64,000 nucleotides of DNA from Pseudomonadota bacterium (GTDB taxonomy: Bacteria > Myxococcota_A > UBA9160 > JADFDR01), in contig PIVT01000004.1 in NCBI GenBank assembly GCA_003353845.1, forward strand, positions 12,283 through 76,282, in the 5' to 3' direction. The position numbers were made by a program, and so were the translations under genes. Positions 1 through 64,000 of this stretch are shown in pieces. The notes under the pieces are model-generated. The model searched no databases. It was not told the origin of the DNA and saw nothing but the letters and a program-made list of their open reading frames with translations. Numbering within the stretch: the stretch's first letter is position 1; the number at the start of each line of letters is the position of its first letter.

Positions 1-1
1 G

Positions 2-439
2 GAGTTGACGCGCTTGGACCAGTTTATGGGAATTGCCGCATCCTTGATGCCACAGACTGTTTTAGTTGAAGTTCGTGGGGAGAATGACAGTCAGTTTGTC
101 ACTCTGGTACACAATAATGCGCATACAAATATTGATTCGGTGTTTGGTGAAGCCAAGAACCGTCGACCGGAAGAGGATGTTCTCTCCGTGATACCGGGTT
201 TCATTGGAGCCTACCCGAACGCATTTTATATCGTTGAAGAACAGGCCCTGGCTACCTTCGTCGAGGCCATTATGTCTCTTGAGAGTGAACTGGATTACGA
301 AGCCTTGGTGGATCAATATGGAGTCCGGCGAACCTCCACGGAATTTTGGGCCCAGGGCGATACGGTCCACAAGGCCTATCGAGAGCGAAATCCAATCTCT
401 TCAGGTTTGCTTGATTATAATCGCCTGGAGAATCGCTAG
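2..439 (+). CDS. cti: fatty acid cis/trans isomerase (CTI family), C-terminal fragment; 5' end lies outside the window
   Basis: Frame is open from the window edge to TAG 437-439. The C-terminal residues GAYPNAFYIV, YGVRRTSTEFW and GLLDYNRLENR match my recollection of the conserved CTI C-terminus. Confidence 0.6.
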   Translation, partial: ELTRLDQFMGIAASLMPQTVLVEVRGENDSQFVTLVHNNAHTNIDSVFGEAKNRRPEEDVLSVIPGFIGAYPNAFYIVEEQALATFVEAIMSLESELDYEALVDQYGVRRTSTEFWAQGDTVHKAYRERNPISSGLLDYNRLENR

Positions 440-1039
440 CGAAGGCTTGGTTTTTGTCCTCGCGAGGTTGGAATGGGTCCCTGTCATCCCTGTGATTGGC
501 GAGAAGAAGTGGGTCTTTGTTCCCGTCTAGCATAAATCGATTCAAAAATACTCGACTCTTGTAGTGTTCTTGTAAGGACCGTTCCTTGCTCGGCATCACT
601 GGAAAATTAATCGTCCATGAATCCAAAGTTGTTTCCCTTTGGAGCCCATCAACCCTTAAATTAATAGGTCTAGGGTGATCAGGTCATTAGCTGCTAGGTG
701 TTTCTAATGCGCGGCACGCCGATGACCTTTTGCCGAGACCGCCATGGGCCTGCGCGCCTATGTAAGCATGGGCCGTTGTTCCCCCACGGACCCTCAACGC
801 GAGCTGGTGGCGGTTTCGGCAAATTAACTCGAGTCCCTATCAAGATCCTTCTTCAAACTCTTCTTCCGTTTGAACCTTTCGAGGCGCCAGCTCGGGAATT
901 TTGCTGAGCTATGAAATGGGTTTTGTTAGGATGGATCTTCGTGATTTTCCTTGATTCAGGATGAACGCTCATACTTGAAATGTCGACAGGGGGATGTCAT
1001 TTGCTCGAACGTTTACTCGAACTTTAAGAAATTGGAGAC

Positions 1040-1855
1040 TTGAAAATGGAAGGTTATCTCACACTGCTTCAAGATGCGGTAAAGGCCTATAGCCCGAATA
1101 TTATTGGTGCGGTCATTATCGGAGTTTTGGGTTGGGTTTTGGTCAAGGGGCTCGTTGGCGTGACGGAGCGAGTTCTGAATCGCTCCAACGTGGACCAGAC
1201 CTTAATCGGGTTCTTGTCCCATTTGACATACATCGCGGGAATGGTGTTCGTGGCGATCTCCGCACTGGGGAAACTCGGTGTCAACACGGGTTCCTTTGCT
1301 GCAGTGGTGGCCGCCGCGGGTCTGGCCATTGGTTTCGCCCTACAGGGTTCCTTGGCGAATTTCGCCGCGGGTATCATGTTGATCTTGTTCCGCCCCTTCA
1401 AGTCGGGGGATTATGTCGAGGCCGGAGGCGTGAGCGGCAGTGTGGAGGAGATCCAGATGTTTGCTACCACGATTCGCACGCCCGATAATAAGCAAGTCAT
1501 TGTCGGCAATGCGGCCATTACGGGTGGAAGTATTACCAATTACTCCGCCAAGCCGACCCGCCGCGTCGACCTCGTATTCGGTATCGGTTACGACGATGAT
1601 CTGAAGCGGGCCAAGTCGGTAATTGAAGAAATTATTGCCAAGGATTCCAGAATTTTGGAAGACCCCGCGCCCACTGTTGCCGTGCTGGAGTTGGGCGAAA
1701 GTAGTGTGAACTTCGCGGTACGCCCCTGGGTGCGGACGGAAGACTATTGGGATGTGTATTTTGATCTGAATGAAAAGGTCAAACTCACCTTCGATGCCGA
1801 GGGCATTTCGATTCCATTCCCGCAGCAAGATGTGCATATGATCAACGCAGCGTAG
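1040..1855 (+). CDS. mscS: small-conductance mechanosensitive channel (MscS family)
   Basis: Three N-terminal TM helices, the pore-helix motif AAAGLAIGFALQGSLANFAAG and a beta-rich C-terminal vestibule. ATG at 1046, 8 nt after GGAG (1034-1037), is probably the true start; 1040 is TTG. Confidence 0.85.
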   Translation: MKMEGYLTLLQDAVKAYSPNIIGAVIIGVLGWVLVKGLVGVTERVLNRSNVDQTLIGFLSHLTYIAGMVFVAISALGKLGVNTGSFAAVVAAAGLAIGFALQGSLANFAAGIMLILFRPFKSGDYVEAGGVSGSVEEIQMFATTIRTPDNKQVIVGNAAITGGSITNYSAKPTRRVDLVFGIGYDDDLKRAKSVIEEIIAKDSRILEDPAPTVAVLELGESSVNFAVRPWVRTEDYWDVYFDLNEKVKLTFDAEGISIPFPQQDVHMINAA

Positions 1856-1859
1856 TGGG

Positions 1860-3761
1860 TTACTCGACGTAGGATTCTTGGCGTAGGTAAAGTGCTTGAC
1901 GCCTTTGGAGTTCCTGCAATAAATCGCCCTGGCGAGTGGGATCGATGAGTGAGATGGCTTGTTCCAAGCTTGCGAGTGCTGCTGGGAACTGTCCTTGGTT
2001 GGCTTGGGCAGCCGCCAAGGTGTCCAGCGCACCGGCATCTTTATAAGCCCTGAGCTCGCAGGCGTGCTTTGCCAGTTGAGTGGCTCGTTCTGGATCTCTC
2101 AGTTCGGTTTGCGCAGTCGTGCTCAGTAGCCAAGCCAGATTGTTCACGGCCTCAAACCAATCGGGGTTGAGAGCTACGGCACGCTCCCACTCGGCTTTGG
2201 CCTCCCGTACCCGTCCTTGCCGATAGAAGGTTTGCGCCAAGCCACTATGGGCTTCGGAAGAGGAGGGGTCCTCTTCGATAGATTTTAGAAACAGCGCTCT
2301 CGCTTCCGGGAGTTGGTTCTGCCGAATCTTATAGAGAGCGGCCTCTCGATACATCTCCCCGTAGTAGGATTGTCGTTCTTCAGCAAAGGGCCCGGGTAGG
2401 CAGGCTGCGAGCACAATGGCCAGGGCACTCGTCCCGATCCAGGCCGCGGCACGCCATCGCTTATTTTGGATGACGTCGCTGATGGCAAAGACACCACTGG
2501 CGGCAAAAATAGAAAGGACGGGGATCATGGGCGTGCGATAACGCGCTGTCACAAAGACCAGGACAAGGGAGGCACCATAGAGAAAGGGAAAGAGAATGAC
2601 CGGTGCGGGGTACTTCCTCCACTGGCTGCCAAGGCCAATCATCGCCAGCGGGAGAAGCACGCCAAAGGGAAAACCAAAGCCAGAAATTTTCCAAGTAAGG
2701 AAACGTAATAGAGTGGACCATTGACTCAATTCATACAGGTCCACATTGCGCGGGGTTTCTCGACCGCTGAGGAGCTGGAGTGTTTTTTGACCGAGTCCTT
2801 TTGCAAAGTCGGCGGGAGCTGTTAGCGCGTAGTCTCGCACACGCGCCAGGAAGTATTCTTGCTGCTTCCAGATGTTTCCCCATTCACCCGCTTGAGCGGG
2901 TAGGTGAACGATGGCCTGCCACTGGGCACCCGGGCGCGCTGTCAGTGTCTCTTCGCGTTGTAAATTATTTCCAATAAATAAATTGATTCCTCCCGAGGAA
3001 GGCAGGATGCCCAGACGACCCGTTAGCTGCTGATTGAAAAGGGCGACCGGTAACAAGAAGAGCGCGCAGCCGAGCAGCAAGACACTGAATCGAGTCAGTT
3101 GCCTGGAAGGCGCCATTTTTTCCCGTGCTAAACCCAGAAAGAGGACGAGGCAAGCGGCAATGAAGAAAGGGAGAAACGTCGGCCGCGTCAGGATGCTAAG
3201 TGCACCACAGGCTCCCAGCAAGGCGAAGGCTCGAAGGTTTCTTTGGCGTTCTGCGATCACGAATAAAAGCAGGAGTAAGACAGACCAGAAAGCTGCCCAG
3301 CCCGTGGCGACGAGTTGAGATTCAAAGAAAAGAAGAGGGCCATAGAAGGCGGTGATCAACCCGGCGAGGATGGCGGATCGCCGATCGAGAAAGTGCAGTG
3401 CCAATAGGAAGGTGAGAAGGCAAGTGGCGCTGCCCAGAATGGCTTGAAAGACCTTGGCCAGCAAGATCGAGGAATCACTGATGCGATAGACCGACGACAA
3501 CCAGAGCGGGTAGAAGAGGGGTTGCCAGAAGAGTTCCTCCGCGAGAGGTTTGCCAGCCGCCAGGTCGCGGGCCAGGACATCGTAGGTCTGCGCGTCGACC
3601 ACAGGGGCGGTAAAGGTAGGATTGTCGGAAAAGTCATAGAGAAAGAGCAGGCGAAGGCACAGGGCGATCAAGAACAGGCTGATGGCCAAGGTCGCGGTGG
3701 ACGGACCAGTGGACTTCATCCCTGTCTTGGAGTCTGCTTGTGATTGAGCTTGCTGGGTCAT
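1860..3761 (-). CDS. GT-C fold glycosyltransferase (family 39/ArnT-PMT-like), polytopic, with C-terminal TPR repeats
   Basis: About 12 predicted TM helices and a first-loop acidic motif (VVDAQTYD). The C-terminal ~170 aa is TPR-like (EAHSGLAQTFYRQGRVREAKAEWERAVALNPDW). Confidence 0.75.
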   Translation of the reverse strand: MTQQAQSQADSKTGMKSTGPSTATLAISLFLIALCLRLLFLYDFSDNPTFTAPVVDAQTYDVLARDLAAGKPLAEELFWQPLFYPLWLSSVYRISDSSILLAKVFQAILGSATCLLTFLLALHFLDRRSAILAGLITAFYGPLLFFESQLVATGWAAFWSVLLLLLFVIAERQRNLRAFALLGACGALSILTRPTFLPFFIAACLVLFLGLAREKMAPSRQLTRFSVLLLGCALFLLPVALFNQQLTGRLGILPSSGGINLFIGNNLQREETLTARPGAQWQAIVHLPAQAGEWGNIWKQQEYFLARVRDYALTAPADFAKGLGQKTLQLLSGRETPRNVDLYELSQWSTLLRFLTWKISGFGFPFGVLLPLAMIGLGSQWRKYPAPVILFPFLYGASLVLVFVTARYRTPMIPVLSIFAASGVFAISDVIQNKRWRAAAWIGTSALAIVLAACLPGPFAEERQSYYGEMYREAALYKIRQNQLPEARALFLKSIEEDPSSSEAHSGLAQTFYRQGRVREAKAEWERAVALNPDWFEAVNNLAWLLSTTAQTELRDPERATQLAKHACELRAYKDAGALDTLAAAQANQGQFPAALASLEQAISLIDPTRQGDLLQELQRRQALYLRQESYVE

Positions 3762-3788
3762 ATCGCCGAAAATTATAGCGATCTGAAT

Positions 3789-4709
3789 TTACTCAGTCGC
3801 CGGCTCTTCTTTTGGTTCTTCCTTAGGCTCTTGGTTCGGCGGTGCGGAAAGCCGCTCCCGTTCACTGGCAGTGAGTGTGAACGTGCAAGCAGTGAGCGTT
3901 TCGTTTTCGAAGCATCGCGCATAGGCCTCTTCAAGTTTGCTGGTCAGGAAGGTCGCGCGCGGTTCCCCATTTTGTGCTCCGGCGCGCAGCCAGAACAATG
4001 CCAATCGAGTATCGGGTTCAATGCCGTGCCCGCCCAGGTAGAGAATCCCCAAATTCCACTGCGCAGTGTGGCTTCCATGGCGTGCCGCGCGTAGAAACCA
4101 GTCGGCCGCGAGTGCCGGGCTTGGGGGTACACCGCGGCCGAGTTGGTACATGGAACCGATATTGGTTTGTGCTCTTACATGCTCCTGGTGTGCCGCTTTG
4201 TTGTACCAAAACAGTGCTTTGCGATCATCCTGCGGAACCAACTCTCCCTCGTCGTACAAAAGAGCGAGCCCATACTGGGCCTCTGCCAGACCCGCTTCGG
4301 CAGCTCGGGTGTAGAGGACCACACCCCGCTCGACATTCGTGGCCACGCCGCGCCCGACCAGTAGGTGAAAGCCAAGGGTATGCTGCGCCATGGCGAGACA
4401 GTTTTCGTGGGGATGGTTTGGAGGGGCGGCGGAATCTTGCAGTTCACACTGAAGGCCCGCGAGTTCCAGTAGCTCTGCTGACGGATTCTTGCCCGCTTCC
4501 AGGGTTTCGATGCTTTGACGCAAGGCAAGCACTTGGATCTCTGGCCCGCCTGGAAGAGGCTGGATGAGTTCCGTCGGCTCTGCTTCATCCGCTCTTGGAT
4601 GTTGATGATGAGCAAGGGGAATCAGTAAGAGACTCGCGGTCAGTAGGCAGCACGCGAGGGCCCGGGTGCACGGTTTCTGGCAATGATGGTTGGCGACCTG
4701 TTCTCGCAT
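3789..4709 (-). CDS. Sel1-like repeat (SLR/TPR) protein, secreted
   Basis: N-terminal signal-like hydrophobic segment. Repeated Sel1 motifs (AQYGLALLYDEG...ALFWYNKAA, AQTNIGSMYQLGRGV, AQWNLGILYLGGHG). Same strand as, and 27 bp upstream of, the GT39 gene. Confidence 0.8.
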   Translation of the reverse strand: MREQVANHHCQKPCTRALACCLLTASLLLIPLAHHQHPRADEAEPTELIQPLPGGPEIQVLALRQSIETLEAGKNPSAELLELAGLQCELQDSAAPPNHPHENCLAMAQHTLGFHLLVGRGVATNVERGVVLYTRAAEAGLAEAQYGLALLYDEGELVPQDDRKALFWYNKAAHQEHVRAQTNIGSMYQLGRGVPPSPALAADWFLRAARHGSHTAQWNLGILYLGGHGIEPDTRLALFWLRAGAQNGEPRATFLTSKLEEAYARCFENETLTACTFTLTASERERLSAPPNQEPKEEPKEEPATE

Positions 4710-4819
4710 GAGTGGGCTCCGAGCGTGAATAGTATCTTACAGCCCGCTCGCTTTCACAGGTAAGTTGGAACAGATCTACAAACAAAGATAAAGCGTGAGT
4801 TTCCTGGTATCCTTGTTCT

Positions 4820-5236
4820 ATGAGCACACCCATCATGTTGTACGACGGCGACTGTGCCTTGTGTAATCGGGCAGTTCAATTCGTGATCGATCACGAACGT
4901 AGCGCGCAGATTTGTTTTGCTGCCTTGCAAAGCGATCTGGGAAGAAGCTACTTAAGGCGCTTTGGTCTCCCTGAAGAGGACTATGACACCTTTGTGTTGG
5001 TGCAAGGGGAGCAGGTGGCGACCCGCTTCGATGCCGTTTGCCGCGTGAATCAACTCATGGGTGGGCCTTGGAAAGTTCTTGCAGCTTGCTTGCGTTGGGT
5101 GCCCGAATCCTGGGGTGATGCCTTGTACGGTTTTGTCGTAAAAAACAGGCTCCGCTGGTTTGGGCGGGCTGAACATTGCCGTTTGCCGGATGAAGAAGCG
5201 GCTCATCGCTTCATCGGCCATTTCGACGAAAGTTGA
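4820..5236 (+). CDS. thiol-disulfide oxidoreductase DCC family (DUF393)
   Basis: N-terminal YDGDCALCNRAVQFV motif (DxxCxxC), typical of DCC-family proteins; size is about 138 aa. Confidence 0.75.
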   Translation: MSTPIMLYDGDCALCNRAVQFVIDHERSAQICFAALQSDLGRSYLRRFGLPEEDYDTFVLVQGEQVATRFDAVCRVNQLMGGPWKVLAACLRWVPESWGDALYGFVVKNRLRWFGRAEHCRLPDEEAAHRFIGHFDES

Positions 5237-5259
5237 GCCGGTCGAGCCGTCCTGCTTGG

Positions 5260-5997
5260 CTAGCGCGGAATCTGTCGGTGCAGCTCCTCGATTTGCTTGT
5301 CGAAAGTTGTTTGTTCGTCGCGCTCTAATTTGTCGGCTGGTTCTTCAGGTACGATTGACGGTGCGGGCAGGAAAGGCATGGGAGCAGCGACATCAATGCG
5401 CCTGAATCCATCGGGAATCGCAAACAGATTTTCAGATTGTTTTGCGATGACCACATTCGTTCGGTCAATTTGAAAGTCTGAGGTTTTCTCGTTTACGGTC
5501 ATGGTCCCCTGCATTCGAATGGGAATGTTCTCGGCTGAGAGCCAGAGGGTACCCGCCGATATCTGGCCCTCCGGATCGTTCAGGTAAATGCGGTACTTCG
5601 TGGTTTCCACGCCATTGACTTCTTCTTTACTGACGCGAGTCATGCGAACATCAGATCGATACCAGCCGCCAGCCGGATCATCTTTTCGCAAAGCATCGTG
5701 CCCATGCCAGCTTTCCATGTAGGCTTGCTGCGCGGGCAATAAGATTGCCGTTTTTTTTGAGAGGCGATCGGTGATGGAAACCGTCTCGCGTTGTCCGATT
5801 TGAATCTCGCGCCTTTCGTTGTCCTTTGCGGAGTACACCTTGCCGTGCATGGTGGTTGTGCCCTGTTGGCCCTTCAACGTCATGAGTACATTGGCAGAAT
5901 ATTCTTCCGTGGGTCGTGGAAATTCCTCAGCGTGGGCCTGGCTTGAGAGGAAGAGAGGGATCACGACAAGCGATAGTCGAAGTAGTGATTTGCTCAT
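5260..5997 (-). CDS. secreted hypothetical protein (possibly DUF4412/LolA-like beta fold)
   Basis: Clear signal peptide MSKSLLRLSLVVIPLFLSSQAHA/EE and GGAG RBS upstream. No catalytic motif recognised. Confidence 0.6.
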   Translation of the reverse strand: MSKSLLRLSLVVIPLFLSSQAHAEEFPRPTEEYSANVLMTLKGQQGTTTMHGKVYSAKDNERREIQIGQRETVSITDRLSKKTAILLPAQQAYMESWHGHDALRKDDPAGGWYRSDVRMTRVSKEEVNGVETTKYRIYLNDPEGQISAGTLWLSAENIPIRMQGTMTVNEKTSDFQIDRTNVVIAKQSENLFAIPDGFRRIDVAAPMPFLPAPSIVPEEPADKLERDEQTTFDKQIEELHRQIPR

Positions 5998-6773
5998 GGG
6001 TTTTCTCCTACGCGATCGATGAAAAGCCTCGCGCGGCTGCTTATGAGTTCGCTGTAGAACGTTCGCCGAGGATCACTGAAGATCTGGGGCAGGGGGCACA
6101 CAGCTTCGGAAACGATGTGGTCACGTCGACAGGTCTATAATCTGCCTCGAATGGGCTCCAGGTCAACGGGAAAGATGCCTCGGTCGGTCTTCTCGGGACG
6201 CTGATTGTGTGCAGGCCGACATCTTAACTAGTCGAAAACAAAAGTGAAAAATCCGTATGGCCTTAGGTCGGCGGTCTGTGCTTTCTTCCTGGAGCCAAGA
6301 CTATAGCAGCGAGAGTCCCCCCAACTTTTTTATCTCTTGGAATCAGGCACTTCCTTAACTCCTTACTGTGTATTGTCCGTTGACTTGCCGGTCAGTTGCA
6401 CAAGGGTCTTCCACCTTCTTTATCTTTGAGGTAAACTTGGGCTGATTTGGGGATGATGGGTGGTGTTGTAGTGGGGCTTCTCTTAACTATTCGTAACTTG
6501 CTAATCGTTGATAGAACAGTATGTTAGCGACTGGGGCTAGGGGGAAAGACCATCCGAATTCTTGCACGATCCGCGTGAATAACGTCGTAACGTTTTAAAG
6601 GCCACTGAACTCTCAGGCCATGGTCGGATCGTCACACCTCCATTGAGTTGAGGTGAGTAAAGCAAAAGCTGATTTTGCGATTGCGCAAAATTAGCAAGAC
6701 AAGTAGAGGCCGTTGATCTGTTAGAGAACTTTGAAAACGGCTGAGTAGGCTGGCAGAGCAAAAAAGATTACGT

Positions 6774-6802
6774 GTCAGGTTACAGGGTCAGGTTACAGGG
6801 TG
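6774..6802. repeat. 13-bp tandem direct repeat gtcaggttacagg, x2.2
   Basis: Read directly: copies at 6774-6786 and 6787-6799, followed by a partial copy. Lies about 140 bp upstream of the PEP-CTERM gene. Confidence 0.9.
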
Positions 6803-6939
6803 AACGTTGCGCGATAGTACGCGCGACAGCACGGGAAAAGTAGAAAGCTAAAAGCAGTCTGTCTGAAAGCAGTATCAACCGGCATCGAGCGTCAGGGCGC
6901 CTAAGCGGTAGGTTGCATAGATAGTTAGGGAGAACGGTG

Positions 6940-8367
6940 ATGAAAAAGTTTTTAGGACTCTTCGCGGGAGTCGCAATTTTATTGTGCTCATCTGTGGTGC
7001 AGGCCGAACCTCAGACCTATCGCGTCATGTCAGGTTCATCGATTGAAATGGATCTCGGTGGTGGCTTTCACGACGTGGACGTTAACTTTGTCGAGGGAGC
7101 CCTGCTTAGCGTCGACGTTACGACGGCGGGATCGCTGCCAGTCGTGCGGCGCATTGAAATAAACGAAATCATAATAGCTGAGTTTGGTATCACGAAACTC
7201 ATCCAGGACCCGTCGACAATCGCCACGGTCACCTTTGTCAATAACGTGGGCGGCTACCTTGCTCTCACAGGTTCGGGAGTGGGAGAACTGGATCCCAACA
7301 AGATCAATAAGATCAAGAAGGAAGGTTTCTACTACCAGTACAACGTACCTGGGCAGGGGTATACGCCAGGCGTTACGCGGCAACACCCGAGAGCTAGCCT
7401 TTACCAATCAGGTCCTACCTATTGGCTCCCCGCCCAAGATCATACTTATCCCAGTTCTCAGAGTGCTGAATTGCCACCAGGCGCCGCAATGATTAACGCG
7501 CAGGGTGGCTTCATGAAGATGGCAAACCGACCGGGTGAACAAGGTTTTGGTGGGCCCATGCAGCTGAAGGGTGGGGCCCTGGCTTTAGGCCTCACGATAA
7601 AGCTCGATATTTTCGGGCGGGACCAAACCCGGACCTCTGTTGGACAATTACATCAGCAAGCCATGAGCTGGGGCAATGGTACGGCCAAGGCCCGCTTCGG
7701 TGGCGACTACCGCAGTGTTTTTTACGGTGTGACCTTCTTGGGTCAAAAAACTGCACTCACCTATAGTTCTCGCTATCCCAATGGCAATACTTCCCTCCCC
7801 GGTTCGAAGAATGGAATCCCGCATTACGGGGAGAAATATACGTCATTGGGCGCGCTGAATACCAAGGCCACGCTTCCCACACATACTGGTTTCGGGCCCT
7901 ATTATTATGCAAACGGTTACAGTGCAGCCCCCACTTGGGCCAAGCCTGTGGCCTCGGGTGGAGCGAGTCGAACCACCATGGGTGGGAGCTTGGCGATCAA
8001 GAAGCTCGGGATTGTAAGTGAGTTTCGAAATCACTATACGAAGACGACTTCGACCCCCGGCACTTATCCTATTGAAAATCTAAACCTGACTTTCTCCGGT
8101 TTGACTACCCAGCACCAGACCCCCGACTTGGGGTTCTCGACCATCATCGCGACACAGACCACCTATTCAGCGAAGACGATTTTCCCAGAGGTGGTGACCA
8201 TTAGCCTGGTTTCTCCCGCAATTATGAATGTAGGAACGGGTATGGGTATCGTTGGCATTGTGAATCTCAACCTACAGCGCGTTCCCGAGCCCGGGCCGAT
8301 TATTCTCATGGCGGTCAGCGCTTTGTGCCTGGCGGGTGTTTCCGTGGCGCGAGGTCGTAAGAGCTAG
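6940..8367 (+). CDS. PEP-CTERM sorting-domain protein (putative exosortase substrate), otherwise uncharacterised
   Basis: Signal peptide KKFLGLFAGVAILLCSSVVQA/EP. C-terminus VPEPGPIILMAVSALCLAGVSVARGRKS gives a PEP motif, a TM helix and a basic cluster. GGGAG RBS at 6928-6932; GTG at 6937 is an alternative start. Confidence 0.75.
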   Translation: MKKFLGLFAGVAILLCSSVVQAEPQTYRVMSGSSIEMDLGGGFHDVDVNFVEGALLSVDVTTAGSLPVVRRIEINEIIIAEFGITKLIQDPSTIATVTFVNNVGGYLALTGSGVGELDPNKINKIKKEGFYYQYNVPGQGYTPGVTRQHPRASLYQSGPTYWLPAQDHTYPSSQSAELPPGAAMINAQGGFMKMANRPGEQGFGGPMQLKGGALALGLTIKLDIFGRDQTRTSVGQLHQQAMSWGNGTAKARFGGDYRSVFYGVTFLGQKTALTYSSRYPNGNTSLPGSKNGIPHYGEKYTSLGALNTKATLPTHTGFGPYYYANGYSAAPTWAKPVASGGASRTTMGGSLAIKKLGIVSEFRNHYTKTTSTPGTYPIENLNLTFSGLTTQHQTPDLGFSTIIATQTTYSAKTIFPEVVTISLVSPAIMNVGTGMGIVGIVNLNLQRVPEPGPIILMAVSALCLAGVSVARGRKS

Positions 8368-8422
8368 CGTAGTCCAGTTGGTTGTTGCGCTACACAGCAC
8401 AGGAAGAACACAGGAAAATGAA

Positions 8423-8456
8423 AGCGGCCACTCCTTTGGAGTGGCCGCTTTTGTTT
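8423..8456 (+). terminator. rho-independent terminator, plausibly bidirectional between convergent genes
   Basis: The 12-bp perfect stem agcggccactcc (8423-8434) pairs with ggagtggccgct (8438-8449) around a 3-nt loop, followed by ttttgttt. An A-run precedes it on the other strand. Confidence 0.7.
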
Positions 8457-8463
8457 CGGGCTT

Positions 8464-8489
8464 TTGTTTTGGCCTCTTGTTTTGGCCTC
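8464..8489. repeat. 13-bp tandem direct repeat ttgttttggcctc, x2
   Basis: Read directly: 8464-8476 and 8477-8489, between the terminator and the stop of the acyl-CoA synthetase gene. Confidence 0.9.
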
Positions 8490-8500
8490 TTCAAAAAACG

Positions 8501-10081
8501 CTAGACCTTTCGCCCTCGCTCTGCCCAGTAGGGGTCACGCAGGCTGCGGGTGGCCAACTTCCCGTTGGGTTGTCGTGGCAGGTGCTCGTGGAAGTCAATG
8601 CTGCGAGGGCGTTTGTACTTAGCCAGGTGCTGGGCGGCAAAGGAAAGAATCTCTGCACTGAGGGCCTCGGAACCCGTCATCCCGCTGACACATTCAACGG
8701 CGGCTTTGACCGACTCTCCCCATTCTTCATCGGGAACGCCAAACACACAGACATCGGCGATGGCTGGATGATTGATAAGAATGCGCTCGATCTCAGCGGG
8801 GTAAATATTGACCCCGCCCGAGATGATCATATTGGATTTGCGGTCGCATAAGTAGACGAAGCCGTCGTCATCCACGTGCCCGATGTCTCCCACGCTGAAG
8901 ACGTGGGGCTCGGAATGTGCCGTCTTGGTTTGGCTCGGGTTTTTGTGATAACGAAAGACTTGTTCGAGCTCGCGGTGTCGACAAAAGAGCTGCCCCTCGT
9001 GGTTGGCGGGCAAGCGCCTTCCTGCTTCGTCGCAGGCGTAGACTTCGTAATGGGGCAGGGCCTGGCCCACGGTTCCGGGATGGCTGAGCCACTGGGCGCT
9101 GTCGGCCAAGGTGTAAGTGCCGCCTTCCGTCGCTCCCCAATACTCAACGAAGACTGGACCCCAGCATTGAATCATTTTCTTTTTCACTTCGCGTGAGATG
9201 GGGGCTGCACCGTGCAAGACCCTTTCCAGGGAGGATGGTGCTGCATCGGGTTGGGTTTCCAAGGCCAGCAGGCGAACGAACATGGTGGGGACCATGTGGC
9301 TGTGGCGCACTTGCCGAGTGGTGATCAGTTCAAGACACTGCTCGGTGTTCCAACGGGGCATGATGATGAGGGAGGCGCCGTTGAGTAAATCCCACAAGGC
9401 GTAAGCCAGGGGGGCCGCGTGGTAGAGGGGGCCTGTGACCAGGTGCGGTCCCGCACCATCCAGTCCCAAGCCTTTTCCCGATTCACGGCAATGGCTCAAG
9501 GCGTCGCGCAGGGTGGGGGGAAGGCTGCGAATGACGCCTTTGGGCCGCCCACTGGTGCCGCTGGTGTAGAGCATGTTGCCGCCCGCGGGTTCCTCGGGCG
9601 CAAAGGGCTCGCTCGATGCCTCGGCCAGAAGGTCGTCGAGCTGCCGGCCGGCAAGAACACAGGGGATGGCCGCCGCCTTGGCTCCTTGGGGTTGATGTTC
9701 TTCATCGCTGAACAAGATCTTGGCGTCACAGTCCTTAAGGATGTATTGCACTTCTTCGGCGCTTAAGTGTGAGTTGATGGGTGTGAGCCAAATTCCCGAT
9801 AGCATGGCTCCCAAGCAAATTTCAATACACTCCACGCAGTTGCCCATGAGCAGAGCGGCATGCTCGCCGGGGGCCAGGCCGAGGGTGTCTCGGAAAACAT
9901 GAGCAAGGGCCCAGGAACGATTCTCGAGGGCCGCCCAAGATCGCTGTTGCCGCAGGTCGTCCACAGCCAGCTCTTGCTCGTGATTTTTTGCGAAGGGAAA
10001 TAGCATGGGGGAGTTCTTTTTGGCTCCGTAAGATGTCGGCGAGTTCCGGCGGAAAAGGATACTATACGGACCCTTCAGCAA
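8501..10081 (-). CDS. AMP-dependent acyl-CoA synthetase/ligase
   Basis: AMP-binding motifs YTSGTSGRPKGV, GATEGG, GDIGHVDDDGFVYLCDRKSNMIISGGVNIYPAEIE and the C-terminal PRQPNGK. The 10081 start is TTG; ATG at 10006 (MLFPFAK) is an alternative. Confidence 0.85.
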   Translation of the reverse strand: MLKGPYSILFRRNSPTSYGAKKNSPMLFPFAKNHEQELAVDDLRQQRSWAALENRSWALAHVFRDTLGLAPGEHAALLMGNCVECIEICLGAMLSGIWLTPINSHLSAEEVQYILKDCDAKILFSDEEHQPQGAKAAAIPCVLAGRQLDDLLAEASSEPFAPEEPAGGNMLYTSGTSGRPKGVIRSLPPTLRDALSHCRESGKGLGLDGAGPHLVTGPLYHAAPLAYALWDLLNGASLIIMPRWNTEQCLELITTRQVRHSHMVPTMFVRLLALETQPDAAPSSLERVLHGAAPISREVKKKMIQCWGPVFVEYWGATEGGTYTLADSAQWLSHPGTVGQALPHYEVYACDEAGRRLPANHEGQLFCRHRELEQVFRYHKNPSQTKTAHSEPHVFSVGDIGHVDDDGFVYLCDRKSNMIISGGVNIYPAEIERILINHPAIADVCVFGVPDEEWGESVKAAVECVSGMTGSEALSAEILSFAAQHLAKYKRPRSIDFHEHLPRQPNGKLATRSLRDPYWAERGRKV

Positions 10082-10160
10082 AGAGCCCTGTTTAGGGGCT
10101 TACAATGTAGCTGGAAGAAGACCCACTCAAAACTCCAAAATTCATCGTAAGGAAATCTCC

Positions 10161-11456
10161 ATGACCCCTCGAAATGTTGTTCTCGTAGACGGTGCCCGAT
10201 CCGCTTTTGCCCGAGGTGGGCGCGGTAAGTTGGTGGCCACTCGCCTCGATGATGCGGGTGCGACGGTGCTGCGCGCCTTGCTCGACCGCAATCCCCAAAT
10301 TAAACCTCACATGATTGAAGACATTGGTTTGGGCAATGTGGTTGGGGCCCAGGAGTTTACCTACCCCGGTGCTGTCCAACGCCTGGCGGGTCTGCCTTTT
10401 GAAACCGCGAGCTTCAACAGCAATCGCCAGTGCGGTTCTTCCATGGAGACGATGTTTCGTTTGGCCATGGCCATTCAGCTTGGTTACATCGACTGTGGAT
10501 TGACTTTGGGGATCGAACGTATGGGGCGCAATCTCTTCGCGGGCGCGGCTCCCAAAACACGCATCACCAAGACCAACCGGAAAGTCCAGGAAATGAGCGA
10601 GGTGCAAATCGCGCCAGCGCCCGATCATGCAGAGTACTTTTCGCGCGAGTTCCCCGAGTACATTCGCCTGTCACCTCCCTTTCAAGGCATGGCGCAGACG
10701 GCACAGAATGTGGCCGAGGTGTATGAGCTTTTGCGAGAAGAGATCGACGCGTACGCCTTGGAGAGTCATAAGAAGTGTGATGCGGCCTACGAGGCCGGCG
10801 TGTACAAGGATGAAGTGATTCCCTTGGAGGTGGAGACGCCGGTCTTTGATGACGAGGGCAATTGGGTCGAAAAAGAGCATGGCGAGGTCGTCACTTTTGA
10901 TCGCGATGAATGCATCCGTGTGTCAACGCCTGAAAAGTTGGCAGCGCTGCCAGGCCTCAAGGGTGTGAAGAGCTTTGCGGATAAAGAGGTCGTCATCTCC
11001 GCAGGCAATTGCTGCCCCACCAACGATGGGATTACGGCTGCCATTGTCATGTCCGAAGAGAAGGCCTTGGCGCTGGGCTTGGAGCCACTGGCCCGCATTC
11101 GCGCCATGGCCGTGGGCGGTGTGAAACCTCAAATGATGGGCGTGGGTCCTGTGGTGTCGACCAAGAAGGCATTGAAGCAAGCGGGCCTGACGGCGGACCA
11201 GATCGATCGAGTGGAGTTCAACGAGGCTTTTGCCGCCCAGGTGATTCCCTCTTGTCGTGAGATCGGATTGGATTTGTCCAAGGTGAATGTGAACGGGGGC
11301 TCCTTGGCCATTGGTCATCCCTTGGGCGCAACAGGCGCGCGCTTGGTGACCACCGTCGCCATGGAGCTTCGCCGCAGCGGCGGACGCTTCGGGTTGGCCA
11401 CGCAATGCATCGGCGTGGGTCAGGGCGTGACCACGATTCTTGAGCGCATCGATTGA
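10161..11456 (+). CDS. thiolase family acetyl-CoA C-acyltransferase (431 aa, long-insert type)
   Basis: Nucleophile motif NRQCGSS and C-terminal catalytic motifs NVNGGSLAIGHPLGATGARL and CIGVGQG. Divergent from the acyl-CoA synthetase. Confidence 0.9.
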   Translation: MTPRNVVLVDGARSAFARGGRGKLVATRLDDAGATVLRALLDRNPQIKPHMIEDIGLGNVVGAQEFTYPGAVQRLAGLPFETASFNSNRQCGSSMETMFRLAMAIQLGYIDCGLTLGIERMGRNLFAGAAPKTRITKTNRKVQEMSEVQIAPAPDHAEYFSREFPEYIRLSPPFQGMAQTAQNVAEVYELLREEIDAYALESHKKCDAAYEAGVYKDEVIPLEVETPVFDDEGNWVEKEHGEVVTFDRDECIRVSTPEKLAALPGLKGVKSFADKEVVISAGNCCPTNDGITAAIVMSEEKALALGLEPLARIRAMAVGGVKPQMMGVGPVVSTKKALKQAGLTADQIDRVEFNEAFAAQVIPSCREIGLDLSKVNVNGGSLAIGHPLGATGARLVTTVAMELRRSGGRFGLATQCIGVGQGVTTILERID

Positions 11457-11480
11457 CCGAGAGCTCTAATCAAAAGAAAA

Positions 11481-11519
11481 ACATCGGCCCGGGATTCAAT
11501 CCCGGGCCGATGTTTTTTT
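11481..11519 (+). terminator. rho-independent terminator
   Basis: catcggcccggga / tcccgggccgatg forms a 13-bp perfect stem with a 5-nt loop, followed by a T7 run, 25 nt after the thiolase stop. Confidence 0.85.
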
Positions 11520-11572
11520 GAGCCTTCTTTAATACGCTGCGCTCTTACATGGGCGCGACTAGATTGGCTCGA

Positions 11573-12106
11573 CTACATTGGCGCGACAAAGCCAGGTGTG
11601 CCGCTTTCACTCTGGTAGAGTCGCTGCACATCCTCTTTGTCCGAATCTTGTTTCTTGCCGCCCCAATACAGCTCTGCTTTGATCCAAATTTTTGACGAGA
11701 ATTGCTCGACCACTTGTTGCGCTTCAAGTGGGAATTTTACACGGATGGTCATGTTGAGAGGTGGATCGCTATCCGGAGTGGTCTCCGTGTTGGGTCGGTA
11801 TCCCGAACCAAATTTGGTTCCTCGTTGAACCACATCGTGCTCGGCGATGTACTCCCAATCGTACTCCACCTCCCGAGCGACGGCGGCTCCCGAAAAAAGA
11901 ACCTTGACGTCGCGTGGATCAATGCCGCTGGGCAGCTTTTTAAAATTCAGGTCGAGCCAGCACTCCAGGTGGCCCGATGCGATATTTCCCCCGCCCACCA
12001 TTTTCTCGATCTTGGCATTGCCGCAGCCCACGGCGACCAGGCAAATGAGAAGGCATAGGTTTCTGTTAAATGGTTGGTTTTGCACGTCCAACCCCCTTAT
12101 CCCCAA
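11573..12106 (-). CDS. hypothetical lipoprotein
   Basis: N-terminal LCLLICLVAVGC lipobox-like signal. TTG start at 12106; GTG at 12085, preceded by AAGGGGG, is an alternative. No domain recognised. Confidence 0.55.
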   Translation of the reverse strand: MGIRGLDVQNQPFNRNLCLLICLVAVGCGNAKIEKMVGGGNIASGHLECWLDLNFKKLPSGIDPRDVKVLFSGAAVAREVEYDWEYIAEHDVVQRGTKFGSGYRPNTETTPDSDPPLNMTIRVKFPLEAQQVVEQFSSKIWIKAELYWGGKKQDSDKEDVQRLYQSESGTPGFVAPM

Positions 12107-12198
12107 ATGAAGAGGAGAGCAACTTGCGAAAAGAAACTAATTCGAGCCGCATTGTATCAGGAAAATGAGCCGCGGGGAATCGATGGAGGAAAAGGGGC

Positions 12199-13068
12199 CT
12201 AGCCTTGCAGCACTTTGAGAGGAGTGGTTTTTCGCAAAGAAGATGCGGGCGCGCTGTCGAATTCCTCTTCCGCAATGCTCAATCCCTTGAAGTCGAAGAG
12301 CTTGTGGTCGGCCAGGTGAGAGGGGACGGTGTTTTGCAAGGCTCGGAAGATATTCTCGCTGCGGCCGGGGAACTGCTCATCCCAGTCGCGCAGCATTTGC
12401 TTCATGGCCTGGCGCTGCAAGTTCTCTTGGGATCCACATAGGTTGCAGGGGATGATGGGGAAAGCGCGATCTTCAGCATAGCGCGCCACGTCCTTTTCCT
12501 TGCAATAGGCCAGGGGCCGAATCAGCATGAACTGCCCATCGTCACTTTTTAATTTTGGTGCCATGGCCTTCAGGGTTCCGCCAAAGAACATATTGAGGAA
12601 CAAGGTTTCGATGATGTCTTCGCGATGGTGCCCCAGCGCGATTTTCGTAGCACCGATTTCGCGGGCAAAGTTATAGAGATTGCCGCGGCGCAGACGAGAA
12701 CAGAGTGAGCACATGGTTTGCCCCTCGCCGATGTGTTTCTTGACGAGGGAGTACGTGTCCTTTTCTAGGATGTGATATTCGATCCCCAGCGTTTCCAAGT
12801 AGGCGGGCAACACCTCTTCGGGGTAGTCGGGCTGCTTTTGGTCCAGATTCACCCCGATGATTTCGCAGTCGAGATCCCCCGTTTCCTTGAGCGAGAGCAG
12901 GAGGTCCAGCAGGCTATAGGAGTCTTTTCCTCCCGACAGGCAGACCATGATGCGATCGCCGGGCACGAGCATCTCAAAATCATCGATGGCCCGGGCGGTG
13001 AGACGGCGCAGCTTCTTTCGCCGCTTGTTTATTTCGTAGCTTTGTTTTCGCGGGTCCGCGCTGCTCAT
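12199..13068 (-). CDS. ttcA: tRNA 2-thiocytidine(32) synthetase TtcA
   Basis: PP-loop VCLSGGKDS and the Fe-S cysteines [10 protein letters not shown] and CNLCGSQ. The N-terminus [20 protein letters not shown] aligns with the E. coli TtcA N-terminus. I chose ATG 13068 (GAGGGAA RBS) over the 428-aa ORF-track start. Confidence 0.85.
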
Positions 13069-13266
13069 AAAAGTTCCCTCTGGATGGCCGGAGCGCAATA
13101 TAGCGGTTTTCCAGAGAAAATCGCCCATGTCGCAGGGCTCGTCTCGGGCTGTCTCTGTATTTAGTTTTCGGGCATGGACCCTCCCATAGGGGTCGCTGAA
13201 GCGAGAATGGGAGGGTGGGAAATGGGTTGCGGTGCGGCGTTGCGCCACAGCCGAAAGCCTTTCGCT

Positions 13267-13295
13267 AGAGGTACAATCAACAGAGGTACAATCAA
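13267..13295. repeat. 15-bp-period tandem direct repeat agaggtacaatcaa, x2
   Basis: Read directly: 13267-13280 and 13282-13295, in the divergent ttcA / WS-DGAT intergenic region. Confidence 0.9.
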
Positions 13296-13369
13296 TCCAA
13301 ACAAAACTGTGGACCTCTTCCTGCCCTTTGTTAGAACATGGGACAGGGCAAGCATGGAGAAGAACAGGG

Positions 13370-14788
13370 ATGCAAACAATATCTGGGGCAGATGCTTCTT
13401 TTCTCCTCGAAGAGACCCCAGAGATGCACATGCATACCCTGAAGTTGTCGGTGGTCGATCCCTCGACGGCGGCCAACCCCATCACCTTTGAGCTGTTTCA
13501 GGAGTTGGCCATGCGCCAGCTTCCACTGTTTACTCCCTTCCGGAGAAGGCCTCTCGATGCCCCGTACTCCTTGGGACCTCCTGTCTGGGTCGAAGATCGT
13601 GATCTGGATGTCAACTACCACATTCAGCGCATCGTACTTCCCAACGGGGGCGGTGATCACGAACTCGATGAAGTGATGAGTGAGGTGGGGAGTACCCCCT
13701 TGCGTCGAGACCACCCACTCTGGCAGTTCTACTACATCGAAGGCTTGGACCATGGCTACATCGCTTATCTACTGAAACTTCATCACGCGGTTGCAGATGG
13801 TTCGGTGAGCACGGCCTTGATGAGTTTGTCGTTTCACACCAGCCCCGAAGGAGCCACGAATCCTCCCACGGTGGAGGAGTTGGTGAAATTGGTTAAACCC
13901 GATACAGCCGTTGCTCCAGATACGTTTGTACGGTTTGTGTTGCGTGCCTCCAATAAAATTATCAGGCGCTCCCCTAATTTGTTTGCTCGTTCGGCTCGAT
14001 CCATCACCAAAGACGTTTCTCAAATCATCCGCAGGAAAAAAAGACCCATCAATGCTTTTGTGGGACCGGCCACGCGCTTTAACCGGCCCGTGAGCGCAGA
14101 TCGTATTTTCTCCCACGTCACACTTTCTTTGAGCGACCTCATTACAGTCAAGAACGCCTTTGGTTGTACGGTGAATGATGTATATCTTGCGCTGGTTGGC
14201 GGGGCGCTACGCAGATATCTCGATAGTCATCGAGAACTGCCCAAGCGTTCGATTTCGGCCGTGGTGCCGGTTTCCATTCGCTCTGATTCCGACGAAGCCC
14301 TCTTTGGAAATGCGGTGGCTCAGTGGTTTGCAACAACGGGAAGTGGCATCGTCGACCCTGGCGAACGCTTGCGCGCTGTCAGCGATAGCACGCGTATTTC
14401 GCGCCAGGCCTTTGAGGGGAAAGACCGACATCTGACCAAGGATTGGTATGACCTCTGGCCGCTGCGCCGGCTCTACATCTTTGCATTGCCTTCGATGGTG
14501 ACTTCAATCATCAAACGTCCCGCGTATAATATCATTGTGTCCAATGTCTCAGGGCCGCGTGTCCCTTTGTACAGTGATGGTGCTCGCGTCGTGTCCGTGC
14601 GCTCCATCGGTCCGCTCGCACGGCAGCAGGGTTTGAATTTTACCGCGTGGAGTTATCTCGATGCTTTTAGTATCACAATGCATGCCTGCCGGAGAGAAGC
14701 CGGCGACCTGCGTTGCCTGGCCGACGCTTTTCCTCCCGAGGTGAAGGAGCTGTTAGAGGCGGCACGGCGCGAGTCGCAGCGGGATTGA
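13370..14788 (+). CDS. wax ester synthase/diacylglycerol acyltransferase (WS/DGAT) family, paralogue 1
   Basis: Active-site motif HHAVADG (HHxxxDG), N-terminus [15 protein letters not shown] typical of the family, and the C-terminal [10 protein letters not shown] motif. Start moved to ATG 13370. Confidence 0.85.
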
Positions 14789-14806
14789 ATTCTTTGAGAA
14801 GTTTCC

Positions 14807-15964
14807 ATGACAGCTCTTGAGATAAACGGTCAGGTAGCGCCCGGGTTTGAAGCGGTCCGGGAAGCCTTTCAGGCGAATTTTGTGCAGCATGGAGAAGTGG
14901 GTGCGGCTTTTGCGTTGTATCTCGACGGTGAACTCATTGTTGATTGTTGGGGAGGTTGTGCGGATCCCGTAAGTGAGCGTCCATGGCAGCGAGATTCCTT
15001 GCAACTTATTTTTTCCGCAACCAAGGCAGCCACCGTTGCCTGCTTGCTCCGTCTGGTGGAGCGTGGTGAAATTGATCTCGATGCAGCGGTGGCAAGTTAT
15101 TGGCCGGAATTCGCAGCTGAGGGTAAGGGGGAGATCCCTGTCCGTTGGTTGCTGTGTCACCGTGCGGGAATTCCCGTTATCGATGCCAGCCTGAGCTTGG
15201 AAGAGGTTTACGCTTGGGATCCGGTGATCAAGGCCCTGGAAAAACAGGTCCCGGTATGGGAACCGGGAACGGCCCATGGCTACCATGCGCGTACCTTTGG
15301 ATGGCTTGTTGGAGAATTGGTGCGCCGGGTGAGTGGGCGGAGTATCGGTCGATTCTTTGCAGAGGAAATTGCCGAGCCCTTGGGATTGAGTTTCTTTATC
15401 GGATTGCCAGAGTCCATGGAATCGCGTTGTACACGTGTGTTATCTCCCGTGACAGACCCTGAGGCCGGTGATGGAAAGTCCCTTTTGGAAATTTTTGGTC
15501 CAGATACGCTGTTGCACCGTGTCTTGACCGGTCCTTCGGGTTTGTTTGGCTACGATGACATGTGGAACAGTCGCCCCTTGCACGCTGCCGAGATTCCATC
15601 CTCCAACGGAATTTGCGATGCGCGATCTCTGGCCCGTTTTTACGCGGCCATGATCGGATCCATCGATGGTCAGCGAATACTTTCTCCCGAAACCGTGGAG
15701 GCTGCGCGAGTCCTCCAGGTGGAGGGTCGCGATAAAGTTGTTTTCATGCACAGCTGTTTCGGGCTTGGATTCATGCTGCCCCCGATCTTGAACCCGGCGC
15801 TCCCGAAGGGCTGCTTTGGTCACCCCGGTGCAGGAGGTTCTTTGGGCTTTGCCCATCCTGAACGAGGCCTGGCCTTTGGCTATGTTATGAACCAGATGCA
15901 CATGGGTCTGTCAGGGGATGCGCGCAGTACGGCTTTGGTGAAGGCCGTCTATTCTTGTTTGTAG
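14807..15964 (+). CDS. serine hydrolase, class-C beta-lactamase fold (EstB/LovD-like esterase family)
   Basis: SxxK motif FSATKAAT, a Tyr-containing second motif region, and HPGAGGSLGF near the C-terminus. Starts 18 bp after WS/DGAT-1. Confidence 0.85.
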   Translation: MTALEINGQVAPGFEAVREAFQANFVQHGEVGAAFALYLDGELIVDCWGGCADPVSERPWQRDSLQLIFSATKAATVACLLRLVERGEIDLDAAVASYWPEFAAEGKGEIPVRWLLCHRAGIPVIDASLSLEEVYAWDPVIKALEKQVPVWEPGTAHGYHARTFGWLVGELVRRVSGRSIGRFFAEEIAEPLGLSFFIGLPESMESRCTRVLSPVTDPEAGDGKSLLEIFGPDTLLHRVLTGPSGLFGYDDMWNSRPLHAAEIPSSNGICDARSLARFYAAMIGSIDGQRILSPETVEAARVLQVEGRDKVVFMHSCFGLGFMLPPILNPALPKGCFGHPGAGGSLGFAHPERGLAFGYVMNQMHMGLSGDARSTALVKAVYSCL

Positions 15965-15985
15965 TGCTCTTGTTTGTAGCCCGTC

Positions 15986-16834
15986 TTATTTGTGCTTCGC
16001 GACGAACTCCGCAACTTTTTGAGTCCAGTCTGAAGTTTCATTCATCTTGGAAACAACGTGCAGTTCGCTGTTGGGAATCAGTTCCACCAGCTCTTCTGCC
16101 GTAGAGACAGGATGTCCGGGATCACCTGTCCATGCAAGAATCAGTGTGGGCTGTTCCAACTTGGAGAGCAGTGAGGGATCGGGCAGGTCAGATTCACCCA
16201 GGCCACGGAAGGCGGCGACGCCGGAGCGACGATCCTGATCGTGGGCGTGGCGAACCATGGAATGGACCAGGTGACCGGCAGGTGAATCGTACCCACCAGG
16301 CAGGGAGAGTGAACCGACAAACTGGAGTGGGAAAAAACCGATGAGGCGCACGGCTTGTGCGGCATAGCGATAAAGTTTCGCCTGGCGTGGGCGCGTGTCC
16401 CAGGCCGTGGGAGGCGCCATGAGCACGAGCGCTTTTACGCGTTCGGGTGAGTGCACGGCGGTGTGAAGGGCGACGGCACAGCCCATGGAGACTCCGCCGG
16501 CCACAAACTCATCGATATCAAGTGCATCGGTGAGCCCCAATAAATCTTCGGTGAGGGCGGAAAAGTGAAAATCTATCGGGTCGTGGCAATGTTGAGACTC
16601 GCCATGCCCACGTGCGTCGTAGCGAACGACACGCGTTTGCTGCGTTAGCTCTTTCCAGCGCAGAAGATTGGCATCATCGTCTTGTCCCATATCGCCCAAA
16701 AGGCAGTGCCCCCACAAAAGAGGACACGGATCTTCGGGGCCTTCTTCGCGCACGGCTAATTCTGCGCCACGCACGTAGACCCAACGCTGGTTGGGATGAG
16801 TTGCGTCGCCCGCCTTATTGCCGCGCATCTGCAC
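15986..16834 (-). CDS. alpha/beta hydrolase
   Basis: Nucleophile elbow GVSMGCAVAL (GxSxG), an HG-type oxyanion region (LLWGHCLLGD) and a C-terminal His region. Overlaps the upstream gene by 20 nt. Confidence 0.8.
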   Translation of the reverse strand: MQMRGNKAGDATHPNQRWVYVRGAELAVREEGPEDPCPLLWGHCLLGDMGQDDDANLLRWKELTQQTRVVRYDARGHGESQHCHDPIDFHFSALTEDLLGLTDALDIDEFVAGGVSMGCAVALHTAVHSPERVKALVLMAPPTAWDTRPRQAKLYRYAAQAVRLIGFFPLQFVGSLSLPGGYDSPAGHLVHSMVRHAHDQDRRSGVAAFRGLGESDLPDPSLLSKLEQPTLILAWTGDPGHPVSTAEELVELIPNSELHVVSKMNETSDWTQKVAEFVAKHK

Positions 16835-18005
16835 ACTTTACCGCTGCGGCACCCATACGCAGAATGCGGGTGTCGAGCATGGCAGAACCCGAGTTGACAA
16901 TGAGCGCAACTGCAAGCTCTCGGCTGGGGTCCGCCCAGGCGCCCGATCCACCAAAGCCAAAGTGCCCGAAGGCTTCGGGCAAGAGCTGATTGATTGTGCC
17001 GATGCGGTGATAACCCAGCCGCCAATTTAGATCGAAGGGGTTCCGGCTACGGGATTTGGGAGGGTGTTGGATTTCACTGAGTTGACGGAAGGTCTTGGGC
17101 GAAATCATCCGCACACCATCCACGCTGCCGCCACCCGCCAGCATGGCGTACATGCGCGCGAGGGAGCGCGCAGTAAACAACCCATTAATAGAGGGGAGCG
17201 TAGCGCTTAGCACTTCTTCCGAGGAGAAATCGATGGAGCTGATACCGTGGGGCATGAGGTCCAATGCGGACGCGAATTCAAGTTCGCTACCAGCGAGGTC
17301 GAGGATCTTTTGGAGAAGAGCAACGGGTTTTCGAAGGACCTGGCCGAATTCAAGGCCTTTGCGTTTGGCGCCTTCGGGGCCGATGAGCTGTGCGGCTTGT
17401 TCGATTTCATGTTTAGGGGCTCCAATATAGAAACCCTCCAGTCCGAGAGGAATGGCCAGTTCGCCTTCGACAACTTCGCGGAAGGGCTTTTGTGTGACGC
17501 GCTGAATGATTTCACCAACAAGGTAGCCATAGGTGAGACCGTGGTATCCAATGCGCGCGCCGGGTTCGTGAATGGGTTCGCAATTTTCAATGGCCTCGAT
17601 CATGTGGTCCCAGTCGATCATGCGGTCGGCATGGTCAATCATCTGGCGCACATGGTAGAGCCCGGATTGATGGCAGAGCACCTGTCGAACCGTGATACGT
17701 TCTTTGCCCAGTTGGCCGAACTCAGGCCAGTAGTGGCAAACTGGCCGGTCGTATTTGATAAGCCCCTTGTCGGCCAATATGTGCAAGACGGTAGAGGCCA
17801 CGCCCTTGGTTGTTGAAAAACTTGGTGCCGCTGTTGTCGCTTCCCAGGGTGCACCTTCGCCACATTTGTACCCACCCCAGATGTCAACCACGCGTTCGCC
17901 GCGATGAAAGACGGCAACGGCTGCACCACCACGGCTGTTGGCCAATTGACGCCGCAGGGCGACACCAACCTCACTGAACTCGGGATGTAAATGACCGTCG
18001 ATCAT
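16815..18005 (-). CDS. serine hydrolase, class-C beta-lactamase fold (EstB-like), paralogue of 14807-15964
   Basis: SxxK motif FSTTKGVAS and C-terminal HFGFGGSGAWADP. Aligns by eye along its whole length with the 14807-15964 product. Confidence 0.85.
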   Translation of the reverse strand: MIDGHLHPEFSEVGVALRRQLANSRGGAAVAVFHRGERVVDIWGGYKCGEGAPWEATTAAPSFSTTKGVASTVLHILADKGLIKYDRPVCHYWPEFGQLGKERITVRQVLCHQSGLYHVRQMIDHADRMIDWDHMIEAIENCEPIHEPGARIGYHGLTYGYLVGEIIQRVTQKPFREVVEGELAIPLGLEGFYIGAPKHEIEQAAQLIGPEGAKRKGLEFGQVLRKPVALLQKILDLAGSELEFASALDLMPHGISSIDFSSEEVLSATLPSINGLFTARSLARMYAMLAGGGSVDGVRMISPKTFRQLSEIQHPPKSRSRNPFDLNWRLGYHRIGTINQLLPEAFGHFGFGGSGAWADPSRELAVALIVNSGSAMLDTRILRMGAAAVKCADARQ

Positions 18006-18034
18006 TCTTGTTCTCCTGGTGGCATTGAGAAAAT

Positions 18035-19441
18035 TCAGCCTTCGATGGCGCGTTTAAGTTCCTCTACGCCATTCTCAATACCCTCTGTCAAGAGCCACGG
18101 CTCGGGCACGAGGTTTGGATCTAGCATGAATCCAAAATTTATATCCTTTACGTAACTCATAATCGTAATGCTCAATCCCATTCCGACGAGAACCGGGGCC
18201 AGGGGGAAGACGGCTTCGACTTTCCCACCGCAGATGTAGAGCGGGAAAGGAGGTCCCGGGACGTTGGAAATGATGGTGTTGGCTTGTAGCGGAATTTTCC
18301 CTTCGAGCTTGGCAGAGTTCAGAATCCATCCGGCCAGCTCAATGGCTACTGGCGGAAGAGCGGTGCCCATGGCCTGGACATCGGTTGCTCCCAGGTCCCC
18401 CGCAATCTCTTTGGCGGCCAGGGATCGCCTGTTGATTTCCTTGAGCCGTTTCACGGGGTCTTTGAGATGGGTTTCCAAGGAAACGGAAAGCGTCCCGACT
18501 TGATTGTCGAGGTTCTTGTCCCCCTCGGCGCGCGTCGAAATGGGCACGCCAGCGATGAGAGTCTCTTCGGGTAGTGCATTCTGCGCTTGGAGGTAGCTGC
18601 GCAGGGCCGAACCACAGACGGCCAAAAGAACATCATTTACTTTGACGTCGAAATGTTTTTTGATGGCTTTCACATCGTCCAATGAAACGCTGGCAAAGGT
18701 GATGCCACGGCGCGAAGTGAGGGGGTTATTGAAAATGGTGCGCGGAGCCTCGCCAGCAAGCAAATCACGGTGCTTGCGCTTGTGGGGAATCATGGCCATG
18801 CTGCGCCAGCTCATCTTGGCCATCCATCCGGTGACGCGATAAGGCATTCCCATAAGGGATACGAGCCCTTGCTGGAACAACTCCATGTCACTGGGCTCTG
18901 GCTCTTGGGAGCCACGAGAGGAACGCTTGCGCTTTGCATTCTTCTCTTCTGGTTCTTCTGGGGGATTGGGTTCGAAGTCCGCCAATATCTCTCCCAACCC
19001 TACACCCGAAAGGCCGTCAAACATGCAGTGATGGGTCTTCAACAAGATGGCTGCACGTTGTTCAGCGAGGCCTTCGATGTACCAGATTTCCCACAAGGGT
19101 CTGCTGCGGTCGAGTTGACGGCTGAACAGTTGGGAGCTGAGTTCTGCTAACTCGTCCTCGCCCCCAGGTGCGGGCACAGACACCCGATGCACGTGATCCT
19201 CAACTCGAACGCCTTTGTTTTCAACCCAATAGGGCCTGTCCAAACCGAGGGGAACATGGCGTACCGTCCAGGAGAGTTTGGGCACGCGACCAATCCTCTC
19301 CGTCAGGGTACGCAGGAGCTTCTCAAAGCTGAAATCTTCTGCCTGGGAAGGGTCGATGACGGCAATGGCCCCTGTTGTCAGGGCCGAATTGGGCGTCTCG
19401 ATGGATAGGAAAATAGAATCATCACCTGCCAGTTGCTTCAT
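18035..19441 (-). CDS. wax ester synthase/diacylglycerol acyltransferase (WS/DGAT) family, paralogue 2
   Basis: HHCMFDG active-site motif and NVPGPPFPLY motif. Contains a charged insert, PEEPEEKNAKRKRSSRGSQEPEP. Confidence 0.85.
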   Translation of the reverse strand: MKQLAGDDSIFLSIETPNSALTTGAIAVIDPSQAEDFSFEKLLRTLTERIGRVPKLSWTVRHVPLGLDRPYWVENKGVRVEDHVHRVSVPAPGGEDELAELSSQLFSRQLDRSRPLWEIWYIEGLAEQRAAILLKTHHCMFDGLSGVGLGEILADFEPNPPEEPEEKNAKRKRSSRGSQEPEPSDMELFQQGLVSLMGMPYRVTGWMAKMSWRSMAMIPHKRKHRDLLAGEAPRTIFNNPLTSRRGITFASVSLDDVKAIKKHFDVKVNDVLLAVCGSALRSYLQAQNALPEETLIAGVPISTRAEGDKNLDNQVGTLSVSLETHLKDPVKRLKEINRRSLAAKEIAGDLGATDVQAMGTALPPVAIELAGWILNSAKLEGKIPLQANTIISNVPGPPFPLYICGGKVEAVFPLAPVLVGMGLSITIMSYVKDINFGFMLDPNLVPEPWLLTEGIENGVEELKRAIEG

Positions 19442-19693
19442 CGTTTGGACCCTTTAGAGAAATCAAAATACACGTTTCCCGACCTCTTTTATCCTTCCCC
19501 TAATGGTAGCCTAAAGCATCCTCCGGTTGGGAGGATAGGTTGTCGCAGCCTGCTGAATGTTTGTTAGAAACCATGTACTCTGGTTTTTTTCGGCTTTACC
19601 AGGTTCTTTCAAGGTATTCGGGTGAGTGTCTCAATGGCCATCGATTCTCGGGTGGGCCTGTACCGGCCGGGTCAATGAGAGCGAGGAACGATC

Positions 19694-21310
19694 GTGGAAT
19701 TTCAACTAGCAGATCTTTTTGAATCTATGGCTGATCGGGTTCCTGATCGCGAGGCTATGGTTGCGGGTGACCGAAGGCTCACCTATGCCCAACTCGATGT
19801 GCGAGCCAATCAGTTGGCTCATCAGTTGAGTGCGTTGGGTGTTGGTGCTGGCGATCATGTGGGAATACAACTTCACAACGGCACCGAATACATCGAAGGC
19901 ATGTTGGCCGCTTTCAAGCTTCGTGCAGTGCCCATTAATGTGAACTATCGCTACATGGAAGAAGAGCTTCGCTACTTGTTTGACGATGCCGACCTGGTTG
20001 CGCTGATCTTGCACAAGAGTTTCCTCCCGCACGTGGTGCCGATCGCCTCATCACTGCCCAAGCTGAAGAACTATATCGTTGTCGATGAACCCTGTGAGGT
20101 GGTGGGGACTCTTCCCAGTGCATTGGATTATGAGACTTGCCTGGCAGCTTCCAGCGATAAGCGGATTGGGACCCCGCGATCATCGGAAGACCTCTACATC
20201 GTGTACACCGGTGGAACGACAGGAATGCCAAAGGGCGTCATGTGGTACCACGAGGATATCTTCTTCGCCGCCATGGGTGGTGGCGATGTGATGAAAACGG
20301 GTAACCCCGTAACGAAACCTGAACAGTTGGCAGAGCGTGTTCCCGAGAACACCCTGGGCGCATTGCCGGTACCTCCTTTTATGCACGCCGCGGCACAGTG
20401 GCTGGCCTTCACGACTTTATTTAGCGGTGGCAAGATTGTAGTTCCCGAAGGCGGAGGGTTTGATCCAGCAGAAATCTGGGACCTCGTCGCGCGGGAGAAA
20501 CTCTTGATGTTGGTGATCGTGGGTGACGCCATGGCTACCCCACTGGCCGACACTTTGGAAGCCAACCCCGATCGTTTCGATCTCAGCTCATTGATTGTGA
20601 TTGCGTCAGGTGGTGCGCTCTTCTCGCCTTCGACCAAAGAACGACTGCGTACCTTGCTTCCCAATCGCATCATCATGGACGGCTTGGGCTCTTCAGAAAC
20701 GGGGGTCATGGGCAATAAGTCGAGCATGCCAGGTGTAGACTTGGATGAAGAGCCGCTTTTTATGGTGAATGAAGAAACCGCGGTATTGGATGAGGATTTA
20801 AACCCCATCATTCCCGGGTCGGGAGAGATCGGTCATCTGGCGCGGAAGGGTCGTGTCCCCATTGGCTATTACAACGATACGGAGAAGTCTCGCAATACCT
20901 TCTTGACGGTGAATGGAGAGCGATGGGCGGTTCCGGGAGATATGGCGACGGTCGAAGCCAATGGAACGGTACGACTTCTGGGCCGAGAAAAGTTCAGCAT
21001 CAATACCGGAGGCGAGAAAGTCTTTCCGGAGGAAGTGGAGGCTGTGATCAAGAGCCATCCGGAGGTCTTTGATGTCCTGGTTGTCGGTCTTCCCGATGAT
21101 CGCTGGGGGGAAAAGATTGTAGCGGTGGTGCAGACACGCTCGGGTGCGGATATAACCCTCGAGCAATTGCGTGAATTCTGCTCGACTCGCATCTCGAATT
21201 TCAAAGAACCAAGGGGAGTGGTTCGAGCCGATACGATTCGCCGCTCACCAACGGGGAAGGCAGACTATGGGTGGGCGAAGGAGCGCGCGCTTCAGGGGTT
21301 GGGCGCCTGA
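19694..21310 (+). CDS. AMP-dependent acyl-CoA synthetase
   Basis: Motifs YTGGTTGMPKGV, SSETG, PGDMATVEANGTVRLLGREKFSINTGGEKVFPEEVE and the C-terminal SPTGKADY. GTG start follows a GAGG RBS. Confidence 0.85.
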   Translation: MEFQLADLFESMADRVPDREAMVAGDRRLTYAQLDVRANQLAHQLSALGVGAGDHVGIQLHNGTEYIEGMLAAFKLRAVPINVNYRYMEEELRYLFDDADLVALILHKSFLPHVVPIASSLPKLKNYIVVDEPCEVVGTLPSALDYETCLAASSDKRIGTPRSSEDLYIVYTGGTTGMPKGVMWYHEDIFFAAMGGGDVMKTGNPVTKPEQLAERVPENTLGALPVPPFMHAAAQWLAFTTLFSGGKIVVPEGGGFDPAEIWDLVAREKLLMLVIVGDAMATPLADTLEANPDRFDLSSLIVIASGGALFSPSTKERLRTLLPNRIIMDGLGSSETGVMGNKSSMPGVDLDEEPLFMVNEETAVLDEDLNPIIPGSGEIGHLARKGRVPIGYYNDTEKSRNTFLTVNGERWAVPGDMATVEANGTVRLLGREKFSINTGGEKVFPEEVEAVIKSHPEVFDVLVVGLPDDRWGEKIVAVVQTRSGADITLEQLREFCSTRISNFKEPRGVVRADTIRRSPTGKADYGWAKERALQGLGA

Positions 21311-21325
21311 CGGCTTTGGGTTGCG

Positions 21326-22060
21326 TTATTTGCGTCGCTTCCCTTTTTGACGGAAACCGGGCCGTGCTGCACGTTGCTGACCCATGCTGGCGGGTGGCTT
21401 TTCAAGTTGCAAGGCGTACCAAGGCATCCCGAATCGCTTCATGTTGAGCTTCTTGTTGTTTTGTAGGCGCAAGAGATTGTCCTTCGTAGTTTCGTTGGAC
21501 TTCTCCTTTTTAAGGAAACGGTTGAGTACGGCAATGGCTTCGCTGCGCTTGTCTTGTTTCTCAAGTAGGTAGGCGTGGAGATTGTGAAGAAGAACATGCT
21601 TCTTGTTAAAGCTTTCACAGTTTCCCAGTACTTGAACGGCCTTGTCTTTATTACCCTGTCGGAAATACATAGAGGCCAGGAACATTTGTGCGTCTGCAAA
21701 GCGGGTGCTTGATTTTTTGAGGAACTTGAGACCTTTGTCCTCATCACCACTACTGGCGCAGAGGATGCCCATTTGTGCGTAGAGCTGTCCCTTTAATAGT
21801 GGTTGCCAGTTGCCTAGCGGAAGCAGGTCTTCGAAGGTTTGAAGCGCCAGTTTTATCTTCCCCGCTTCGGCCTGCTTTTGCGCGTGCAGGATGGCCGGTT
21901 CGATGCGTTTTCGGATGTTGCGGCCGATGAGGAACCAAGAGGCGATAAAGGCAGCGACGCCGAGCCAGATGCCCATGATCCAGGTTTCCCAGAGTCCGAG
22001 GAAGGTCCAGCCGCAGCCGATGATTAAAGCGATGGCGAGAGAGAGGAGAAAGCTATACAC
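21326..22060 (-). CDS. membrane-anchored TPR-like repeat protein
   Basis: Two N-terminal TM helices followed by helical repeats (LYAQMGILCASSGDEDKGLKFLKKS). Basic C-terminus. GTG start. Confidence 0.55.
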   Translation of the reverse strand: MYSFLLSLAIALIIGCGWTFLGLWETWIMGIWLGVAAFIASWFLIGRNIRKRIEPAILHAQKQAEAGKIKLALQTFEDLLPLGNWQPLLKGQLYAQMGILCASSGDEDKGLKFLKKSSTRFADAQMFLASMYFRQGNKDKAVQVLGNCESFNKKHVLLHNLHAYLLEKQDKRSEAIAVLNRFLKKEKSNETTKDNLLRLQNNKKLNMKRFGMPWYALQLEKPPASMGQQRAARPGFRQKGKRRK

Positions 22061-22218
22061 GTAATGTCTCTTTATGCTTGCGGTGTTAGAGTCGATTCCA
22101 TCCGCCCGTCACGGGGGGTGGGTGGCTAAGAGTGCACTGAGTGATAACAAAAATCCAGCCCTTTGGCCGGGATGGTTTTGGCAGGTCGAAATCGCTGCCT
22201 TTTGGAGAGGAGTTTTCT

Positions 22219-22620
22219 GTGAGTCTCATCCGTTTTGATGCCAGTGAACACCCCATCGTTTTTCTGGCGATGGAAGGTGCGGTCACCGAAGAGCAGGTAC
22301 TTGAGTATCTGGAGCAAATGCGCGAGGTCATCGAGCGCCAGCGCAAGTTTTCCGTGGTCGTAGATTTGAGCGCAGCTTCAATTCCGAGCTTGAAGGCCCG
22401 AGGCTTACTGCGGGACTTTGCCAACACCTATGAGCGAGAATCCGATGAATGGACGGTGAGCAGTTCTCTGATCATCCACAATCCAGCCATTAAAATGGCG
22501 GTGACGGCAATCTATGCCGTGGTGCGCACCCAGTACCCGAAAAGAGTGTTCCGAAATCGAGAGGATGCGGTGGCTTGGACAAGGGCTGAATTGGAAAAAG
22601 CAGGTGTGTTGAACGCTTAA
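22219..22620 (+). CDS. hypothetical protein, possibly STAS/SpoIIAA-like fold
   Basis: GTG 22219 is preceded by GGAGAGGAG (22203-22211); the ORF track extends to 22141. The pattern IVFLAMEGAVTEEQVLEYLEQM...FSVVVDLS resembles STAS/SEC14-like domain proteins, but this is a weak call. Confidence 0.45.
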   Translation: MSLIRFDASEHPIVFLAMEGAVTEEQVLEYLEQMREVIERQRKFSVVVDLSAASIPSLKARGLLRDFANTYERESDEWTVSSSLIIHNPAIKMAVTAIYAVVRTQYPKRVFRNREDAVAWTRAELEKAGVLNA

Positions 22621-22818
22621 CCCGGACTATTCACGAGCGCCCTACTGCGATCGCCGAAAGCCCCGAATCTTCACGGCCTTCTCCCTTCAGCCTCCTCGAC
22701 GTACTGCAAGTACGTCTCCGGGGGCCTACGGTCCGAGGTCCGCGAATCTCCAGCACTTGTGCCCCATAGGGGTGCTTTAGGCGCTCTCGCTACGGGCTTC
22801 ATGAATAGTCCGGGTTAA
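22617..22818. repeat. MITE-like long imperfect palindrome with 17-bp perfect terminal inverted repeats
   Basis: ttaacccggactattca (22617-22633) is the exact reverse complement of tgaatagtccgggttaa (22802-22818). The arms continue imperfectly for about 50 bp. The centre is the palindrome gacgtactgcaagtacgtc. No ORF lies inside. Confidence 0.6.
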
Positions 22819-22850
22819 CCCATCAGCGGCTCGCCGTCTTTTTATAGAAG

Positions 22851-23480
22851 CTACATTTGCAAAAACGGGTTGTGAACCCGTTCAAAGCCAATGGTCGTGA
22901 TGGGGCCGTGGCCACTCATCACTTGCGTCCAGTCGTCGAGAGGCAACAGACGCTCTCGGATGGACTGGATGAGTTGGGGATGAGAACCTCCGGGCAGGTC
23001 CGTGCGCCCGATGGAACCCTGAAACAGCGTGTCTCCGACAAAGAGGTAGTCGGCTACGTGAAAACATACGCCGCCCGGCGTATGACCCGGTGTGAAGTAG
23101 GTTTTGACCTCGTGTCCGCCGATGTTGAAAACATCTCCATCGGAGAGTTCGCGGTCAACGGCGGGAGATTCCAGGGGAGGCAGTCCGAAGGCGGCTGCCT
23201 GTTCCTTCAGGGTGGCCGCCAGCGGGAAGTCTCCGGCGTGAAGAGCAAAAGGAATCTTCAATTTATTGACGATGGCGGCCACGCCACCGGCGTGATCGAG
23301 GTGGGCGTGGGTGTTGAAAATTCCTTCGAGAGTGACGCCCTTGGAATCCACAATGGACAGGATCCGATCTGGCTCGTCACCGGGATCAATCAAGATGCCC
23401 GTCATCAACTCGTCGTCCCAGACGAGGTAACAGTTTTCTTGAAAAGGACCATTTGTGATGGTTTCAAACTGAATGGGCAT
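22851..23480 (-). CDS. MBL-fold metallo-hydrolase (glyoxalase II / hydroxyacylglutathione hydrolase-like)
   Basis: HAHLDHAGG (HxHxDH) motif, later GHTPGG, and GPFQENCYLVWDD near the N-terminus. Start set at ATG 23480 (MPIQFE). Confidence 0.85.
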   Translation of the reverse strand: MPIQFETITNGPFQENCYLVWDDELMTGILIDPGDEPDRILSIVDSKGVTLEGIFNTHAHLDHAGGVAAIVNKLKIPFALHAGDFPLAATLKEQAAAFGLPPLESPAVDRELSDGDVFNIGGHEVKTYFTPGHTPGGVCFHVADYLFVGDTLFQGSIGRTDLPGGSHPQLIQSIRERLLPLDDWTQVMSGHGPITTIGFERVHNPFLQM

Positions 23481-23640
23481 GAGTGGCCTTTTTTGGGGCG
23501 CAGCATTTTTTTGCGGTGTCGTCATCGGCCTGCTGCGCACAATGCATCAGGACTGAGCCGGCAAGGATACCAAGTGTCGGACAAAATTCATGCTCTTGGT
23601 TTGTGACTGCGCCCGGATCGGTTGAAAGTGGGCTGGAATT

Positions 23641-24309
23641 CTACTTGGAAAATTCACGTAGGAGGGCGCGAATGCCGCGCATGAGTGTTTCGATGGCCTC
23701 TTGTCGCGAAAGGTCATGGGATAGCCAGCGGCTGAGAACGGCGACCGTGGTGGCCACAATCATGCTGCATAAAAGCTCGGCTTCTTCCCGGGAAATGCCG
23801 GCGACCTCCGAGACACGTTCGAGCCAGGGGGAAAAGAGTTGTTTGCGAACCTGTTGCACCACGCGGTCTACCTCAGGATCCGGGCCGGAGGAGCTGAGCA
23901 GACTCCAGGCACCGACACCCCCGTCCTCCAGGCTGTCGCAGACGGCCCCGATAATTTGCCGCAGTGCTTCGGTGAGCTTGGGCTTCTCATCGCTCAGCGC
24001 CTCATCGAAGCGCGCTTGAAGTTCCTCTCCATAGCTTTCCAACACGGCGATGAGTAGGGACTGCCGATTGGGAAAGTGCTTGTACACCGTAGGTCGGGTG
24101 ACTCCCGCAACGGCCGCGACTTCTGGAATACGTACGCCATCGACGCCTTGGGTGGCCAGCAACTGAGCAGCAATCTCGGTGAGTTGCCGTCCACGCTCAT
24201 TGGCCCAGAGCCGTCCGTGGTCGGGGGGGGCGGACGAATTGGCGGGCGAATCGGAGGCCTTGCGGCGGCTGTTGGACAATTCTCCGGGCTTTTTATCAGT
24301 CTCCGGCAT
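23641..24309 (-). CDS. TetR/AcrR family transcriptional regulator
   Basis: HTH region GVDGVRIPEVAAVAGVTRPTVYKHFPNRQSLL. Has an N-terminal extension of about 45 aa. Divergent from the NMO gene. Confidence 0.85.
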   Translation of the reverse strand: MPETDKKPGELSNSRRKASDSPANSSAPPDHGRLWANERGRQLTEIAAQLLATQGVDGVRIPEVAAVAGVTRPTVYKHFPNRQSLLIAVLESYGEELQARFDEALSDEKPKLTEALRQIIGAVCDSLEDGGVGAWSLLSSSGPDPEVDRVVQQVRKQLFSPWLERVSEVAGISREEAELLCSMIVATTVAVLSRWLSHDLSRQEAIETLMRGIRALLREFSK

Positions 24310-24328
24310 GGATTCAGGGGTCCTTTTT

Positions 24329-24372
24329 GGTGTTTACAAACTGTAAAGGTAAGTATACACTATGTAAACACC
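24329..24372. promoter_or_regulatory. candidate TetR operator: 10-bp perfect inverted repeat
   Basis: ggtgtttaca (24329-24338) and tgtaaacacc (24363-24372) are exact reverse complements. They sit in the 99-bp divergent TetR/NMO spacer. Confidence 0.5.
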
Positions 24373-24408
24373 TTAGATCAAGGCCTTCTCGGCACCGGAG
24401 ACCCTTTT

Positions 24409-25530
24409 ATGCGCACAGAACTCTGCAAGAAACTCGGCATTGAATATCCCATTTTCGCTTTTACCCACTGTCGCGACGTTGTGGCCGCTGTGAGTAACGC
24501 GGGCGGTCTCGGCGTGCTGGGTGCCGTTGCGTTTACCGCAGATCAATTGGAACGGGAACTGACTTGGATTGATGAGCACGTGGGCGACAACCCCTATGCC
24601 GTCGACATCGTGATTCCCGGAAAGTACGAAGGCAAGGGCGACGACCTGGAAGCCGATGCGCTGGAGGAGAAACTGCGATCCATGGTGCCCGAGGAACATC
24701 GCGCCTTTGCCCGCAAGTTGCTCGAAGACGCCGGTGTGCCTGAACTGCCCGAAGGGGAAGAGGTGCGAGAGCTTTTGGGTTGGACGGCAGCGACGGCCGG
24801 GCCCTTGGTTGAAACAGCCCTGAAGCACGAGAAGGTTTGCTTAATCGCCAACGCCTTGGGTACGCCGCCCGCGGACGTCATCAAAGAGATTCAGGACGCC
24901 GGTCGCCTGGTCGCGGCCCTGGCGGGCAGTACCAAGCACGCGTTGGCGCATAAGGAATCAGGTGTTGACATCATTGTGTGTCAAGGCGGTGAAGGTGGAG
25001 GGCATACAGGGGATGTGGGCAGCATCGTATTGTGGCCGGAAGTCATTGATGCGGTTGCACCGATGCCCGTCTTGGCTGCGGGTGGCATTGGCTCAGGTCG
25101 CCAAATGGCAGCGGCCATGGCCATGGGTGCCCAGGGTGTTTGGAGCGGAACCCAATGGCTGACGGTGAAAGAATCCGATTGCCCACCCGAACAGAAGCAG
25201 AGCTACATCGACGCCAGCAGTCGCGATACCGTGCGCTCGCGGGCCTGGACGGGCAAGCCTTGCCGGATGTTGCGCAACGATTGGACGGAGGCGTGGGAGC
25301 GAGCCGATACGCCGGATCCCTTGGGTTTGCCCCTGCAATTCATGGTGACTTCAGAAGCGGTGGTGCGTGGGCATACCTACGCAGCCAAGGCTCAGCCTGT
25401 GTCATTCAACCCGTGTGGGCAAATTGTCGGGAATGCGAAATCCGTTCGTTCAGTACGTCAAGTGATCGATGAGTGCATCGAAGAGTATCTCGACTGCGTC
25501 GAACGCTTGAATGATTTGATGCCTGAGTAG
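24409..25530 (+). CDS. nitronate monooxygenase (NMO / 2-nitropropane dioxygenase-like) family FMN enzyme
   Basis: N-terminus LGIEYPIFAFTHCRDVVAAVSNAGGLGVLG, then IIVCQGGEGGGHTG and VLAAGGIGSGRQ motifs. Start set at ATG 24409. Confidence 0.85.
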   Translation: MRTELCKKLGIEYPIFAFTHCRDVVAAVSNAGGLGVLGAVAFTADQLERELTWIDEHVGDNPYAVDIVIPGKYEGKGDDLEADALEEKLRSMVPEEHRAFARKLLEDAGVPELPEGEEVRELLGWTAATAGPLVETALKHEKVCLIANALGTPPADVIKEIQDAGRLVAALAGSTKHALAHKESGVDIIVCQGGEGGGHTGDVGSIVLWPEVIDAVAPMPVLAAGGIGSGRQMAAAMAMGAQGVWSGTQWLTVKESDCPPEQKQSYIDASSRDTVRSRAWTGKPCRMLRNDWTEAWERADTPDPLGLPLQFMVTSEAVVRGHTYAAKAQPVSFNPCGQIVGNAKSVRSVRQVIDECIEEYLDCVERLNDLMPE

Positions 25531-25784
25531 ATTCTGAATTCAGAAGAAGGGTTGCAAGCGCGAAGGAAGTTGATTTTTTTCAACCCTTCATCCATGTGCA
25601 AGTGTTGACCTAACTCCACTGCGCTTCATCGCGATCGCTGCGAGCGGGAGTGCGTTTGCCCGTTGTCCCGCGGGAAGGTTGTTCTCAAGGTCTAGAAAAG
25701 TTTTGAAGCTGATCTAGAATCGAGCCCACAATTTTTAGATGCGCTGGTGTTGCCCGACGCGCGCGTTGGAGTGGGAGCAAGAAG

Positions 25785-26228
25785 ATGAGCGATGGTAAGC
25801 CGGTGGATGGTGCAAATATAGCTTTGGGCGAGACGCCCCCGGTACCCGCGGACCCGACCTTGAACCTGGTCACTCCGGCCGAAATCAAACGACTCTTTCC
25901 TCAATATATCGATCTCTTGAAATTAGGTCGCCAAATATATTGCGACGAGGTCGGGGTCCTTCGTTTTGTTCCCAATGAACTGGTACGCTGGTCCATCCAA
26001 AGTGGATCCATCAGTTTGAAACGGTTAGAGCGGGCACACAAAGAGGGGGATTTTTCCACAAAGGAATATCTGGGCTTTCTGTTGGGTGCGGGTTTCCCCT
26101 TGGACCGCTTCTTGGAGTTGGACATTGTGATGAGTTTGCTTGGTCGCAAACCCAGAGTGCACAATCAACTGAAGTCGAATAAGCGCAGCCAGATGATTCG
26201 GGAAGCGTATCAGGTAGCAACCGGGTAG
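25785..26228 (+). CDS. hypothetical protein
   Basis: ATG follows a GGGAG RBS, and a hairpin follows the stop. No motif recognised. Confidence 0.5.
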   Translation: MSDGKPVDGANIALGETPPVPADPTLNLVTPAEIKRLFPQYIDLLKLGRQIYCDEVGVLRFVPNELVRWSIQSGSISLKRLERAHKEGDFSTKEYLGFLLGAGFPLDRFLELDIVMSLLGRKPRVHNQLKSNKRSQMIREAYQVATG

Positions 26229-26255
26229 CGAAAGTTTTGAAAGCTTGTTGATAAG

Positions 26256-26288
26256 AGGGCGCGTCCGTTATCGGATGGCGCCCTTTTG
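26256..26288 (+). terminator. possible rho-independent terminator
   Basis: agggcgc (26256-26262) pairs with gcgccct (26278-26284), followed by tttg. The long loop and short T tract make it weak. Confidence 0.4.
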
Positions 26289-26365
26289 CCTGTTGACGCC
26301 ATGAAAGAGGTAAAGATTACAGCTAAGGTATTTCTCGACGCTGAAGTCGAGCCTGGGGGAGATTC

Positions 26366-27133
26366 ATGCATCAGGGAAAGAAGGTCGTGGTGATTATGCC
26401 GGCATACAATGCGGCGCTGACCTTGAGAAAAACCTATGAAGAGGTGATGTCTCACGACTGTGTCGACCGGGTCATCCTTGTCGACGATGCAAGTACCGAT
26501 GCTACCTCCGAGGTAGCCAGTGAATTCGAAAAACTAAAGTTCTTTGCCCATCCAGAAAACCGAGGCTACGGAGGGAATCAGAAAACATGTTATCGGCTGG
26601 CCTTGGATGAAGGTGCCGACATTATTGTAATGGTCCACCCCGATTACCAGTACACGCCGAGATTGATTCCAACCCTGGTGGGGATGGTGGGCAGCGGGTT
26701 GTATCCCTGTGTTTTAGCTTCACGTATTCTCGGGGGTGGAGCGTTGAAAGGTGGGATGCCCGCGTGGAAATACGTCGCAAATCGAGGGCTTACCTTTGTA
26801 CAAAATCTCTTGTTAGGGGCGAAACTATCTGAGTATCATACGGGTTATCGAGCGTTTTCACGCGAGGTACTGGAGTCGATTCCACTGGAAGACAACTCGG
26901 ATGATTTTGTTTTTGATGGACAAATGCTGGCGCAGGTTTTGTGGTGGGGCTTTACCATCGGCGAAGTCAGTTGCCCGACCAAGTACTTCCCGGAAGCCTC
27001 TTCAATTAATTTTGGACGCAGTGTCACCTATGGCGTGGGTTGTTTGCGCACTGCACTTGCGTTTCGTCTCGCTAAATGGGGGCTCCGGCCAGATCCCGCT
27101 TTCCCTGAACTCGCAAGTGGGAATCGGCTTTAG
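26366..27133 (+). CDS. glycosyltransferase family 2 (soluble, polyprenyl-phosphate/glycerate-type mannosyl- or glucosyltransferase-like)
   Basis: GT-A motifs VVIMPAYNAALTL, VDDASTD and MVHPD. No TM segment. GGGGAG RBS. Confidence 0.85.
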   Translation: MHQGKKVVVIMPAYNAALTLRKTYEEVMSHDCVDRVILVDDASTDATSEVASEFEKLKFFAHPENRGYGGNQKTCYRLALDEGADIIVMVHPDYQYTPRLIPTLVGMVGSGLYPCVLASRILGGGALKGGMPAWKYVANRGLTFVQNLLLGAKLSEYHTGYRAFSREVLESIPLEDNSDDFVFDGQMLAQVLWWGFTIGEVSCPTKYFPEASSINFGRSVTYGVGCLRTALAFRLAKWGLRPDPAFPELASGNRL

Positions 27134-27150
27134 TCCAAGGGGGCTATGGG

Positions 27151-29712
27151 GTGAAAATATTTTGGGTGTCACATACGCACTGGGATCGGGAGTGGTACCG
27201 AACCTTTGAAGCGTTTCGTGCAAGGCTCCTTGACACCATTGATTGTGTTCTCGACCGCGTTCAAACGGATCCCTCTTTTCGATTCTTGCTCGACGGACAG
27301 ACGGTGGTCGTCGACGATTACCTGGAGTTGCGACCTGATCGTCAGGAAGAGTTGTTTCGAGCTTGTCGGGAGGGGCGAGTTGCCATTGGCCCCTGGTACG
27401 TTCAGCCGGATTCCTTTTTGCCCTGCGGTGAATCCCATATTCGCAACTTACTACTGGGCCGACAAACCATGCAGCGTGTCGGTTCAGGGTCGAAAGTCGC
27501 TTATACCCCCGATTCCTTCGGTCACCCTTCGCAATTTCCTCAACTCTTTGCCGGCTTCGGCTTAAGCGCGTTTGTCCATTGGCGGGGACATGGATCCGAG
27601 GTGGAGTCATTGCCCAACGAGACGCGCTGGGTCGCCCCTGATGGAAGCAGTGTACTCTCGTGCCTCTTGCGCAAAGGTTACTTCACAGCGGCTTTGCAAC
27701 CACGAGATCTGACATTGGCGGCAGAACGTTTGGGCGCTGTCGCTCGTGAACTGGCGGAGACCACGGAGCAAGGAGCCATCCTTTTAATGTGTGGCATTGA
27801 TCATGCGCCTCCGGATCCGCTGGATGCGGAGTTGGCCGATGCCGCGGGAAAGGGAAGTGGGTTCGGAGTGCAACGTGCCTTGTTAGATGATTTTGTAGCG
27901 GGCTTGCAAGAACCTTTTCCCGAACAGCACGGCGAGTTGCGCGGTGGACGCTTGGCCAATTTACTTCCCGGAGTTTGGTCAGCGCGGATTCCATTGAAAA
28001 TACGGAATCGACAGTGTGAAACAGAACTGCTCGGTTTTGCCGAGCCTTGGGCCGCCATGGGGCAGTTCTTTGGTCTGGCCGATGAGCGCCCCGCATTGGA
28101 CAGGGCCTGGCGCGCGTTGCTTTGTAATCAAGCCCATGATTCCATCGGTGGCTGCTCGGTGGATGCCGTTCATCGTCAAATGGAAGGCCGATATGATCAA
28201 GCCTTCGAGTTGGCGCGGGAAACCGGGCGTCGTTGTCAAGAGCGTCTCGTGGGTGGCTTGCCGACGCGCGAGACGCCCACACGCCAACCCTTTGAGGTGG
28301 CGGTGTTTAATCCCTCTCCACATATGCGCACCGAAGTGGTACGCGTGGCCTTGGACGCGACACCGTCCATGCCTCTGGGTGAGGAAGGCATTTCATATCA
28401 TCCCGTACTGGCTGCCAATAGCGAGCAGACGCGGTTCCTGGCCGATGGTGTGCCCGTGCGCATGCTGCCTGCTCGCGCCGATGGACGTTTCTTTTTTGGC
28501 AGCTTCAACCAGGCCATGGATATTGAATTGATTGTACGAGACGTCCCGGCCTTGGGTTGGCGCCGGGTCCAACTGGAGCCCGCTCCCGTGGTTGAAGGAA
28601 AGGTCGAGGAAAAAATAGATTCAGGCACTGGGATTGAAGTTGGGGAACTCAAGGTCAGCGTGGAAGAGGCTGGAACCTTCACGGTGTGCTTGGCGGAGCA
28701 TCAGTTTACAGGCTTGTTTGATGTCGAAGACAGGGGCGATCGCGGTGATAGCTATGATGCCGACTTGTTGGAAGATGGCCATCGCCTGCAGTTGGAGCAG
28801 GTGCAGACGCGGCGATTCCAGCATGTGAGTGGGATTCAACGCTTGGAAGTTCGGCGAGAATATCGCTTGCCTGTGGGCTTGGAAGAGGGGCGTGAGAAGC
28901 GCTGCCAGGAAGAAACCGGGCTTAGCTTATGGGTCGAAGCGATCCTGGTGCCGGGTGTGCGGCGTGTGGACTTCAACGTGAAAGTAGAAAACCGTGCCAG
29001 CGATCATCGCTTACGCCTTCTGTTCCCGACCCGTCGAGCAACACAGAACTTTCTTGCGGCGAGTACCTTTGATGCCATGGAACGCTCGACACAAGTTCAA
29101 GACGACGCCAATTGGGTTCATCCCGCACCGCGCACCTTTCCACACCAGGGTTGGATTTCTCTCAACGATTTGCACCTGGTGGCGCCGGGGTTGCCTGAAG
29201 CGGAGGTGTCTCCCGAAGGGTTGCTCGCCTTGACCTTATTGCGGTCTGTGGGTTGGTTGTCGCGCTCGGATTTGCGAACTCGACCTGGCCCTGCAGGCCC
29301 TGTGAACGAAACGCCAGAGGCACAGTGCCTGACTTCGGTGGAGGCGCGGCTTTCCTTATTACCTGAAGTGAGCCCGTCTGCGGCTCGTGATGCGGAATTG
29401 GGATTGCGCGCCGTGTGGGCGGGCGAAGAAGAATTGCTGCCAGAGGGGAAGCCCATGCTCGAGTTGGATCCCGCATGCCTGTTGCTGACAAGTTTCAAAC
29501 CCGCGCGGGAGGATGGAGGTGCCGTACTGCGGGTGCTGAATCCCAGCGGGCAAACGGTGACAGCCCGTCTTCGCTTGGGGATCCAATGTTCCGCGCTGGA
29601 ATCTCTGCGCTTGGACGAGGAAGCCGATGACCTCTCGCTTTCCCTAGATGCTGATGAATGGCGGTTTGAGCTTGGCCCGAAGCAGATGCGAACACTTTTG
29701 CTCCGCCGCTGA
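27151..29712 (+). CDS. glycoside hydrolase family 38 (alpha-mannosidase / mannosylglycerate hydrolase-like)
   Basis: N-terminal FWVSHTHWDREWY signature and the later QAHDSIGG motif. 853 aa. GTG start 17 bp after the GT2 stop. Confidence 0.85.
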   Translation: MKIFWVSHTHWDREWYRTFEAFRARLLDTIDCVLDRVQTDPSFRFLLDGQTVVVDDYLELRPDRQEELFRACREGRVAIGPWYVQPDSFLPCGESHIRNLLLGRQTMQRVGSGSKVAYTPDSFGHPSQFPQLFAGFGLSAFVHWRGHGSEVESLPNETRWVAPDGSSVLSCLLRKGYFTAALQPRDLTLAAERLGAVARELAETTEQGAILLMCGIDHAPPDPLDAELADAAGKGSGFGVQRALLDDFVAGLQEPFPEQHGELRGGRLANLLPGVWSARIPLKIRNRQCETELLGFAEPWAAMGQFFGLADERPALDRAWRALLCNQAHDSIGGCSVDAVHRQMEGRYDQAFELARETGRRCQERLVGGLPTRETPTRQPFEVAVFNPSPHMRTEVVRVALDATPSMPLGEEGISYHPVLAANSEQTRFLADGVPVRMLPARADGRFFFGSFNQAMDIELIVRDVPALGWRRVQLEPAPVVEGKVEEKIDSGTGIEVGELKVSVEEAGTFTVCLAEHQFTGLFDVEDRGDRGDSYDADLLEDGHRLQLEQVQTRRFQHVSGIQRLEVRREYRLPVGLEEGREKRCQEETGLSLWVEAILVPGVRRVDFNVKVENRASDHRLRLLFPTRRATQNFLAASTFDAMERSTQVQDDANWVHPAPRTFPHQGWISLNDLHLVAPGLPEAEVSPEGLLALTLLRSVGWLSRSDLRTRPGPAGPVNETPEAQCLTSVEARLSLLPEVSPSAARDAELGLRAVWAGEEELLPEGKPMLELDPACLLLTSFKPAREDGGAVLRVLNPSGQTVTARLRLGIQCSALESLRLDEEADDLSLSLDADEWRFELGPKQMRTLLLRR

Positions 29713-29758
29713 GGATAAACGCGTGCTGTCGTGAACTTATCTCGATTCCCGGAAGGCG

Positions 29759-30583
29759 TTACTCTTTTGAACCGGGGTCCTCGATCCGCTGCGCGATGAG
29801 CAGCTTGGCATATTTGAGCCTGCATCCGTAAGCGGATAGATAGGCGAGCAGTAAGCCGCGCCAACCTTCACGCCAACCACTTTTCAAAATGTAGAATTTG
29901 AGAAATCGTGTGACTGGACGAAAAATGATGTCACTCACGCGCGCTTGGACTCCCTTCTGGGCCAATCCCTGCGCACCAATGCTGGAGTAACTGTCGAGGA
30001 TGCGCAGGTGCTCCGCAAAATTGCGATAAGGATCGTGTAGCAAGTTTCCTGCGCAGGTCTCGGCGGCACCGTCGAGTTGAACATGGTCATGGGGGTTGGC
30101 CCCGCCCCAGTGGCCTCGCCGGCGATCAAAGAGACGGATCTTTCGATCGGGGTACCAGCCGCCATGGCGCATGGGTTGCCCCAGGTAGGTGGAGAGCCGG
30201 GGCATGGACCAGCCAGCGGCCTTGGGGAATCCAGCATCACGCAGTGCGATTATTTCGCGTTTGAGCTCGGCGCTAAGTTTTTCGTCGGCATCCAGGCATA
30301 ACACCCAATCGTGTTGGGCCGCCCGAACGGCAAATTCTTTCTGATCGACATGGCCGGGCCAGTCGCGCTCGATGACTCTGGCGCCCACGGATTTTGCCAG
30401 GTCGCGCGTGCCATCGCTGGAATGGGAATCAACCACGAGGATTTCATCGCACCAGGATAAGGATTCGAGGCAAGGCCCCAGCCGATCCTCCTCGTTGAAG
30501 GTGATAATGCAAGCGCTAACTCTCTCCGCTGCTGCGGTCTGTGATGGCGAGTCGGGTTCGGGCAACGCGCTGGCTCCGCTCAA
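29759..30583 (-). CDS. glycosyltransferase family 2 (LPS-core/KdtX-like)
   Basis: ACIITFNEEDRLGPCLESLSWCDEILVVDSHSSDGT and LCLDADE motifs. Confidence 0.85.
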   Translation of the reverse strand: MSGASALPEPDSPSQTAAAERVSACIITFNEEDRLGPCLESLSWCDEILVVDSHSSDGTRDLAKSVGARVIERDWPGHVDQKEFAVRAAQHDWVLCLDADEKLSAELKREIIALRDAGFPKAAGWSMPRLSTYLGQPMRHGGWYPDRKIRLFDRRRGHWGGANPHDHVQLDGAAETCAGNLLHDPYRNFAEHLRILDSYSSIGAQGLAQKGVQARVSDIIFRPVTRFLKFYILKSGWREGWRGLLLAYLSAYGCRLKYAKLLIAQRIEDPGSKE

Positions 30584-30668
30584 ATGGACGTGTGAGTAGG
30601 ATCGCGGCTGATCGAGTCTCGGTCAAGCAAGAGCCATGCGAGATAAAACCGTGATGCAAAGGATCGTT

Positions 30669-31361
30669 TCAAGCGTGTATCGAATCGCAGAGCTCGTAAT
30701 AGCCATTGGTTGCGAAATCAATGGCCAGGCCCAGACCCTCATCGGGAATCATTTCGAGACCATGGGGTCGGTATTCAGAGCGGACGACCGTGGAGTGAAG
30801 CAGAAAAGTGCGACCGTCTGGATTGATAATGGAGACCACCAATTTCTCACCCAATCGAGCGGGGTGTTTGGTTTGTACGAAGATCCCCGTTTCGGAGAGA
30901 TCGCGCAGGGTGCCGTCGGTGACTCCTTGGTTGCTCTCCAGGAAACAGTGAGCCACGTGCGGTTTGCGTTCGCTGCTGCGCTGATCAGACCAACCCTGTA
31001 GAGGCTTTACTACTTTCTTGCCGTGTTGGATTCGACTGAAAATGATGGAGGAGAGCAACAGGAGGTACTCGTCCGGGGTGTAGTCCAGGCGAATGCCCAG
31101 CGCGGCGGCTTGTTGGCTGGTGCGCGGTCCTTCTCCTGGTTCGACGATTCGAGCCACTCGTCCGGCGATGACGAGAGGAGTCCCGATCCGGTCGTTCAGC
31201 GTAATTTGAACGGAATCGTCTTCTTCAAGATCGAGAACGGTCAGCAGCATCAAGCCGTTGTCGGACATGTTCAGGACAGTTGCTTGCTGGGTTTCACTGG
31301 CAGTGGAAATGGCGCAAGGGCGACAAGTGGTCTCGCGAGCGTGTAGACGTCTCTCCATCAT
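30669..31361 (-). CDS. tandem PilZ-domain protein (putative c-di-GMP receptor)
   Basis: Two RxxxR ... D/NxSxxG pairs: RLHAR with NMSDNG, and RSSER with DLSETG. Confidence 0.75.
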   Translation of the reverse strand: MMERRLHARETTCRPCAISTASETQQATVLNMSDNGLMLLTVLDLEEDDSVQITLNDRIGTPLVIAGRVARIVEPGEGPRTSQQAAALGIRLDYTPDEYLLLLSSIIFSRIQHGKKVVKPLQGWSDQRSSERKPHVAHCFLESNQGVTDGTLRDLSETGIFVQTKHPARLGEKLVVSIINPDGRTFLLHSTVVRSEYRPHGLEMIPDEGLGLAIDFATNGYYELCDSIHA

Positions 31362-31903
31362 GGTTTGGGATCCTCCATTTCCCGTGTTTCTAGGATTCGG
31401 ACGCTAGGGATCTTTCTTTAGGAGGAACCGAGGGATTTTTGAGACAAGTCGTCGCAAGAGTTGTTTGTTGTGTAGGTGTTACCACCTAGAACCTTGATAG
31501 CATTGGTACGTGCTACCACCGACATGAGGCTGCTATTTACCAAGTGAGGTACCAAATGAGGCCTCAATCACATGCATTTGCATGGAAAGAGGCCTCATTG
31601 TCAGCAATCCATTCTCATTCGAATTTAGCTGATGGTCTGTTCTCCGATGTAGAGGAACTCCCATTGACAACTCTGTGTCAAAAAGCGCCCTCGGGAGTCC
31701 CGCTCATACACCCATTAGACATATTCACCCCCCTTCCGCCGGGATATCAAAAATCCGAACCAGGAGCATCCCGCCTGCAACCCGTGGTACGACACCCATG
31801 AGTCGAGAATGATATAGACGGGAACACGAAGTCAACAAAAAGCTGGTGAACTGGTGTGGTTTTTCACCCTATTCAATTTTAGATCTGTGGTGTCGGGGTG
31901 AAC

Positions 31904-33433
31904 TCAGAAGTAGCGGCTGGAATCGGACAAAATGGTCAAGGCCCGGTGGGTGGAAATACTCATGGTGCTGATCTGTGGATTTACGTCGATGGAAGTGGGG
32001 AAGGCACTGGTATCGATAACGAAAAGCCCTTTGACATCATGGGTTTCTCCACGGGCATCGACCACCGAGTGGTCGGGGTCGGCACCCATGCGCGCCGTGC
32101 CTTGGGGGTGGGGGCCTGAGATGTTGATATCACTCGGGCCCACGGACAACTCGTAAACGCTGTCGATTTCATCGGCGCTTTCCAGCACCAAGGGTTTGGT
32201 AAAGGGCGCCATCACCTTTTGCGCGCCCGCTGCAAACCACATTCGCGCCATGGCCGCGATGGATTCTTTGACGCGCTGTTGGGTCTCGTCGTCGAGTACG
32301 TAGGTGATGTCGGCCTTTCCGGTTTTGGGGTTGTACTGAACGGAGCCACAACCGGGGTCGTGCACCACAGTCAGGCAGGTGGCCAGACGTGTGTAGTCGC
32401 GCATGAGGTCACGCTGGAGTTTTCCGAATTGACCCATGTACACGGCCATGCCCATGGGACCAAAAGACATACCTTCGATGAGGAAACCGCCTTTGTCGTG
32501 CTCGTGGAACTCGTCGATGTAGCTGCCACCCGGCGGCCCGACCCAGCCGTAAACGGGTTGTGGAAACAAAGCCACGGTGGAAGGGCCGGGGTGGATGGCG
32601 AGGTTCTTTCCCAATTGCCCTGAATGAGAACACAACTCGGAACGCTGTAGAAGAGCGGGAGTTTGTATGGCACCCGCTGCCAGTGCGACGATCCGCGCTT
32701 TCACATGCAAGGTGGCCACCACTTCGCGCGTGTCGCGGTCGCGCACACTGGCCACAACACCTGTGGTGCGACCGCCCCGGGTCAGGATGCGATCCACTTC
32801 GGTGTCGGCATAAAGTGTGGCACCCGATTCCACGGCCATGGGCACGTAGGTGACGAGCATGCTGCGCTTGCGATCATAAGCGCAGCCCTGCATGCAAAAA
32901 CCGGAGATGGCGCAATCTTGTTTGTTGCGCCATATGGGGGCATTGCTCCAACCCAGGGCGTCGGCCCCCTTCATCATCAGCCGATTGGGAATATTGATTT
33001 CATGCGGAAGGTTTTCCGTGGAGTTGATGGTTTGTTCCACTTCTAGAATGGAGGGGAGCAGGTCTTGGTAGCTCAATCCCGTCACGCCGAACTTGTCTTC
33101 CCAGGATTGCAAGACTCGCTCGGGCGGGCGAAAGCACATCATGCCGTTAATCACGGTGCTGCCGCCGACACACTTGCCTTGGTAGACGCCGACGCTGCCG
33201 TCGGCCGTGGCTTGGGCTCCGCCTTCGACGTAGAGCTTGCGACTCATCTCGCCTTCTTTTTCCGTGAAATCCTTGTCCGCCGTGTAGTAACCGCCCGCTT
33301 CGATGATCAGCACGGACTTCCCCGCTTGCGCCATCTTGTAGGCAAAGGGGCCTCCGCCCGCGCCGCTACCGACGACGACGACGTCGACCTCCTCATGAAT
33401 TTCACCGCTCAGGTCTTTGGCCTCTCGAATCAT
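31904..33433 (-). CDS. GMC family FAD-dependent oxidoreductase, catalytic subunit
   Basis: N-terminal dinucleotide fold VDVVVVGSGAGGGPFAYKMAQAGKSVLIIEAG and the C-terminal GMC motif HPQGTARMG...VIDTSAFP. Confidence 0.85.
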   Translation of the reverse strand: MIREAKDLSGEIHEEVDVVVVGSGAGGGPFAYKMAQAGKSVLIIEAGGYYTADKDFTEKEGEMSRKLYVEGGAQATADGSVGVYQGKCVGGSTVINGMMCFRPPERVLQSWEDKFGVTGLSYQDLLPSILEVEQTINSTENLPHEINIPNRLMMKGADALGWSNAPIWRNKQDCAISGFCMQGCAYDRKRSMLVTYVPMAVESGATLYADTEVDRILTRGGRTTGVVASVRDRDTREVVATLHVKARIVALAAGAIQTPALLQRSELCSHSGQLGKNLAIHPGPSTVALFPQPVYGWVGPPGGSYIDEFHEHDKGGFLIEGMSFGPMGMAVYMGQFGKLQRDLMRDYTRLATCLTVVHDPGCGSVQYNPKTGKADITYVLDDETQQRVKESIAAMARMWFAAGAQKVMAPFTKPLVLESADEIDSVYELSVGPSDINISGPHPQGTARMGADPDHSVVDARGETHDVKGLFVIDTSAFPTSIDVNPQISTMSISTHRALTILSDSSRYF

Positions 33434-34056
33434 GAGTCGGCCTCCGCGAGGTCTCGGGTCGCTTTGCTTGCAATGCGCAGTGGTCCGGGTTGCTCGGGTG
33501 TGGGATGTGGATGGGCCAGGGTGCTATTGCCAATGGGCTGGGGGGCGCCCTGGCGCGTGCGCAGCGGTCCGGGGTAGCCGACGAGTTCATACGTGAGTTC
33601 AGACTCGTAGTACATGCCACAGGAAATCTTTAGAAAGGTGGTGTACAAAATTTTCGACAAGCTGCTGTCGTTGTTTCGGAGGGTGTTGAGGTAGTCCGAC
33701 TGCTCTGCGGCGTTGAGTTTGGTAAAGCGCGAGAACTTCCTGGCCAAGGGCAGGGTGCCGTGTTCGAAGATGAGAATGAGCATCTTCATTTGATCTTGCA
33801 TTTTTTCAGGGGCCTCGGACATCAACTCGTCGAAGCGTTCCACGGCACCTGCTTCGCGAATGTCCAACTCGTCGGGTTGGGTGACGGGCAGGTAGGTTTC
33901 CATGATGCTTTGGAGAACGTGAAATTCTTTGTCGGAGAATACCTTCAGTCGGGCCGTGGCCTCGGGGTAATGTCTTCCGCAGCCCGGCAGCAAGCTCAGG
34001 GCCGTCAGCCCCAAGGCGCCGCTACTGCCCCGTTGCAGAAAACCGCGGCGATTCAT
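33430..34056 (-). CDS. gluconate 2-dehydrogenase subunit-3-like small subunit with Tat signal
   Basis: Twin-arginine signal MNRRGFLQRGSSGALGLTALSLL. ATGA overlap with the GMC gene. Start set at ATG 34056 (34134 also possible); the ORF track extends to 34284. Confidence 0.7.
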   Translation of the reverse strand: MNRRGFLQRGSSGALGLTALSLLPGCGRHYPEATARLKVFSDKEFHVLQSIMETYLPVTQPDELDIREAGAVERFDELMSEAPEKMQDQMKMLILIFEHGTLPLARKFSRFTKLNAAEQSDYLNTLRNNDSSLSKILYTTFLKISCGMYYESELTYELVGYPGPLRTRQGAPQPIGNSTLAHPHPTPEQPGPLRIASKATRDLAEADS

Positions 34057-34544
34057 CAAGGGCTCGTTGCTGTTGAAGGGGGCGGATTCTTGCAGTTCTG
34101 CTAGCACTGGATGTCCGGGGGGCGAGGGGCTCATTGGGGGACTAGGATAGCCAGAATTTAATTTCCGTCCACTGTACGGTAAATAGACCCTGCGGTCTAA
34201 GGTCGCTTTACAGCCCCCTGGAGGATCGTTACTTTCTGGCCGCCCGAAGCCAGCCTCGCCCCCCTTTGAGCCTGTATTGGCCAATCTGGTCGCTTTTGAG
34301 CTGAATCGGTGCAGATCTCGCGAGAGGCACTTCCCGAGTACTGCAAAAGTACGGCAAAAGGACTGCGAGATTTTCTAAAAGGATTCCGGGCGGACCTCCC
34401 ACCTGGAGCAGGTTATCCACAGAGAGTGCTCCAGCAGGTGCAAGCGGGCCTCAGTGAGTCGAGTTTGTGGGCAGCCACGTGCTGTGATCAGTTTGAGCAT
34501 GGGTCGAGAGGCTTGTCTCATGCGGAGATGTAGAAGGAAAATCC

Positions 34545-35396
34545 ATGGATAAGCGGATGACAGAAAGTGAAGTGATCGCCGAGCTTCGCGATGGGATGAC
34601 CATCGGAATTGGCGGTTGGGGACCTCGGCGCAAGCCCATGTCCCTGGTGCGCGAGATTCTGCGTTCCGATCTAAAAGATCTCACCGTCGTGGCCTACGGT
34701 GGTCCCGAAGTGGGCCTATTGGCCAAGTATGGGAAAATCAAGAAACTGATCTACGGTTTTGTTTCGCTGGATTCCATCCCCTTGGAACCACATTTCCGCA
34801 TTGCGCGCCAGACGGCCAGCATCCCCGAAATTGTCGAATTGGATGAAGGCATGTTCCAGTGGGGCTTGTATGCCGCCAGCTTGCGCTTGCCTTTCTTGCC
34901 CACGCGCGCAGGACTCGGTTCGGACGTGTTGAAATACAACCCCGACATCAAGACGGTGAAGTCGCCCTATGCCGATGCGGAAGAGTTGGTGGCCATGCCC
35001 GCTTTGAATTTAGACGTGGCGCTGATTCACATGAATCGAGGCGATGCGGGCGGCAACGGCATGGCCCTGGGTCCCGACCCCTTCTTTGATGATCTCTTTT
35101 GTGGCGCGGCTGAAAAAGCTTATATGTCCGTGGAGAAGCTCGTCGAAACCAAAGAACTGTTGGAGCAGGGGCCGATTCAGTGCCTCAAGATCAATCGCTC
35201 CATGGTCCAAGGCGTGGTGGAAGCCCCCAACGGTGCACATTTTACGGAGTGTCCTCCCGATTACTTCCGCGACGAGGCCTTCCAGAAGAAGTACGCCGCG
35301 ACAGCCAAAGACGAACAAGCCTGGGATGATTTCAAAAAGACCTACTTGGATGTTTCTGAGGCGGATTACCAGAAGGCGGTGAAGGCCAATGACTGA
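34545..35396 (+). CDS. CoA-transferase family I subunit A (IpdA / glutaconate-CoA-transferase-like)
   Basis: DGMTIGIGGWG...RKP N-terminal motif and ALIHMNRGDAGGNG; 283 aa. Confidence 0.85.
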   Translation: MDKRMTESEVIAELRDGMTIGIGGWGPRRKPMSLVREILRSDLKDLTVVAYGGPEVGLLAKYGKIKKLIYGFVSLDSIPLEPHFRIARQTASIPEIVELDEGMFQWGLYAASLRLPFLPTRAGLGSDVLKYNPDIKTVKSPYADAEELVAMPALNLDVALIHMNRGDAGGNGMALGPDPFFDDLFCGAAEKAYMSVEKLVETKELLEQGPIQCLKINRSMVQGVVEAPNGAHFTECPPDYFRDEAFQKKYAATAKDEQAWDDFKKTYLDVSEADYQKAVKAND

Positions 35397-36153
35397 TATT
35401 CAGCGAGACGAGTACTGTGCTGTGGCCATTGCCGAAGCCTTTCGCGGCGATGGTGAGATTCTGATCAGCCCCATTGGTAACCTGCCCGCCATTGGCGCGC
35501 GCCTGGCGAGACTCTCCTTTGAGCCGGGGCTCATGCTTTCTGACGGTGTGTCCAAGCTCTTTGGCAATACGCCGGGCTGGGGCGTGAAGGGTGCTGAGAA
35601 AATCATCGAGGGGTATGTCCCTTACCGCACCATCTTCGACATCGTGTGGTCAGGCAAGCGCCATGTCATGATGGGTGCGACTCAAATCGATAAGTACGGC
35701 AATCAAAACATCGCTTGCATCGGTGATTTTAAACAACCCAAGAGCCAGCTTTTGGGTATGCGCGGTGCGCCGGGAAATACCATTTCACATCCCACCAGCT
35801 ACTGGGTTTCCAAACACAGCACGCGTGTGTTTGTGGAGAAGGTAGATGTCGTGTCGGGCGTCGGTTACGACCGCGCGCGCGAGTTGGGCAGTGCCGCCAA
35901 GTACCACGAAATTCGTCGCGTGGTGACGAACCTGTGTGTGCTCGACTTTGAAACGCCGGACAACCGCATGCGGTTGCGATCCCTGCATCCGGGTGTGACG
36001 GTCGACCAGGTGGTGGAAAACACAGGCTTTGAACTGGTGATCCCCGACGACGTGCCCGAAACCCGCGCCCCCAACGCTGAAGAACTGCGTCTTCTGCGGG
36101 AAGACATTGATCCCAATGGCAATGGTAAGAAGGAAGTACCAACTGAGGCCTGA
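35389..36153 (+). CDS. CoA-transferase family I subunit B (IpdB-like)
   Basis: 8-nt overlap with subunit A. Has MMGATQIDKYGNQN and GAPGN motifs. I see no canonical (S)ENG glutamate motif. Confidence 0.8.
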   Translation: MTDIQRDEYCAVAIAEAFRGDGEILISPIGNLPAIGARLARLSFEPGLMLSDGVSKLFGNTPGWGVKGAEKIIEGYVPYRTIFDIVWSGKRHVMMGATQIDKYGNQNIACIGDFKQPKSQLLGMRGAPGNTISHPTSYWVSKHSTRVFVEKVDVVSGVGYDRARELGSAAKYHEIRRVVTNLCVLDFETPDNRMRLRSLHPGVTVDQVVENTGFELVIPDDVPETRAPNAEELRLLREDIDPNGNGKKEVPTEA

Positions 36154-36180
36154 ACCCGGGGCCTGAAAGAGGAAACGAAA

Positions 36181-37248
36181 TTGTCCGCTGCGCTGAATAC
36201 GAAGATCTGTGAAATGTTTGGAGTGAAGTACCCGGTCATTCAAACGGCCATGGGTTGGGTGTCCACCCCGGAGCTCACGGCGGCGACGGCCAATGCCGGT
36301 GGCATGGGCTTCCTGGCGGCTGCCACCATCAAGCCGGAGGAAGTGGGTAAGGAAATTCAGCGGGTGCGTGCACTCACAGACAAGCCCTTTGGTGTGAACT
36401 TCCTCATGGAAGCGCCCGGCGCCGACATTATTGTCGACAGCATCCTCGAGCACGGTGTTCGCGCGGCCAGCTACAGTCGTTCTCCCAATCCCGAATTTAT
36501 CAAGCGTTTCAAAGATGCCGGCGTGCTCTGTGTACCTACGGTGGGAGCTCCTCGACACGCCGAAAAAGCCGTGCAGTTGGGAGCTGACATTATTGTGTGT
36601 CAAGGCGGAGAGGGGGGTGGCCACACTGGAACCATCGCCTCGACCATCTTGTTGCCAGCGGTGCTGGACATGGTAGATGTACCGGTGGTGGCTGCTGGCG
36701 GTTTCAAGGACGGACGCGGTTTGGTGGCGGCCTTGGCCTATGGTGCCAGTGGTATTGCCATGGGAACGCGCTTCTTGCTCACCAAAGAAAGCCCCGTACC
36801 TCCGGCCACGGCCGAGCGTTACTTGAAGGCCAACGTCAAGAACAACGCGGAGCAGATCAAAGTAACCACTCAGGTCGATGGCATGCCTCAGCGCTGCGTG
36901 GTGAATGAACTTGTACACGAATTGGAAAATGCCAGCACGGTGGGTTTGTTGTGGCAGTCCTTTAAGAGCGCCATGGAGTATCGCAAGCTGAGCGGTGCGG
37001 GCATGTTTGAAATCCTGAATTCGGCCTTGCAGATGCGCAAGAGCAACGGACTCACCCTTTCACAAACGCTTATGGGCGCCAATGCCCTGGCCATGGTGAA
37101 AGCGGCCATGATTGATGGCGATCCCATTCACGGTGTATTGCCTAGCGGTGTGGTGGCAGGTTTGATCGACGACCTGCCCAGTGTGGACGAATTAATTCAG
37201 AGCATCATGCGCGAAGCAGAGGAACGCTTGGCGGCGCTTTCGGTCTGA
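36181..37248 (+). CDS. nitronate monooxygenase family FMN enzyme (IpdC-like acyl-CoA/enoyl reductase candidate)
   Basis: FGVKYPVIQTAMGWVS, IIVCQGGEGGGHTG and VVAAGGFKDGRG motifs. TTG start 6 nt after GAGGAA. Confidence 0.85.
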   Translation: MSAALNTKICEMFGVKYPVIQTAMGWVSTPELTAATANAGGMGFLAAATIKPEEVGKEIQRVRALTDKPFGVNFLMEAPGADIIVDSILEHGVRAASYSRSPNPEFIKRFKDAGVLCVPTVGAPRHAEKAVQLGADIIVCQGGEGGGHTGTIASTILLPAVLDMVDVPVVAAGGFKDGRGLVAALAYGASGIAMGTRFLLTKESPVPPATAERYLKANVKNNAEQIKVTTQVDGMPQRCVVNELVHELENASTVGLLWQSFKSAMEYRKLSGAGMFEILNSALQMRKSNGLTLSQTLMGANALAMVKAAMIDGDPIHGVLPSGVVAGLIDDLPSVDELIQSIMREAEERLAALSV

Positions 37249-37289
37249 AGCTTGAACATTCAGGTCGCTGAAGAGAAGAGGAGACGAGT

Positions 37290-38057
37290 ATGAGCAAGCC
37301 CTTTAAGACGTCCATTAAAGATGGCATTGCAGAGATGATTTTCAATCATCCTCCCGTCAACGCCTTTTCCAGCGCGGGCTGGGCGGCCATTGCTCAGGAA
37401 ATCGAAGAGCTAGGCCAGAAAGCGGATGTGCGCGTCATTATCATCGCAGCCGAAGGGCGCGGCTTTTGTGCCGGTGTCGACATTAAAGAGTTGGCGGCTG
37501 AGGGCGACTCCCTCATCGTCAAGGTGAATAAAGGCAATTACGACACCTTCAAGGCCATCCACTTGAATCCACGGCCCGTCATCGTGGCCGTTCACGGATT
37601 TGTGTTGGGGGGTGGGATCGGAATCAGTGGCGCAGCGGATATTTTGGTGGCCAGCGAGTGCGCCACCTTTGCCGTGCCCGAGGTGGATCGCGGTGCCATG
37701 GGCGGAGGCGCTCACTTGCAGCGCATGTTCCCCGTGCAAAAGGTCCGGTACATGTATTTCACGGGCGAGCCCATTGATGCCCAAGAAGCCTATCGCTTGG
37801 GTGCCGTCGAGCAGGTGGTCCCCCGAGAAAAGCTGTTGGATACAGCCCGCGAGATCGCGGGCAAGATTGCCGAGAAGAGCCCGCGCATGATTGCCCTGGC
37901 CAAAGAAGCACTCACCGGTATCGAAGACGGAAACCTGGAAGACAAGTATCGATCCGAACAGGGCTTTACCTTGGAGGCTTACGCTTCACCGGACTCGCAG
38001 GAGGCGCGTGATGCCTTCGTCGATAAGCGAGACGCGACATTTAGTGAGAAGAAATAA
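37290..38057 (+). CDS. enoyl-CoA hydratase/isomerase (crotonase) family
   Basis: Crotonase oxyanion motifs FCAGVDIKE and VHGFVLGGGIGISGAADI; 255 aa. Confidence 0.9.
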   Translation: MSKPFKTSIKDGIAEMIFNHPPVNAFSSAGWAAIAQEIEELGQKADVRVIIIAAEGRGFCAGVDIKELAAEGDSLIVKVNKGNYDTFKAIHLNPRPVIVAVHGFVLGGGIGISGAADILVASECATFAVPEVDRGAMGGGAHLQRMFPVQKVRYMYFTGEPIDAQEAYRLGAVEQVVPREKLLDTAREIAGKIAEKSPRMIALAKEALTGIEDGNLEDKYRSEQGFTLEAYASPDSQEARDAFVDKRDATFSEKK

Positions 38058-38125
38058 CATCGAGAGAAACCAAGTCTGATTCATGTTCGCATGAGGTCAG
38101 CGCCACACCATAGGAAATTGTCGAA

Positions 38126-39295
38126 ATGGAATTACGGTTTACTGCGGAGCAAGAGGCCTTTCGCAAAGAGGCCCGAGAGTGGCTCGAAGCCAATGTGCCC
38201 AAAGAGCCCTTGCCATCAATGGATACCAAAGAGGGTTTTGCCGCTCATCGCGAGTGGGAAAAAACTTTGGAGAAGGGTCGCTGGGGCATGGTTTGCTGGC
38301 CCGAAGAATTGGGCGGCCGCGGCGCCGACCTGTTCGATTGGCTGATCTTTGAAGAGGAAGCCTATCGCGTGGGTGCGCCTCTGCGTGTGAACCAAAACGG
38401 CATCTACTTGCTCGGCCCGACTCTCATGGAATACGGCACGGAAGAGCAAAAGAAACGTTTCTTGCCGCCCATGGCTTCCAGCGATGAAGTGTGGGCGCAG
38501 GCGTGGTCCGAACCCAACGCGGGCTCTGACATGGCGGCCATTCGCACCACGGCTTTTCTAGACGCAAGCGGTGAGAACTACATCGTCAATGGTCAGAAGA
38601 CCTGGGCCTCACGCGGATGTTGGGCCGATTGGGGCTTTGGTTTGTTTCGCACCGAGGAAGGTTCGGAACGGCACAAGGGTCTTTCCATGATGGTCTTCCC
38701 CAATGATCTCGAAGGAATCACCATCAGTCCCATTGAACAATTGGATCGCGAGACGGGTTTTGCCGAGATGTTCTTCGACAACGTGAAGGTGCCAGTGAAA
38801 TACCTGTTGGGCGAAGAAGGCAAGGGCTGGAACGTGGCCATGGCCACCGCCGGCTTCGAGCGTGGGCTCATGCTGCGCAGTCCCGCGCGTTACCAAGCCA
38901 CCGCACGCAAACTGGTGGATTTGTACAAAGAGCACGAAGACACGGCACCGGTATCCGCTCGCGAAGCCGTGGCCAAGTGTTGGATGAAGGCCGAGCAGTA
39001 TGCCCTCAACACTTATCGCACGGTGAGCTTCTTGAAAGCGGGAGGCAAGATTGGCTCCGAGGCCAGTTTGAACAAGATCTTCTGGTCGGAGCTGGACATT
39101 GAGATGCATGAGTTGGCGCTCAGCATTCTCGACGCCGTGGGTGAAATTCTGCCTTACGCGCCAGCCGCCAAGGGATTGGTCGGGCACTGGTTGGATGGTT
39201 ACATGTTCGCATTGGCGGGTCCCATCTATGCCGGGACCAATGAAATTCAGCGCAACGTAATTGCCGAGCGTCTGCTTGGCTTGCCGAGGAAGTAG
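38126..39295 (+). CDS. acyl-CoA dehydrogenase, probable alpha subunit of a heteromeric ACAD
   Basis: ACAD motifs WSEPNAGSD, GQKTWAS and the C-terminal IYAGTNEIQRNVIAERLLGLPR. Confidence 0.9.
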   Translation: MELRFTAEQEAFRKEAREWLEANVPKEPLPSMDTKEGFAAHREWEKTLEKGRWGMVCWPEELGGRGADLFDWLIFEEEAYRVGAPLRVNQNGIYLLGPTLMEYGTEEQKKRFLPPMASSDEVWAQAWSEPNAGSDMAAIRTTAFLDASGENYIVNGQKTWASRGCWADWGFGLFRTEEGSERHKGLSMMVFPNDLEGITISPIEQLDRETGFAEMFFDNVKVPVKYLLGEEGKGWNVAMATAGFERGLMLRSPARYQATARKLVDLYKEHEDTAPVSAREAVAKCWMKAEQYALNTYRTVSFLKAGGKIGSEASLNKIFWSELDIEMHELALSILDAVGEILPYAPAAKGLVGHWLDGYMFALAGPIYAGTNEIQRNVIAERLLGLPRK

Positions 39296-39298
39296 ATC

Positions 39299-40354
39299 AT
39301 GGATTTTAGTTTCTCTGAAGATCAGAAAATGTTTCAAGAAACCCTACGCGACTTTTTGACGGCGGAGCACACGTCGGCAACCATTCGCGAACTTTGGGAT
39401 AGCGAGACGCGCCGCTCCAGTGAACTCTGGCAGCAGCTTTGCGAGATCGGAATTATGGGTCTCTTGGTGCCGGAAGAGTATGACGGCATGGGCATGGATG
39501 AGGTCGATCTCGTTCTGTGTCTGGAAGAAATGGGTACACATGCCTTCGCCGAGCCGGTGATCCCCACCTTGGTGGGTACGCGCTTACTGGCCGACCTGGC
39601 CGACAAGAGCCTGGCGCAAGAGTGGTTGCCAAAGGTGGCCGGAGGCGAAGCCATTCTGGCGGTGCAATATCCCGAGAGTCCTTTCGTGCAAGATGCACAC
39701 GTGGCCAACTTGCTCATTCTGCAAAAGGATGGCGAGTTGCACGCCTTGACCCCGGACCAGGTGAAGCTCACACGTCAGGACTCCAACGATCCCAGCAATT
39801 GCCTGTTCTCTGTCGACTGGACACCTTCGGCAGATACGCTCATTGCTCAGGGTGAGGAAGCGGCGAAACTGAGTGCCGAGGCCTTTGATCGCGGTGCACT
39901 GGCAGCGGCGGCACAACTCCTGGGTTGTGGGCAACGCATGATTCACATGGCCTGTGAGTATGCCAGTGAGCGGAAGCAATTCGGCGTATTCATTGGAACC
40001 TTCCAAGCCATTAAGCACATGTGTTCCAACGCACAGGTTCAGGTGGAGTATGTGCGCCCCGCGGTGTATCGCGCGGCCTTTTCCCTTGCGAACAACAGCG
40101 TGAATCGGAGCGTCAACGTTTCCATGGCCAAGTTGGCTGCAGGGGAAGCTGCACACACGGCTTCGCGCGTCAGCATGCAGGTGCACGGCGGGCAGGGGTA
40201 TACCTGGGAGCAGGATTTGCACTTGTGGATGCGCCGCGCTTGGAGCCTCGATTTAGCCTGGGGTTCGAAGCAGATGCACAGCCAGCGCATTGCCTCCATC
40301 GTCATCGACCAAGGCGTGCCGACGGCACCCCTGGGAGAGAGTTGGCTGGCTTGA
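39299..40354 (+). CDS. acyl-CoA dehydrogenase family, probable beta subunit of a heteromeric ACAD
   Basis: Starts 3 nt after the preceding stop. Has the ACAD C-terminal domain (ERKQFGVFIGTFQAIKHMCSN, QVHGGQGYTWE) but a shorter, divergent N/middle domain (351 aa). Confidence 0.85.
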   Translation: MDFSFSEDQKMFQETLRDFLTAEHTSATIRELWDSETRRSSELWQQLCEIGIMGLLVPEEYDGMGMDEVDLVLCLEEMGTHAFAEPVIPTLVGTRLLADLADKSLAQEWLPKVAGGEAILAVQYPESPFVQDAHVANLLILQKDGELHALTPDQVKLTRQDSNDPSNCLFSVDWTPSADTLIAQGEEAAKLSAEAFDRGALAAAAQLLGCGQRMIHMACEYASERKQFGVFIGTFQAIKHMCSNAQVQVEYVRPAVYRAAFSLANNSVNRSVNVSMAKLAAGEAAHTASRVSMQVHGGQGYTWEQDLHLWMRRAWSLDLAWGSKQMHSQRIASIVIDQGVPTAPLGESWLA

Positions 40355-40411
40355 TCGGACAAACTCAGGACTGGTCTTCAAGATTCAAGGCTGAGCTTCA
40401 AGGAGAGAAAA

Positions 40412-40852
40412 ATGAGTGATAAACCCAAGGTTCCGGCGGTAGAGGGCTGGTTTACCATGGATGAGGCATCGCCTCATCTGATTGGTAGCCAGTGCTCCAA
40501 GTGCAAGAGCTATTACTTTCCCAAGCAATCACTTTTTTGTCGAAATCCCGAGTGTGATTCCGAGGAATTCGATGAAGTGGAGCTCTCGAATCGTGGAAAG
40601 ATCTGGTCCTACACCAATAATTGTTACAAGCCGCCCGCCCCCTACATTCAGGTGACGGATCCCTTTGAGCCCTTTGCTTTGGCCGGTGTTCAGTTGGAAA
40701 AAGAAGGCATGATCATTTTGGGCATGCTCTCCGATGGCGTCACTGTGGAAGATGTGAAAGTAGGCCAGGAGGCCGAGTTGGTACTGGGCACGCTCTTTGA
40801 AGATGACGAGTGTGAAAAACTGGTTTGGAAGTGGAAGCCCATCGCCGGCTGA
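40412..40852 (+). CDS. DUF35 OB-fold / zinc-ribbon protein (thiolase or aldolase partner)
   Basis: Rubredoxin-like CSKC...CRNPEC followed by an OB-fold segment; 146 aa. Sits directly upstream of the SCP-x-type thiolase. Confidence 0.8.
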   Translation: MSDKPKVPAVEGWFTMDEASPHLIGSQCSKCKSYYFPKQSLFCRNPECDSEEFDEVELSNRGKIWSYTNNCYKPPAPYIQVTDPFEPFALAGVQLEKEGMIILGMLSDGVTVEDVKVGQEAELVLGTLFEDDECEKLVWKWKPIAG

Positions 40853-40876
40853 GCCGCGCTTGGAAGGAAAATAATT

Positions 40877-42073
40877 ATGTCGAATCAAGAAGTCGCGATT
40901 CTCGGCGTTGGAATGCATGAGTGGGGCAAGTGGGAAGACGGGAACTTCGTCGCCTACGGTGTAAAAGCCTGTCGGGATGCTTTGCAGGATGCCGGTGTAG
41001 CCTGGAAGGACATTCAAATGGTTTCGGGGGCGGCCACCATGCGCTGTGGTTATCCCGGTTATGTGGCGGGTGCGACTTTTGCTAACGCTTTGGGTTGGCA
41101 GGGTGCACGTGTGAATACCTCTTACGCCGCTTGTGCCTCGGGTTCTCAGGCCCTGTCCGCCGCGCGTTCAGCCATTGCCGCGGGTGAATGTGAAGTGGCC
41201 TTGGTGGTAGGCTCGGACAAGACACCCAAGGGCTTTCTCGCCCCGCAAAAAGGCGATCGGCCCGATGATCCCGATTGGCAACGCTTTCGTTTAATCGGCG
41301 CCACGAATCCTGCCTTCTTCGCGTTCTACGCACGACGGCGAATGGATTTGTATGGTGCGACCGAGGAAGACTTCGCGCGCGTCAAGGTGAAGAACGCCAA
41401 GAACGGTTTGCACAATCCCAAGGCACGTTATCGCAAGGAGTTCTCCATGGAGAGTGTGTTGGGATCGGCCATGGTGTGCGATCCCCTGCGCTTATTTGAA
41501 ATTTGTGCCACCAGCGATGGGGCCGCTGCCATTGTGGTGTCTAGCTTGGACTACGCCAAGAAAGTGGGGAAGGCCGATGCACCGCGCATTGCTGCCATCT
41601 CAACGGTGACGCCGGACTACCCCTGCGCCACGGTAGAGATGCCCGACATTGCGACAGATTCCAGTGCCTCGGTGACGGTGCCGGCCCTTGAGTTCAAGAG
41701 TTCCGTACCCCACGCGGCCTACGAGGAAGCGGGCATTGGCCCCGAAGATCTATCCCTGGCCGAGGTGTACGACTTAAGTTCCGCCTTGGAACTCGATTGG
41801 TACGAGAACCTGGGCCTGTGTGGTCAAGGTGAAGCCGAAAAACTATTGCGTTCAGGCGACACCGAAATCGGTGGACGCATTCCCGTGAACCCCAGTGGCG
41901 GATTGGCTTGCTTCGGCGAAGCGGTTCCGGCCCAGGCTTTGGCTCAGGTTTGTGAGTTGACCTGGCATTTGCGCGGTGAAGCGGGTGCGCGGCAGGTGGA
42001 GGGCGCAAAGGTAGGCATTACAGCCAACCAAGGTCTCTTCGGCCACGGCTCCTCGGTGATCGTGAAGAAGTAG
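40877..42073 (+). CDS. SCP-x/Ltp-type thiolase-fold protein
   Basis: SYAACASGSQAL (Cys nucleophile retained), TSDGAAAIVV and NPSGGLACFGEA motifs; 398 aa. Confidence 0.85.
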   Translation: MSNQEVAILGVGMHEWGKWEDGNFVAYGVKACRDALQDAGVAWKDIQMVSGAATMRCGYPGYVAGATFANALGWQGARVNTSYAACASGSQALSAARSAIAAGECEVALVVGSDKTPKGFLAPQKGDRPDDPDWQRFRLIGATNPAFFAFYARRRMDLYGATEEDFARVKVKNAKNGLHNPKARYRKEFSMESVLGSAMVCDPLRLFEICATSDGAAAIVVSSLDYAKKVGKADAPRIAAISTVTPDYPCATVEMPDIATDSSASVTVPALEFKSSVPHAAYEEAGIGPEDLSLAEVYDLSSALELDWYENLGLCGQGEAEKLLRSGDTEIGGRIPVNPSGGLACFGEAVPAQALAQVCELTWHLRGEAGARQVEGAKVGITANQGLFGHGSSVIVKK

Positions 42074-42093
42074 TTCTGCGATTGAGTGGTGAT

Positions 42094-43104
42094 TTAGCGC
42101 GGCGCGGGCTTCATATGCTTGGCGCCGCGCATCCACTTTATGGTGTCACTATAGGTCGCTTCCAATTCCCGGAAGCTGATGTCCAACTCCGATTGAAGCT
42201 TACTCGCATCGGCAACGGCCCATTGGGTGACATAGGTCATGGCTTCACGTGTCATGGGAAACTCGAAGGGGACGAAGCGCTTGATCTTGTCGCACAAGGT
42301 TCCCAAGGCCAATAATAAACCCGGTGGCGCCGAGATGCGGCGAACGCGTCGACCCGTTGCGGCTTCAATCAAGTCTGCAATCTCCGCCCAGCTCTGAAAG
42401 TGCCCCGTGGTCAGGTAGCGCGCTTCTTGAGGGGTGGACGGACAGCCGCGCTCCAAGAGCAGGCGATGGGTGTGCGCGAGGTCGCGCACGTCGACGTATT
42501 GCAAGCCCGTGGTAGTAATCAGCATGAGCAACTCGGCAAACAAGCGCAGCGCCTTGTTGCCTTCGCTGAACTTGGGGTCGTCGGGTCCGATCACCGAGGT
42601 GGGGTAGGTCACCTGAATCGGGGCCCCACTTTCTTGCAACTCGCGCACATATTGCTCGCTGATCACTTTGGAGTGGCCGTAAGGGTTGCTCGATGTGCCC
42701 AGGGGAGTGTTTTCATCGATGTGTGAGATGCCGGGAGAAAAAAGGGCCAATGCGCTGGAGACGTAGAGGATGTTTTGGATCCCCAACTCGTGCGCGCCAC
42801 CCACCACGTTCTTGACGCCGTCGACATTGATGCGGATCACCTGATCCGCGTTGCGTTCACCCAAGGTCACCATGGCTGCGCTGTGTAGGACGGCGTCACA
42901 GTCGCGCATGTTGGAACGCACGAGATCCGCATCGGTCATATCGCCCTGAACAATATCCTCTACTTGGAATCCAAGATTTTTGTAATAACGCTGCACGGTG
43001 GAGGGGTCGCGCAACAAGAGGCGGACTTCATGCCCGGCCTTGAGCAACTCCATGGTGCTGTGTGCACCGACGAATCCCCCAGCTCCTGTAATAAAAATAC
43101 GCAT
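42094..43104 (-). CDS. NAD-dependent epimerase/dehydratase family (extended SDR, 3-beta-HSD-like)
   Basis: MRIFITGAGGFVGAH Rossmann motif and a YGHSK catalytic YxxxK. Start set at ATG 43104; the ORF track extends to 43218. Confidence 0.8.
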   Translation of the reverse strand: MRIFITGAGGFVGAHSTMELLKAGHEVRLLLRDPSTVQRYYKNLGFQVEDIVQGDMTDADLVRSNMRDCDAVLHSAAMVTLGERNADQVIRINVDGVKNVVGGAHELGIQNILYVSSALALFSPGISHIDENTPLGTSSNPYGHSKVISEQYVRELQESGAPIQVTYPTSVIGPDDPKFSEGNKALRLFAELLMLITTTGLQYVDVRDLAHTHRLLLERGCPSTPQEARYLTTGHFQSWAEIADLIEAATGRRVRRISAPPGLLLALGTLCDKIKRFVPFEFPMTREAMTYVTQWAVADASKLQSELDISFRELEATYSDTIKWMRGAKHMKPAPR

Positions 43105-43381
43105 ACTTGGAGGAGGATAGGGGAAACCACGCGCAGCGCGCTCTTGTTCCAGTCGCTCGGCCGGGTCGCAGGTACTTCTTTGTGAAATACCCGCAGACGG
43201 GGCGCTTTGCCGCACCAAAAGAGGGGCGTATAGCTCTCTTAGTCTCTATTATTACCGGTCGACAACGAGCCTTCTCCTCAACGGGCCATCTAGTGCCTGG
43301 AGTCGTTTTGCCTGAAGTAATTACCCTGGAGTCGTCTAGTTGGAGTTCGCCCCCGGACTCCCAAAGACATGGAGAATGAAA

Positions 43382-44530
43382 ATGCCTGAAGCCTATATCG
43401 TAGATGCTGTACGTACCCCCATTGGCCGCCGCAAGGGTAGCTTTGCCGAAGTTCACGCAGGTGACTTGGGCGCCCACTCCATCAAGGCCCTCGTAGAGCG
43501 CACCGGAATTGATCCCTCCATCGTGGATGATGTGATCTTTGGTTGTGTGGACACTATCGGTCCTCAAGCTGGAGATATCGCTCGTACCTGTTGGTTGGTC
43601 GCGGGCATGCCCGAGGAAGTGCCAGGCACCACGGTAGACCGCCAGTGCGGGTCCTCTCAGCAGGCTGTGCATTTCGCTGCCCAGGCCGTCATGAGTGGAA
43701 CTCAAGATGTGGTTGTGGCCGGTGGTGTTCAGAACATGACCCAGATTCCCATCTCTGCGGCCATGTTGGCGGCAGAACCCTTTGGCTTCTCGGACCCCTT
43801 CTCGGGATCCAAGGGCTGGGTAAAGCGCTATGGCAACACCCCGGTTGATCAATTTAGTTCTGCCGAGATGATGGCCAAGAAGTGGGACATCAGCCGGGAG
43901 GAGATGGAAGTCTACGCGCTCGAGAGTCATACGCGAGCGATACACGCCATCAAGGAGGGACGCTTCAAGAATGAAATCGCTCCCTTCGGTGACTTCGATA
44001 CGGATGAAACCCCGCGCGAGAGTTCCTTGGAGAAGATGGCCACCCTCAAGGTGCTCATGGAAGGTGGCCGACTGACGGCCGCTGTTTGCAGTTCGCTCTG
44101 CGACGCTTCGGCCGCTTTGTTGGTGGTGAGCGAACGCGCGCTGAAAGAGTACGGGCTCAAACCACGCGCCCGTGTGCATCACATCAGCGTGCGTGCTGCG
44201 GATCCGATCTGGATGTTGACAGCACCTATCCCCGCTACGGAGTATGCGCTGAAGAAAGCCGGCATGACCTTGAACGATATTGATCTGATTGAGATCAACG
44301 AGGCCTTTGCGCCGGTGGTGATGGCATGGCAAAAGGAAACGGGTGCCGACCTGGCCAAGGTGAATGTGAACGGTGGCGCCATTGCGCTGGGGCATCCCTT
44401 GGGCGCCACGGGTGCACGGCTGATGACCACCTTGCTCAATGAGTTGGAGCGCACGGGTGGACGCTACGGCCTGCAGACCATGTGTGAGGGTGGAGGACAG
44501 GCCAACGTCACCATTCTTGAGCGCCTCTAA
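43382..44530 (+). CDS. thiolase (acetyl-CoA C-acyltransferase)
   Basis: VDRQCGSSQQA, NVNGGAIALGHPLGATGARL and CEGGGQA motifs. ATG 43382 lies 7 nt after GGAG. Confidence 0.9.
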   Translation: MPEAYIVDAVRTPIGRRKGSFAEVHAGDLGAHSIKALVERTGIDPSIVDDVIFGCVDTIGPQAGDIARTCWLVAGMPEEVPGTTVDRQCGSSQQAVHFAAQAVMSGTQDVVVAGGVQNMTQIPISAAMLAAEPFGFSDPFSGSKGWVKRYGNTPVDQFSSAEMMAKKWDISREEMEVYALESHTRAIHAIKEGRFKNEIAPFGDFDTDETPRESSLEKMATLKVLMEGGRLTAAVCSSLCDASAALLVVSERALKEYGLKPRARVHHISVRAADPIWMLTAPIPATEYALKKAGMTLNDIDLIEINEAFAPVVMAWQKETGADLAKVNVNGGAIALGHPLGATGARLMTTLLNELERTGGRYGLQTMCEGGGQANVTILERL

Positions 44531-44597
44531 TTTTTAATTGAACCTGTGCCGGGGCTGAATGGAACAGGCCCCGGCTTAGAACACCAAGGAGATTCCC

Positions 44598-45506
44598 ATG
44601 GGTATTTGTGATGGACGTGTAGTGATTGTTACGGGAGCTGGAACCGGGCTTGGCAAGGAGCACGCGCTGGAGTTCGGGCGGCAGGGCGCCAAGGTTGTGG
44701 TTTGTGACCTCGGTGTTACGCGCTCTGGAGAAGGCGGTGATAAGAAACCTGCAGAGGATGTGGTAGCGGAAATCAAAGCCGCGGGTGGTGAAGCCATTCC
44801 TTTCTACTGCGACGTTACGGACTTCAACGCTTGTGGTGAAATGGTGAAGACGGCCATTGAAACCTTTGGCGGCCTCGACGTTGTCGTAAACAACGCAGGC
44901 TTCTTGCGCGACCGCATGTTTGCCTCTTGCGGCGAAGATGAGTGGGACGCAGTGATCAAGGTGCACTTGAAGGGTCACTTCTGTACGTCGCGCCACGCGG
45001 TTGAATATTGGCGAGGTCAAGCCAAGGCGGGCAACGAAGTCAGCGGTCGCATCATCAACACCAGTTCCGGTGCAGGGTTGCAGGGTAGCGTCGCGCAGTG
45101 CACGTACTCGTCGGCCAAGGCGGGCATTGCCGCACTTACTTTGGTTCAATCGGCAGAACTCGGCCGCTACGGCATTACCTCCAACGCCATTTGTCCCTCG
45201 GCGCGCACCCGCATGACCGAAGAAGTGTTCAAAGACATGATGGCCGACGTGGGCGAAGGCGAGTTTGACGCCATGGATCCCTCCAATGTTTCGCCTTTGG
45301 TGGTCTGGTTGGGTTCCAAGGAAGCCGGCGATGTTACGGGTAAGATCTTCGAGGTTGAAGGTGGAAAGATCAGCTTGGCCGATGGCTGGCACAAAGGGCC
45401 TGTGGTTGACAAGGGTGCGCGTTGGGATCCCGCCGAAGTGGGCGGTGCCGTGAAAGAGGTCATGGGCAAAGCCGTTCCCGCGACGCCAGTTTATGGAGCA
45501 AAATAG
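44598..45506 (+). CDS. SDR, MFE-2/17-beta-HSD4 (Hsd4A)-type (3R)-hydroxyacyl-CoA dehydrogenase
   Basis: DGRVVIVTGAGTGLGKEHALEFGRQGAKVVVCDLG followed by a Gly-rich insert, and YSSAK catalytic YxxxK. This pattern matches the N-terminal domain of peroxisomal MFE-2. Confidence 0.8.
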   Translation: MGICDGRVVIVTGAGTGLGKEHALEFGRQGAKVVVCDLGVTRSGEGGDKKPAEDVVAEIKAAGGEAIPFYCDVTDFNACGEMVKTAIETFGGLDVVVNNAGFLRDRMFASCGEDEWDAVIKVHLKGHFCTSRHAVEYWRGQAKAGNEVSGRIINTSSGAGLQGSVAQCTYSSAKAGIAALTLVQSAELGRYGITSNAICPSARTRMTEEVFKDMMADVGEGEFDAMDPSNVSPLVVWLGSKEAGDVTGKIFEVEGGKISLADGWHKGPVVDKGARWDPAEVGGAVKEVMGKAVPATPVYGAK

Positions 45507-45564
45507 CTCATTTGAATCGCTTATTTGAATAACAAACTGAGCCTTTGATAAGTAGAGGGTAGCT

Positions 45565-46704
45565 ATGCACTTTGGATTTACTGAGGAACAAGAAGAGCTG
45601 CGTGAAATGGCGCGAGCTTTTTTGAGTGAGTGTTCGTCTTCGGAGCAGGTTCACGAAGCCATGGAAATGCCCGAGGGTTATGACCCCAAGGTGTGGGAGC
45701 GCATAGGTGCAGAGTTGGGTTGGCCCGCCGTCATTGTTCCCGAGGAATATGGCGGCATCGGCATGACCTACGTCGAACTCATCGCCTTGATGGAAGAGAT
45801 GGGCAAGGCCTTGCTGTGCTCGCCCTTCTTCTCCACGGTGTGCCTGGCTGTAAATACGCTCGTGGAAGCGGGAACCGAGGAGCAAAAACAAGCCTTGTTG
45901 CCCGAGATTGCCGAAGGTCAGCAAACGGCGACCCTGGCCTTTAGCGAGGACAATGGGCGCTGGGACGCCAGTGCGGTGGAAGCCACGGCTAAAAAAACGG
46001 GCGATGGCTTTGTGTTGAACGGTCGCAAGAGTTTTGTGGTGGATGGACACACGGCCGATCACTTGATCATTGCGGCGCGAAGCGAAGGCAGCCAGGGTGA
46101 GGAAGGAATCAGTCTCTTTCTTGTGAAATCAGGTACGCCGGGTCTCGTGATCAAGAAGCTCGACACCTTGGATCAAACTCGCGCTCACGCCAGTGTGGAC
46201 CTTCAAGATCTGCAGGTTCCCGCCTCGGCACTCATGGGCGACGAGGGCGCCGCCTGGCCTGCGCTCAAGCGCTCGCTAGATCTAGCCGCCATCGCCTTGG
46301 CCGCCGAACAAGTGGGTGGTGCTCAGCGTTGCCTGGATATGTCGGTGGAGTATGCCAAGGAGCGCGTGCAGTTCGGTCGCAAGATCGGTTCCTTTCAAGC
46401 GATGAAACACAAGTGCGCCAATATGAGTCTGCAGGTGGAGTCGGCGCGCTCCGCCGTGTACTACGCTGGCTGGGCGGCGTCCGAGAAGGAACCCGATTTG
46501 TCGGAGTTGGCTTCCATCGCCAAGGCCTATGCCTCGGACACCTACTTTTTCTGTGCGGGTGCATCCATTCAAGTTCACGGTGGTGTCGGCTTTACCTGGG
46601 AATACGACTGCCACCTCTACTTTAAGCGCGCGAATTCTTCACAGGTCTTCCTCGGGTCACCGGTCTATCACCGGGAACTTGTCGCACAACACATTGGTCT
46701 GTAA
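45565..46704 (+). CDS. acyl-CoA dehydrogenase
   Basis: ERVQFGRKIGSFQAMKH and QVHGGVGFTWEYD motifs; 379 aa. Confidence 0.9.
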   Translation: MHFGFTEEQEELREMARAFLSECSSSEQVHEAMEMPEGYDPKVWERIGAELGWPAVIVPEEYGGIGMTYVELIALMEEMGKALLCSPFFSTVCLAVNTLVEAGTEEQKQALLPEIAEGQQTATLAFSEDNGRWDASAVEATAKKTGDGFVLNGRKSFVVDGHTADHLIIAARSEGSQGEEGISLFLVKSGTPGLVIKKLDTLDQTRAHASVDLQDLQVPASALMGDEGAAWPALKRSLDLAAIALAAEQVGGAQRCLDMSVEYAKERVQFGRKIGSFQAMKHKCANMSLQVESARSAVYYAGWAASEKEPDLSELASIAKAYASDTYFFCAGASIQVHGGVGFTWEYDCHLYFKRANSSQVFLGSPVYHRELVAQHIGL

Positions 46705-46766
46705 CCTGGGCCGTAACGCCGGTTTGTAAAATCGGTGGTGGCAGGAACAGAGCAAGTGGTGAGGAA

Positions 46767-47552
46767 ATGGCAATGAAGGATCCCTTGGGTTTTGCTGGCA
46801 AGGTGGTCATCGTTACAGGTGGTGGTAAGGGCGTCGGGATTGGCATTACGACGCGCTTTCTGGAGGCCGGTGCAGATGTCATCATCTGCGGGAGAAGTGC
46901 GCCTGAGGGCTTGCCTGCCGCTTCAGGGAAAGAAGCCATTTTCATAGAGGCCGATGTCAAAGACATCGAACAAATCGAGAAAGTGGTGCAAGCCGCCGTC
47001 CATCGCTTCGGCCGTTTGGATTGCTTGGTGAACAACGCTGGTGGTTCTCCGCCTGTTGATGCGGCCAGCGTTTCTCCGCGCTTTTCAGCCTCGATCCTGG
47101 CGTTGAATCTCACTGCACCCCTCTGGTTTTCTCAAGCCGCCAATCGTGTGATGCAGGAGCAAGCTGAGGGCGGCTGTATCGTGAATATCGCCAGCGTTAG
47201 TGGTACACGGCCTTCACCGGGAACGGCGGCCTACGGAGCTGCCAAGGCGGGCTTGCTCAACCTCACCCAAACCCTCGCTGTGGAATGGGCGCCTCGGGTG
47301 CGTGTCAACGCGGTAACGGCCGGGCTGATCAAGACAGAAAAGGCCCACATGCATTACGGCGACGAAGAAGGCATCGCCTCCGTAGAAAAAACGATTCCTC
47401 TGGGACGCCTGGCCAATCCCACGGATATCGGCGATGTCTGCTTGTTCCTGGCTTCGCCTTTGTCGAGTTATGTGAGCGGGGCCAATATTCTCACGCACGG
47501 TGGTGGCGAGAGACCCGCCTTTATGGATGCTGCCAAGAATACCAGGCCTTGA
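46767..47552 (+). CDS. SDR family oxidoreductase
   Basis: VVIVTGGGKGVGIG, NNAG and YGAAK motifs. Confidence 0.9.
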   Translation: MAMKDPLGFAGKVVIVTGGGKGVGIGITTRFLEAGADVIICGRSAPEGLPAASGKEAIFIEADVKDIEQIEKVVQAAVHRFGRLDCLVNNAGGSPPVDAASVSPRFSASILALNLTAPLWFSQAANRVMQEQAEGGCIVNIASVSGTRPSPGTAAYGAAKAGLLNLTQTLAVEWAPRVRVNAVTAGLIKTEKAHMHYGDEEGIASVEKTIPLGRLANPTDIGDVCLFLASPLSSYVSGANILTHGGGERPAFMDAAKNTRP

Positions 47553-47559
47553 CCCAGCT

Positions 47560-48663
47560 CTAGTTGAAGTGAATCCGCAAGCGGTTGAGCGTCTCTTTCC
47601 ACGCTTCTGCAGGGGTGCCTGCGTCGGAGTGGATCAGGCTATCCAACTCATTGTCTAGACCTGCGAGTTCCGCAAGACGCTTGCGCAGTTGCTCTGAGAA
47701 GGGTTCCTGAGGATCCTGATTGGTGTAAGCGCGGCTGGCATCGAGGACCGTTCTGCGGTCGTGGGCTTGGAGTTCCGCACGCATACTGACGCTGCTTAAA
47801 ATTTCGACGAAACCTTGGATGTCCTGCCAAAGATTGCGAGCAGCTCCGACATCCTTGTTTGAATCGGTTTGTAGCCATTGTGCGGTTCGGCTCTGAATCT
47901 CGCGCAAGAGCAGGCGGTCGCCCATGCGAAGTTCTTCGTAGCACTCATCTCCCATAACGGCATAAATCTGGACTTCCAACTTGCCGAGCAGGTCGGCCAG
48001 TTGGTCGTCTCCGGGCGGATTCGCGGGGATCACATTTTTGCGAAAGCTGGCGTAGAGCTGGCGCACGCGAATGGATTGTTCAAGTTCGGTGTGAAACCAT
48101 TCGCTTTCGCCAGGCTGCCCACAAGCTGTGGCGATGGCTTGTTCCAAGGCAGTGGCAATCTTGAGCACGCAGCGCCTGGCGCTTGCGGCGATAACGATCA
48201 TTTCCCAGACCTCGTTATTGGCGGACAAGGATTCGAGTCGTTTTCGCTTGTGTTCCAACTCCATCTTTCCAACGAAGGCTAAATCAGCAATGGCTTGGCC
48301 AGCTTCCTTGCGGGTCATCAAGCGATCTACGCGCTCGGCAAAATGGTTTTCGATCTCGTGCTCTACAACGGCCTTGCCCGATAAATCCGGAATGGAGTCC
48401 GAGGACTTAATGGCCGTTGCCAGATCCACCAGGGCATCGTCCAATGCCGGGTCGATGCTGTCGGCGGGTTCGAAGGAAGACAGGATGTTGTCGCTTATGG
48501 CCATGGCCCCTTTGATTTGATGGGTGAGGGCCTGGATGAGATCTGCGTATACGGTTTGAGTGGATTCTTCGTCTTCAAACTGCCGGGTATTGATGATGAG
48601 GCAGGCTTGGACCAGGTCGTGAAGTTCGCTGAGCGGCTGTGTGGGATCGGGAAAATCTTCCAT
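47560..48663 (-). CDS. hypothetical protein (acidic, predicted all-helical)
   Basis: 367-aa ORF with coding-like composition. No motif recognised. Convergent with the SDR gene across a 7-bp gap. Confidence 0.55.
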   Translation of the reverse strand: MEDFPDPTQPLSELHDLVQACLIINTRQFEDEESTQTVYADLIQALTHQIKGAMAISDNILSSFEPADSIDPALDDALVDLATAIKSSDSIPDLSGKAVVEHEIENHFAERVDRLMTRKEAGQAIADLAFVGKMELEHKRKRLESLSANNEVWEMIVIAASARRCVLKIATALEQAIATACGQPGESEWFHTELEQSIRVRQLYASFRKNVIPANPPGDDQLADLLGKLEVQIYAVMGDECYEELRMGDRLLLREIQSRTAQWLQTDSNKDVGAARNLWQDIQGFVEILSSVSMRAELQAHDRRTVLDASRAYTNQDPQEPFSEQLRKRLAELAGLDNELDSLIHSDAGTPAEAWKETLNRLRIHFN

Positions 48664-48983
48664 GCTGAATACCGCGAGCTCCTGTGATCTCCGAGGTGGG
48701 CTATCGCTTGGGCAAATCGATTGGTTAGTAAGTGTGAGTTCGGCATTTCATTGGGTAAAGCTGAATCTGTAAATAAATTTTAAGCGCCGGCCGAGGTCTG
48801 CCTCGGCTGACCGACGATGCTGTAGGCGTCGCTATAACCCCTCTTCTAAAAAGGGTTTTTAGGGGTGTCTCCTTGCGGCTTTGGCTTCGCCGATTAACCT
48901 TGTGCTCGAAGAAGGAAATGAATCGCTAGAGGCGCTTGGCGACAAGGGAGCTTGTGCGCCGAAGGCCAGTTGCCGGAGTTGGA

Positions 48984-50372
48984 ATGGGACGTTGCAGTCA
49001 GATCTTGGTGATATTGGGGCTAGGTCTATGCGGTCTTACGCTTTCGGCTCATGCCGCCAATGATCTTCCCCGAAAGGCCGTATTGGACAAGGCGTGGCTT
49101 TCTTACCAACGAAACTATGATAGCACGAATGGCGGTCTGAAAGAGAGGGAAGAGGGCAGTGTGAAGCGGCCTTCAGATTTACCCATTCGCTTCTTGTTGC
49201 GAGAACACCGCCGCGTGAAGTCCCGGCAGGCCCTGCGCATGGCGCGCCGAACCTTGGACGCCATGCAAGAGGGTGGCCTTTATGACGAGGTGGACGGGGG
49301 CTTCCATGCCTATACCCGCGACGCGGCCTGGGAGGTTCCGGAAGGGGATAAACTTCTGGCGGTGAACGCTCGTATGGCACTTGTCTATTTAGAAGCGTAT
49401 CAGGTGACGGGCAATCCCAAGTATGCGAAGACCGTGACCGGAACCCTGCGCTTTGCCTTGCGCGAGTTGACGTCAACGGAAGGTCTTTTCCATGCCGGGC
49501 TGACGGCTAACGATCACAGTAAGGCCATGCGATATGAGCGGCAAGTCGTTGCCTGGAATGGGTTGATGATATCCGCCTTGATTCATGCAGGGGAAGTGCT
49601 TGAGGAACCCGATTTTATTAAAGCGGCCCTGCGCGCGGCAGATGTACTTTTGGATCGAGCCCTCAGCCAAGGGAAACTGGCACGAGATCTCTATCCGGAA
49701 GATCCACCTACCCAAGGTGAGTTGGATGACTACGCCTTTTTTGAAGCCAGTTTGATCAGTTTATTTGAAGTCACATCACAAGAAAAGTGGTTGGCGGCCG
49801 CCATGGACTTGCAAAGCACACTGGATCAGAAATTTTGGGACAGTCAGGGCGGCGGATACTTCAGCACGGAAGCTGATCACGCGAAAGCTTTGGCCCGTGA
49901 AAAAAGCTTGCGTGACGGAGCGCTTCCTGCGGGTAACTCTGTTGCAGCCATGAACCTCCTGCGCCTGTACAGTTTGACGGCCAATGAGGAATATCGAAAG
50001 CGAGCAAGAGACCTGTTCAAGGCCTTTGCCTCTCAACTGGCCGCTGACCCCGTTAGCTCAAGTGAAATGCTCTTGGCACTGGATTTTTATTTCGACACGC
50101 CCAAAGAAATTTTGATCGTTGCGCCAACAGATCGAGACCAGGCAGACGCTTTTGTGCGTCACTTGCACGGGATCTTTCTCCCCAACCGAATTCTCGTCGT
50201 CGTATCTGAGGCTGAAGCGGAAAGTTTGTCTGAGCGCCTACCGGTATTCCAAGGGAAGCGCGCCTTGGCAGACCAGGTGACAGCCTATGTCTGTGAGAAT
50301 CACACCTGTGAGCGACCGGTGACAAGCTTGGAAGACTTTCAGGGGCAACTTTTAAAGTCATCCTCTTGGTAG
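48984..50372 (+). CDS. YyaL/SSP411-like (alpha/alpha)6 domain protein with a signal peptide and no N-terminal thioredoxin (DUF255) domain
   Basis: Signal peptide MGRCSQILVILGLGLCGLTLSAHA. Family-typical LEAYQVTGNPKY, LDDYAFFEASL, GGYFST, LPAGNSVAAMNLLRL and C-terminal AYVCENHTCERPV. ATG 48984 lies 5 nt after GGAG. Confidence 0.7.
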   Translation: MGRCSQILVILGLGLCGLTLSAHAANDLPRKAVLDKAWLSYQRNYDSTNGGLKEREEGSVKRPSDLPIRFLLREHRRVKSRQALRMARRTLDAMQEGGLYDEVDGGFHAYTRDAAWEVPEGDKLLAVNARMALVYLEAYQVTGNPKYAKTVTGTLRFALRELTSTEGLFHAGLTANDHSKAMRYERQVVAWNGLMISALIHAGEVLEEPDFIKAALRAADVLLDRALSQGKLARDLYPEDPPTQGELDDYAFFEASLISLFEVTSQEKWLAAAMDLQSTLDQKFWDSQGGGYFSTEADHAKALAREKSLRDGALPAGNSVAAMNLLRLYSLTANEEYRKRARDLFKAFASQLAADPVSSSEMLLALDFYFDTPKEILIVAPTDRDQADAFVRHLHGIFLPNRILVVVSEAEAESLSERLPVFQGKRALADQVTAYVCENHTCERPVTSLEDFQGQLLKSSSW

Positions 50373-50749
50373 CAGAGCATGGCGCATGTTCCGTTGATTT
50401 TGTTGTCTTTAGAAACAATAAGTTTTCTTAACTCATAAGATCCCCACAGCCCTGAAAAAACTCATCTATTGGCTCTTTGGTAGGTGTTTTTACTGGGTCG
50501 GAATTCCTTGTTGAGAACAGATTCTGTTTCCTTTGGAGTTTCGAAGATCCAGGGAAACACTTGCGTATTCAAGCGACTGCCGCTGAATGCCGAGTAAAGA
50601 CAGGAGACCAATCCAACTCCCCCGGAAGAACGCTGTCGGTGAAAATGATCTCTGCTCAAGAGTTCACCCTCCGGCTGATGTGCTACTTCCCAGTGGATTG
50701 ATGGAATAAGAGTTCGAACAATTAACGGGTGACTTCAATGGAGATTGAA

Positions 50750-51064
50750 ATGGATATCAGCAACACCGAGACGATTCCTGGAAAGAGTATTGTGTCTTAC
50801 TATGGATTGGTCAGCGGCAGCACGGTCCGCGCAAAACATGTCGGTCGAGACATCATGGCCAGCTTCAAGAATATTGTGGGGGGCGAGCTCAAGGGGTACA
50901 CCGAACTCCTTCAGGAGTCTCGTACTGAGGCACTTGACCGCATGATTGCCCAAGCGAAATCCGTGGGTGCCAATGCCGTGGTGAATGTACGTTTCTCCAC
51001 CAGCAGTGTGGCCCAAGGTGCTGCGGAGTTGTTTGCCTACGGAACTGCGGTTCAGGTCCAATAG
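50750..51064 (+). CDS. ybjQ: YbjQ family (UPF0145) protein
   Basis: Aligns by eye with E. coli YbjQ: TIPGKSIVSYYGLVSG, FKNIVGGELKGYTELL and GANAVVNVRF. Alternative upstream starts at 50729 and 50738. Confidence 0.8.
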   Translation: MDISNTETIPGKSIVSYYGLVSGSTVRAKHVGRDIMASFKNIVGGELKGYTELLQESRTEALDRMIAQAKSVGANAVVNVRFSTSSVAQGAAELFAYGTAVQVQ

Positions 51065-51065
51065 A

Positions 51066-51530
51066 ATGGAAGACCTGATTCAGATTGGCATTACTCTCTT
51101 TGTTTTACTGGTCGGTTACTTTGTCGGCAGTACGCTGGAGAGGAATCACTTCAAGAGTATCCGTAATCGAGAACGAGCAAGCCGTCGCATGATGGTGCTC
51201 ACCATCGAGGACATTCCCTCAGATTGGCAGTCCCAAGATGCAGGACTGGTCACGGGGAACGCCGTGGTGTCTCTAGATTACTTCAAGCGATTCCTGGCCG
51301 GAATTCGCGCCATCTTTGGAGGGCGCATCAAGAGTTACGAACCCCTGCTAGATCGCGCACGGCGCGAGGCCGTTCTTCGCATGAAGCAGGCAGCTCTCGA
51401 CAAGGGATACACCGCCGTTATCAACATGCGTATGGAAACCTCCCGTTTGGCCTCAGCCACCAAGAAGGGCAAATCCACGGCTGGTGTCGAGATCCTTGCT
51501 TTTGGTACGGGCGTGAAGCTCGCCAAGTAG
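51066..51530 (+). CDS. membrane-anchored YbjQ-family domain protein
   Basis: N-terminal TM helix IQIGITLFVLLVGYFVG, then a YbjQ-like core (FGGRIKSYEPLLDRARREA...GYTAVINMRME). ATG lies 1 nt after the previous stop. Confidence 0.75.
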   Translation: MEDLIQIGITLFVLLVGYFVGSTLERNHFKSIRNRERASRRMMVLTIEDIPSDWQSQDAGLVTGNAVVSLDYFKRFLAGIRAIFGGRIKSYEPLLDRARREAVLRMKQAALDKGYTAVINMRMETSRLASATKKGKSTAGVEILAFGTGVKLAK

Positions 51531-51531
51531 C

Positions 51532-52377
51532 ATGGAAGTACACCACCGACTTCCTGACGACAGCGTCAATGTCTCGGATACACACCCGCTGAAAGAAGCG
51601 GCTACGCTTGTTTTGGGCATGCTCGTACTGAGTACCGTCGTCTTTATCGGAATTGCTTTCTTTGTTGAGCTTGCAGTGCCGCTGATTCCCATTGAAATGG
51701 AAGCCAAGTTCTTTGGGGCTGGTTGGGGTAGCGTTACAAGCGAGATGGAAGAAGAAGAGATCCGCCAGGCCGAGGAAGTCCAAGCGCTCTTGGAGCGACT
51801 GGCCGCCCACTGGCCGGAGAATCCCTACCAGTACGAAGTTGGGATCATTCCCGGCCCACCCAACGCCATGGCCCTTCCCGGCGGTCGTATCCTCGTTACG
51901 TCGGAACTGTTAGCGCTCGCCGAAAGCGAGAATGAGTTGGCTTTCGTGCTGGGCCATGAACTGGGTCACTTTCACGATCGTGATCATCTTCGCATGCTGG
52001 GCCGAGGCGTACTTTTCTCTCTCGTGCTCGCCACCACGGGTCTCGGTGATAGCAACACCACCTCACTGCTTTCATTGGGAGGAACGCTATCGGATCGAAG
52101 CTTCAGCCGGGATCAAGAGTGCGATGCCGATCGCTTTGGATTGGAGTTGGTTACCCGTGAGTACGGCTACGCTGCGGGCAGTGACGCGTTCTTTCACCGC
52201 ATTCAAAAAATGGAGCAAGAAGGTCTGGTGATTCAGTTTGCAGCCACTCATCCACTTTCGGACAGCCGCATTGATTTTTTGCGAGAGACCTCAGACGAGA
52301 TGCACTGGGAGTGGGACGGACCTCTCTTGCCTCCCATTGCGAAACCCTCGACGCCTTCCGAATCCGACCCGGAGTAG
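51532..52377 (+). CDS. M48 family zinc metallopeptidase (membrane-anchored)
   Basis: HELGHFHDRDH (HExxH) and a TM helix near the N-terminus. ATG lies 1 nt after the previous stop. Confidence 0.85.
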   Translation: MEVHHRLPDDSVNVSDTHPLKEAATLVLGMLVLSTVVFIGIAFFVELAVPLIPIEMEAKFFGAGWGSVTSEMEEEEIRQAEEVQALLERLAAHWPENPYQYEVGIIPGPPNAMALPGGRILVTSELLALAESENELAFVLGHELGHFHDRDHLRMLGRGVLFSLVLATTGLGDSNTTSLLSLGGTLSDRSFSRDQECDADRFGLELVTREYGYAAGSDAFFHRIQKMEQEGLVIQFAATHPLSDSRIDFLRETSDEMHWEWDGPLLPPIAKPSTPSESDPE

Positions 52378-52404
52378 CGTCTCAGTCGCCGCCTCTAATC
52401 ACTT

Positions 52405-52866
52405 CTACTCAGGAAAGTAGCGGCTGATGGTGTCGATGATGAGGGCGGGTCGATCACTGCCTTCAATTTCTACCGTGACGCGCACGGTGGATTGAATGGC
52501 ACCCTTCTTGACCTCTTCGGCTGCAATGAGTTCACCGCCACCACGAATCTTGGAGCCCACGGGAACGGCTGCGGGGAAGCGCACCTTGTCCGTGCCGTAG
52601 TTCACGCCCATGGAGATTCCCTGCACGTCGATAATTTCGGGCAGGAATCGATTGACCAGGGAAAGGGTGAGGTAACCGTGTGCGATGCAGGTGCCAAAGG
52701 GACCCTCGGCGGCCTTGGCCGGGTCCACGTGAATCCATTGGTGATCGTCGGTGGCGTCCGCAAAGGTGTTGATGCGATCTTGGGTGATTTCCATCCATTC
52801 GCTGTAGCCCAGGTGGTTGCCAACGGCGGAGAGAAGTTCGGAGGGTGTTTTGAATACAGTAGGCAT
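52405..52866 (-). CDS. MaoC-like (R)-specific enoyl-CoA hydratase (hot-dog fold)
   Basis: FADATDDHQWIHVDPAKAAEGPFGTCIAHGYLTLS hydratase-2 motif; 153 aa. Confidence 0.85.
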   Translation of the reverse strand: MPTVFKTPSELLSAVGNHLGYSEWMEITQDRINTFADATDDHQWIHVDPAKAAEGPFGTCIAHGYLTLSLVNRFLPEIIDVQGISMGVNYGTDKVRFPAAVPVGSKIRGGGELIAAEEVKKGAIQSTVRVTVEIEGSDRPALIIDTISRYFPE

Positions 52867-52897
52867 AATGTGTTTCCTTCTCGATGAGCTCAGTTGA

Positions 52898-53680
52898 TCA
52901 GGCGCGTTGGCTGCTGACGGAGACGATTTCCCCTGTCATGTAACTGGTGTAGTCGCTGGCAAGCATGACCATGACATTGGCAACTTCCCAAACTTCTGCG
53001 GCACGCCCGAAGGCTTCTTTTTTGGTGAGTTCTGCTAATAGCTCGTCCGTTGTGACCTTGGCGAGGAACTTGTGCATGGCCAGGCTCGGCGAGACGGCAT
53101 TGATGCGAATCCCGTAATCAGCCGCCTCCAAAGCAGAGCAACGAGTGAGCGCCATGACACCGGCTTTGGCGGCTGCGTAATGGCACTGGCCTTTTTGTGC
53201 GCGCCAACCCACCACCGAGGCATTGTTGATGATGGCACCGCTCTTGCGTGTGTACATGTGCTTTAGTGCTGCGCGTGTCATACGCATGGTCCCGGTTACC
53301 GTAATGTCCATGACAAGGTTCCACTGCTCGTCGGTCATGTCCACCAGTGGAACTTCACCGCCCAGGCCCGCATTGTTGATGAGTACGTCGATGTGTCCCA
53401 TCTCGGCAATGGCGGCATCGACCAATCCTTGGACGTCTTCTTCCTGGGTGACATTGCAAATTCGGCTACCCACGGGTTGGTCGCCGACCTTCTCTAGCTC
53501 TGCGACGGCTTCGGCCAGGCGGCGCTCGTGAACGTCGCTGATAAACACGCGCGCACCTTCTTCGATGCAACGTTTGGCCGCGGAGAAGCCTATGCCGGTT
53601 CCGGCAGCAGCGGTGATCAATACAGTTTTACCTGCGAGCAGGTTATGTCCTTCGACATAGGGAGGGGCCGTTTGGCTCAT
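52898..53680 (-). CDS. SDR family oxidoreductase with an atypical TAAAGTGIG cofactor motif
   Basis: GKTVLITAAAGTGIGFS, NNAG and YAAAK motifs. Confidence 0.9.
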   Translation of the reverse strand: MSQTAPPYVEGHNLLAGKTVLITAAAGTGIGFSAAKRCIEEGARVFISDVHERRLAEAVAELEKVGDQPVGSRICNVTQEEDVQGLVDAAIAEMGHIDVLINNAGLGGEVPLVDMTDEQWNLVMDITVTGTMRMTRAALKHMYTRKSGAIINNASVVGWRAQKGQCHYAAAKAGVMALTRCSALEAADYGIRINAVSPSLAMHKFLAKVTTDELLAELTKKEAFGRAAEVWEVANVMVMLASDYTSYMTGEIVSVSSQRA

Positions 53681-53755
53681 GCGATTCCTCTTTTCCTCGG
53701 TTGCCGTAGGAAACCAAGCTGATGTGTTTACCGTGTTACGTACCCTGGTGTTGCC

Positions 53756-54949
53756 TTAGGGGCGCGGTTCCCGTGGCAGTCCCAGTGCGCGCTCACCAAT
53801 GATATTGCGTTGAATCTCATTGGAGCCCGCGTAGATGGTTTCGGAGCGACTGAAGAGGAAGATCTTCTGGAACTCGTTGATATCGTAATCGTGCTTACCG
53901 TCTTGGTTGAGCAGATCCGAAGCGGTTCCCAGTACCTCCATGGCCAACTCGCCCAAGTCGCGATGCCAGTTCGCCCAGTACAACTTGGTAACCATTTGGA
54001 CAGGGTCGAGTTCGCCACCGTCGATACCGTCCAATGCGCGCATGGCGTTAAAGCGCATGATGCGCAGCTTCAAGTATGAATCAGCCAGCTTTTGTCGCTG
54101 GATGGGATCCTTGGCAGCACCGTTTTCCCTGGCTGCTTCGAGAATTTTTTCAAGCTCCTGGGCAAAGGCGAGTTGTTGTCCCAGGGTGGAAGCCCCGCGT
54201 TCAAAACTCAGGGTGCCCATGGACACTTTCCAGCCGCCGTTTTCTTCACCGATGCGATTGTCGACGGAGGTGCGTGCATCGGTAAAGAAGGTTTCCGAAA
54301 ACTCACACTCTTTGGTGATCTGAACGATGGGGACGGTGGTCACGCCCGGTTGATCCATGGGAACCAAGAGGTAGGAGATGCCCTTGTGCTTGGGTCGCAC
54401 CTCGGGATCCGTGCTGCAGACGATGAAGGTCCAATCGGACCAATCGGCACCGGAGGTCCATACTTTCTGTCCGTTGATGACGTATTCATCGCCGTCGCGC
54501 ACGGCACGCGTTTGAACGTTGGCCAGGTCGGATCCGGCATTGGGTTCGGAGTAACCCTGACACCAGATGTCTTTGCCTGACAAGATCCCCGGTAGGAAGC
54601 GTTTCTTTTGTTCGTCGGTACCGAAGAAGGCAATGGTGGGAGCGGCCAGTCCTTCACCCACGTGGCCAATACGGTGTGGGCCGTTGGCCCGCGCATACTC
54701 TTCATAGAAGATCACTTGTTGTTGCAGGGGCAGGTCGCGGCCGCCTACGCTCTTGGGCAATCCAATGCCAATCCAGCCGGCCTCGCCCATGACGCATTCC
54801 CAAGCGCGTCGTTCTTCGATCATGTCTTCGGGGCCACCGGGCATGTGAGCACCGCGCAGGCATTCGAAGTCACCGCGCAGGTTGTCGGCCATCCACTTAG
54901 CGGCCTCTTCCCTAAAACGTTCATCCTCTTCGTTGTATCGTAGGTCCAC
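53756..54949 (-). CDS. acyl-CoA dehydrogenase
   Basis: YSEPNAGSD, GQKVWTS and the C-terminal IYAGSNEIQRNIIGERALGLPR. Paralogous to 38126-39295. Confidence 0.9.
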   Translation of the reverse strand: MDLRYNEEDERFREEAAKWMADNLRGDFECLRGAHMPGGPEDMIEERRAWECVMGEAGWIGIGLPKSVGGRDLPLQQQVIFYEEYARANGPHRIGHVGEGLAAPTIAFFGTDEQKKRFLPGILSGKDIWCQGYSEPNAGSDLANVQTRAVRDGDEYVINGQKVWTSGADWSDWTFIVCSTDPEVRPKHKGISYLLVPMDQPGVTTVPIVQITKECEFSETFFTDARTSVDNRIGEENGGWKVSMGTLSFERGASTLGQQLAFAQELEKILEAARENGAAKDPIQRQKLADSYLKLRIMRFNAMRALDGIDGGELDPVQMVTKLYWANWHRDLGELAMEVLGTASDLLNQDGKHDYDINEFQKIFLFSRSETIYAGSNEIQRNIIGERALGLPREPRP

Positions 54950-55219
54950 GGGTGATTACTCCTCTGACGTTTGCTGCGCGCTGATCACTGGCTTTGATTG
55001 TACGGCGCGTGAAACGGGTGGGGAATTTTCCGTCCTGTTGTCTGTGTGGAACCGGAAAATCGCTTTCAATTACGGGCGTGTATCCTAGGAAACGAGGCGG
55101 ACCCTGTCAAAGCAAAGCACGGCTGAAACCAGCCGGTTTTGGGGCGCTGAATGAAAGGGGATTGGCTGTTTTTGTGAGATCTACATAGAATCTCCACTCG
55201 TCATAAGCCGGGGTCGAAA

Positions 55220-55657
55220 TTGCTCAATGGGCCATCAGATTTCGACACGGTTCAAGCCCCGGAGAACACAGTGCAAAATGATGTTGGAGAGAGCAGTAGT
55301 GGAGCCTGGTTGAAATTCCCCGATGGGGTCTCCGTGGTGATTGGGGGTAGCGGTGGGCTGGGACGAGCCATTTGTCAGGGATTTGCCACCGCAGGCTGCG
55401 ACATCGTGTTCACCTACCGAAGCGATTTTGAGGCGGTCAAGGAGGTTGCAGCCTTGACTGAGGCGCAAGGGCGCGGTGCGGAATTTCATCAGCTAAGTAT
55501 CAGTGATGCGATGGGGTCCAAACTCTCCATTGGTTTTATTGGTGAAGTAGATTCCGAAGAATGGGGTAGGGTGATGGACGAAGATGCAACCTGGGAAAAG
55601 GCCGCTATTGGAAATACCGCACTCAAGCACTTTGGTAGGCCGGAGGAAGTTGTTTGA
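55220..55657 (+). pseudogene. internally deleted SDR relic (Rossmann N-terminus fused to the SDR C-terminal tail; catalytic core missing)
   Basis: Has VVIGGSGGLGRAICQGFATAGCDIVFTYR, EEWGRVMD and then directly ALKHFGRPEEV. No NNAG, Ser or YxxxK region. About 145 aa versus about 250 for SDRs. No in-frame ATG; only TTG or GTG starts. Confidence 0.5.
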
Positions 55658-56820
55658 TGTCCATCGAGGATGACAAGAGCCCGAATGAAACCGAACGTCG
55701 CAGACTGGAGAGTCTGGGCGCGCTGACTCCGGGGATTATTCACGAATTCAACAATCTCCTGAATATCTTTGTGGGCAACCTCGGGTTGATTGAGGAGCGC
55801 ATCCATGGGGATGAATTGCTGAGTCAATGCATTGAGGATATGCACGACGCGAGCCAGCGCGCCGCTCGACTTTGTCGACTGGTGCAGAGTCAAGCCAGTG
55901 GCAACGTGGGAGAGGTATCGACGTTTGAGCTGAATAGTCTTGTTGAAGAGAGCGCGACTCTTGTTCAGGCCGCTTTTTTGAAAGGGGCGAAGTTGGACCT
56001 TCAACTCACTCCGGATTTGCCAGAGCTTGCGCGGACAGGGCCAGAGCTTCGACAGGCTCTCACGACCCTATTGCTAAACGCTGCAGCCCCCGTCATGCGA
56101 CAAGATGCGACGGTTGAAGTCCGAACGGCTTTGGCCTCTGAGGAAGACAGAGCTGCAGAGGAAGTGTGGGAGCCCTTGCGTGGTAGTGAAGGGAAGGTCC
56201 TGATGGTCGAGGCATGGATCCAGGGCGGAGAGGTGGAGAATGCATCGCCACTCGAAAGAGAAGGGCTGGAGGTTCCGGGCTTCGCCTTGTCCAGCGCTCG
56301 CGAGATTGTGAGAAGCTTGGGGGGAGATCTTTGCTGGGTTGAATCGCCGAGCCGAGGCAGACGGCTACGCCTGTTGATTTCCTGTAATGGGAAGGCCGCG
56401 GCACAAGCCGCCAGGCAGACGGCTTCGGCTGATCGTGTGTTGACCTTTGAGGGGACGGTGCTTGTGGTGGATGATGAGAAGTCATCGAGAAAAGTCATAG
56501 GCACGATTCTGGAACGATTGGGTTCTATGGTTTTGGCGGCGTCCAGTGGTGAAGAGGCTTTGTCGATTTATGAAAAGCACGGTGAGCAGATTGCATTGGT
56601 GATGCTCGACATGTCCATGCCGGGGCTGGGTGGAAAAGAGACCTTCCGTCGTTTGTCCGCCTTGGATGAGAATGTAAAAGTCTTGGTGATGAGTGGCTAT
56701 GATGAGGGCACTGGCTTGGATGGGCTAAAGAAAGAGGAGGTGTTGGGTTATTTGCAAAAACCCTTTCGCCTGCAAGGTCTCAAGGACAAGTTGGTGGAGA
56801 TCCTGCCCGGTCTTAGTTGA
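55657..56820 (+). CDS. hybrid histidine kinase / response-regulator receiver with no sensor or TM domain
   Basis: H-box GIIHEFNNLLN about 35 aa from the N-terminus, N-box LLLNAA, no clear DxGxG G1 box, and a C-terminal receiver (VLVVDDEKSSR...LDMSMPGLGG...KP). ATG overlaps the upstream TGA as TGATG; the ORF-track start is TTG 55654. Confidence 0.8.
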   Translation: MSIEDDKSPNETERRRLESLGALTPGIIHEFNNLLNIFVGNLGLIEERIHGDELLSQCIEDMHDASQRAARLCRLVQSQASGNVGEVSTFELNSLVEESATLVQAAFLKGAKLDLQLTPDLPELARTGPELRQALTTLLLNAAAPVMRQDATVEVRTALASEEDRAAEEVWEPLRGSEGKVLMVEAWIQGGEVENASPLEREGLEVPGFALSSAREIVRSLGGDLCWVESPSRGRRLRLLISCNGKAAAQAARQTASADRVLTFEGTVLVVDDEKSSRKVIGTILERLGSMVLAASSGEEALSIYEKHGEQIALVMLDMSMPGLGGKETFRRLSALDENVKVLVMSGYDEGTGLDGLKKEEVLGYLQKPFRLQGLKDKLVEILPGLS

Positions 56821-56870
56821 AAGTGTTGTTGAGAGCGTTTTGTCGAAGAGGGTGACATACCCTTTCATGC

Positions 56871-58487
56871 TTAGCGGAGTCGTTTCTCGGCCTGCTCCCG
56901 CAAAACAAACTTGGTGACCTTGCCCGAGGCTGTCATGGGAAGCTCCGAAACGATCTCGACGTAACGCGGCACCTTGTAATTGGCCATCTGCTCCCGGCAC
57001 CAGGCGATCACCCCTTCTTCGGTGAGTTCCGCTCCAGCGGTTGGAATGACGAAGGCCATGCCGACCTCACCCATGCGGTCATCGGGCACGCCGATCACCG
57101 CCGCTTGGGCGATCTCCTCGTGTTCGAACAAGCCGTTCTCGATCTCCGCGGGGTAGCAGTTGAAGCCGCCCATGAGGAACATGTCCTTGATGCGATCGGT
57201 GATTCGCAGGTAGCCCCGATCGTCCATCACACCGATGTCGCCGGTGTGCAGCCAGCCCTCCGCGTCGATGGTCTTGGCGGTCTCTTCAGGGTTGTCGAGG
57301 TAGCCTTGCATGAGGTTGTAGCCGCGCACCACCACCTCGCCCGGCTCTCCGCGAGGGACTTCCTTCCCCTCCGTGTCCACGCAGAGTACCTCGATATCCG
57401 GGATGGCCCGGCCGGAGGTCGTGGCGACGGTCTCGGGGGAATCTTCCTCGCGGCAGATGGTTACAGGACCGGTGCACTCGGTGAGCCCGTAGCCGGTGAT
57501 AATGGTCTCGAAGCCGAGCTCGCTGCGCATCCGGTGGATCAACTCCACGGGGATCACGGCGGCGCCGGTGATGGCAAGGCGCAGGCTGGAGAGATCGAAT
57601 TTCTGCAGATCGGGGTGGGCCAGAATCGTCTGGTAGAGCGTGGGCGGACCGGGGAGGGCGCTAACCTTATCCCTTCCAATTCGCTCCAATACCGCCGGAA
57701 CGTCGAAGATCGCATGCGGAAGGATCGTCGCGCCGCGCATGATCGCCGCCATCCAGCCCGCCTTGTAGCCGAAGTTGTGGAAGAAGGGATTTACGATCAG
57801 ATAGCGATCGCCCTCTCGAAGACCGACGATCCCGCTCCACGCCTCGAAGCAGCGGAGATTCTGGCCGTGGGCGGTCATCACCCCCTTGGGCTTCCCCGTC
57901 GTTCCAGAGGTGAACAGGATGTCCGCGATGTCGTCGGCGGAGACGGCCTCGGCACGTTCCTGCGCTTGCTCCGCGCTGACGGCCTCGCCTTCCGCGAGGA
58001 AGTCGGTCCATGAAGTCGTGTCCGCCGCGGCGTTCTCGTCTCCCCGCAGGAGAACGATTCGCTCAAGCTGTGGTAACGCGGCGATGGGGCCTGTTGAACT
58101 CGGGCCTCCCAGGGAATCGCGCAGCAGGCCGACGTAATCGGTGTCCAGGAATTGGTCCACGGTGCACAGGATGAGCGCTCCGCTCGCCTCGAGGACGTAG
58201 CCCGCCTCGCTTCCTTTCATCCGTGTATTGATCGTTACCAGCACCCCGCCTGCCGATTGCAGGCCGATTGCGGCCACTACCCATTCGTGAATGTTCTGTG
58301 CCCAGATCGCGACGCAATCGCCCGGCTGGACACCGGCGGCGATGAACGCTCGTGCTGCCCGCGTTCCCGCAGCAGAAAGCTCTGTAAAGCTCAGGGTTAG
58401 ATCGCCTTCTTCGATGGCAATCCGATCTCCAAAGCGTTGGGCGGCGCCTTGAACCAGTCTTGGAATCGTGTCTTCGAATGAACTCAT
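56871..58487 (-). CDS. AMP-dependent acyl-CoA synthetase (FadD3-like by recollection), compositionally atypical
   Basis: FTSGTTGKPKGV, GYGLTE, HTGDIGVMDDRGYLRITDRIKDMFLMGGFNCYPAEIE and TASGKV motifs. Visibly higher GC and GC3 than its neighbours. Confidence 0.9.
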   Translation of the reverse strand: MSSFEDTIPRLVQGAAQRFGDRIAIEEGDLTLSFTELSAAGTRAARAFIAAGVQPGDCVAIWAQNIHEWVVAAIGLQSAGGVLVTINTRMKGSEAGYVLEASGALILCTVDQFLDTDYVGLLRDSLGGPSSTGPIAALPQLERIVLLRGDENAAADTTSWTDFLAEGEAVSAEQAQERAEAVSADDIADILFTSGTTGKPKGVMTAHGQNLRCFEAWSGIVGLREGDRYLIVNPFFHNFGYKAGWMAAIMRGATILPHAIFDVPAVLERIGRDKVSALPGPPTLYQTILAHPDLQKFDLSSLRLAITGAAVIPVELIHRMRSELGFETIITGYGLTECTGPVTICREEDSPETVATTSGRAIPDIEVLCVDTEGKEVPRGEPGEVVVRGYNLMQGYLDNPEETAKTIDAEGWLHTGDIGVMDDRGYLRITDRIKDMFLMGGFNCYPAEIENGLFEHEEIAQAAVIGVPDDRMGEVGMAFVIPTAGAELTEEGVIAWCREQMANYKVPRYVEIVSELPMTASGKVTKFVLREQAEKRLR

Positions 58488-58567
58488 GGGGTGCTACTCT
58501 ACCCATCGAGTCGTTCAACAGCAAGCTGAGGAACTCGCTGCTGGGTGAGATCTTCACCACGTTCTGA
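58478..58567 (+). mobile_element. relic of the C-terminal part of a DDE (rve/integrase-core) transposase
   Basis: The + frame reads MNSWGATLPIESFNSKLRNSLLGEIFTTF then a stop. IESFNxKLRxxLLxGEIF matches the conserved motif downstream of the catalytic E in IS3/IS481-type transposases as I recall it. There is no upstream ORF. Confidence 0.45.
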
Positions 58568-58632
58568 GAGGCCAGGGGGCAGGTCAGGTGCTCAAGCTCG
58601 CCGGGCCCTCCGCAGCGCTTGACAGGCGGTAT

Positions 58633-58656
58633 GTCCACACCGTATACGGTGTGGAC
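58633..58656. repeat. 24-bp perfect palindrome gtccacaccgtatacggtgtggac
   Basis: Read directly, in the spacer between the acyl-CoA synthetase and SDR genes. Confidence 0.9.
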
Positions 58657-58667
58657 GCCAGGGCTTT

Positions 58668-58691
58668 TCGGAACGTCTGTCGGAACGTCTG
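58668..58691. repeat. 12-bp tandem direct repeat tcggaacgtctg, x2
   Basis: Read directly: 58668-58679 and 58680-58691. Confidence 0.9.
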
Positions 58692-58799
58692 ATCGCGGAG
58701 CGTTCTATGAAGAGCGGAACATTTATAGAAGATGAGCTGCTTATGCGGGCTACCTACTGAGCTCGGGAGCAAGCAGATCTTATAAGGAGGATTAGTACG

Positions 58800-59552
58800 A
58801 TGAGGTTGGCTGACAAGGTAGCGATAGTAACTGGGGCAGCGCGTGGGATTGGTCGCGAGATTGCTCTGGCTCTTGTTCGTGAAGGGGCCAAGGTGACAAT
58901 CAGTGACCTGGACATGGATCCGCTGAACGATGTGGTTAATGAGATCAAGGCCGCAGGTGGCGAGGCATTGCCCTGCCGGGTCGATGTGACGAACAGCGCA
59001 GAGATCAACAAGATGGTCGAAGCCACCATTGAGACGTTTGGGAAAATTGACATCCTGGTCAACAACGCCGGTGGAAGTGCGCGGGATAGAGCCTCTGATT
59101 TTAATGAAGCACCGGAAGAGGTCTGGAAGGCAACGCTAGAACGTAATCTTCACGGGACGCTTGGCTGCACCCGAGCTGTGATCAACCACATGATCGAACA
59201 AAAGAGTGGCAAGATCGTGAATTTCGCCTCGGTTAACGGTATCTCGGGACAATCTGGGTTTGTCGACTACTCGGCGGCCAAAGCTGGGATCATCGGCTTC
59301 ACCAAGGCGCTGGCCAAAGAGGTCAATTCCTGCGGAATCAATGTCAATGCCATCGCCCCGGGAGTGATTGAAACCCGAGTCGTTGAACAGATTCCCAAGG
59401 AGACGATCACAGGAATCATCGAGAGTTTGAATCTTAATAGGCTAGGGCAGCCCGAAGATATAGCCAATGCGGTGCTATATCTGACCTCCGAAGAGGCGTC
59501 TTATGTCCAAGGCCATATACTCAGGGTTTGTGGTGGAGGGTTTATCTCCTAG
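58800..59552 (+). CDS. SDR family oxidoreductase (FabG-like 3-oxoacyl reductase)
   Basis: KVAIVTGAARGIGREIA, NNAG, YSAAKAG and RLGQPEDIANAVLYL motifs. AAGGAGG RBS. Confidence 0.9.
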   Translation: MRLADKVAIVTGAARGIGREIALALVREGAKVTISDLDMDPLNDVVNEIKAAGGEALPCRVDVTNSAEINKMVEATIETFGKIDILVNNAGGSARDRASDFNEAPEEVWKATLERNLHGTLGCTRAVINHMIEQKSGKIVNFASVNGISGQSGFVDYSAAKAGIIGFTKALAKEVNSCGINVNAIAPGVIETRVVEQIPKETITGIIESLNLNRLGQPEDIANAVLYLTSEEASYVQGHILRVCGGGFIS

Positions 59553-59780
59553 CCGGAGCCGCAGCGGCTTGCACCCAGTGGTGGTTTGCCGTTGAACTGA
59601 GGGGAATCCCCCCAGTTGATCTTCTGTGAAAATCTTGAGCGCCGGGTTGGGTTGTCTACCCTTGGCTCGCCTGCTCACATTTATTTTTAAATTTGCTCGC
59701 TCGTCGGTGAAAGGAGCTCCAAGAGGGGCCTGAGAAAGCGTAGGCTAGGGCTGTGATCCCTCCCTTGTTAAGAGGTCAGA

Positions 59781-61304
59781 ATGGATCGGTACAATTACGA
59801 TTGCCTGTCGGGCCAAGACAACGACTTTTTGCGCTGGGAAAAACCCGGGCTGCCCATGCACCTGGCGGGCCTGCAAGTTTTTCGAGCGGGTCCACTCTTG
59901 AATGAATACGGTGGTGTTGATTTCGAGAAGATAAGAGAGATGACCATTGGGTTGCTGCATCTTATCCCGCGATGTCGGCAGAAGCTGGAATGGGTTTTAG
60001 AAGGTAAAGCCGCGGTGTGGGTAGACGATCCAAATTTTAACCCGGGCTATCACATACGCCACATGAGCTTGCCGAGACCGGGGACGCGAAGAAGTCTGCA
60101 AGAGCTTTTCGGAAACATCATGGCACAGCCACTGGATCGGTCGAAGCCGCTGTGGGAACTCTGGGTTGTTGAGGGCTTGGAAGGAGAGCGCTTCGCCACC
60201 GTGTTAAAGGCTCATCACTGCATGATGGACGGAGTTGCAGGAGTCGACTTTGCCTCGCGGCTACTATCAAGATCGCCCGATGCCGGAGCTTTAGAAGAGC
60301 TTCCTTACTACCCTCGTCCAATCCCTACTCGCATGGAGTTGTTGAGTGACGAAGCCGTGCGACGGCTGTCTCAGCCACTTCAGACGGCTGCTGACTTTAC
60401 ACATTTTGTGAAGGACACAGCAGATTTAAGTGTTGATTTGGGCCGGCGGGCTCGCGCAGTGGGTGAGGTGTTGGGATTGAAAGTCAATCCGGCGTCTGAA
60501 ACTCCCATTAACGGTCCTGTGGGGCCACATCGCGCTTTTGAAGGCGTGAAGATGTCTCTGGAGCGTGCAAAGAAAATCCGCAGCTTCTTGGGGTGCTCCG
60601 TCAATGATGTTGTGTTGACTGTGGTCACAGGTGCGGTGCGTGAGTACATGCAAGATCACCAGGTTCGCCCTGAAGGACTGGATTTTCGGGTGGAAGCGCC
60701 GGTCAACGTTCGGCGTGATGTCGGTGAAGGAAAGTTGGGGAATCGGGTTTCTTCCTGGGTGGTACGACTTCCTTTGGGTGAGAAAAACCCACTCCGGCAG
60801 TTGGCTGCGATTCATCGATCCACCGAAGAATTAAGGGAAACCAAGCACGCGGCAGTGGTGGAACTGTTACACCATTTTCTCGACTGGATCGCCTTTGACA
60901 TTCAGAGCGTGGCTAGCGGGGTGATGAACATGATCGTAACCAACGTAGTTGGCCCCCGAGTGCCTCTTTACATGCTGGGCTCGGAATTGGAAGAGGCCTA
61001 TCCAGTGGCACCTCTATTAGAAAATTTGGGGCTGAGCGTCGGCTTGTTTAGCTATAACGGGTATCTGTTTTGGGGGTTGATGGCCGACTCGGATCGCATT
61101 CCAGATCTCGCACACTTCGCAAACCTGATCCAAACCAGCTTTAATCGTTTAGAGGCTGCTGCGCTGGAAGAAGAGAAGCGGAAAAGAACGAGGCGAAAGT
61201 CGAATCTGACGAAAGCCAAAGATGTCGAGCATAGGTCGACAACACGGCCGAGACGGGAACGCCCCGCGCCACGAGGCCGACCGGGAAAGCAGCCAGGGGC
61301 CTAG
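59781..61304 (+). CDS. WS/DGAT family, paralogue 3, with an Arg/Lys-rich C-terminal tail
   Basis: HHCMMDG active-site motif and NVVGPRVPLY. The last ~45 aa are EEEKRKRTRRKSNLTKAKDVEHRSTTRPRRERPAPRGRPGKQPGA. Confidence 0.85.
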   Translation: MDRYNYDCLSGQDNDFLRWEKPGLPMHLAGLQVFRAGPLLNEYGGVDFEKIREMTIGLLHLIPRCRQKLEWVLEGKAAVWVDDPNFNPGYHIRHMSLPRPGTRRSLQELFGNIMAQPLDRSKPLWELWVVEGLEGERFATVLKAHHCMMDGVAGVDFASRLLSRSPDAGALEELPYYPRPIPTRMELLSDEAVRRLSQPLQTAADFTHFVKDTADLSVDLGRRARAVGEVLGLKVNPASETPINGPVGPHRAFEGVKMSLERAKKIRSFLGCSVNDVVLTVVTGAVREYMQDHQVRPEGLDFRVEAPVNVRRDVGEGKLGNRVSSWVVRLPLGEKNPLRQLAAIHRSTEELRETKHAAVVELLHHFLDWIAFDIQSVASGVMNMIVTNVVGPRVPLYMLGSELEEAYPVAPLLENLGLSVGLFSYNGYLFWGLMADSDRIPDLAHFANLIQTSFNRLEAAALEEEKRKRTRRKSNLTKAKDVEHRSTTRPRRERPAPRGRPGKQPGA

Positions 61305-61942
61305 GAAACTTCCTTTAAGGCTTCTTGGTAAAATGCGTGGCATCCATCATAAAATTCTCGGTGTTGCTCAGTGAAGTAAGGCGCGAGAAGTGACATGACT
61401 TGGAATGCGCCTTGATGCATGAGGAGGTGCGAAGGAGTCTCGCTTGTGCGCAATTGCTGAAAATTCATCCAAAATGTGATGGTCATGGTGATGCTATCGG
61501 CGAGCTGGGTAATTTCCTCCTCGTCGATATTGATGATTTGCTTTTGCATCAAGGAGGTGCAGATGGCTTTTGCAGTGAGCCTTTTCAGGTCGAGAAGTCG
61601 ACTGAAGCGTCGGTGGAGCACTTCGAAGCGCTGCAATAGATCTGAAAGGTTGCGGTAGATGAAACGGTACTCATGGATTTCCTCAAATACGACATAGAGA
61701 AAAAACCAGTTGTCTTCGAGGCTGAGAGGGTTCTCAATGGGGGCTTTCAGAATGCTGGTTAGCTCGTGTTCAAAACGATCGAAGAGTTCGGGGATGATGG
61801 CTTCTTTCCCGCGGAAATGGTAGTAGAGATTTCCGGGGCTGATGTTCATCTCATTGGCAATTTCCAGGGTTGTGACGTGAGATTCCCCCTCTTCATTGAA
61901 GAGAAGCAGACTTGTCTGAAGGATGCGTTCGCGGGTCTTCAT
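61301..61942 (-). CDS. TetR family regulator, PhaD-like
   Basis: N-terminus MKTRERILQTSLLLFNEEGESHVTTLEIANEMNISPGNLYYHFRGKE closely resembles my recollection of Pseudomonas PhaD (MKTRDRIL...ISPGNLYYHF.GKE). Starts 9 bp downstream of the phasin gene on the same strand. Confidence 0.8.
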   Translation of the reverse strand: MKTRERILQTSLLLFNEEGESHVTTLEIANEMNISPGNLYYHFRGKEAIIPELFDRFEHELTSILKAPIENPLSLEDNWFFLYVVFEEIHEYRFIYRNLSDLLQRFEVLHRRFSRLLDLKRLTAKAICTSLMQKQIINIDEEEITQLADSITMTITFWMNFQQLRTSETPSHLLMHQGAFQVMSLLAPYFTEQHREFYDGCHAFYQEALKEVS

Positions 61943-61951
61943 AAGGTCAGG

Positions 61952-62377
61952 TCAGGCTTTCTTCGATTTTGTCTTGCGAACAGTCTTTTTCTTGCTCGTC
62001 GATTTTTTTGCAGAGCGTGATTTTGTTCGCGTTTTGCTTTTCGGCTCGATCGTATCCATGAGCTTGCCTAGTTTCTTTTCCAAGGCGGCGACTCTCTTTG
62101 TCAGGGCCGTGAGTTGGGGATCTTGTTTGTGGTCAAAACCCAGGCCATGGCGCACACGTTCGATGCGGTCTTCGATGGAGATGGTGGAAAACTCTCGCGC
62201 TTTGTTTACTCGCTCGCTGGTTTCGGCTTCGAGGGATTTTCCTTTTTCAACAAGTTCATCAAAGTATTTACTTGTTCCCTTGCCGACTTTTTCCACGGCC
62301 TCATTGAGCTTTGATCCGTAGGCACCGAGCCCGGCGAGCCAGATATTTTTGGCGATATCACTTCCTTTTTCTGACAT
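61952..62377 (-). CDS. PhaF/PhaI-type phasin (polyhydroxyalkanoate granule-associated protein family) with a Lys-rich C-terminal tail
   Basis: NIWLAGLGAYGSK matches the conserved KIWLAGLGxYSK of the PhaF/PhaI N-terminus. There is a leucine-zipper-like segment, and the tail is KSKTRTKSRSAKKSTSKKKTVRKTKSKKA. Start set at ATG 62377 (GGAG RBS). Confidence 0.8.
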   Translation of the reverse strand: MSEKGSDIAKNIWLAGLGAYGSKLNEAVEKVGKGTSKYFDELVEKGKSLEAETSERVNKAREFSTISIEDRIERVRHGLGFDHKQDPQLTALTKRVAALEKKLGKLMDTIEPKSKTRTKSRSAKKSTSKKKTVRKTKSKKA

Positions 62378-62659
62378 GTCTCTCGGCTCCGATTTCTCGA
62401 TGAGTTTTTCGTTGAGTTGATCGTTATGGATCGTAGTGCCCAAGCGGCTTACCTAGCTTTTTGCAGCAGTAATCGTACCAGTGAAATCTAGAAAATACAT
62501 ACTAATCGGCGGAGTTGGTGAGGTTCTCGAGCGGGGATTTGTGCCGACACGTGGAGGGCGATGAGGTATCTTTTCTGCTGGCTCCCCCCGCCAGAATCTG
62601 GTCTTTATCGGTGTTTTTGGTGGTAGCTGGGAGTCACTCAAAACGCCGGAGAAAGACGA

Positions 62660-63766
62660 ATGACGCCAGCAAAAAGCCCCGCGACGAAGAAAACCACACA
62701 GAAACCACCGGCCAAGAAGAAAGGCTCCGCTAGAAAGGCCCGCTCGGGAACCGGGGCCTCTGCGTCTCCCAAGAAGGCCAAGGCATCCGCTGCCCCCAAG
62801 AAAGCGACGGGGGCAAATGGAGCAAAACGCCGGGGTACTAAAGGAGAGGGGCTGTATAGAGGCGAGATTATACTGGCATTGAAATATGAGCACCGATACA
62901 TGAACCGTGTATTTGATGCTTTCAAGGAGCAGCTGGAAATCATGGATGATGGCGGCCATGCTGATTTTGAGCTGATGGCTGATGTGATTCGGTACATGTG
63001 TCGTTTTCCCGACAAGTCGCACCACCCGCGCGAGGACGTGGTTTTCCGAAAACTCATGGAGCGAGACGAAGACTTGCGCAGTGACATCGAAGCGGTCTTT
63101 GTTCAGCATGAGACGCTTGCTCAAAAAGGCCACGCACTTCTGAAGAGTCTGGATGAGATCTCGAAAGACCAAAGTGTTGAACAACAGAAGAGCCTTCGAT
63201 TCCGTTGCGCGGATTACCAAGAAATCTATGAGAAGCACATGGATTTCGAGGAGGTAAAATTATTCCCGCTATTGGAGACCGTGTTAAGGGATGAAGATTG
63301 GGATGATATTTCCAAGAACCTGAACGTTGAACGACACCCGATGCCGGAAAAGCGTGTTGGCAAGCAATACCGCGCCTTGAATGAGTATTTATCAGATCAG
63401 TTTGAGCACGTGGCGGATGAGTTTACTTTGATCAAATATTTTGGCGTCGGTGCGTTCGTTGAAAATATCGGCACTTTTCTCACCAGCGCTTCTGAAATAA
63501 AATCGGTTGTGAATCGTCAATCTCAAAAGGCCTTCCGCGGTAACTCGCGCGCGTATAAGCGTTTGCGACAGCGAAAAGTGGCGGCCCAGGATTTTGTCGC
63601 AGTTCCAGTGGATTGTTTTCTGGATAACTTTGATATTTACAATGAAAGTATGAAGGAGATCGGGGGGATCTTGCGCAAGGCGAGGCGGCGAGTTGCTGAG
63701 CCCTATGTCTCTCGAATGGAGATTTTCCACGACATGGAACAAGGTAGGCACTCTTCGGAAGAGTGA
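62660..63766 (+). CDS. hemerythrin (HHE cation-binding) domain protein with a histone-H1-like Lys/Ala/Pro N-terminal tail
   Basis: The tail is TPAKSPATKKTTQKPPAKKKGSARKARSGTGASASPKKAKASAAPKKATGANGAKRRG. It is followed by H/E-rich helices (KSHHPREDVVFRKL, HETLAQKGH, HMDFEEVKLFPLLE). Confidence 0.7.
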   Translation: MTPAKSPATKKTTQKPPAKKKGSARKARSGTGASASPKKAKASAAPKKATGANGAKRRGTKGEGLYRGEIILALKYEHRYMNRVFDAFKEQLEIMDDGGHADFELMADVIRYMCRFPDKSHHPREDVVFRKLMERDEDLRSDIEAVFVQHETLAQKGHALLKSLDEISKDQSVEQQKSLRFRCADYQEIYEKHMDFEEVKLFPLLETVLRDEDWDDISKNLNVERHPMPEKRVGKQYRALNEYLSDQFEHVADEFTLIKYFGVGAFVENIGTFLTSASEIKSVVNRQSQKAFRGNSRAYKRLRQRKVAAQDFVAVPVDCFLDNFDIYNESMKEIGGILRKARRRVAEPYVSRMEIFHDMEQGRHSSEE

Positions 63767-63839
63767 TGGGTAGCCGTCGATCTTGATCGGAATTAGATGT
63801 TAAGAATGGTTAGCAGCAGAGAGAAACTGGAGTAGAAGA

Positions 63840-64000
63840 ATGGAAGGGGCTATCCACAAACCATCGGTGGTCTCATCGATGTTGGAGCTGAGAGCGCCTT
63901 TCGAGGCGATCTCGCTGATCCCCGTGTTGCCTTTCTTGCAGCATGCACCCCGCGGAGAAGGGCAACCCGTCATCGTTTTCCCTGGATTTCTGGCGGGAGA
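63840..64000 (+). CDS. probable alpha/beta hydrolase, N-terminal fragment (continues beyond the window)
   Basis: ATG lies 7 nt after GGAG and the frame is open to the window end. It reads MEGAIHKPSVVSSMLELRAPFEAISLIPVLPFLQHAPRGEGQPVIVFPGFLAG. The PVIVFPGF segment is typical of the first strand and oxyanion region of alpha/beta hydrolases. Confidence 0.4.
   Translation, partial: MEGAIHKPSVVSSMLELRAPFEAISLIPVLPFLQHAPRGEGQPVIVFPGFLAG

Follow-up and report, generated by a model that had tools for sequence, protein, structure and literature searches.

Family VIII carboxylesterase genes recurrently linked to WS/DGAT acyltransferase genes: candidate enzymes for the breakdown of stored fat

Here and in distant bacteria, genes for family VIII carboxylesterases (H) show a strong but not fixed link to genes for WS/DGAT acyltransferases (W). 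Because this adjacency is far above chance, the paired esterases are candidates for the breakdown of stored fat. We consider it about an even chance (probability ~0.5) that W and H form a make-and-break gene pair, which would produce and degrade neutral lipid much as phaC-phaZ does with PHA. To our knowledge, the mobilisation of stored wax esters and triacylglycerol is poorly known in bacteria other than actinomycetes; the synthases are well studied, but most intracellular hydrolases are unassigned. Our literature search found no paper describing a WS/DGAT-esterase pairing, in line with the earlier note on this DNA, which had regarded it as not a standard described operon.

Gene content of the locus

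The window, by which we mean the whole stretch of 64,000 nucleotides analysed here, contains two such pairs in convergent orientation. On the forward strand, the WS/DGAT acyltransferase gene W1 (13370-14788; 472 aa) is followed after a gap of only 18 bp by the family VIII carboxylesterase gene H1 (14807-15964; 385 aa). On the reverse strand, W2 (18035-19441; WS/DGAT acyltransferase, 468 aa) is followed by H2 (16815-18005; family VIII carboxylesterase, 396 aa), and the 29-bp gap between them holds a ribosome-binding site, AGGAGA. Behind H2, on the same strand, lies a gene for an alpha/beta-fold hydrolase of ~280 aa (15986-16834; PF00561 and PF12697). Its start codon is probably the ATG at 16828, which gives an overlap of 14 nt with the end of H2. 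All five genes, as the earlier note had described them, were found at these coordinates, and the catalytic motifs of W and H are intact. Divergent from W2 is an acyl-CoA synthetase gene (19694-21310, forward strand; 538 aa), which scored 709 bits on the NCBIfam model PRK07798 (cutoff 543) and had FadD5 and FadD13 as best PDB matches. It probably counts as an associated gene. The window is rich in lipid genes, including several acyl-CoA dehydrogenase, SDR and thiolase genes.

W1 and W2 matched PF03007 (E-values of 4e-56 and 9e-64, respectively) and PF06974 (2e-15 and 1e-28), and their scores of 368 and 427 bits on TIGR02946 both exceed the cutoff of 310. The catalytic motif HHxxxDG, likewise noted before as intact, reads HHAVADG in W1 and HHCMFDG in W2; in a further WS/DGAT, P0007, it reads HHCMIDG. 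By this motif, the two domains and TIGR02946, W1 and W2 are WS/DGAT proteins, with acyl-CoA-dependent esterification as their predicted activity. The closest structures to both were 7NXG and 6CHJ (E ~1e-49).

Family VIII assignment of the esterases

Both hydrolases matched PF00144 (E-values of 5.5e-68 for H1 and 2.2e-59 for H2) and carry the SxxK motif, as S-A-T-K in H1 and as S-T-T-K (S64-T-T-K67) in H2. H2 also has Y154 and H348-F-G350, and the residues S64, K67, Y154, H348 and G350 are invariant in 29 homologues. The top PDB matches by phmmer were 5GMX, 5GKV, 8J5V, 7Y3Z and 3ZYT; for H1, the closest solved structures were 8J5V, 5GMX, 7Y3Z and 5GKV (E-values from 1e-70 to 1e-78). The AlphaFold model of H2 (pLDDT 83.6) gave 7Y3Z, 5GMX, 8J5V and 5GKV as best Foldseek matches (E-values from 1e-24 to 1e-26, TM 0.74-0.84), with the macrolactin acyltransferase 6KJH and EstCE1 (7ATL) also among the matches. 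By sequence and predicted fold, the hydrolases are family VIII carboxylesterases of the EstA/LipBL/mycobacterial LipE-L type, for which ester hydrolysis is predicted. Assignment as LipL or LipE equivalogs (orthologues) was rejected, with NCBIfam scores of 219-255 bits on the LipL model and 107-143 bits on the LipE model, far below the respective cutoffs of 650 and 750. Short or medium acyl chains are preferred by the majority of family VIII esterases characterised to date, which speaks against a role in the hydrolysis of storage lipid.

The PF00144 match, the SxxK motif and weak scores on the NCBIfam class C, AmpH and PBP4B models could also fit penicillin-binding or beta-lactamase enzymes that act on peptidoglycan or beta-lactams. 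However, where class C enzymes have YxN and KTG, these proteins have Y-H-G and H-F-G; scores on the class C model (bla_class_C), whose cutoff is 415 bits, reached only 25-38 bits; and every one of the best structural matches is a family VIII carboxylesterase. Moreover, inspection by eye of the N-termini (MTALEINGQ, MIDGHLHPE and MNATSKAVQE) revealed no hydrophobic h-region, and hence no visible signal peptide. A class C beta-lactamase or DD-peptidase was therefore rejected, and action on peptidoglycan or beta-lactams is extremely unlikely. The lack of visible signal peptides and the advice not to read these genes as antibiotic-resistance genes, both put forward in the earlier note, agree with our results.

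H2 and another esterase, P0006, share an extra segment of ~40 residues (roughly 205-260), which was modelled with low confidence. Proteins of the esterase clade with the most frequent linkage to W have C-terminal tails, which are often polybasic (16 of 35). A polybasic tail is also present on five of the seven WS/DGATs of this genome, W1 and W2 being the two without. The similar tails on this esterase clade and on the five synthases hint at a shared localisation.

Linkage in other genomes

The linkage was quantified for 120 esterase loci in 150 related genomes, all from the GTDB order to which the genome studied here belongs. A WS/DGAT gene was located within 500 bp of the esterase gene at 13 of the 120 loci, compared to 0.7 expected (Poisson p ~1e-10 to 1e-12), and within 7 kb at 17 loci, compared to 2.2 expected; these expectations assume uniform placement of WS/DGAT genes, whose counts per genome were taken among the best 15 candidates and may be lower bounds, and the relatedness of the genomes makes their loci only partly independent observations. 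Immediate adjacency of W and H was 18-fold enriched. By comparison, acyl-CoA synthetase genes, which served as a control, were observed ~17 times against ~11 expected, an enrichment of ~1.5-fold at most. The linked loci are spread over 17 genomes from ~14 genera.

The genome studied here encodes seven WS/DGATs and five PF00144 proteins, and all three PF00144 genes of the family VIII type lie directly downstream of a WS/DGAT gene. The third pair is found on another contig (C165), in the order MMPL-W-H and with a 1-nt start/stop overlap. If we assume ~4,500 genes, which is our own rough estimate, the chance of three such pairings out of three is ~(7/4500)^3.

In 103 of the 120 loci (86%) there was no WS/DGAT nearby, and a linked synthase is hence not a requirement for the esterase. 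The share of linked esterase loci was ~11-14% in the order and ~31% in the closest clade, and the order and orientation of W and H varied among loci. Conservation of the pairing outside this genome, on which the earlier note had made its case depend, is thus borne out, whereas its description as a fixed pairing is too strong.

Orthologues of H2 (94, 83, 69 and 68% identity) each lie behind a WS/DGAT gene. In one locus (L256), W and H overlap by 4 nt and the W partner is just 31% identical to W2. The alpha/beta hydrolase gene behind H2 is kept only in two near relatives, L257 (76% identity) and L258 (89%), which also keep the position of the acyl-CoA synthetase gene divergent from W2. An acyl-CoA synthetase gene adjoins the pair in the window, in these two relatives, and in the loci L006, L015 and L025. 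L015 and L025, both from Acidimicrobiia, have an ACS-W-SDR-H operon headed by an acyl-CoA synthetase homologue with 55% identity; in the loci of Acidimicrobiia and Microthrixaceae, H is linked to W at 1-2.5 kb. Further neighbours of the pairs likewise encode lipid enzymes, namely acyl-CoA synthetase, acyl-CoA dehydrogenase, SDR and an Acr1-like reductase, and in L006 a TonB-dependent receptor gene lies upstream of W-H. The MMPL neighbour of the pair on C165 was conserved in no other locus compared.

Origin of the two pairs

The earlier note had interpreted the two pairs as duplicated modules with strongly diverged paralogues. The divergence is evident from the identities of ~29% between W1 and W2 and 33% between H1 and H2. 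The duplication is contradicted by several results. No inverted repeat between the two modules was found at the DNA level, the tree of the synthases and that of the esterases are incongruent with many-to-many partners, and L257 has an orthologue of W1 (74% identity) without H1 behind it. W1 and W2 belong to different deep WS/DGAT lineages. Furthermore, H2 and P0006 are 57% identical while their W partners share just 30%, and a single shared duplication of a W-H module was therefore rejected. The closest paralogues of the synthase P0007 are unpaired W genes (45-65% identity). The incongruent trees and many-to-many partners point to repeated recruitment rather than inherited synteny, and each of the two modules arose by a juxtaposition of its own, in which a different WS/DGAT lineage came to lie beside a different esterase clade.

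The first pair, W1-H1, may be a recent or even incidental juxtaposition, since in other genomes just 1 of 19 loci with an H1-type esterase shows a pairing (at 1.3 kb and on the opposite strand) and H1 is lacking in a near relative. An orthologue of H1 with 86% identity is present in L258, while L257 has none at that position.

Possible function of the gene pair

In a make-and-break pair, W would transfer the acyl group of acyl-CoA to a fatty alcohol or diacylglycerol, yielding wax ester or triacylglycerol. H, a presumably cytoplasmic enzyme encoded directly behind W, would hydrolyse such esters at its Ser-x-x-Lys/Tyr site, so that the storage lipid could be turned over or mobilised. Re-activation of the fatty acid freed by H would then fall to the acyl-CoA synthetase encoded nearby. 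The substrate of the esterase, the direction of its reaction and its physical association with the synthase are what we infer here. Two characterised relatives of H act on acylglycerols: LipE of M. tuberculosis hydrolyses trioctanoin and requires the Ser and Lys of SxxK (PMC6921666), and LipBL of Marinobacter lipolyticus is an intracellular family VIII enzyme that hydrolyses olive and fish oil (PMC3154438).

More tentatively, one clade of family VIII esterases, presumed to be cytoplasmic, could be the dedicated partner of WS/DGAT on bacterial lipid droplets. This clade would then represent the intracellular lipase for wax esters and triacylglycerol in Gram-negative bacteria, and in some actinobacteria, that accumulate neutral lipid. 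Such an esterase would have been recruited repeatedly beside different synthase lineages. Possibly, the inserted helical segment and the polybasic tails hold it on the droplet, and a complex of esterase and synthase is conceivable.

An alternative explanation is the salvage or remodelling of esters, in which H, and in the second pair also the alpha/beta hydrolase, would cleave wax esters, steryl esters or acylglycerols from the environment; the acyl-CoA synthetase would activate the acid and W would re-esterify it, building up the storage lipid of the cell itself. This explanation would be in keeping with the conserved acyl-CoA synthetase genes beside the pair, the TonB-dependent receptor gene in L006, and the window's genes for acyl-CoA dehydrogenases, SDRs and thiolases. 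Yet, no export signal is visible on the esterases and wax or steryl esters would hardly reach the cytoplasm intact, the paired loci of other genomes contain no steroid genes, and the acyl-CoA synthetase is, by its PDB matches, of a generic fatty-acyl type. We therefore consider salvage unlikely. H might instead work as a transesterase or acyltransferase, like LovD, EstCE1 or BmmI, that builds or remodels a specialised ester lipid with or after W; in the third pair this lipid might leave via the adjacent MMPL transporter. Family VIII and related enzymes are also able to transfer acyl groups, and two such beta-lactamase-fold enzymes, EstCE1 (7ATL) and the macrolactin acyltransferase BmmI (6KJH), are among the Foldseek matches. 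An acyl-transfer role would also be consistent with the tight translational coupling (the 1-nt and 4-nt overlaps, and the ribosome-binding site in the 29-bp gap) and with the MMPL-W-H order on C165, which appears to resemble the MmpL-PapA-Chp lipid-export loci of mycobacteria. However, the nearest sequence and fold matches (5GMX, 5GKV, 7Y3Z and 8J5V) are hydrolases rather than acyltransferases, LovD was not among the PDB sequence matches of the esterases at E<1e-10, no ACP, PKS or NRPS gene was found within ~10 kb on either side of the locus, and the MMPL neighbour is not kept elsewhere. An acyl-transfer relay is hence quite unlikely.

Finally, W and H might not be directly coupled at all, their adjacency reflecting the general clustering and shuffling of lipid genes, with H as a general esterase for an unrelated (e.g., xenobiotic) substrate. 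The many unlinked loci, the variable gene order and orientation, the patchy occurrence of H1 (in the window and L258, missing from L257) and the lipid-rich window are all compatible with this explanation, as is the frequent promiscuity of family VIII enzymes, among them the herbicide ester hydrolase 7Y3Z. In contrast, the 18-fold enrichment of immediate adjacency far exceeds that of acyl-CoA synthetase, all three family VIII-type esterases of this genome are paired, juxtaposition with different WS/DGAT lineages has occurred repeatedly and across phyla, and some W-H junctions are translationally coupled. Mere clustering therefore appears improbable, and a make-and-break pair remains our preferred explanation.

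Implications

Family VIII esterases have so far mostly been treated as promiscuous biocatalysts. The recurrent link across phyla gives them a plausible physiological role and offers a concrete, easily tested candidate enzyme family for the mobilisation of neutral lipids. If the proposed function is correct, the production of wax esters and triacylglycerol could be engineered by removing the turnover enzyme, and lipid-storage potential could be read from metagenomes. Annotation would gain as well, since the usual label for such genes is 'beta-lactamase' or 'serine hydrolase'.

Comparison with known systems

W1 and W2 have the two-domain architecture and HHxxxDG motif in common with AtfA of Acinetobacter baylyi (7NXG) and Ma-WS/DGAT of Marinobacter (6CHJ), although the identity is just ~25-30%. 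Similarly, H shares the beta-lactamase fold with CcEstA (5GKV), 5GMX, EstZF172 (8J5V), FEH (7Y3Z), EstA (3ZYT) and LipBL. Known family VIII esterases and H have the Ser-x-x-Lys nucleophile, the Tyr and H/W-x-G in common; the known enzymes are cytoplasmic without a signal peptide, and H, on which inspection shows none, is presumably cytoplasmic too. Unlike for H, a genetic link to WS/DGAT has been reported for none of these named esterases. H2 and P0006 further differ from them by the extra segment, and the clade of P0006 by its C-terminal, often polybasic tails. Among the M. tuberculosis proteins LipL (Rv1497), LipE (Rv3775), LipD and LipP, the LipL and LipE models are the best NCBIfam matches of H. 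In the H37Rv annotation, these lip genes are not known to be adjacent to tgs genes.

In Pseudomonas, the PHA synthase genes of phaC1-phaZ-phaC2 are directly linked to the gene of the depolymerising hydrolase. Going by the locus numbering, mycobacterial tgs genes presumably lie beside lip genes of the alpha/beta fold at Rv0220-0221, Rv1425-1426c and Rv2284-2285. As proposed for W-H, both systems link the synthase of an intracellular store to a degrading hydrolase; in the window, two synthases flank three hydrolases. The window differs from them in its convergent orientation. The hydrolase of W-H has the family VIII/beta-lactamase fold, whereas those of phaC-phaZ and tgs-lip are alpha/beta hydrolases, and the proposed store of W-H would be neutral lipid instead of the PHA of phaC-phaZ.

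Gene content of the two operons

The five genes between positions 13370 and 19441 were present and arranged as the earlier note had described them. On the plus strand, the WS/DGAT W1 (13370-14788, 472 aa, motif HHAVADG) is followed after 18 bp by the PF00144 esterase H1 (14807-15964, 385 aa, motif S-A-T-K). On the minus strand, the WS/DGAT W2 (18035-19441, 468 aa, motif HHCMFDG) is followed after 29 bp by the PF00144 esterase H2 (16815-18005, 396 aa, motif S-T-T-K), and the gap between them contains an AGGAGA ribosome-binding site. Downstream of H2 lies an alpha/beta-fold hydrolase gene (ABH, 15986-16834, minus strand), whose probable ATG at 16828 gives a 14-nt overlap with the end of H2. Only 21 bp separate the ends of these two convergent operons. 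W1 and W2 each matched both WS/DGAT Pfam domains and scored 368 and 427 bits, respectively, with TIGR02946 (cutoff 310). Identity is 29% between W1 and W2 and 33% between H1 and H2.

The neighbouring ttcA ORF (12199-13485, minus strand) encodes 428 aa when read from its first start codon. The TtcA profile matches residues 143-408 only, and the true start therefore probably lies much further downstream, which would leave a divergent spacer of ~300 bp to W1. TtcA is closest to Halieaceae/Cellvibrionales sequences (66-70%).

Identity of the hydrolases

Sequence, and for H2 also structure prediction, identify both hydrolases as family VIII esterases that are probably cytoplasmic. The warning of the earlier note that they are not antibiotic-resistance genes was borne out, and a role as beta-lactamase or PBP is effectively excluded. 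With class C beta-lactamase models, the hydrolases reached only 25-38 bits, compared to a cutoff of 415. Their best NCBIfam models were the mycobacterial esterases LipL and LipE, at scores far under the equivalog cutoffs. The closest solved structures by sequence were the family VIII carboxylesterases 5GMX, 5GKV (Caulobacter EstA), 8J5V, 7Y3Z and 3ZYT. These entries were also the top Foldseek matches (E 1e-24 to 1e-26) of the AlphaFold model of H2 (mean pLDDT 83.6, pTM 0.86), followed by further family VIII esterases, two acyltransferases of the same fold and EstB, with class C enzymes far down the ranking. Residues S64, K67, Y154, H348 and G350 were invariant in 29 of 29 homologues, so that Y-H-G and H-F-G take the place of the YxN and KTG found in class C enzymes. 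In agreement with the earlier note, no signal sequence was visible at the N-termini.

H2 shares an inserted segment (residues ~205-260, window ~17230-17390) with P0006, the esterase of a third pair in the same genome, and this segment is not found in H1. It is predicted as a low-confidence helix (pLDDT 46-65) and could be a lid or surface-binding element.

The C-termini also carry additions. Esterases of the clade most linked to WS/DGATs have C-terminal extensions with a median of 26 aa, and 16 of 35 such extensions have a net charge of at least +5. At its C-terminus, P0006 has three copies of the repeat ASSADQEVRRV together with a basic tail, and its partner synthase P0007 has a Lys-rich tail. 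Polybasic C-terminal tails of 26-99 aa occur on five of the seven WS/DGATs of the genome carrying the window (window 59781-61304, C85:81183-81989, C382:56420-57229, C728:69486-70298 and one on C165). The similarity of the tails on esterases and WS/DGATs hints at a shared localisation.

Strength and spread of the link

The genome carrying the window has seven WS/DGAT and five PF00144 genes. The third pair lies on contig C165 (C165:58000-75000, 4594-10395), where the gene of an 828-aa MMPL/RND-type transporter is directly followed by P0007 (551 aa) and then by P0006 (492 aa); the P0007 stop codon and the P0006 start share 1 nt. Identity between P0006 and H2 is 57%. The remaining two PF00144 genes show 25-35% identity in partial alignments and belong to other subfamilies, and hence all three esterases of this type stand directly behind a WS/DGAT. 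The MMPL transporter was rejected as a conserved partner, as it had only two weak matches (26-28% identity), several kb away in unrelated arrangements. Four WS/DGAT genes of this genome lie on one 98-kb contig (C85).

The sample covered the GTDB order of this genome (151 genomes, 12 families), with WS/DGATs in 142 genomes and the esterase subfamily in 133. The best-scoring 120 esterase loci of other genomes, with 7-kb flanks, were scanned by tblastn. A WS/DGAT was found within the locus in 17 of 120 cases, versus 2.2 expected from genome size and per-genome WS/DGAT counts under uniform placement (Poisson p ~2e-10); the counts come from the best 15 candidates scored in each genome and may be 'at least' values. 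Within 500 bp, 13 of 120 loci had a WS/DGAT, versus 0.7 expected on the same basis (p ~1e-12). Hence, the pairing extends beyond the genome in which it was noticed. As a rough control, homologues of the acyl-CoA synthetase (ACS) occurred in ~17 of ~172 loci versus ~11 expected, based on the 21 such genes of the genome carrying the window.

The earlier note had called the pairing fixed. It is not: of the 120 loci from elsewhere in the order only the 17 are linked, and their arrangements vary (H then W, W then H, divergent and convergent). The 17 loci stem from 17 genomes of ~14 genera. Most linked loci belong to the P0006/H2-like clade, where 11 of 36 are linked; a clade at ~50% identity shows only a weak link (5 of 65), and H1-type esterases show almost none (1 of 19). 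An esterase beside a tandem WS/DGAT pair recurs at six loci (L063, L066, L072, L085, L089, L132) in five or six genera and four families; the tandem WS/DGATs come from two sister clades. Related genomes are not independent, yet partners and arrangements are so varied that the pairing probably arose many times.

Repeated assembly rather than duplication

The earlier note interpreted the two operons as mirror-image duplicated modules. Our results contradict this interpretation. The synthase and esterase trees are incongruent, and the operons share no DNA-level inverted repeat other than 24 nt within a conserved motif; module duplication was rejected on these grounds. The esterase tree places H2 and P0006 together in a clade of 45 sequences with good support, and H1 in a distant one. 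The synthase partners of the H2/P0006 clade are spread over at least six deep lineages. W1, W2 and P0007 are mutually ~29-30% identical, against 57% for H2 and P0006, and the closest paralogues of P0007 are unpaired WS/DGATs (65, 57 and 45% identity).

Close relatives were found through identical-protein look-ups. In L258 (H2 orthologue 94%), the arrangement is the same, H1 included. In L257 (H2 orthologue 83%), the synthetase gene stands divergently beside W2-H2-ABH, and this operon converges directly on a W1 orthologue (74%), without an intervening H1. In L256 (H2 orthologue 68%), the order is SDR-W-H with a 4-nt overlap, and the synthase is only 31% identical to W2; in L001 (H2 orthologue 69%), it is 53% identical. 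These arrangements and partner identities indicate that pairs were assembled repeatedly and are not copies of one module.

The W1 orthologue of L257 (5228-6661) ends 14 bp from the ABH stop, with no H1 gene, versus 13370-15986 in the window; an entire H1 gene was thus cleanly gained or lost between relatives at ~74-83% protein identity. L257 has a GT4 glycosyltransferase gene upstream of W1, in place of ttcA. The conserved unit is W2-H2-ABH with its divergent synthetase, and H1 may have been added recently. ABH was rejected as a gene that generally accompanies the pair, since it was found in no loci but those of the near relatives L257 and L258. In L049, a different alpha/beta hydrolase lies behind the WS/DGAT.

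Neighbours and occurrence outside the order

An esterase search of species genomes found a WS/DGAT adjoining the esterase in MAGs labelled Halieaceae or Halioglobus, and 1-2.5 kb away in Acidimicrobiia and Microthrixaceae. Two Acidimicrobiia MAGs (L015, L025; 2016-7248) carry an operon ACS-W-SDR-H. Its synthetase is 55% identical to the ACS beside W2 (19694-21310, plus strand), which is exceptionally high for a comparison between phyla and could reflect horizontal transfer of a lipid module. A steroid role of the ACS beside W2 was not supported, as its matches were generic fatty-acyl-CoA ligases only.

Taxonomic labels are in conflict. The closest homologues of the window genes come from MAGs whose labels are Spongiibacteraceae, Halioglobus or Halieaceae, a contig resembling Halioglobus carries the label Bacteroidia (L003), and NCBI labels two genomes from the same GTDB order as the window Myxococcota (identical loci L008=L141, G112; L028=L137, G075).

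The remaining neighbours encode lipid enzymes (acyl-CoA dehydrogenase, SDRs and an Acr1-like NAD_binding_4 reductase) and, in a single case, a TonB-dependent receptor. Automatic clustering of neighbouring ORFs suffered from spurious ORFs of great length on the antisense strand of high-GC loci; it gave no widely recurring family besides synthase and esterase, with the synthetase in a few loci. At L123 of the same order (8242-9159), a 305-aa NAD-dependent epimerase/NAD_binding_4 ('male sterility') protein follows the pair; this is the domain type of the fatty acyl-CoA reductases that supply wax-ester alcohol.

Proposed function

We infer the function of the pair throughout from sequence and analogy. 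The best-supported reading, with a probability of about one half, is that the two enzymes make and break neutral lipid. The WS/DGAT would make wax esters or triacylglycerol from acyl-CoA, the esterase would cleave them by hydrolysis, and the adjacent synthetase would reactivate the released acid. Marinobacter is a genus of wax-ester accumulators. Its intracellular family VIII enzyme LipBL hydrolyses olive oil and fish oil (PMC3154438), and LipE hydrolyses trioctanoin, for which its SxxK serine and lysine are required (PMC6921666). The activities of these two relatives point to an acylglycerol-type substrate.

Alternatively, the pair might salvage imported esters, including steryl esters, although we consider this unlikely. 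It seems similarly doubtful that lipid genes merely cluster here without direct coupling of synthase and esterase. Acyltransferases with the fold of H2 do exist (6KJH and 7ATL, both matched by its model), and the esterase might accordingly act in a transesterification relay; we regard this as the least probable of these alternatives.

Both families and the idea of synthase-hydrolase pairs are already known. As the earlier note supposed, the literature searched contained no description of a WS/DGAT recurrently paired with a family VIII or beta-lactamase-fold esterase. The one paper on WS/DGAT neighbourhoods reports Kennedy-pathway genes, alpha/beta hydrolases and lipases; genes of the beta-lactamase fold are not among them (PMC10351704). 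The pairing offers a testable starting point for assigning the intracellular hydrolases that act on wax esters and triacylglycerol in non-actinomycete bacteria. To judge by locus numbers, strain H37Rv has several tgs genes that adjoin alpha/beta-fold lip genes. Co-encoding of synthase and hydrolase is common for storage compounds, as in phaC1-phaZ-phaC2.

Follow-up and report, generated by a model that had tools for sequence, protein, structure and literature searches.

Orthologues of the ipdA-ipdB-ipdC-echA20 steroid C/D-ring genes head a conserved operon in an uncultured marine-type bacterium

Gene content of the locus

The window, meaning here the whole 64 kb stretch of DNA that was analysed, carries four co-directional open reading frames (ORFs) that together span 34545–38057 exactly (Table 1). 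The first two overlap by 8 nt (ATGACTGA), confirming the block and overlap described in the initial annotation. Pfam places the ipdA and ipdB products in CoA_trans (E=1e-26 and 3e-13), the ipdC product in NMO (1e-75) and the echA20 product in ECH_1 (2e-46), assignments far beyond chance. Together with two downstream short-chain dehydrogenases (SDRs), the four are reciprocal best hits to a reference block from Tsukamurella (Mycobacteriales), cyp125-fadA5-SDR-SDR-echA20-ipdA-ipdB-ipdC, at identities of 44–64% (IpdA 64%, IpdB 58%, IpdC 49%, EchA20 44%); paralogues in the window and locus reach merely 28–32%. The block heads an operon with the order ipdA-ipdB-ipdC-echA20, acyl-CoA dehydrogenase (ACAD) pair, DUF35, SCPx-type thiolase, FadA6/ScdF-like thiolase, SDR, ACAD, SDR. 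This 12-gene order is kept in more than 20 genomes; synteny was surveyed over 80 GTDB loci, and individual related loci carry labels such as L010. Reciprocal best hits, NCBIfam families in common, IpdAB active-site residues and this synteny thus identify the ORFs, on sequence criteria, as orthologues of IpdA, IpdB, IpdC and EchA20, the match originally proposed. The locus is an example of an already known system, newly found in an uncultured marine-type bacterium.

Table 1. Predicted C/D-ring genes of the window, with positions, strands and supporting features
Feature	Position	Strand	Length or family evidence
ipdA / scdL1-like, putative COCHEA-CoA ring-C hydrolase alpha subunit, CoA-transferase fold	34545..35396	+	283 aa
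ipdB / scdL2-like beta subunit, lacking the CoA-transferase catalytic Glu	35389..36153	+	254 aa
ipdC / scdK-like putative FMN-dependent acyl-CoA oxidoreductase (HIEC-CoA-forming), NMO/FabK fold	36181..37248	+	355 aa, TTG start
echA20 / scdY-like crotonase (putative ring-D hydrolase)	37290..38057	+	255 aa
ACAD, large subunit, ScdM1/FadE31-position	38126..39295	+	all three ACAD Pfam domains
ACAD, small subunit, ScdM2/FadE32-position	39299..40354	+	N-/C-terminal ACAD domains only
DUF35 (zinc-ribbon + OB fold) partner of SCPx-type thiolase	40412..40852	+	Pfam zf-ChsH2, OB_ChsH2_C
SCPx-type ('lipid-transfer protein') thiolase	40877..42073	+	NCBIfam PRK06059, 687 bits (cutoff 424)
Extended SDR (epimerase / 3-beta-HSD family), accessory, inside cluster	42094..43218	-	Pfam Epimerase, 3Beta_HSD
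FadA6/ScdF-like 3-ketoacyl-CoA thiolase	43382..44530	+	NCBIfam PRK07801, 714 bits (cutoff 591)
SDR, Rv3548c-position / ScdE-position	44598..45506	+	NCBIfam PRK07791, 460 bits (cutoff 373)
ACAD, ScdC-small / IpdE2-like	45565..46704	+	ACAD domains; IpdE2 model 217 bits, below cutoff
SDR, Rv3549c-position	46767..47552	+	NCBIfam PRK07856, 391 bits (cutoff 255)
MaoC-type enoyl-CoA hydratase, ScdD-position	52405..52866	-	Pfam MaoC_dehydratas, 3e-25
SDR, IpdF/ScdG-position	52898..53680	-	NCBIfam PRK07831, 447 bits (cutoff 336)
ACAD, large subunit, ScdC-large / FadE30-IpdE1-position	53756..54949	-	ACAD domains
FadD3-family acyl-CoA ligase (putative HIP-CoA ligase; ScdA function)	56871..58487	-	NCBIfam NF005801

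The first ACAD of the operon, syntenic in 59 of the 80 loci, shares 60–61% identity with the N. aromaticivorans and Vibrio ACADs encoded after the ScdY-position gene. Its partner begins 3 nt after it, has no middle domain recognisable to Pfam and is 39% identical to the second member of the proteobacterial ACAD pair; its top NCBIfam match is IpdE2-type (144 bits, below cutoff). The DUF35 gene conservedly adjoins the thiolase in 42 loci. The SCPx-type thiolase itself shares just 29% identity with the ltp-like thiolases of Tsukamurella and is conserved across window-type and Acidimicrobiia clusters. The extended SDR, with HpnA-like (163 bits) and SdmB-like (95 bits) matches both below cutoff, occurs in none of the 80 loci and is cleanly deleted in a 92%-identical relative (L081). 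The FadA6/ScdF-like thiolase ORF reaches 43340, with homology beginning at 43382; identity is 65–67% to the N. aromaticivorans and Vibrio thiolases encoded after the ACAD pair, and 42% to FadA5.

The SDR at 44598, probably a 3-hydroxyacyl-CoA dehydrogenase, shares 60% identity with its Tsukamurella and N. aromaticivorans counterparts, and PRK07791 also matches the Tsukamurella Rv3548c-position SDR. The SDR at 46767 is 58% identical to the Tsukamurella Rv3549c-position SDR, which matches PRK07856 too, and ~70% identical to the SDR that actinobacterial-type loci carry in divergent orientation to echA20. Between them, the ACAD at 45565 shows 39% identity to the ScdC1-position ACAD_20301 of N. aromaticivorans and probably partners the ACAD at 53756–54949. 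The latter belongs to a second locus, is 53% identical to N. aromaticivorans ACAD_21353 and accompanies an IpdF/ScdG-position SDR in L001, L002, L024 and L062. In the window this SDR adjoins the ACAD, an arrangement shared by ipdF and fadE30 in Mtb H37Rv; it is 68% identical to N. aromaticivorans SDR_22557 and is a likely ring ketone/alcohol oxidoreductase. The MaoC hydratase, also part of this second locus, is 59% identical to the MaoC of the N. aromaticivorans scd cluster and lies beside the cluster in five loci (L015, L021, L045, L051, L064). The ligase passes the NF005801 'FadD3 family acyl-CoA ligase' equivalog model (732.6 bits, cutoff 657), and homologues at 58–65% identity adjoin ipd clusters in L006, L010 and L051.

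Active-site and family features of the four core enzymes

Window IpdA matches RHA1 IpdA (PDB 6CO6_A) at E=2e-102 and glutaconate CoA-transferase at 3e-18; the corresponding values for IpdB are 3.5e-87 (6CO6_B) and 3e-20 (beta subunit). The IpdAB structures thus outscore glutaconate CoA-transferase by ~80 orders of magnitude in E-value. The catalytic glutamate of IpdA, located through the E-to-A change that is the sole difference between 6CO6_A and 6COJ_A, is retained as E101 in DEGM, equivalent to RHA1 E105. In RHA1 IpdB, the position of the transferase catalytic glutamate is taken by Gly57-beta (PMC5380842). Gly53 of window IpdB, within LSDGVS, aligns with this residue, and the whole B-subunit sequence contains no ENG tripeptide. 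Class I CoA-transferases (glutaconate, 1POI; 3-oxoacid) share the two-subunit alpha/beta fold of Pfam PF01144 with window IpdAB, but the window proteins lack the catalytic beta-subunit Glu and (S)ENG motif and score 40 bits against NCBIfam transferase cutoffs of 128–315.

The initial annotation was right that (S)ENG is missing, but mislocated its replacement in GATQIDKYGNQN; Gly53 marks the transferase Glu position. GATQIDKYGNQN comprises residues 95–106 of window IpdB and is rejected as a SENG substitute, being conserved in characterised RHA1 IpdB as GANQIDRHGNQN. A G-x-x-Q-(I/V)-D-x-x-G-N-x-N segment is probably a general feature of the class I CoA-transferase fold.

For ipdC, the TTG start is preferred over an ATG 11 codons downstream because AGAGGA precedes it and homology to FabK and Tsukamurella IpdC starts within the first 5–7 residues. 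Full-length identity is 49% to Tsukamurella IpdC and to the ScdK-position NMO genes of N. aromaticivorans and Vibrio; paralogous NMOs reach 30–32% at most. The best solved-structure match is FabK (E=2e-55), an enoyl-ACP reductase II (e.g. 7L00, 2Z6I) with the same FMN-dependent TIM-barrel NMO fold. The window protein nevertheless groups with the IpdC/ScdK-position genes and scores 242 bits on the FabK equivalog model (cutoff 453), which canonical IpdC likewise fails (248). By orthology, window IpdC would act on a CoA thioester, FabK on an ACP thioester. These scores do not show the grouping with glutaconate CoA-transferases or FabK-type reductases that was initially named as part of a refuting outcome.

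Window EchA20 scores 370 bits on NCBIfam PRK07938 (cutoff 260), the model on which the Tsukamurella Rv3550-position gene scores 423. It is 68% and 53% identical to the ScdY-position crotonases of Vibrio and N. aromaticivorans, and just 25–27% identical to the ScdN-position crotonase. In Comamonas TA441, IpdC corresponds to ScdK and EchA20 to ScdY, which corrects an initial assignment to ScdG and ScdN; ScdG is the counterpart of IpdF, and ScdN a hydratase acting later.

A putative HIP catabolic pathway and its alternatives

HIP, 3a-alpha-H-4-alpha-(3'-propanoate)-7a-beta-methylhexahydro-1,5-indanedione, is what remains of a steroid, as two rings, after degradation of rings A and B. The four core genes are likely to form the ring-opening core of HIP catabolism, and with the rest of the operon, the second locus and the ligase, the HIP (steroid ring C/D) pathway appears essentially complete. 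The window thus holds many other C/D-ring genes, the FadD3-family ligase among them, contrary to the second part of the initially named refuting outcome, a genome with no other steroid catabolic genes.

Modelled on the Mycobacterium/Rhodococcus and Comamonas scheme, the pathway would begin with thioesterification of HIP by the FadD3-family ligase. One round of beta-oxidation, by the ACAD pair 53756/45565, the MaoC hydratase, the SDR at 44598 and the thiolase at 43382, would remove the propionate side chain. The IpdF-like SDR (52898) and the flavoenzyme IpdC may then bring the intermediate to the oxidation level of the enone HIEC-CoA, from which EchA20/ScdY would hydrolytically open the five-membered ring D, yielding COCHEA-CoA. 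IpdAB would open the six-membered ring C by retro-Claisen-type hydrolysis, with Glu101 of the alpha subunit as base rather than by a CoA-transferase mechanism. A thiolase, either FadA6/ScdF-like or the DUF35/SCPx pair, could release acetyl-CoA to leave 4-methyl-5-oxo-octanedioyl-CoA, whose final beta-oxidation the ScdM1M2/FadE31-32-like ACAD pair (38126–40354) would begin. The roles of IpdF, IpdC, EchA20 and IpdAB are established by purified enzymes and mutants (PMC5380842), and their exact substrates are disputed between the Mycobacterium and Comamonas groups. Substrates in the window are predicted from orthology at 44–64% identity, and the ACAD pairing and DUF35/SCPx role are likewise putative.

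Several features were counted against the HIP reading, the dispute over substrates among them. Neither model organism has a step assigned to the DUF35/SCPx pair, and the window lacks ring A/B genes, KstR2, and the ScdN-type hydratase and classical ScdJ thiolase known from Comamonas.

An alternative, rather unlikely but not negligible, is a stand-alone C/D-ring module with no ring A/B machinery, which would scavenge HIP-like hydrindanone acids from other steroid degraders or degrade a non-steroid bicyclic or alicyclic (e.g. terpenoid-derived) acid entering as a CoA ester. As first reported, the 64 kb window has no Kst/Ksh/Hsa genes: no KshA, TesB/HsaC, KSI or P450 gene, no Rieske ORF or TesB/VOC homologue, and no KstD-type flavoprotein among its annotated ORFs. 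Ring A/B genes are also absent within 10 kb of window-type relatives with annotated flanks, where housekeeping genes (LeuA, Mur ligase, aminotransferase) surround loci such as L022, L036 and their relatives. A GMC oxidoreductase pair lies upstream of ipdA, where classical proteobacterial clusters carry tesB directly upstream of scdL1, and the HpnA/SdmB-like extended SDR sits within the cluster. However, A/B-ring and C/D-ring genes occupy separate clusters in many known degraders (PMC4810484), with examples in Pseudomonas, so their absence from 64 kb says little. The enzymes are all orthologues of steroid-pathway enzymes. Two Polyangiaceae MAGs carry related, actinobacterial-type clusters that adjoin a KshA-type Rieske gene, and homologues of KstD and KshA were confirmed in L010, the one checked. 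The non-steroid alicyclic CoA ester of the initial caveat is made less likely by the presence of almost all of the HIP pathway, down to a HIP-specific ligase family. If the cluster does serve HIP, its source might be ring A/B genes located elsewhere in the genome, a route that needs no oxygen, or HIP-like compounds taken up by the cell.

A generic short-chain acyl-CoA block unrelated to ring cleavage (glutaconate/3-oxoacid CoA-transferase, FabK-like enoyl reductase and enoyl-CoA hydratase) would fit the generic Pfam families, the JGI label 'acyl CoA:acetate/3-ketoacid CoA transferase' on homologues and the flavoenzyme's structural match to FabK, but is extremely improbable and effectively refuted by the loss of the Glu essential to transferase chemistry, the failed transferase and FabK cutoffs, the overwhelming similarity to IpdAB and neighbours that are all C/D-ring orthologues.

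Relation to known steroid C/D-ring systems

The HIP pathway of the Mtb/RHA1 KstR2 regulon (Rv3548c-Rv3553, Rv3556c, Rv3559c-Rv3564; IpdAB structures 6CO6/6CO9/6COJ/6CON) shares with the window IpdA, IpdB, IpdC, EchA20, the Rv3548c- and Rv3549c-position SDRs (58–60%), a FadD3-family ligase, a FadA6-type thiolase, heteromeric ACADs, the IpdA Glu and the IpdB Gly. In contrast to that system, the window places echA20 after ipdC rather than before ipdA, and its two SDRs lie downstream in the same direction, not divergently. Neither a KstR2-like regulator nor a promoter-located KstR2 box was found in the window, which adds the DUF35/SCPx pair and the MaoC hydratase; the host is not an actinobacterium.

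The TA441 scd cluster has the order tesB-scdL1-scdL2-scdN-scdK-scdY-scdM1-scdM2-scdF ... scdE, scdC1C2-scdG-scdD ... scdJ. It was compared via the pNL2 cluster of N. aromaticivorans and a plasmid cluster of Vibrio alfacsensis, both syntenic with it, and correspondence to Comamonas testosteroni TA441 itself is by gene order and authors' descriptions. The window matches the proteobacterial order L1-L2-K-Y-M1-M2-...-F-E plus the C-G-D unit gene for gene, with 39–68% identity to every counterpart. Unlike TA441, it has no ScdN-type hydratase between L2 and K and no KSI-like or NTF2 genes, its C-G-D unit lies on the opposite strand 5 kb off, and DUF35 and the SCPx-type thiolase, the latter outside both the Mtb and TA441 C/D-ring sets, are inserted between M2 and F. 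Window IpdA and IpdB are markedly nearer to actinobacterial (58–64%) than to these proteobacterial sequences (41–54%).

Identity of the ipdA-ipdB-ipdC-echA20 block

The block at 34545-38057 comprises four co-directional genes, and the coordinates, the 8-nt ipdA/ipdB overlap (ATGACTGA) and the Pfam families CoA_trans, CoA_trans, NMO and ECH_1 all agree with the initial annotation. G+C content around it is even (0.56-0.57, against a range of 0.50-0.60 over the window), giving no sign of recent insertion. Searched against all solved structures, IpdA and IpdB match the RHA1 and M. tuberculosis IpdAB structures (6CO6, 6CO9, 6COJ, 6CON) at E=2e-102 and E=3.5e-87, respectively, whereas the best true transferase, a glutaconate CoA-transferase, is matched at E=3e-18 and 3e-20. 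NCBIfam transferase models score both proteins at ~40 bits, well short of cutoffs of 128-315.

Class I transferases carry a catalytic beta-subunit glutamate at the position that is Gly57-beta in RHA1 IpdB (PMC5380842). This glycine aligns with Gly53 of the window IpdB, within LSDGVS, and inspection of the protein sequence found no ENG tripeptide, as expected from the earlier claim that the B subunit lacks the canonical (S)ENG motif. The segment that had been put forward as the replacement for SENG, GATQIDKYGNQN, lies at the wrong position, and the same segment is kept in RHA1 IpdB as GANQIDRHGNQN. Segments of the GATQIDKYGNQN type are probably common among proteins with the transferase fold. 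In the alpha subunit, 6COJ_A differs from wild-type 6CO6_A solely by EMDEGM to EMDAGM, and the glutamate mutated there, which we take to be Glu105 of RHA1 IpdA, is kept in the window IpdA as E101 (ELDEGM; RHA1 EMDEGM). Crowe et al., in PNAS in 2018, reportedly proposed Glu105 as the catalytic base of IpdA. Adjacent alpha and beta genes, the lack of the transferase glutamate, the conserved alpha-subunit glutamate and closest similarity to IpdAB together mark the window proteins as a putative IpdAB pair, predicted to hydrolyze ring C of COCHEA-CoA and to have no CoA-transfer activity.

IpdC and EchA20 are without solved structures, so an annotated canonical block was sought as reference, and a Tsukamurella tyrosinosolvens record (L082) was compared with the window by reciprocal BLASTP. 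Its genes run cytochrome P450, 'steroid 3-ketoacyl-CoA thiolase', epimerase, short-chain dehydrogenase (SDR), SDR, enoyl-CoA hydratase, two CoA-transferases and nitronate monooxygenase (NMO), the order of M. tuberculosis Rv3545c-Rv3553. Identities to counterparts and to paralogues are listed in the table. IpdC is also 49% identical over its full length to the ScdK-position genes of Novosphingobium aromaticivorans and Vibrio. NCBIfam models passed by both the window and Tsukamurella proteins are PRK07938 (crotonase; cutoff 260, with 370 bits for the window EchA20 and 423 for that of Tsukamurella) and PRK07791 and PRK07856 (SDRs). Against the FabK equivalog (cutoff 453), neither IpdC protein quite reaches 250 bits. 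The initial annotation had named grouping with CoA-transferases and FabK-type reductases as the case against its reading. IpdA and IpdB are instead far closer to the IpdAB structures, and the reciprocal matches to the canonical block, the common NCBIfam models and the sub-cutoff FabK scores leave the reading in place. IpdC, of NMO fold and a predicted acyl-CoA oxidoreductase, is an ortholog of the gene after ipdB in Mycobacteriales and of the ScdK-position gene in Proteobacteria, and stands apart from both FabK and the paralogous NMOs.

The scd system of Comamonas testosteroni TA441 was compared through annotated, syntenic plasmid clusters of N. aromaticivorans and Vibrio alfacsensis, with positions assigned by gene order. 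Both clusters run VOC dioxygenase, CoT-A, CoT-B, hydratase (~299 aa), NMO, hydratase (~251 aa), acyl-CoA dehydrogenase (ACAD), ACAD, thiolase, and continue with SDR, ACAD, ACAD, SDR, MaoC, KSI, thiolase. They correspond to the TA441 order tesB-scdL1-scdL2-scdN-scdK-scdY-scdM1-scdM2-scdF, taken from a construct description (10.1101/2023.02.02.526765). According to the TA441 authors, the counterpart of IpdAB is ScdL1L2, that of IpdC is ScdK, that of IpdF is ScdG, that of EchA20 is ScdY and that of FadA6 is ScdF, and ScdN is a later hydratase whose substrate is the ring-opened product. For the window crotonase, identity to the ScdY-position hydratase, the second of the two, reaches 68% in Vibrio and 53% in Novosphingobium; to the first, at the ScdN position, it is no more than 25-27%. 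Given these equivalences and identities, the Comamonas equivalents of IpdC and EchA20, initially given as ScdG and ScdN, should read ScdK and ScdY. EchA20 belongs to the PRK07938 equivalog family, as does the Rv3550-position gene, and is an ortholog of the ScdY-position crotonase rather than the ScdN-position one.

The wider cluster and a proposed HIP-CoA pathway

Features of the window, with identities to Tsukamurella counterparts (other or non-matching genes in brackets) and to proteins at scd positions
Feature	Coordinates	Strand	Details	Tsukamurella identity	scd position, identity
Acyl-CoA ligase	8501-10081		no NCBIfam model passed
TtcA (tRNA 2-thiocytidine synthetase)	12199-13485	-	only housekeeping-like gene in window
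WS/DGAT wax-ester/triacylglycerol synthases (three)	13232-14788, 18035-19441, 59781-61304
LipL-like beta-lactamase-fold esterases (two)	14807-15964, 16815-18005
Alpha/beta hydrolase	15986-16834
Third acyl-CoA ligase	19694-21310	+	PRK07798, 709 bits (cutoff 543)
TetR	23641-24309		opposite strand to second NMO
Second NMO-family ORF	24076-25530		homology from ~24406
GT2, GH38 alpha-mannosidase-like (853 aa), second GT2	26366-30583
PilZ-domain gene	30669-31361
GMC-family FAD oxidoreductase	31904-33433	-
GMC gene with small subunit	31904-34284	-	'gluconate 2-dehydrogenase subunit 3'-like small subunit
ipdA	34545-35396	+	283 aa, CoA_trans	64%
ipdB	35389-36153	+	254 aa, CoA_trans	58%
ipdC	36181-37248	+	355 aa, TTG start, NMO	49% full-length (other NMO genes of either genome 30-32%)
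echA20	37290-38057	+	255 aa, ECH_1	44% (other crotonase 28-32%)
ACAD	38126-39295	+	first of pair		ScdM1, 60-61%
ACAD	39299-40354	+	second of pair, no recognisable middle domain		ScdM2, 39%
DUF35 protein	40412-40852	+
SCPx-type thiolase	40877-42073	+	PRK06059, 687 bits
Extended-SDR/epimerase	42094-43218	-	embedded antisense
FadA6/ScdF-like thiolase	43382-44530	+	PRK07801, 714 bits (cutoff 591)		ScdF, 65-67%
SDR	44598	+		60% to Rv3548c-position SDR (~30-32%)	ScdE, 60%
ACAD	45565	+			ScdC pair (small), 39%
SDR	46767	+		58% to Rv3549c-position SDR (~28-32%)
MaoC hydratase	52405-52866	-	~5 kb beyond main block		ScdD, 59%
SDR (IpdF/ScdG-type)	52898-53680	-	passes PRK07831		ScdG, 68%
ACAD	53756-54949	-			ScdC pair (large), 53%
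FadD3-family acyl-CoA ligase	56871-58487	-	NCBI FadD3 equivalog NF005801, 732.6 bits (cutoff 657)
TetR	61301-61942		PF13972 C-terminal domain
Phasin	61952-62443

Beyond the four-gene block, the window contains four ACAD genes, together with a thiolase of FadA6/ScdF type and SDRs of IpdF/ScdG and ScdE type, and its ACADs, thiolase and SDRs share 39-68% identity with their N. aromaticivorans counterparts. The four ACADs may form two heteromeric pairs. FadD3 is a HIP-CoA ligase, HIP being the two-ring steroid remnant left after loss of rings A and B, and the ligase passing the FadD3 model is a candidate HIP-CoA ligase of this family; a hybrid kinase/response-regulator gene sits between it and the last ACAD unit. 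Searches by tblastn, with N. aromaticivorans and Vibrio ScdN-position and VOC/TesB queries among them, found no homolog or ortholog of TesB/VOC, the ScdN-type hydratase, KSI, NTF2 or P450 in the window.

The best-supported reading of the cluster is a HIP-CoA pathway, with enzyme substrates suggested by the observed orthology, residues and synteny. The FadD3-like enzyme would ligate HIP to CoA, after which beta-oxidation would remove the side chain, and the IpdF-like SDR and IpdC would adjust the redox state. EchA20/ScdY would then hydrolyze ring D and IpdAB ring C, after which would come thiolysis and continued beta-oxidation, carried out by the ScdM-like ACAD pair. These biochemical steps follow PMC5380842 and the TA441 papers, and the Mycobacterium and TA441 groups differ in detail over the exact enzyme substrates.

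The DUF35 and SCPx genes (40412-42073) form a pair that is conserved in window-type and Acidimicrobiia ring C/D clusters, and this pair may stand in for ScdJ or work on branched 3-oxoacyl-CoA. The epimerase embedded antisense belongs to the epimerase/3-beta-HSD family (HpnA-like at 163 bits and sterol-demethylase SdmB-like at 95 bits, both sub-cutoff) and is found in none of the 80 related genome loci. A role as 3-beta-hydroxysteroid dehydrogenase was rejected, with all scores under the NCBIfam cutoffs and uninformative PDB matches.

Ring A/B genes, flanking genes and regulation

KshA, KstD, HsaA-D/TesA-D, side-chain and uptake genes are all absent from the 64-kb window; a Rieske-motif screen and tblastn bear out the earlier statement that it contains no Kst/Ksh/Hsa-type genes. 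The screen, which covered all loci and the window, gave no hit in the window and one in each of two Polyangiaceae loci, L010 and L018. The L010 Rieske ORF matches KshA (4QDC) at E=1e-74, and its neighbor matches 3-oxosteroid 1-dehydrogenases (7P18 at 7e-57, 4C3X at 3e-44). In this locus (L010:16076-20573; CAZDNG010000003.1, an uncultured Polyangiaceae MAG), an actinobacterial-type ipd cluster precedes genes for a luciferase-like monooxygenase, a KstD/AcmB-like flavoprotein and the KshA homolog, physically tying at least one cluster of the wider family to the 9,10-seco pathway. A corresponding ORF with the Rieske motif lies in L018 (region L018:11040-14832). Myxococcota have otherwise been noted for making sterols. 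In window-type loci the annotated flanks contain housekeeping genes in place of ring A/B genes. Known degraders often keep A/B-ring and C/D-ring genes in separate clusters (PMC4810484), so their absence from 64 kb says little about the rest of the genome. In comparative surveys (PMC4810484, PMC5790920), Actinobacteria and Proteobacteria are the only groups given the aerobic 9,10-seco pathway.

Two further candidates for upper-pathway functions were rejected. The GMC oxidoreductase, which with its small subunit lies divergently upstream of ipdA, has only weak N-terminal FAD-domain similarity to cholesterol oxidase (65 bits, cutoff 850) and generic GMC matches in the PDB. The alpha/beta hydrolase, considered as HsaD/TesD, has PcaD-like best matches, all sub-cutoff.

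The called TtcA ORF (428 aa) is over-extended at its 5' end, where it overlaps the start of the WS/DGAT ORF at 13232; its homologs are ~277 aa and match only the C-terminal 60-70%. Its labeled matches are Gammaproteobacteria (62-70%; Congregibacter, Halieaceae, Marinomonas, Zobellella, Microbulbifer) and a 'Deltaproteobacteria' MAG (88%). TtcA points to Gammaproteobacteria, whereas the nearest relatives of the cluster are labeled Myxococcota or 'Deltaproteobacteria'. The host may tentatively, and with low certainty, be placed in an uncultured gammaproteobacterium-like lineage that is probably marine. Marine OM60 and SAR86 Gammaproteobacteria are steroid degraders by prediction (PMC4810484).

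Several other genes have homologs near ring C/D clusters elsewhere. Homologs (50-57%) of the ligase at 8501 directly precede ipdA in nine or more related loci (L001, L014, L025, L037, L038, L045, L049, L063 and L076); in the window it is 24 kb from ipdA, beside a 431-aa thiolase (ligase-thiolase region, 8501-11456) and TtcA, a neighborhood shared with the relative contig of GCA_003353925.1 (L085). Homologs (50%) of the third ligase lie directly downstream of ipdC-DUF35-SCPx in the Acidimicrobiia loci L057, L068, L070 and L071. The second NMO-family ORF, whose call overlaps that of the adjacent TetR, shares 49% identity with a second Tsukamurella NMO gene, found at the margin of the steroid region (L082:138-1241). 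The window also carries a neutral-lipid storage theme (13232-19441 and 59781-62443), and the glycosyltransferase and mannosidase-like genes next to the PilZ gene are unrelated to the cluster.

No KstR2-like repressor was found in the window: the TetR at 23641 matches KstR2 only at E=2e-4 and other TetRs far better. With one mismatch allowed, the KstR2 consensus ANCAAGNNCTTGNT occurs at 10 sites in the window against 2.0 expected, a count reached in none of 100 shuffles. Most of these sites (e.g., 9711-9724, 32187-32200 and 45802-45815) lie inside ORFs and, as no cluster gene (ipd, thiolase, ACAD-SDR or fadD3) has one upstream, the sites were rejected as operators. The enrichment is probably a codon-composition effect. 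Promoter and terminator consensus sites are no commoner in the window than in shuffles, and Rfam and tRNA scans of the window gave no matches.

Distribution and relation to known ring C/D systems

IpdB-like proteins are abundant in metagenomes, with E<=1e-30 in 7997 of 8000 scored candidates. The 80 best IpdB loci in species-representative genomes show 61-72% identity and are mostly labeled as Myxococcota, Polyangia or 'Deltaproteobacteria' MAGs; others are from Binatia and Acidimicrobiia, and one is a Gammaproteobacteria MAG. More than 20 of these 80 share the 12-gene order ipdA-ipdB-ipdC-echA20-ACAD-ACAD-DUF35-SCPx-thiolase-SDR-ACAD-SDR, at a mean identity to the window of at most 67%. Identity matrices separate three types: actinobacterial, window and classical proteobacterial, the first taking in Tsukamurella, Acidimicrobiia and also Polyangiaceae MAGs. 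The window IpdA and IpdB are 64 and 58% identical to the actinobacterial type, compared with 51-54 and 41-44% to the classical proteobacterial type, and the closest relative of the window EchA20 is the Vibrio gene. The cluster thus appears to carry a mosaic signal, with actinobacterial-like IpdAB and Vibrio-like EchA20.

A 10.5-kb metagenomic relative (L081, from JGI metagenome 3300040954) with 92% nucleotide identity cleanly lacks three segments: the GMC region (2.0 kb, window 32004-34024, with the ends of both genes remaining), a 36-codon stretch within the first ACAD, and the antisense epimerase (window 42125-43132). This clean loss marks the GMC gene, its small subunit and the epimerase as dispensable accessories. 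The ACAD gap (108 nt, window 38873-38980) is either a deletion in L081 or an assembly difference; the rest of the gene, which encodes 353 aa in L081, is 91-92% identical. The PilZ-domain gene is the upstream neighbor of ipdA in L081.

Ring C/D (HIP) catabolism is the convergence point of known steroid routes and in M. tuberculosis includes virulence determinants. The window is predicted to encode an essentially complete HIP module in an uncultured lineage, in a layout common to dozens of MAGs labeled Myxococcota, 'Deltaproteobacteria', Binatia and Gammaproteobacteria. One joint reading, which we consider unlikely, is that this third ring C/D type (scd-like order, actinobacterial-like IpdAB, no tesB/scdN, added DUF35/SCPx), widespread in uncultured Myxococcota-, Binatia- and Gammaproteobacteria-labeled MAGs without known steroid degradation, is a stand-alone module fed by HIP-like two-ring acids leaked by steroid degraders, or by sterol remnants of the organism itself or its prey. 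Were it true, steroid mineralization in sea and soil would be a matter of cross-feeding rather than of single organisms. Should these organisms lack ring A/B genes, intermediates of the HIP type would serve steroid turnover as a shared public good; should they carry such genes, steroid degraders would be more numerous than thought. Either way, IpdAB would be a handy marker gene for environmental surveys.

The initial reading of the four-gene block is correct and well accounted for by known biology; HIP enzymology is already understood, and what the window adds is mainly distributional. Its layout, without tesB/scdN and with DUF35/SCPx, is distinctive. A KstR2 repressor with its palindromic operator in the promoters, not found in the window, is a mark of the actinobacterial regulon rather than of the pathway. 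The DUF35/SCPx pair is without counterpart in the M. tuberculosis KstR2 regulon and in the TA441 scd set. Unlike the proteobacterial scd form, which has scdN and an adjacent tesB, the window cluster is without both and carries this pair in addition.

Follow-up and report, generated by a model that had tools for sequence, protein, structure and literature searches.

A PHA-type phasin and TetR regulator beside a WS/DGAT gene: a candidate neutral-lipid storage-body module with three polybasic tails

What is a coat-protein and regulator pair of the type that serves PHA granules doing beside the gene of a neutral-lipid synthase? The question is raised by a gene cluster at positions 59781-63766 of the window, that is, of the whole 64-kb stretch of DNA that was analysed. 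On its plus strand, a 507-aa protein (59781-61304) matches the wax-ester synthase / diacylglycerol acyltransferase (WS/DGAT) model TIGR02946 over its full length in an HMM search (385.8 bits, curated cut-off 309.95), scores 218.5 bits with PF03007 and 91.7 bits with PF06974, and carries the HHxxxDG catalytic motif as HHCMMDG (residues 145-151, nt 60213-60233). By HMM and motif it is a member of the family, and wax-ester/TAG synthase activity is predicted. A first-pass annotation of this DNA had reported the intact motif together with an Arg/Lys tail of about 45 aa, and we find this polybasic C-terminal tail at residues 462-507 (46 aa, nt 61164-61301), with 17 K/R and 6 D/E. In the closest homologues (P0001-P0010 and P0021) the tail stays basic although its sequence diverges. 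The window encodes three WS/DGATs in total, and both paralogues (13232-14788 and 18035-19441) are without a basic tail.

Convergent with the WS/DGAT is a TetR-family regulator on the minus strand (61301-61942, 213 aa), the stop codons of the two genes overlapping in CTAG at 61301-61304, as had been noted before. It combines PF00440 (38.8 bits) with PF13972 (130 bits) in Pfam searches, the PhaD-type architecture, and is 47% identical over 192 aa to a Hyphomonas oceanitis TetR sited between phaC and a phasin gene (locus L026); the earlier description of it as PhaD-like thus stands. The identity to P. putida PhaD of ∼42% is a lead only, being measured against an inexact PhaD sequence that has no exact match in the sequence collection and that itself scores on PF13972. 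PhaD, an activator of pha promoters, belongs to a phaC operon, whereas the neighbours of the present regulator are the WS/DGAT and phasin genes.

Upstream of the regulator on the same strand lies a PhaF-like phasin (61952-62377), whose stop is 9 bp from the TetR start; since only 9 bp separate them and the phasin is upstream, the two genes probably form one operon. The open reading frame reaches a TTG at 62443, but the ATG at 62377 is the likelier start judging from the sequence; a GGAG lies 9 nt upstream of this ATG, and the resulting length of 141 aa is shared by homologues P0121-P0124. The predicted protein begins with the PF05597 domain, continues with heptad repeats and ends in a C-terminal tail rich in K, S and T (nt 61955-62047). 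PF05597 scores 44 bits (cut-off 28.8), covering profile positions 4-75 of 126 only, and NF047773 scores 47.8 bits (cut-off 35). Of the two models by which the phasin had been proposed to be checked, PF05597 therefore supports the assignment, whereas TIGR01837 (PHA_granule_1) stays under its cut-off (36.3 bits versus 94.7). Both the 9-bp spacing and the Lys-rich tail claimed earlier were recovered, with 15 K/R and a single D/E in the last 31 aa and no AKP repeats, and 71 of 107 phasin homologues have a net charge of at least +6 in their last 30 aa.

Divergent from this pair is a two-domain hemerythrin on the plus strand (62660-63766, 368 aa; PF01814 38.2 bits, cut-off 25.3). The Lys/Ala/Pro tail of about 60 aa that had been ascribed to it, with no end specified, is N-terminal (residues 1-64, nt 62660-62851; 19 K/R, 14 A and 6 P). 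It is followed by the HHE hemerythrin domain (aa 72-205), in which H78, H122, H193 and E197, putative metal ligands, are invariant in six homologues, and by a conserved helical C-terminal domain with no function assigned. Full-length homologues are few, forming 22 representative clusters at E ≤ 1e-30. Past the hemerythrin, a plus-strand open reading frame from 63840, cut by the window end at 64000, is the start of an alpha/beta-hydrolase-like gene (PGAP1/lipase-like), in agreement with the probable hydrolase proposed at this position: its N-terminus matches a 267-aa and a 284-aa alpha/beta-hydrolase-like protein in loci L086 and L001, respectively, and its Pfam alpha/beta-hydrolase matches are weak and under the cut-offs. 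None of the hydrolases of L086, L001, L004 and L054 matches any PHA-depolymerase model of NCBIfam; the similarities they do show, to BioH, PGAP1 and alpha/beta-hydrolases, are all weak. Alignment of the phasin/hemerythrin intergenic regions of the window, L086 and L087 revealed a conserved non-coding block in the divergent promoter region (62460-62508), a candidate regulatory site; no palindrome was found in the block and no copy of it upstream of the WS/DGAT, and no operator was identified. On the other side of the module, a FabG-like short-chain dehydrogenase/reductase (SDR; 58800-59552, plus strand; PF13561 and PF00106, ∼206 bits each) lies directly upstream of the WS/DGAT and is conserved in L086, its best NCBIfam similarity being to FabG/acetoacetyl-CoA reductase models, under their equivalog cut-offs. 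Further upstream, an acyl-CoA synthetase (56871-58487, minus strand; AMP-binding PF00501 282 bits, PF13193 83 bits) is also present in this close relative, past the SDR genes on the WS/DGAT side. The window is rich in fatty-acid-activation and beta-oxidation genes.

The three basic tails stand out as a group, as the first-pass annotation had suggested: among 55 putative genes of the window, the three highest terminal net charges (+15, +11 and +11 in 30 aa) belong to the WS/DGAT, the phasin and the hemerythrin, and by combinatorics the top three would land in a run of four consecutive genes with a probability of about 157/26235, or 0.006. A survey of relatives showed that the basic composition is conserved in the closest homologues of all three proteins, the tail sequences themselves being poorly conserved. 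A tail with a net charge of at least +6 is found in 10 of 15 cassette-adjacent WS/DGATs versus 7 of 110 other homologues (Fisher p = 2.5e-7, not corrected for phylogeny).

Comparative genomics defines a conserved core, hydrolase-hemerythrin-phasin-TetR, in eight distinct loci, its order being kept across a range of hemerythrin identity from 23% to 81%. L086 is collinear with the window (79-82% identity; acyl-CoA synthetase-SDR-WS/DGAT-TetR-phasin-hemerythrin-hydrolase-phasin2-ABC1), and L001 (64%) keeps the order from WS/DGAT to ABC1 in different surroundings, with another TetR upstream and a HAD hydrolase, a carboxylesterase and a second WS/DGAT nearby. The relatives thus add to the module a further phasin-like protein and an ABC1 kinase, both with basic tails; the kinase is not visible here because the window ends before its position. 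In L088 (hemerythrin 42% identical), the cassette comes with an HSL-type Abhydrolase_3, and the WS/DGAT is on the opposite side. The synteny whose survey had been proposed holds for TetR-phasin together with hemerythrin-hydrolase but only in part for the synthase: a WS/DGAT lies within 3 kb of the core in only four of the eight core-clade loci, and in the close relative L087 (TetR 83% identical) it is missing and an SDR abuts the TetR; it is also absent beside the cassette in L002/L003, L006 and L018. More widely, the TetR and phasin pair is common across Proteobacteria, many gammaproteobacteria having only TetR and phasin(s). The pair adjoins PhaC in ∼22 loci, mostly alphaproteobacterial (Hyphomonadaceae and relatives), and betaproteobacterial loci have the order phasin-patatin lipase-TetR-WS/DGAT. 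In Hyphomonas L054, a TetR nested inside the PhaC-linked clade is followed by a hydrolase and a basic-tailed WS/DGAT. Because the cassette adjoins PhaC in some lineages and WS/DGAT in others, with the L054 TetR nested in the PhaC-linked clade, a swap of the synthase slot is a real evolutionary pattern. The idea that a neutral-lipid synthase fills the synthase slot of a pha locus is to that extent upheld across lineages, although the conserved unit has no obligatory WS/DGAT.

The closest known counterpart is the Pseudomonas putida pha cluster (phaC1-phaZ-phaC2-phaD / phaF-phaI), with which the locus shares the PhaF architecture of PF05597 domain, coiled-coil segment and basic C-terminal tail, a TetR with PF00440 and PF13972, and a hydrolase and a synthase in one neighbourhood. 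Unlike that cluster, the synthase is a WS/DGAT and itself basic-tailed, the hydrolase matches no PHA-depolymerase model, the phasin tail is K/S/T-rich instead of AKP-repeated, and the module is larger by a hemerythrin and, in the relatives, by an ABC1 kinase. Of the enzymes that mark a pha locus, PhaC (PF07167) was found neither in the window nor in the eight core-clade loci, and none of the four hydrolases compared is of the PhaZ type. Gene order also departs from that of Pseudomonas, the phasin and TetR genes here pointing the same way with 9 bp between them instead of converging. In the alphaproteobacterial phaC-TetR-phasin loci (H. oceanitis L026 and relatives), the same TetR subfamily (47%) again stands beside a PF05597-type phasin, but the neighbouring position is taken by a PhaC, confirmed by PF07167, while the sister locus L054 has the hydrolase and tailed WS/DGAT there. 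In Cupriavidus necator, the PAKKA-tailed activator PhaM anchors PhaC1 and the granule to the nucleoid, and its lysine-rich tail joins a storage-polymer synthase complex to DNA as may happen here; in our locus the tail is part of the synthase, a WS/DGAT, and no PhaM homologue was identified. In Rhodococcus jostii, MLDS is the main protein of the droplet coat and shares an operon with its regulator MLDSR; its lysine-rich C-terminus binds DNA without sequence specificity and thereby links TAG droplets to the nucleoid (PMC5504291). The likeness of this regulator and coat-protein operon with a lysine-rich tail is functional and architectural, homology not being expected; R. jostii is Gram-positive, MLDSR is not called a TetR in that paper (PMC5504291), the synthase is untailed and there is no hemerythrin. 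Lipid droplets of cyanobacteria and plastids carry ABC1 kinases (PMC12223511), which recalls the kinase gene in the extended module of L001 and L086; those droplets are not phasin-coated (PMC12223511), and no fibrillins are present here.

Taken together, the divergent arrangement of a phasin-TetR pair and a hemerythrin-hydrolase pair beside a WS/DGAT suggests a module for storage bodies of neutral lipid (wax-ester/TAG), assembled from the type of cassette that serves PHA granules elsewhere, a reading to which we give about an even chance; such a redeployment of the phasin-type cassette is plausible but unproven, and the original interpretation as a whole is partly supported. The WS/DGAT would make neutral lipid, and the phasin would coat the hydrophobic body through its amphipathic N-terminal domain. 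The PF13972 TetR may sense a lipid intermediate such as acyl-CoA and control the phasin and the divergent genes, the hydrolase may mobilise stored esters as PhaZ does PHA, and the hemerythrin could link the system to O2, redox or iron status, which is the weakest step. We infer that the polybasic tails of synthase, coat protein and hemerythrin could be a shared address for a polyanionic surface. This surface might be anionic phospholipid or, as with PhaF, PhaM and Rhodococcus MLDS, the DNA of the nucleoid; such binding would bring synthesis, coat and regulation together on the droplet and set the droplet's place in the cell. Counting against this reading, WS/DGAT adjacency is not universal, 5 of the 15 adjacent WS/DGATs are untailed and no operator was identified.

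The cassette might instead serve PHA granules whose synthase, a PhaC, is encoded at another place in the genome, with the WS/DGAT a mere neighbour in a lipid-gene-rich region. A PHA role keeps some probability because PF05597 is the PHA-granule phasin family and, with this TetR subfamily, adjoins PhaC in the ∼22 loci, and because the phaC search covered the window and related loci; the loci without an adjacent WS/DGAT fit it too, as do the MaoC (PhaJ-like) and FabG-like genes in the window, which could feed PHA synthesis. Against it, a bait search, validated on L021 and L026 by Pfam (PF07167), found no PhaC in the window or in the eight core-clade loci of up to 20 kb, and WS/DGAT adjacency recurs in unrelated lineages with different gene orders. 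The phasin-like tail is moreover confined to the cassette-adjacent WS/DGAT among the window's paralogues, the hydrolase is not PhaZ-like and the phasin falls short of TIGR01837. We regard PHA granules as an unlikely explanation.

Rather unlikely, in our judgement, is a generic, substrate-agnostic module for hydrophobic inclusions or fatty-acid stress, in which an amphipathic phasin-like protein and an acyl-CoA-sensing TetR answer lipid overload and the tails bind nucleoid or polyphosphate independently of what the WS/DGAT makes. AKP-type tails do bind DNA and also polyphosphate, the core stands alone in conserved housekeeping neighbourhoods of gammaproteobacteria (Tsp protease, DNA pol III), and Marinobacter has TetR and phasin only. 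This explanation leaves unaccounted for the basic tails specific to cassette-adjacent WS/DGATs and the accessory neighbours, which are all of neutral-lipid or lipid-droplet types (patatin, HSL-like esterase, ABC1 kinase). That the tails are functionally unrelated low-complexity extensions in a neighbourhood without joint function seems very improbable: their sequences are poorly conserved, one third of adjacent WS/DGATs have none, and the hemerythrin of L018 lacks its tail while those of L002 and L006 have only a weak one, yet basic composition is held while sequence diverges, the tailed genes are neighbours that rank first to third in terminal charge, and the core order persists over wide divergence.

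We found no description of such a WS/DGAT-phasin system in the searchable literature. The storage-body reading would account for a PHA-type coat and regulator pair beside a WS/DGAT with three basic tails, a combination that points to a putative, undescribed system for organising fat droplets in Gram-negative bacteria.

The four open reading frames that the first-pass annotation had assigned to this module, encoding a wax-ester synthase/diacylglycerol acyltransferase (WS/DGAT), a TetR regulator, a phasin and a hemerythrin, were found in the sequence where it had placed them. The WS/DGAT (59781-61304, forward strand, 507 aa) contains both WS/DGAT Pfam domains, scores 386 bits against TIGR02946 (cut-off 310) and retains the intact HHxxxDG motif that had been read in it (HHCMMDG, residues 145-151); 17 of its 46 C-terminal residues are Lys or Arg. 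Its stop codon does overlap that of the TetR gene (61301-61942, reverse strand) in the CTAG at 61301-61304, and the TetR combines a TetR_N domain with a PF13972 C-terminal domain (130 bits). Nine bases separate the start of the TetR gene from the end of the upstream phasin gene (61952-62443, reverse strand). The phasin assignment holds for PF05597 (44 bits against a Pfam threshold of 28.8) but not for TIGR01837 (36 bits against 94.7). Among the NCBIfam models, the protein is best matched by NF047773, which describes a 'phasin-related domain' and takes its name from Leptospira, rather than by the classical PHA-granule model TIGR01837. Translation of the phasin probably begins at the ATG at 62377, since this codon is preceded by a GGAG and gives the 141 aa seen in the homologues; 15 of the 31 C-terminal residues are Lys or Arg. 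The hemerythrin (62660-63766, forward strand) passes PF01814, and its Lys/Ala/Pro-rich tail is N-terminal, comprising 64 aa with 19 Lys or Arg. No sequence relative of it was found in the PDB, and a single-sequence AlphaFold model was too poor for use (mean pLDDT 41.5). A hydrolase reading frame starts at 63840 and is truncated by the window end; its N-terminus matches a 267-284-aa alpha/beta-hydrolase-like protein in relatives. An orthologue of the PHA depolymerase PhaZ was considered for this hydrolase and rejected, as no PHA-depolymerase model matched.

Three close relatives show how far this order is kept. The locus L086 (WS/DGAT 79% and phasin 82% identical) is collinear with the window and extends past its end, reading acyl-CoA synthetase, SDR(s), WS/DGAT, TetR, phasin, hemerythrin, hydrolase, a second phasin-like protein (phasin2) with basic tails at both termini, and an ABC1 kinase. 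In L001 (WS/DGAT 64% identical) the core runs from WS/DGAT through TetR, phasin, hemerythrin, hydrolase and phasin2 to an ABC1 kinase with a basic N-terminus, and the locus additionally encodes a HAD hydrolase, a carboxylesterase and another WS/DGAT. L087 (TetR 83% identical) carries SDR, TetR, phasin, hemerythrin, hydrolase and phasin2, with no WS/DGAT between SDR and TetR; comparison of the three loci therefore indicates that the WS/DGAT at this position is a recent gain or loss. Phasin2, with or without the ABC1/UbiB-family kinase, lies downstream of the hydrolase in L001 (6557-8483), L086 (37-1808) and L087 (4555-4974). It is about 140-156 aa long, has basic tails and falls under the Pfam and NCBIfam cut-offs; the kinase follows it in L001 and L086, and the L087 contig ends short of that position. 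To judge from these relatives, the DNA past the window end probably continues in the same way, with phasin2 and ABC1. The nearest named relatives are discordant, those of the WS/DGAT being Myxococcota MAGs and those of the cassette Gammaproteobacteria MAGs.

The core of hydrolase, hemerythrin, phasin and TetR also occurs in the more distant loci L088, L002/L003, L006 and L018, of which L006 belongs to a gammaproteobacterial MAG and L018 to the Spongiibacteraceae. In L088 the hydrolase side shows an HSL-type Abhydrolase_3 and a WS/DGAT, and Abhydrolase_3 is found again in L002. No synthase is within reach in L006 and L018, which share flanking genes for a Tsp protease and a metallo-beta-lactamase-fold protein. 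In L002, L006 and L018 the tail-specific protease gene stands before the cassette and the metallo-beta-lactamase-fold gene after it, with one additional esterase gene between protease and cassette in L002; this conserved gammaproteobacterial neighbourhood contains no storage synthase. The WS/DGAT-TetR-phasin synteny on which the first-pass annotation had built persists in part, a WS/DGAT lying within 3 kb in four of the eight distinct loci but not in the other four. The two-domain hemerythrin family is small, since a search of 1.84 billion representative proteins gave only 22 representative clusters at E ≤ 1e-30, and a metagenome scan with the hemerythrin alignment returned two loci.

For the wider family, species-representative genomes were scanned with a TetR alignment; of the first 600 pattern matches, 593 were confirmed as relatives, and the best 80 of these were considered. 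The matches listed come from genomes other than the window's own and its closest relatives, and neighbours were annotated with profiles built in this analysis and spot-checked with Pfam. Among these best 80 of 593, a phasin-like gene almost always adjoins the TetR and the further neighbour varies by lineage: PhaC, the PHA synthase, at about 22 loci, mostly in Hyphomonadaceae and other alphaproteobacteria plus two labelled Acidobacteria; WS/DGAT in betaproteobacteria; and none obvious in Halieaceae and Marinobacter, the Marinobacter TetR-phasin neighbourhoods (cyclopropane-fatty-acid synthase and sulphur-transport genes) being uninformative. A Rubrivivax MAG (L072, 8027-13019) carries a phasin (PF05597, 131 bits), a patatin-like lipase, TetR and then a convergent WS/DGAT. 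Four further betaproteobacterial loci (L057, L060, L065 and L070) have a similar WS/DGAT-linked version, the patatin gene being confirmed only in L072. In a rough neighbour-joining tree the window TetR clusters with hemerythrin-containing loci, and the TetR of a Hyphomonas locus (L054), which is accompanied by a hydrolase of the same family as the window's and by a WS/DGAT with a basic tail, is nested inside a PhaC-linked clade. The window TetR is also 47% identical to a Hyphomonas oceanitis TetR located between phaC and phasin. On the strength of this nesting and identity, the exchange of polyester for neutral-lipid synthase that had been suggested from the window is a real and repeated evolutionary pattern, and by its neighbourhoods the cassette is exclusive to neither PhaC nor WS/DGAT. 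The P. putida PhaD query used for comparison corresponds exactly to no database sequence, and the comparison serves as a lead only.

The polybasic tails described for three neighbouring proteins were confirmed: within the window, WS/DGAT, phasin and hemerythrin have the top three terminal net charges of 55 putative genes (chance of such clustering about 0.006). Basic C-tails of diverged sequence are present in all ten closest WS/DGAT homologues and in a further one, P0021, and are mostly missing from more distant ones; they are common in the phasin family (71 of 107 homologues), and the basic N-tail of the hemerythrin is restricted to closer relatives of the window. A tail net charge of at least +6 was found in 10/15 cassette-adjacent WS/DGATs vs 7/110 other homologues, some of which may themselves adjoin a cassette (Fisher p=2.5e-7, Mann-Whitney p=5e-4, statistics that ignore shared ancestry). 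The other two WS/DGATs of the window, identified by Pfam at 13232-14788 (forward strand) and 18035-19441 (reverse strand), have no basic tails and stop directly after the catalytic fold.

These paralogues delimit a second neutral-lipid cluster (13232-19441), with two beta-lactamase-family esterase-like genes (14807-15964 and 16815-18005) and an alpha/beta hydrolase (15986-16834) between them. Lipid genes are densely packed in the window as a whole: besides the three WS/DGATs and these esterase-like genes it encodes alpha/beta hydrolases and, at 8501-11456, 19694-21310, 52405-54949 and 56871-58487, three AMP-binding acyl-CoA synthetases together with a thiolase, an acyl-CoA dehydrogenase, a MaoC dehydratase and SDRs. 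Genes for fatty-acid activation and beta-oxidation are thus unusually abundant across it. At 57000-58500, where one of the acyl-CoA synthetases is encoded, GC content climbs to 0.62-0.64, compared with 0.50-0.55 on either side. Upstream of the module, a weak resemblance to LanC (23.6 bits) was seen at 48936-50372, and the product of 55654-56820 carries a response-regulator receiver domain at its C-terminus. Between the divergent phasin and hemerythrin genes, the window, L086 and L087 share a conserved block of about 49 nt (62460-62508), which may be a promoter or operator. The operator search turned up no inverted repeats in the two promoter regions and no palindrome in this block, nor does the WS/DGAT upstream region hold a second copy or share a 14-mer with it (up to 3 mismatches); a promoter/terminator scan performed no better than shuffles.

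Taken together, the domain identities, the conserved order, the recurrent, independent linkage of the cassette to WS/DGAT and neutral-lipid hydrolases, and the tail statistics best support the reuse of a PHA-type phasin/TetR cassette in a module for neutral-lipid storage bodies. The principal alternative, which retains some probability, has the cassette serving PHA from a PhaC encoded elsewhere in the genome; PhaC is a frequent partner of the wider TetR family, and none is found within the 64-kb window or in any of the eight distinct core loci. In the neutral-lipid module, the phasin would coat wax-ester/TAG bodies, the TetR would sense a lipid intermediate and the hydrolase would mobilise stored lipid; the role of the hemerythrin is the least supported step. 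The tails may bind DNA or anionic lipid and would thereby co-localise synthase, coat and sensor, a step proposed by analogy with Rhodococcus MLDS and with PhaF and PhaM, which are precedents for tail-mediated binding. The lysine-rich C-terminus of MLDS binds DNA, and MLDS shares an operon with a regulator (PMC5504291). In cyanobacteria and plastids, ABC1 kinases are established components of lipid droplets (PMC12223511), which fits the presence of such a kinase in the extended module. It is possible, although on balance we doubt it, that Gram-negative wax-ester/TAG bodies are organised by a dedicated, widespread phasin-TetR-lipase cassette, with or without hemerythrin, that has been repeatedly swapped between PhaC and WS/DGAT, and that a polybasic 'address code' on synthase, coats, hemerythrin sensor and ABC1 kinase tethers the droplet machinery to the nucleoid or another polyanionic surface.

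Searches of the full-text literature, subscription-only work aside, yielded no account of a phasin/TetR system for WS/DGAT products, and we know of no structural or organising proteins for Gram-negative wax-ester/TAG bodies, the searchable literature containing none either. The sole trace is a passing mention of a putative phasin gene on one WS/DGAT scaffold (PMC10351704). The component families are known; their combination is new and their role probably so. Since versions of the cassette occur in cultured bacteria, the idea can be put to a direct test; among these bacteria are Litorivivens lipolytica (hydrolase-phasin-phasin-TetR), Marinobacter species (TetR and phasin), and Hyphomonas and Rubrivivax relatives with WS/DGAT-linked versions. 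If the cassette serves neutral-lipid bodies, it would provide the field with candidates for the coat, the regulator, the lipase and the sensor, as well as engineering parts for wax-ester/TAG production (tailed synthases, phasin anchors and a lipid-responsive TetR), and the PHA 'carbonosome' toolkit would be interchangeable between polyester and neutral-lipid storage.
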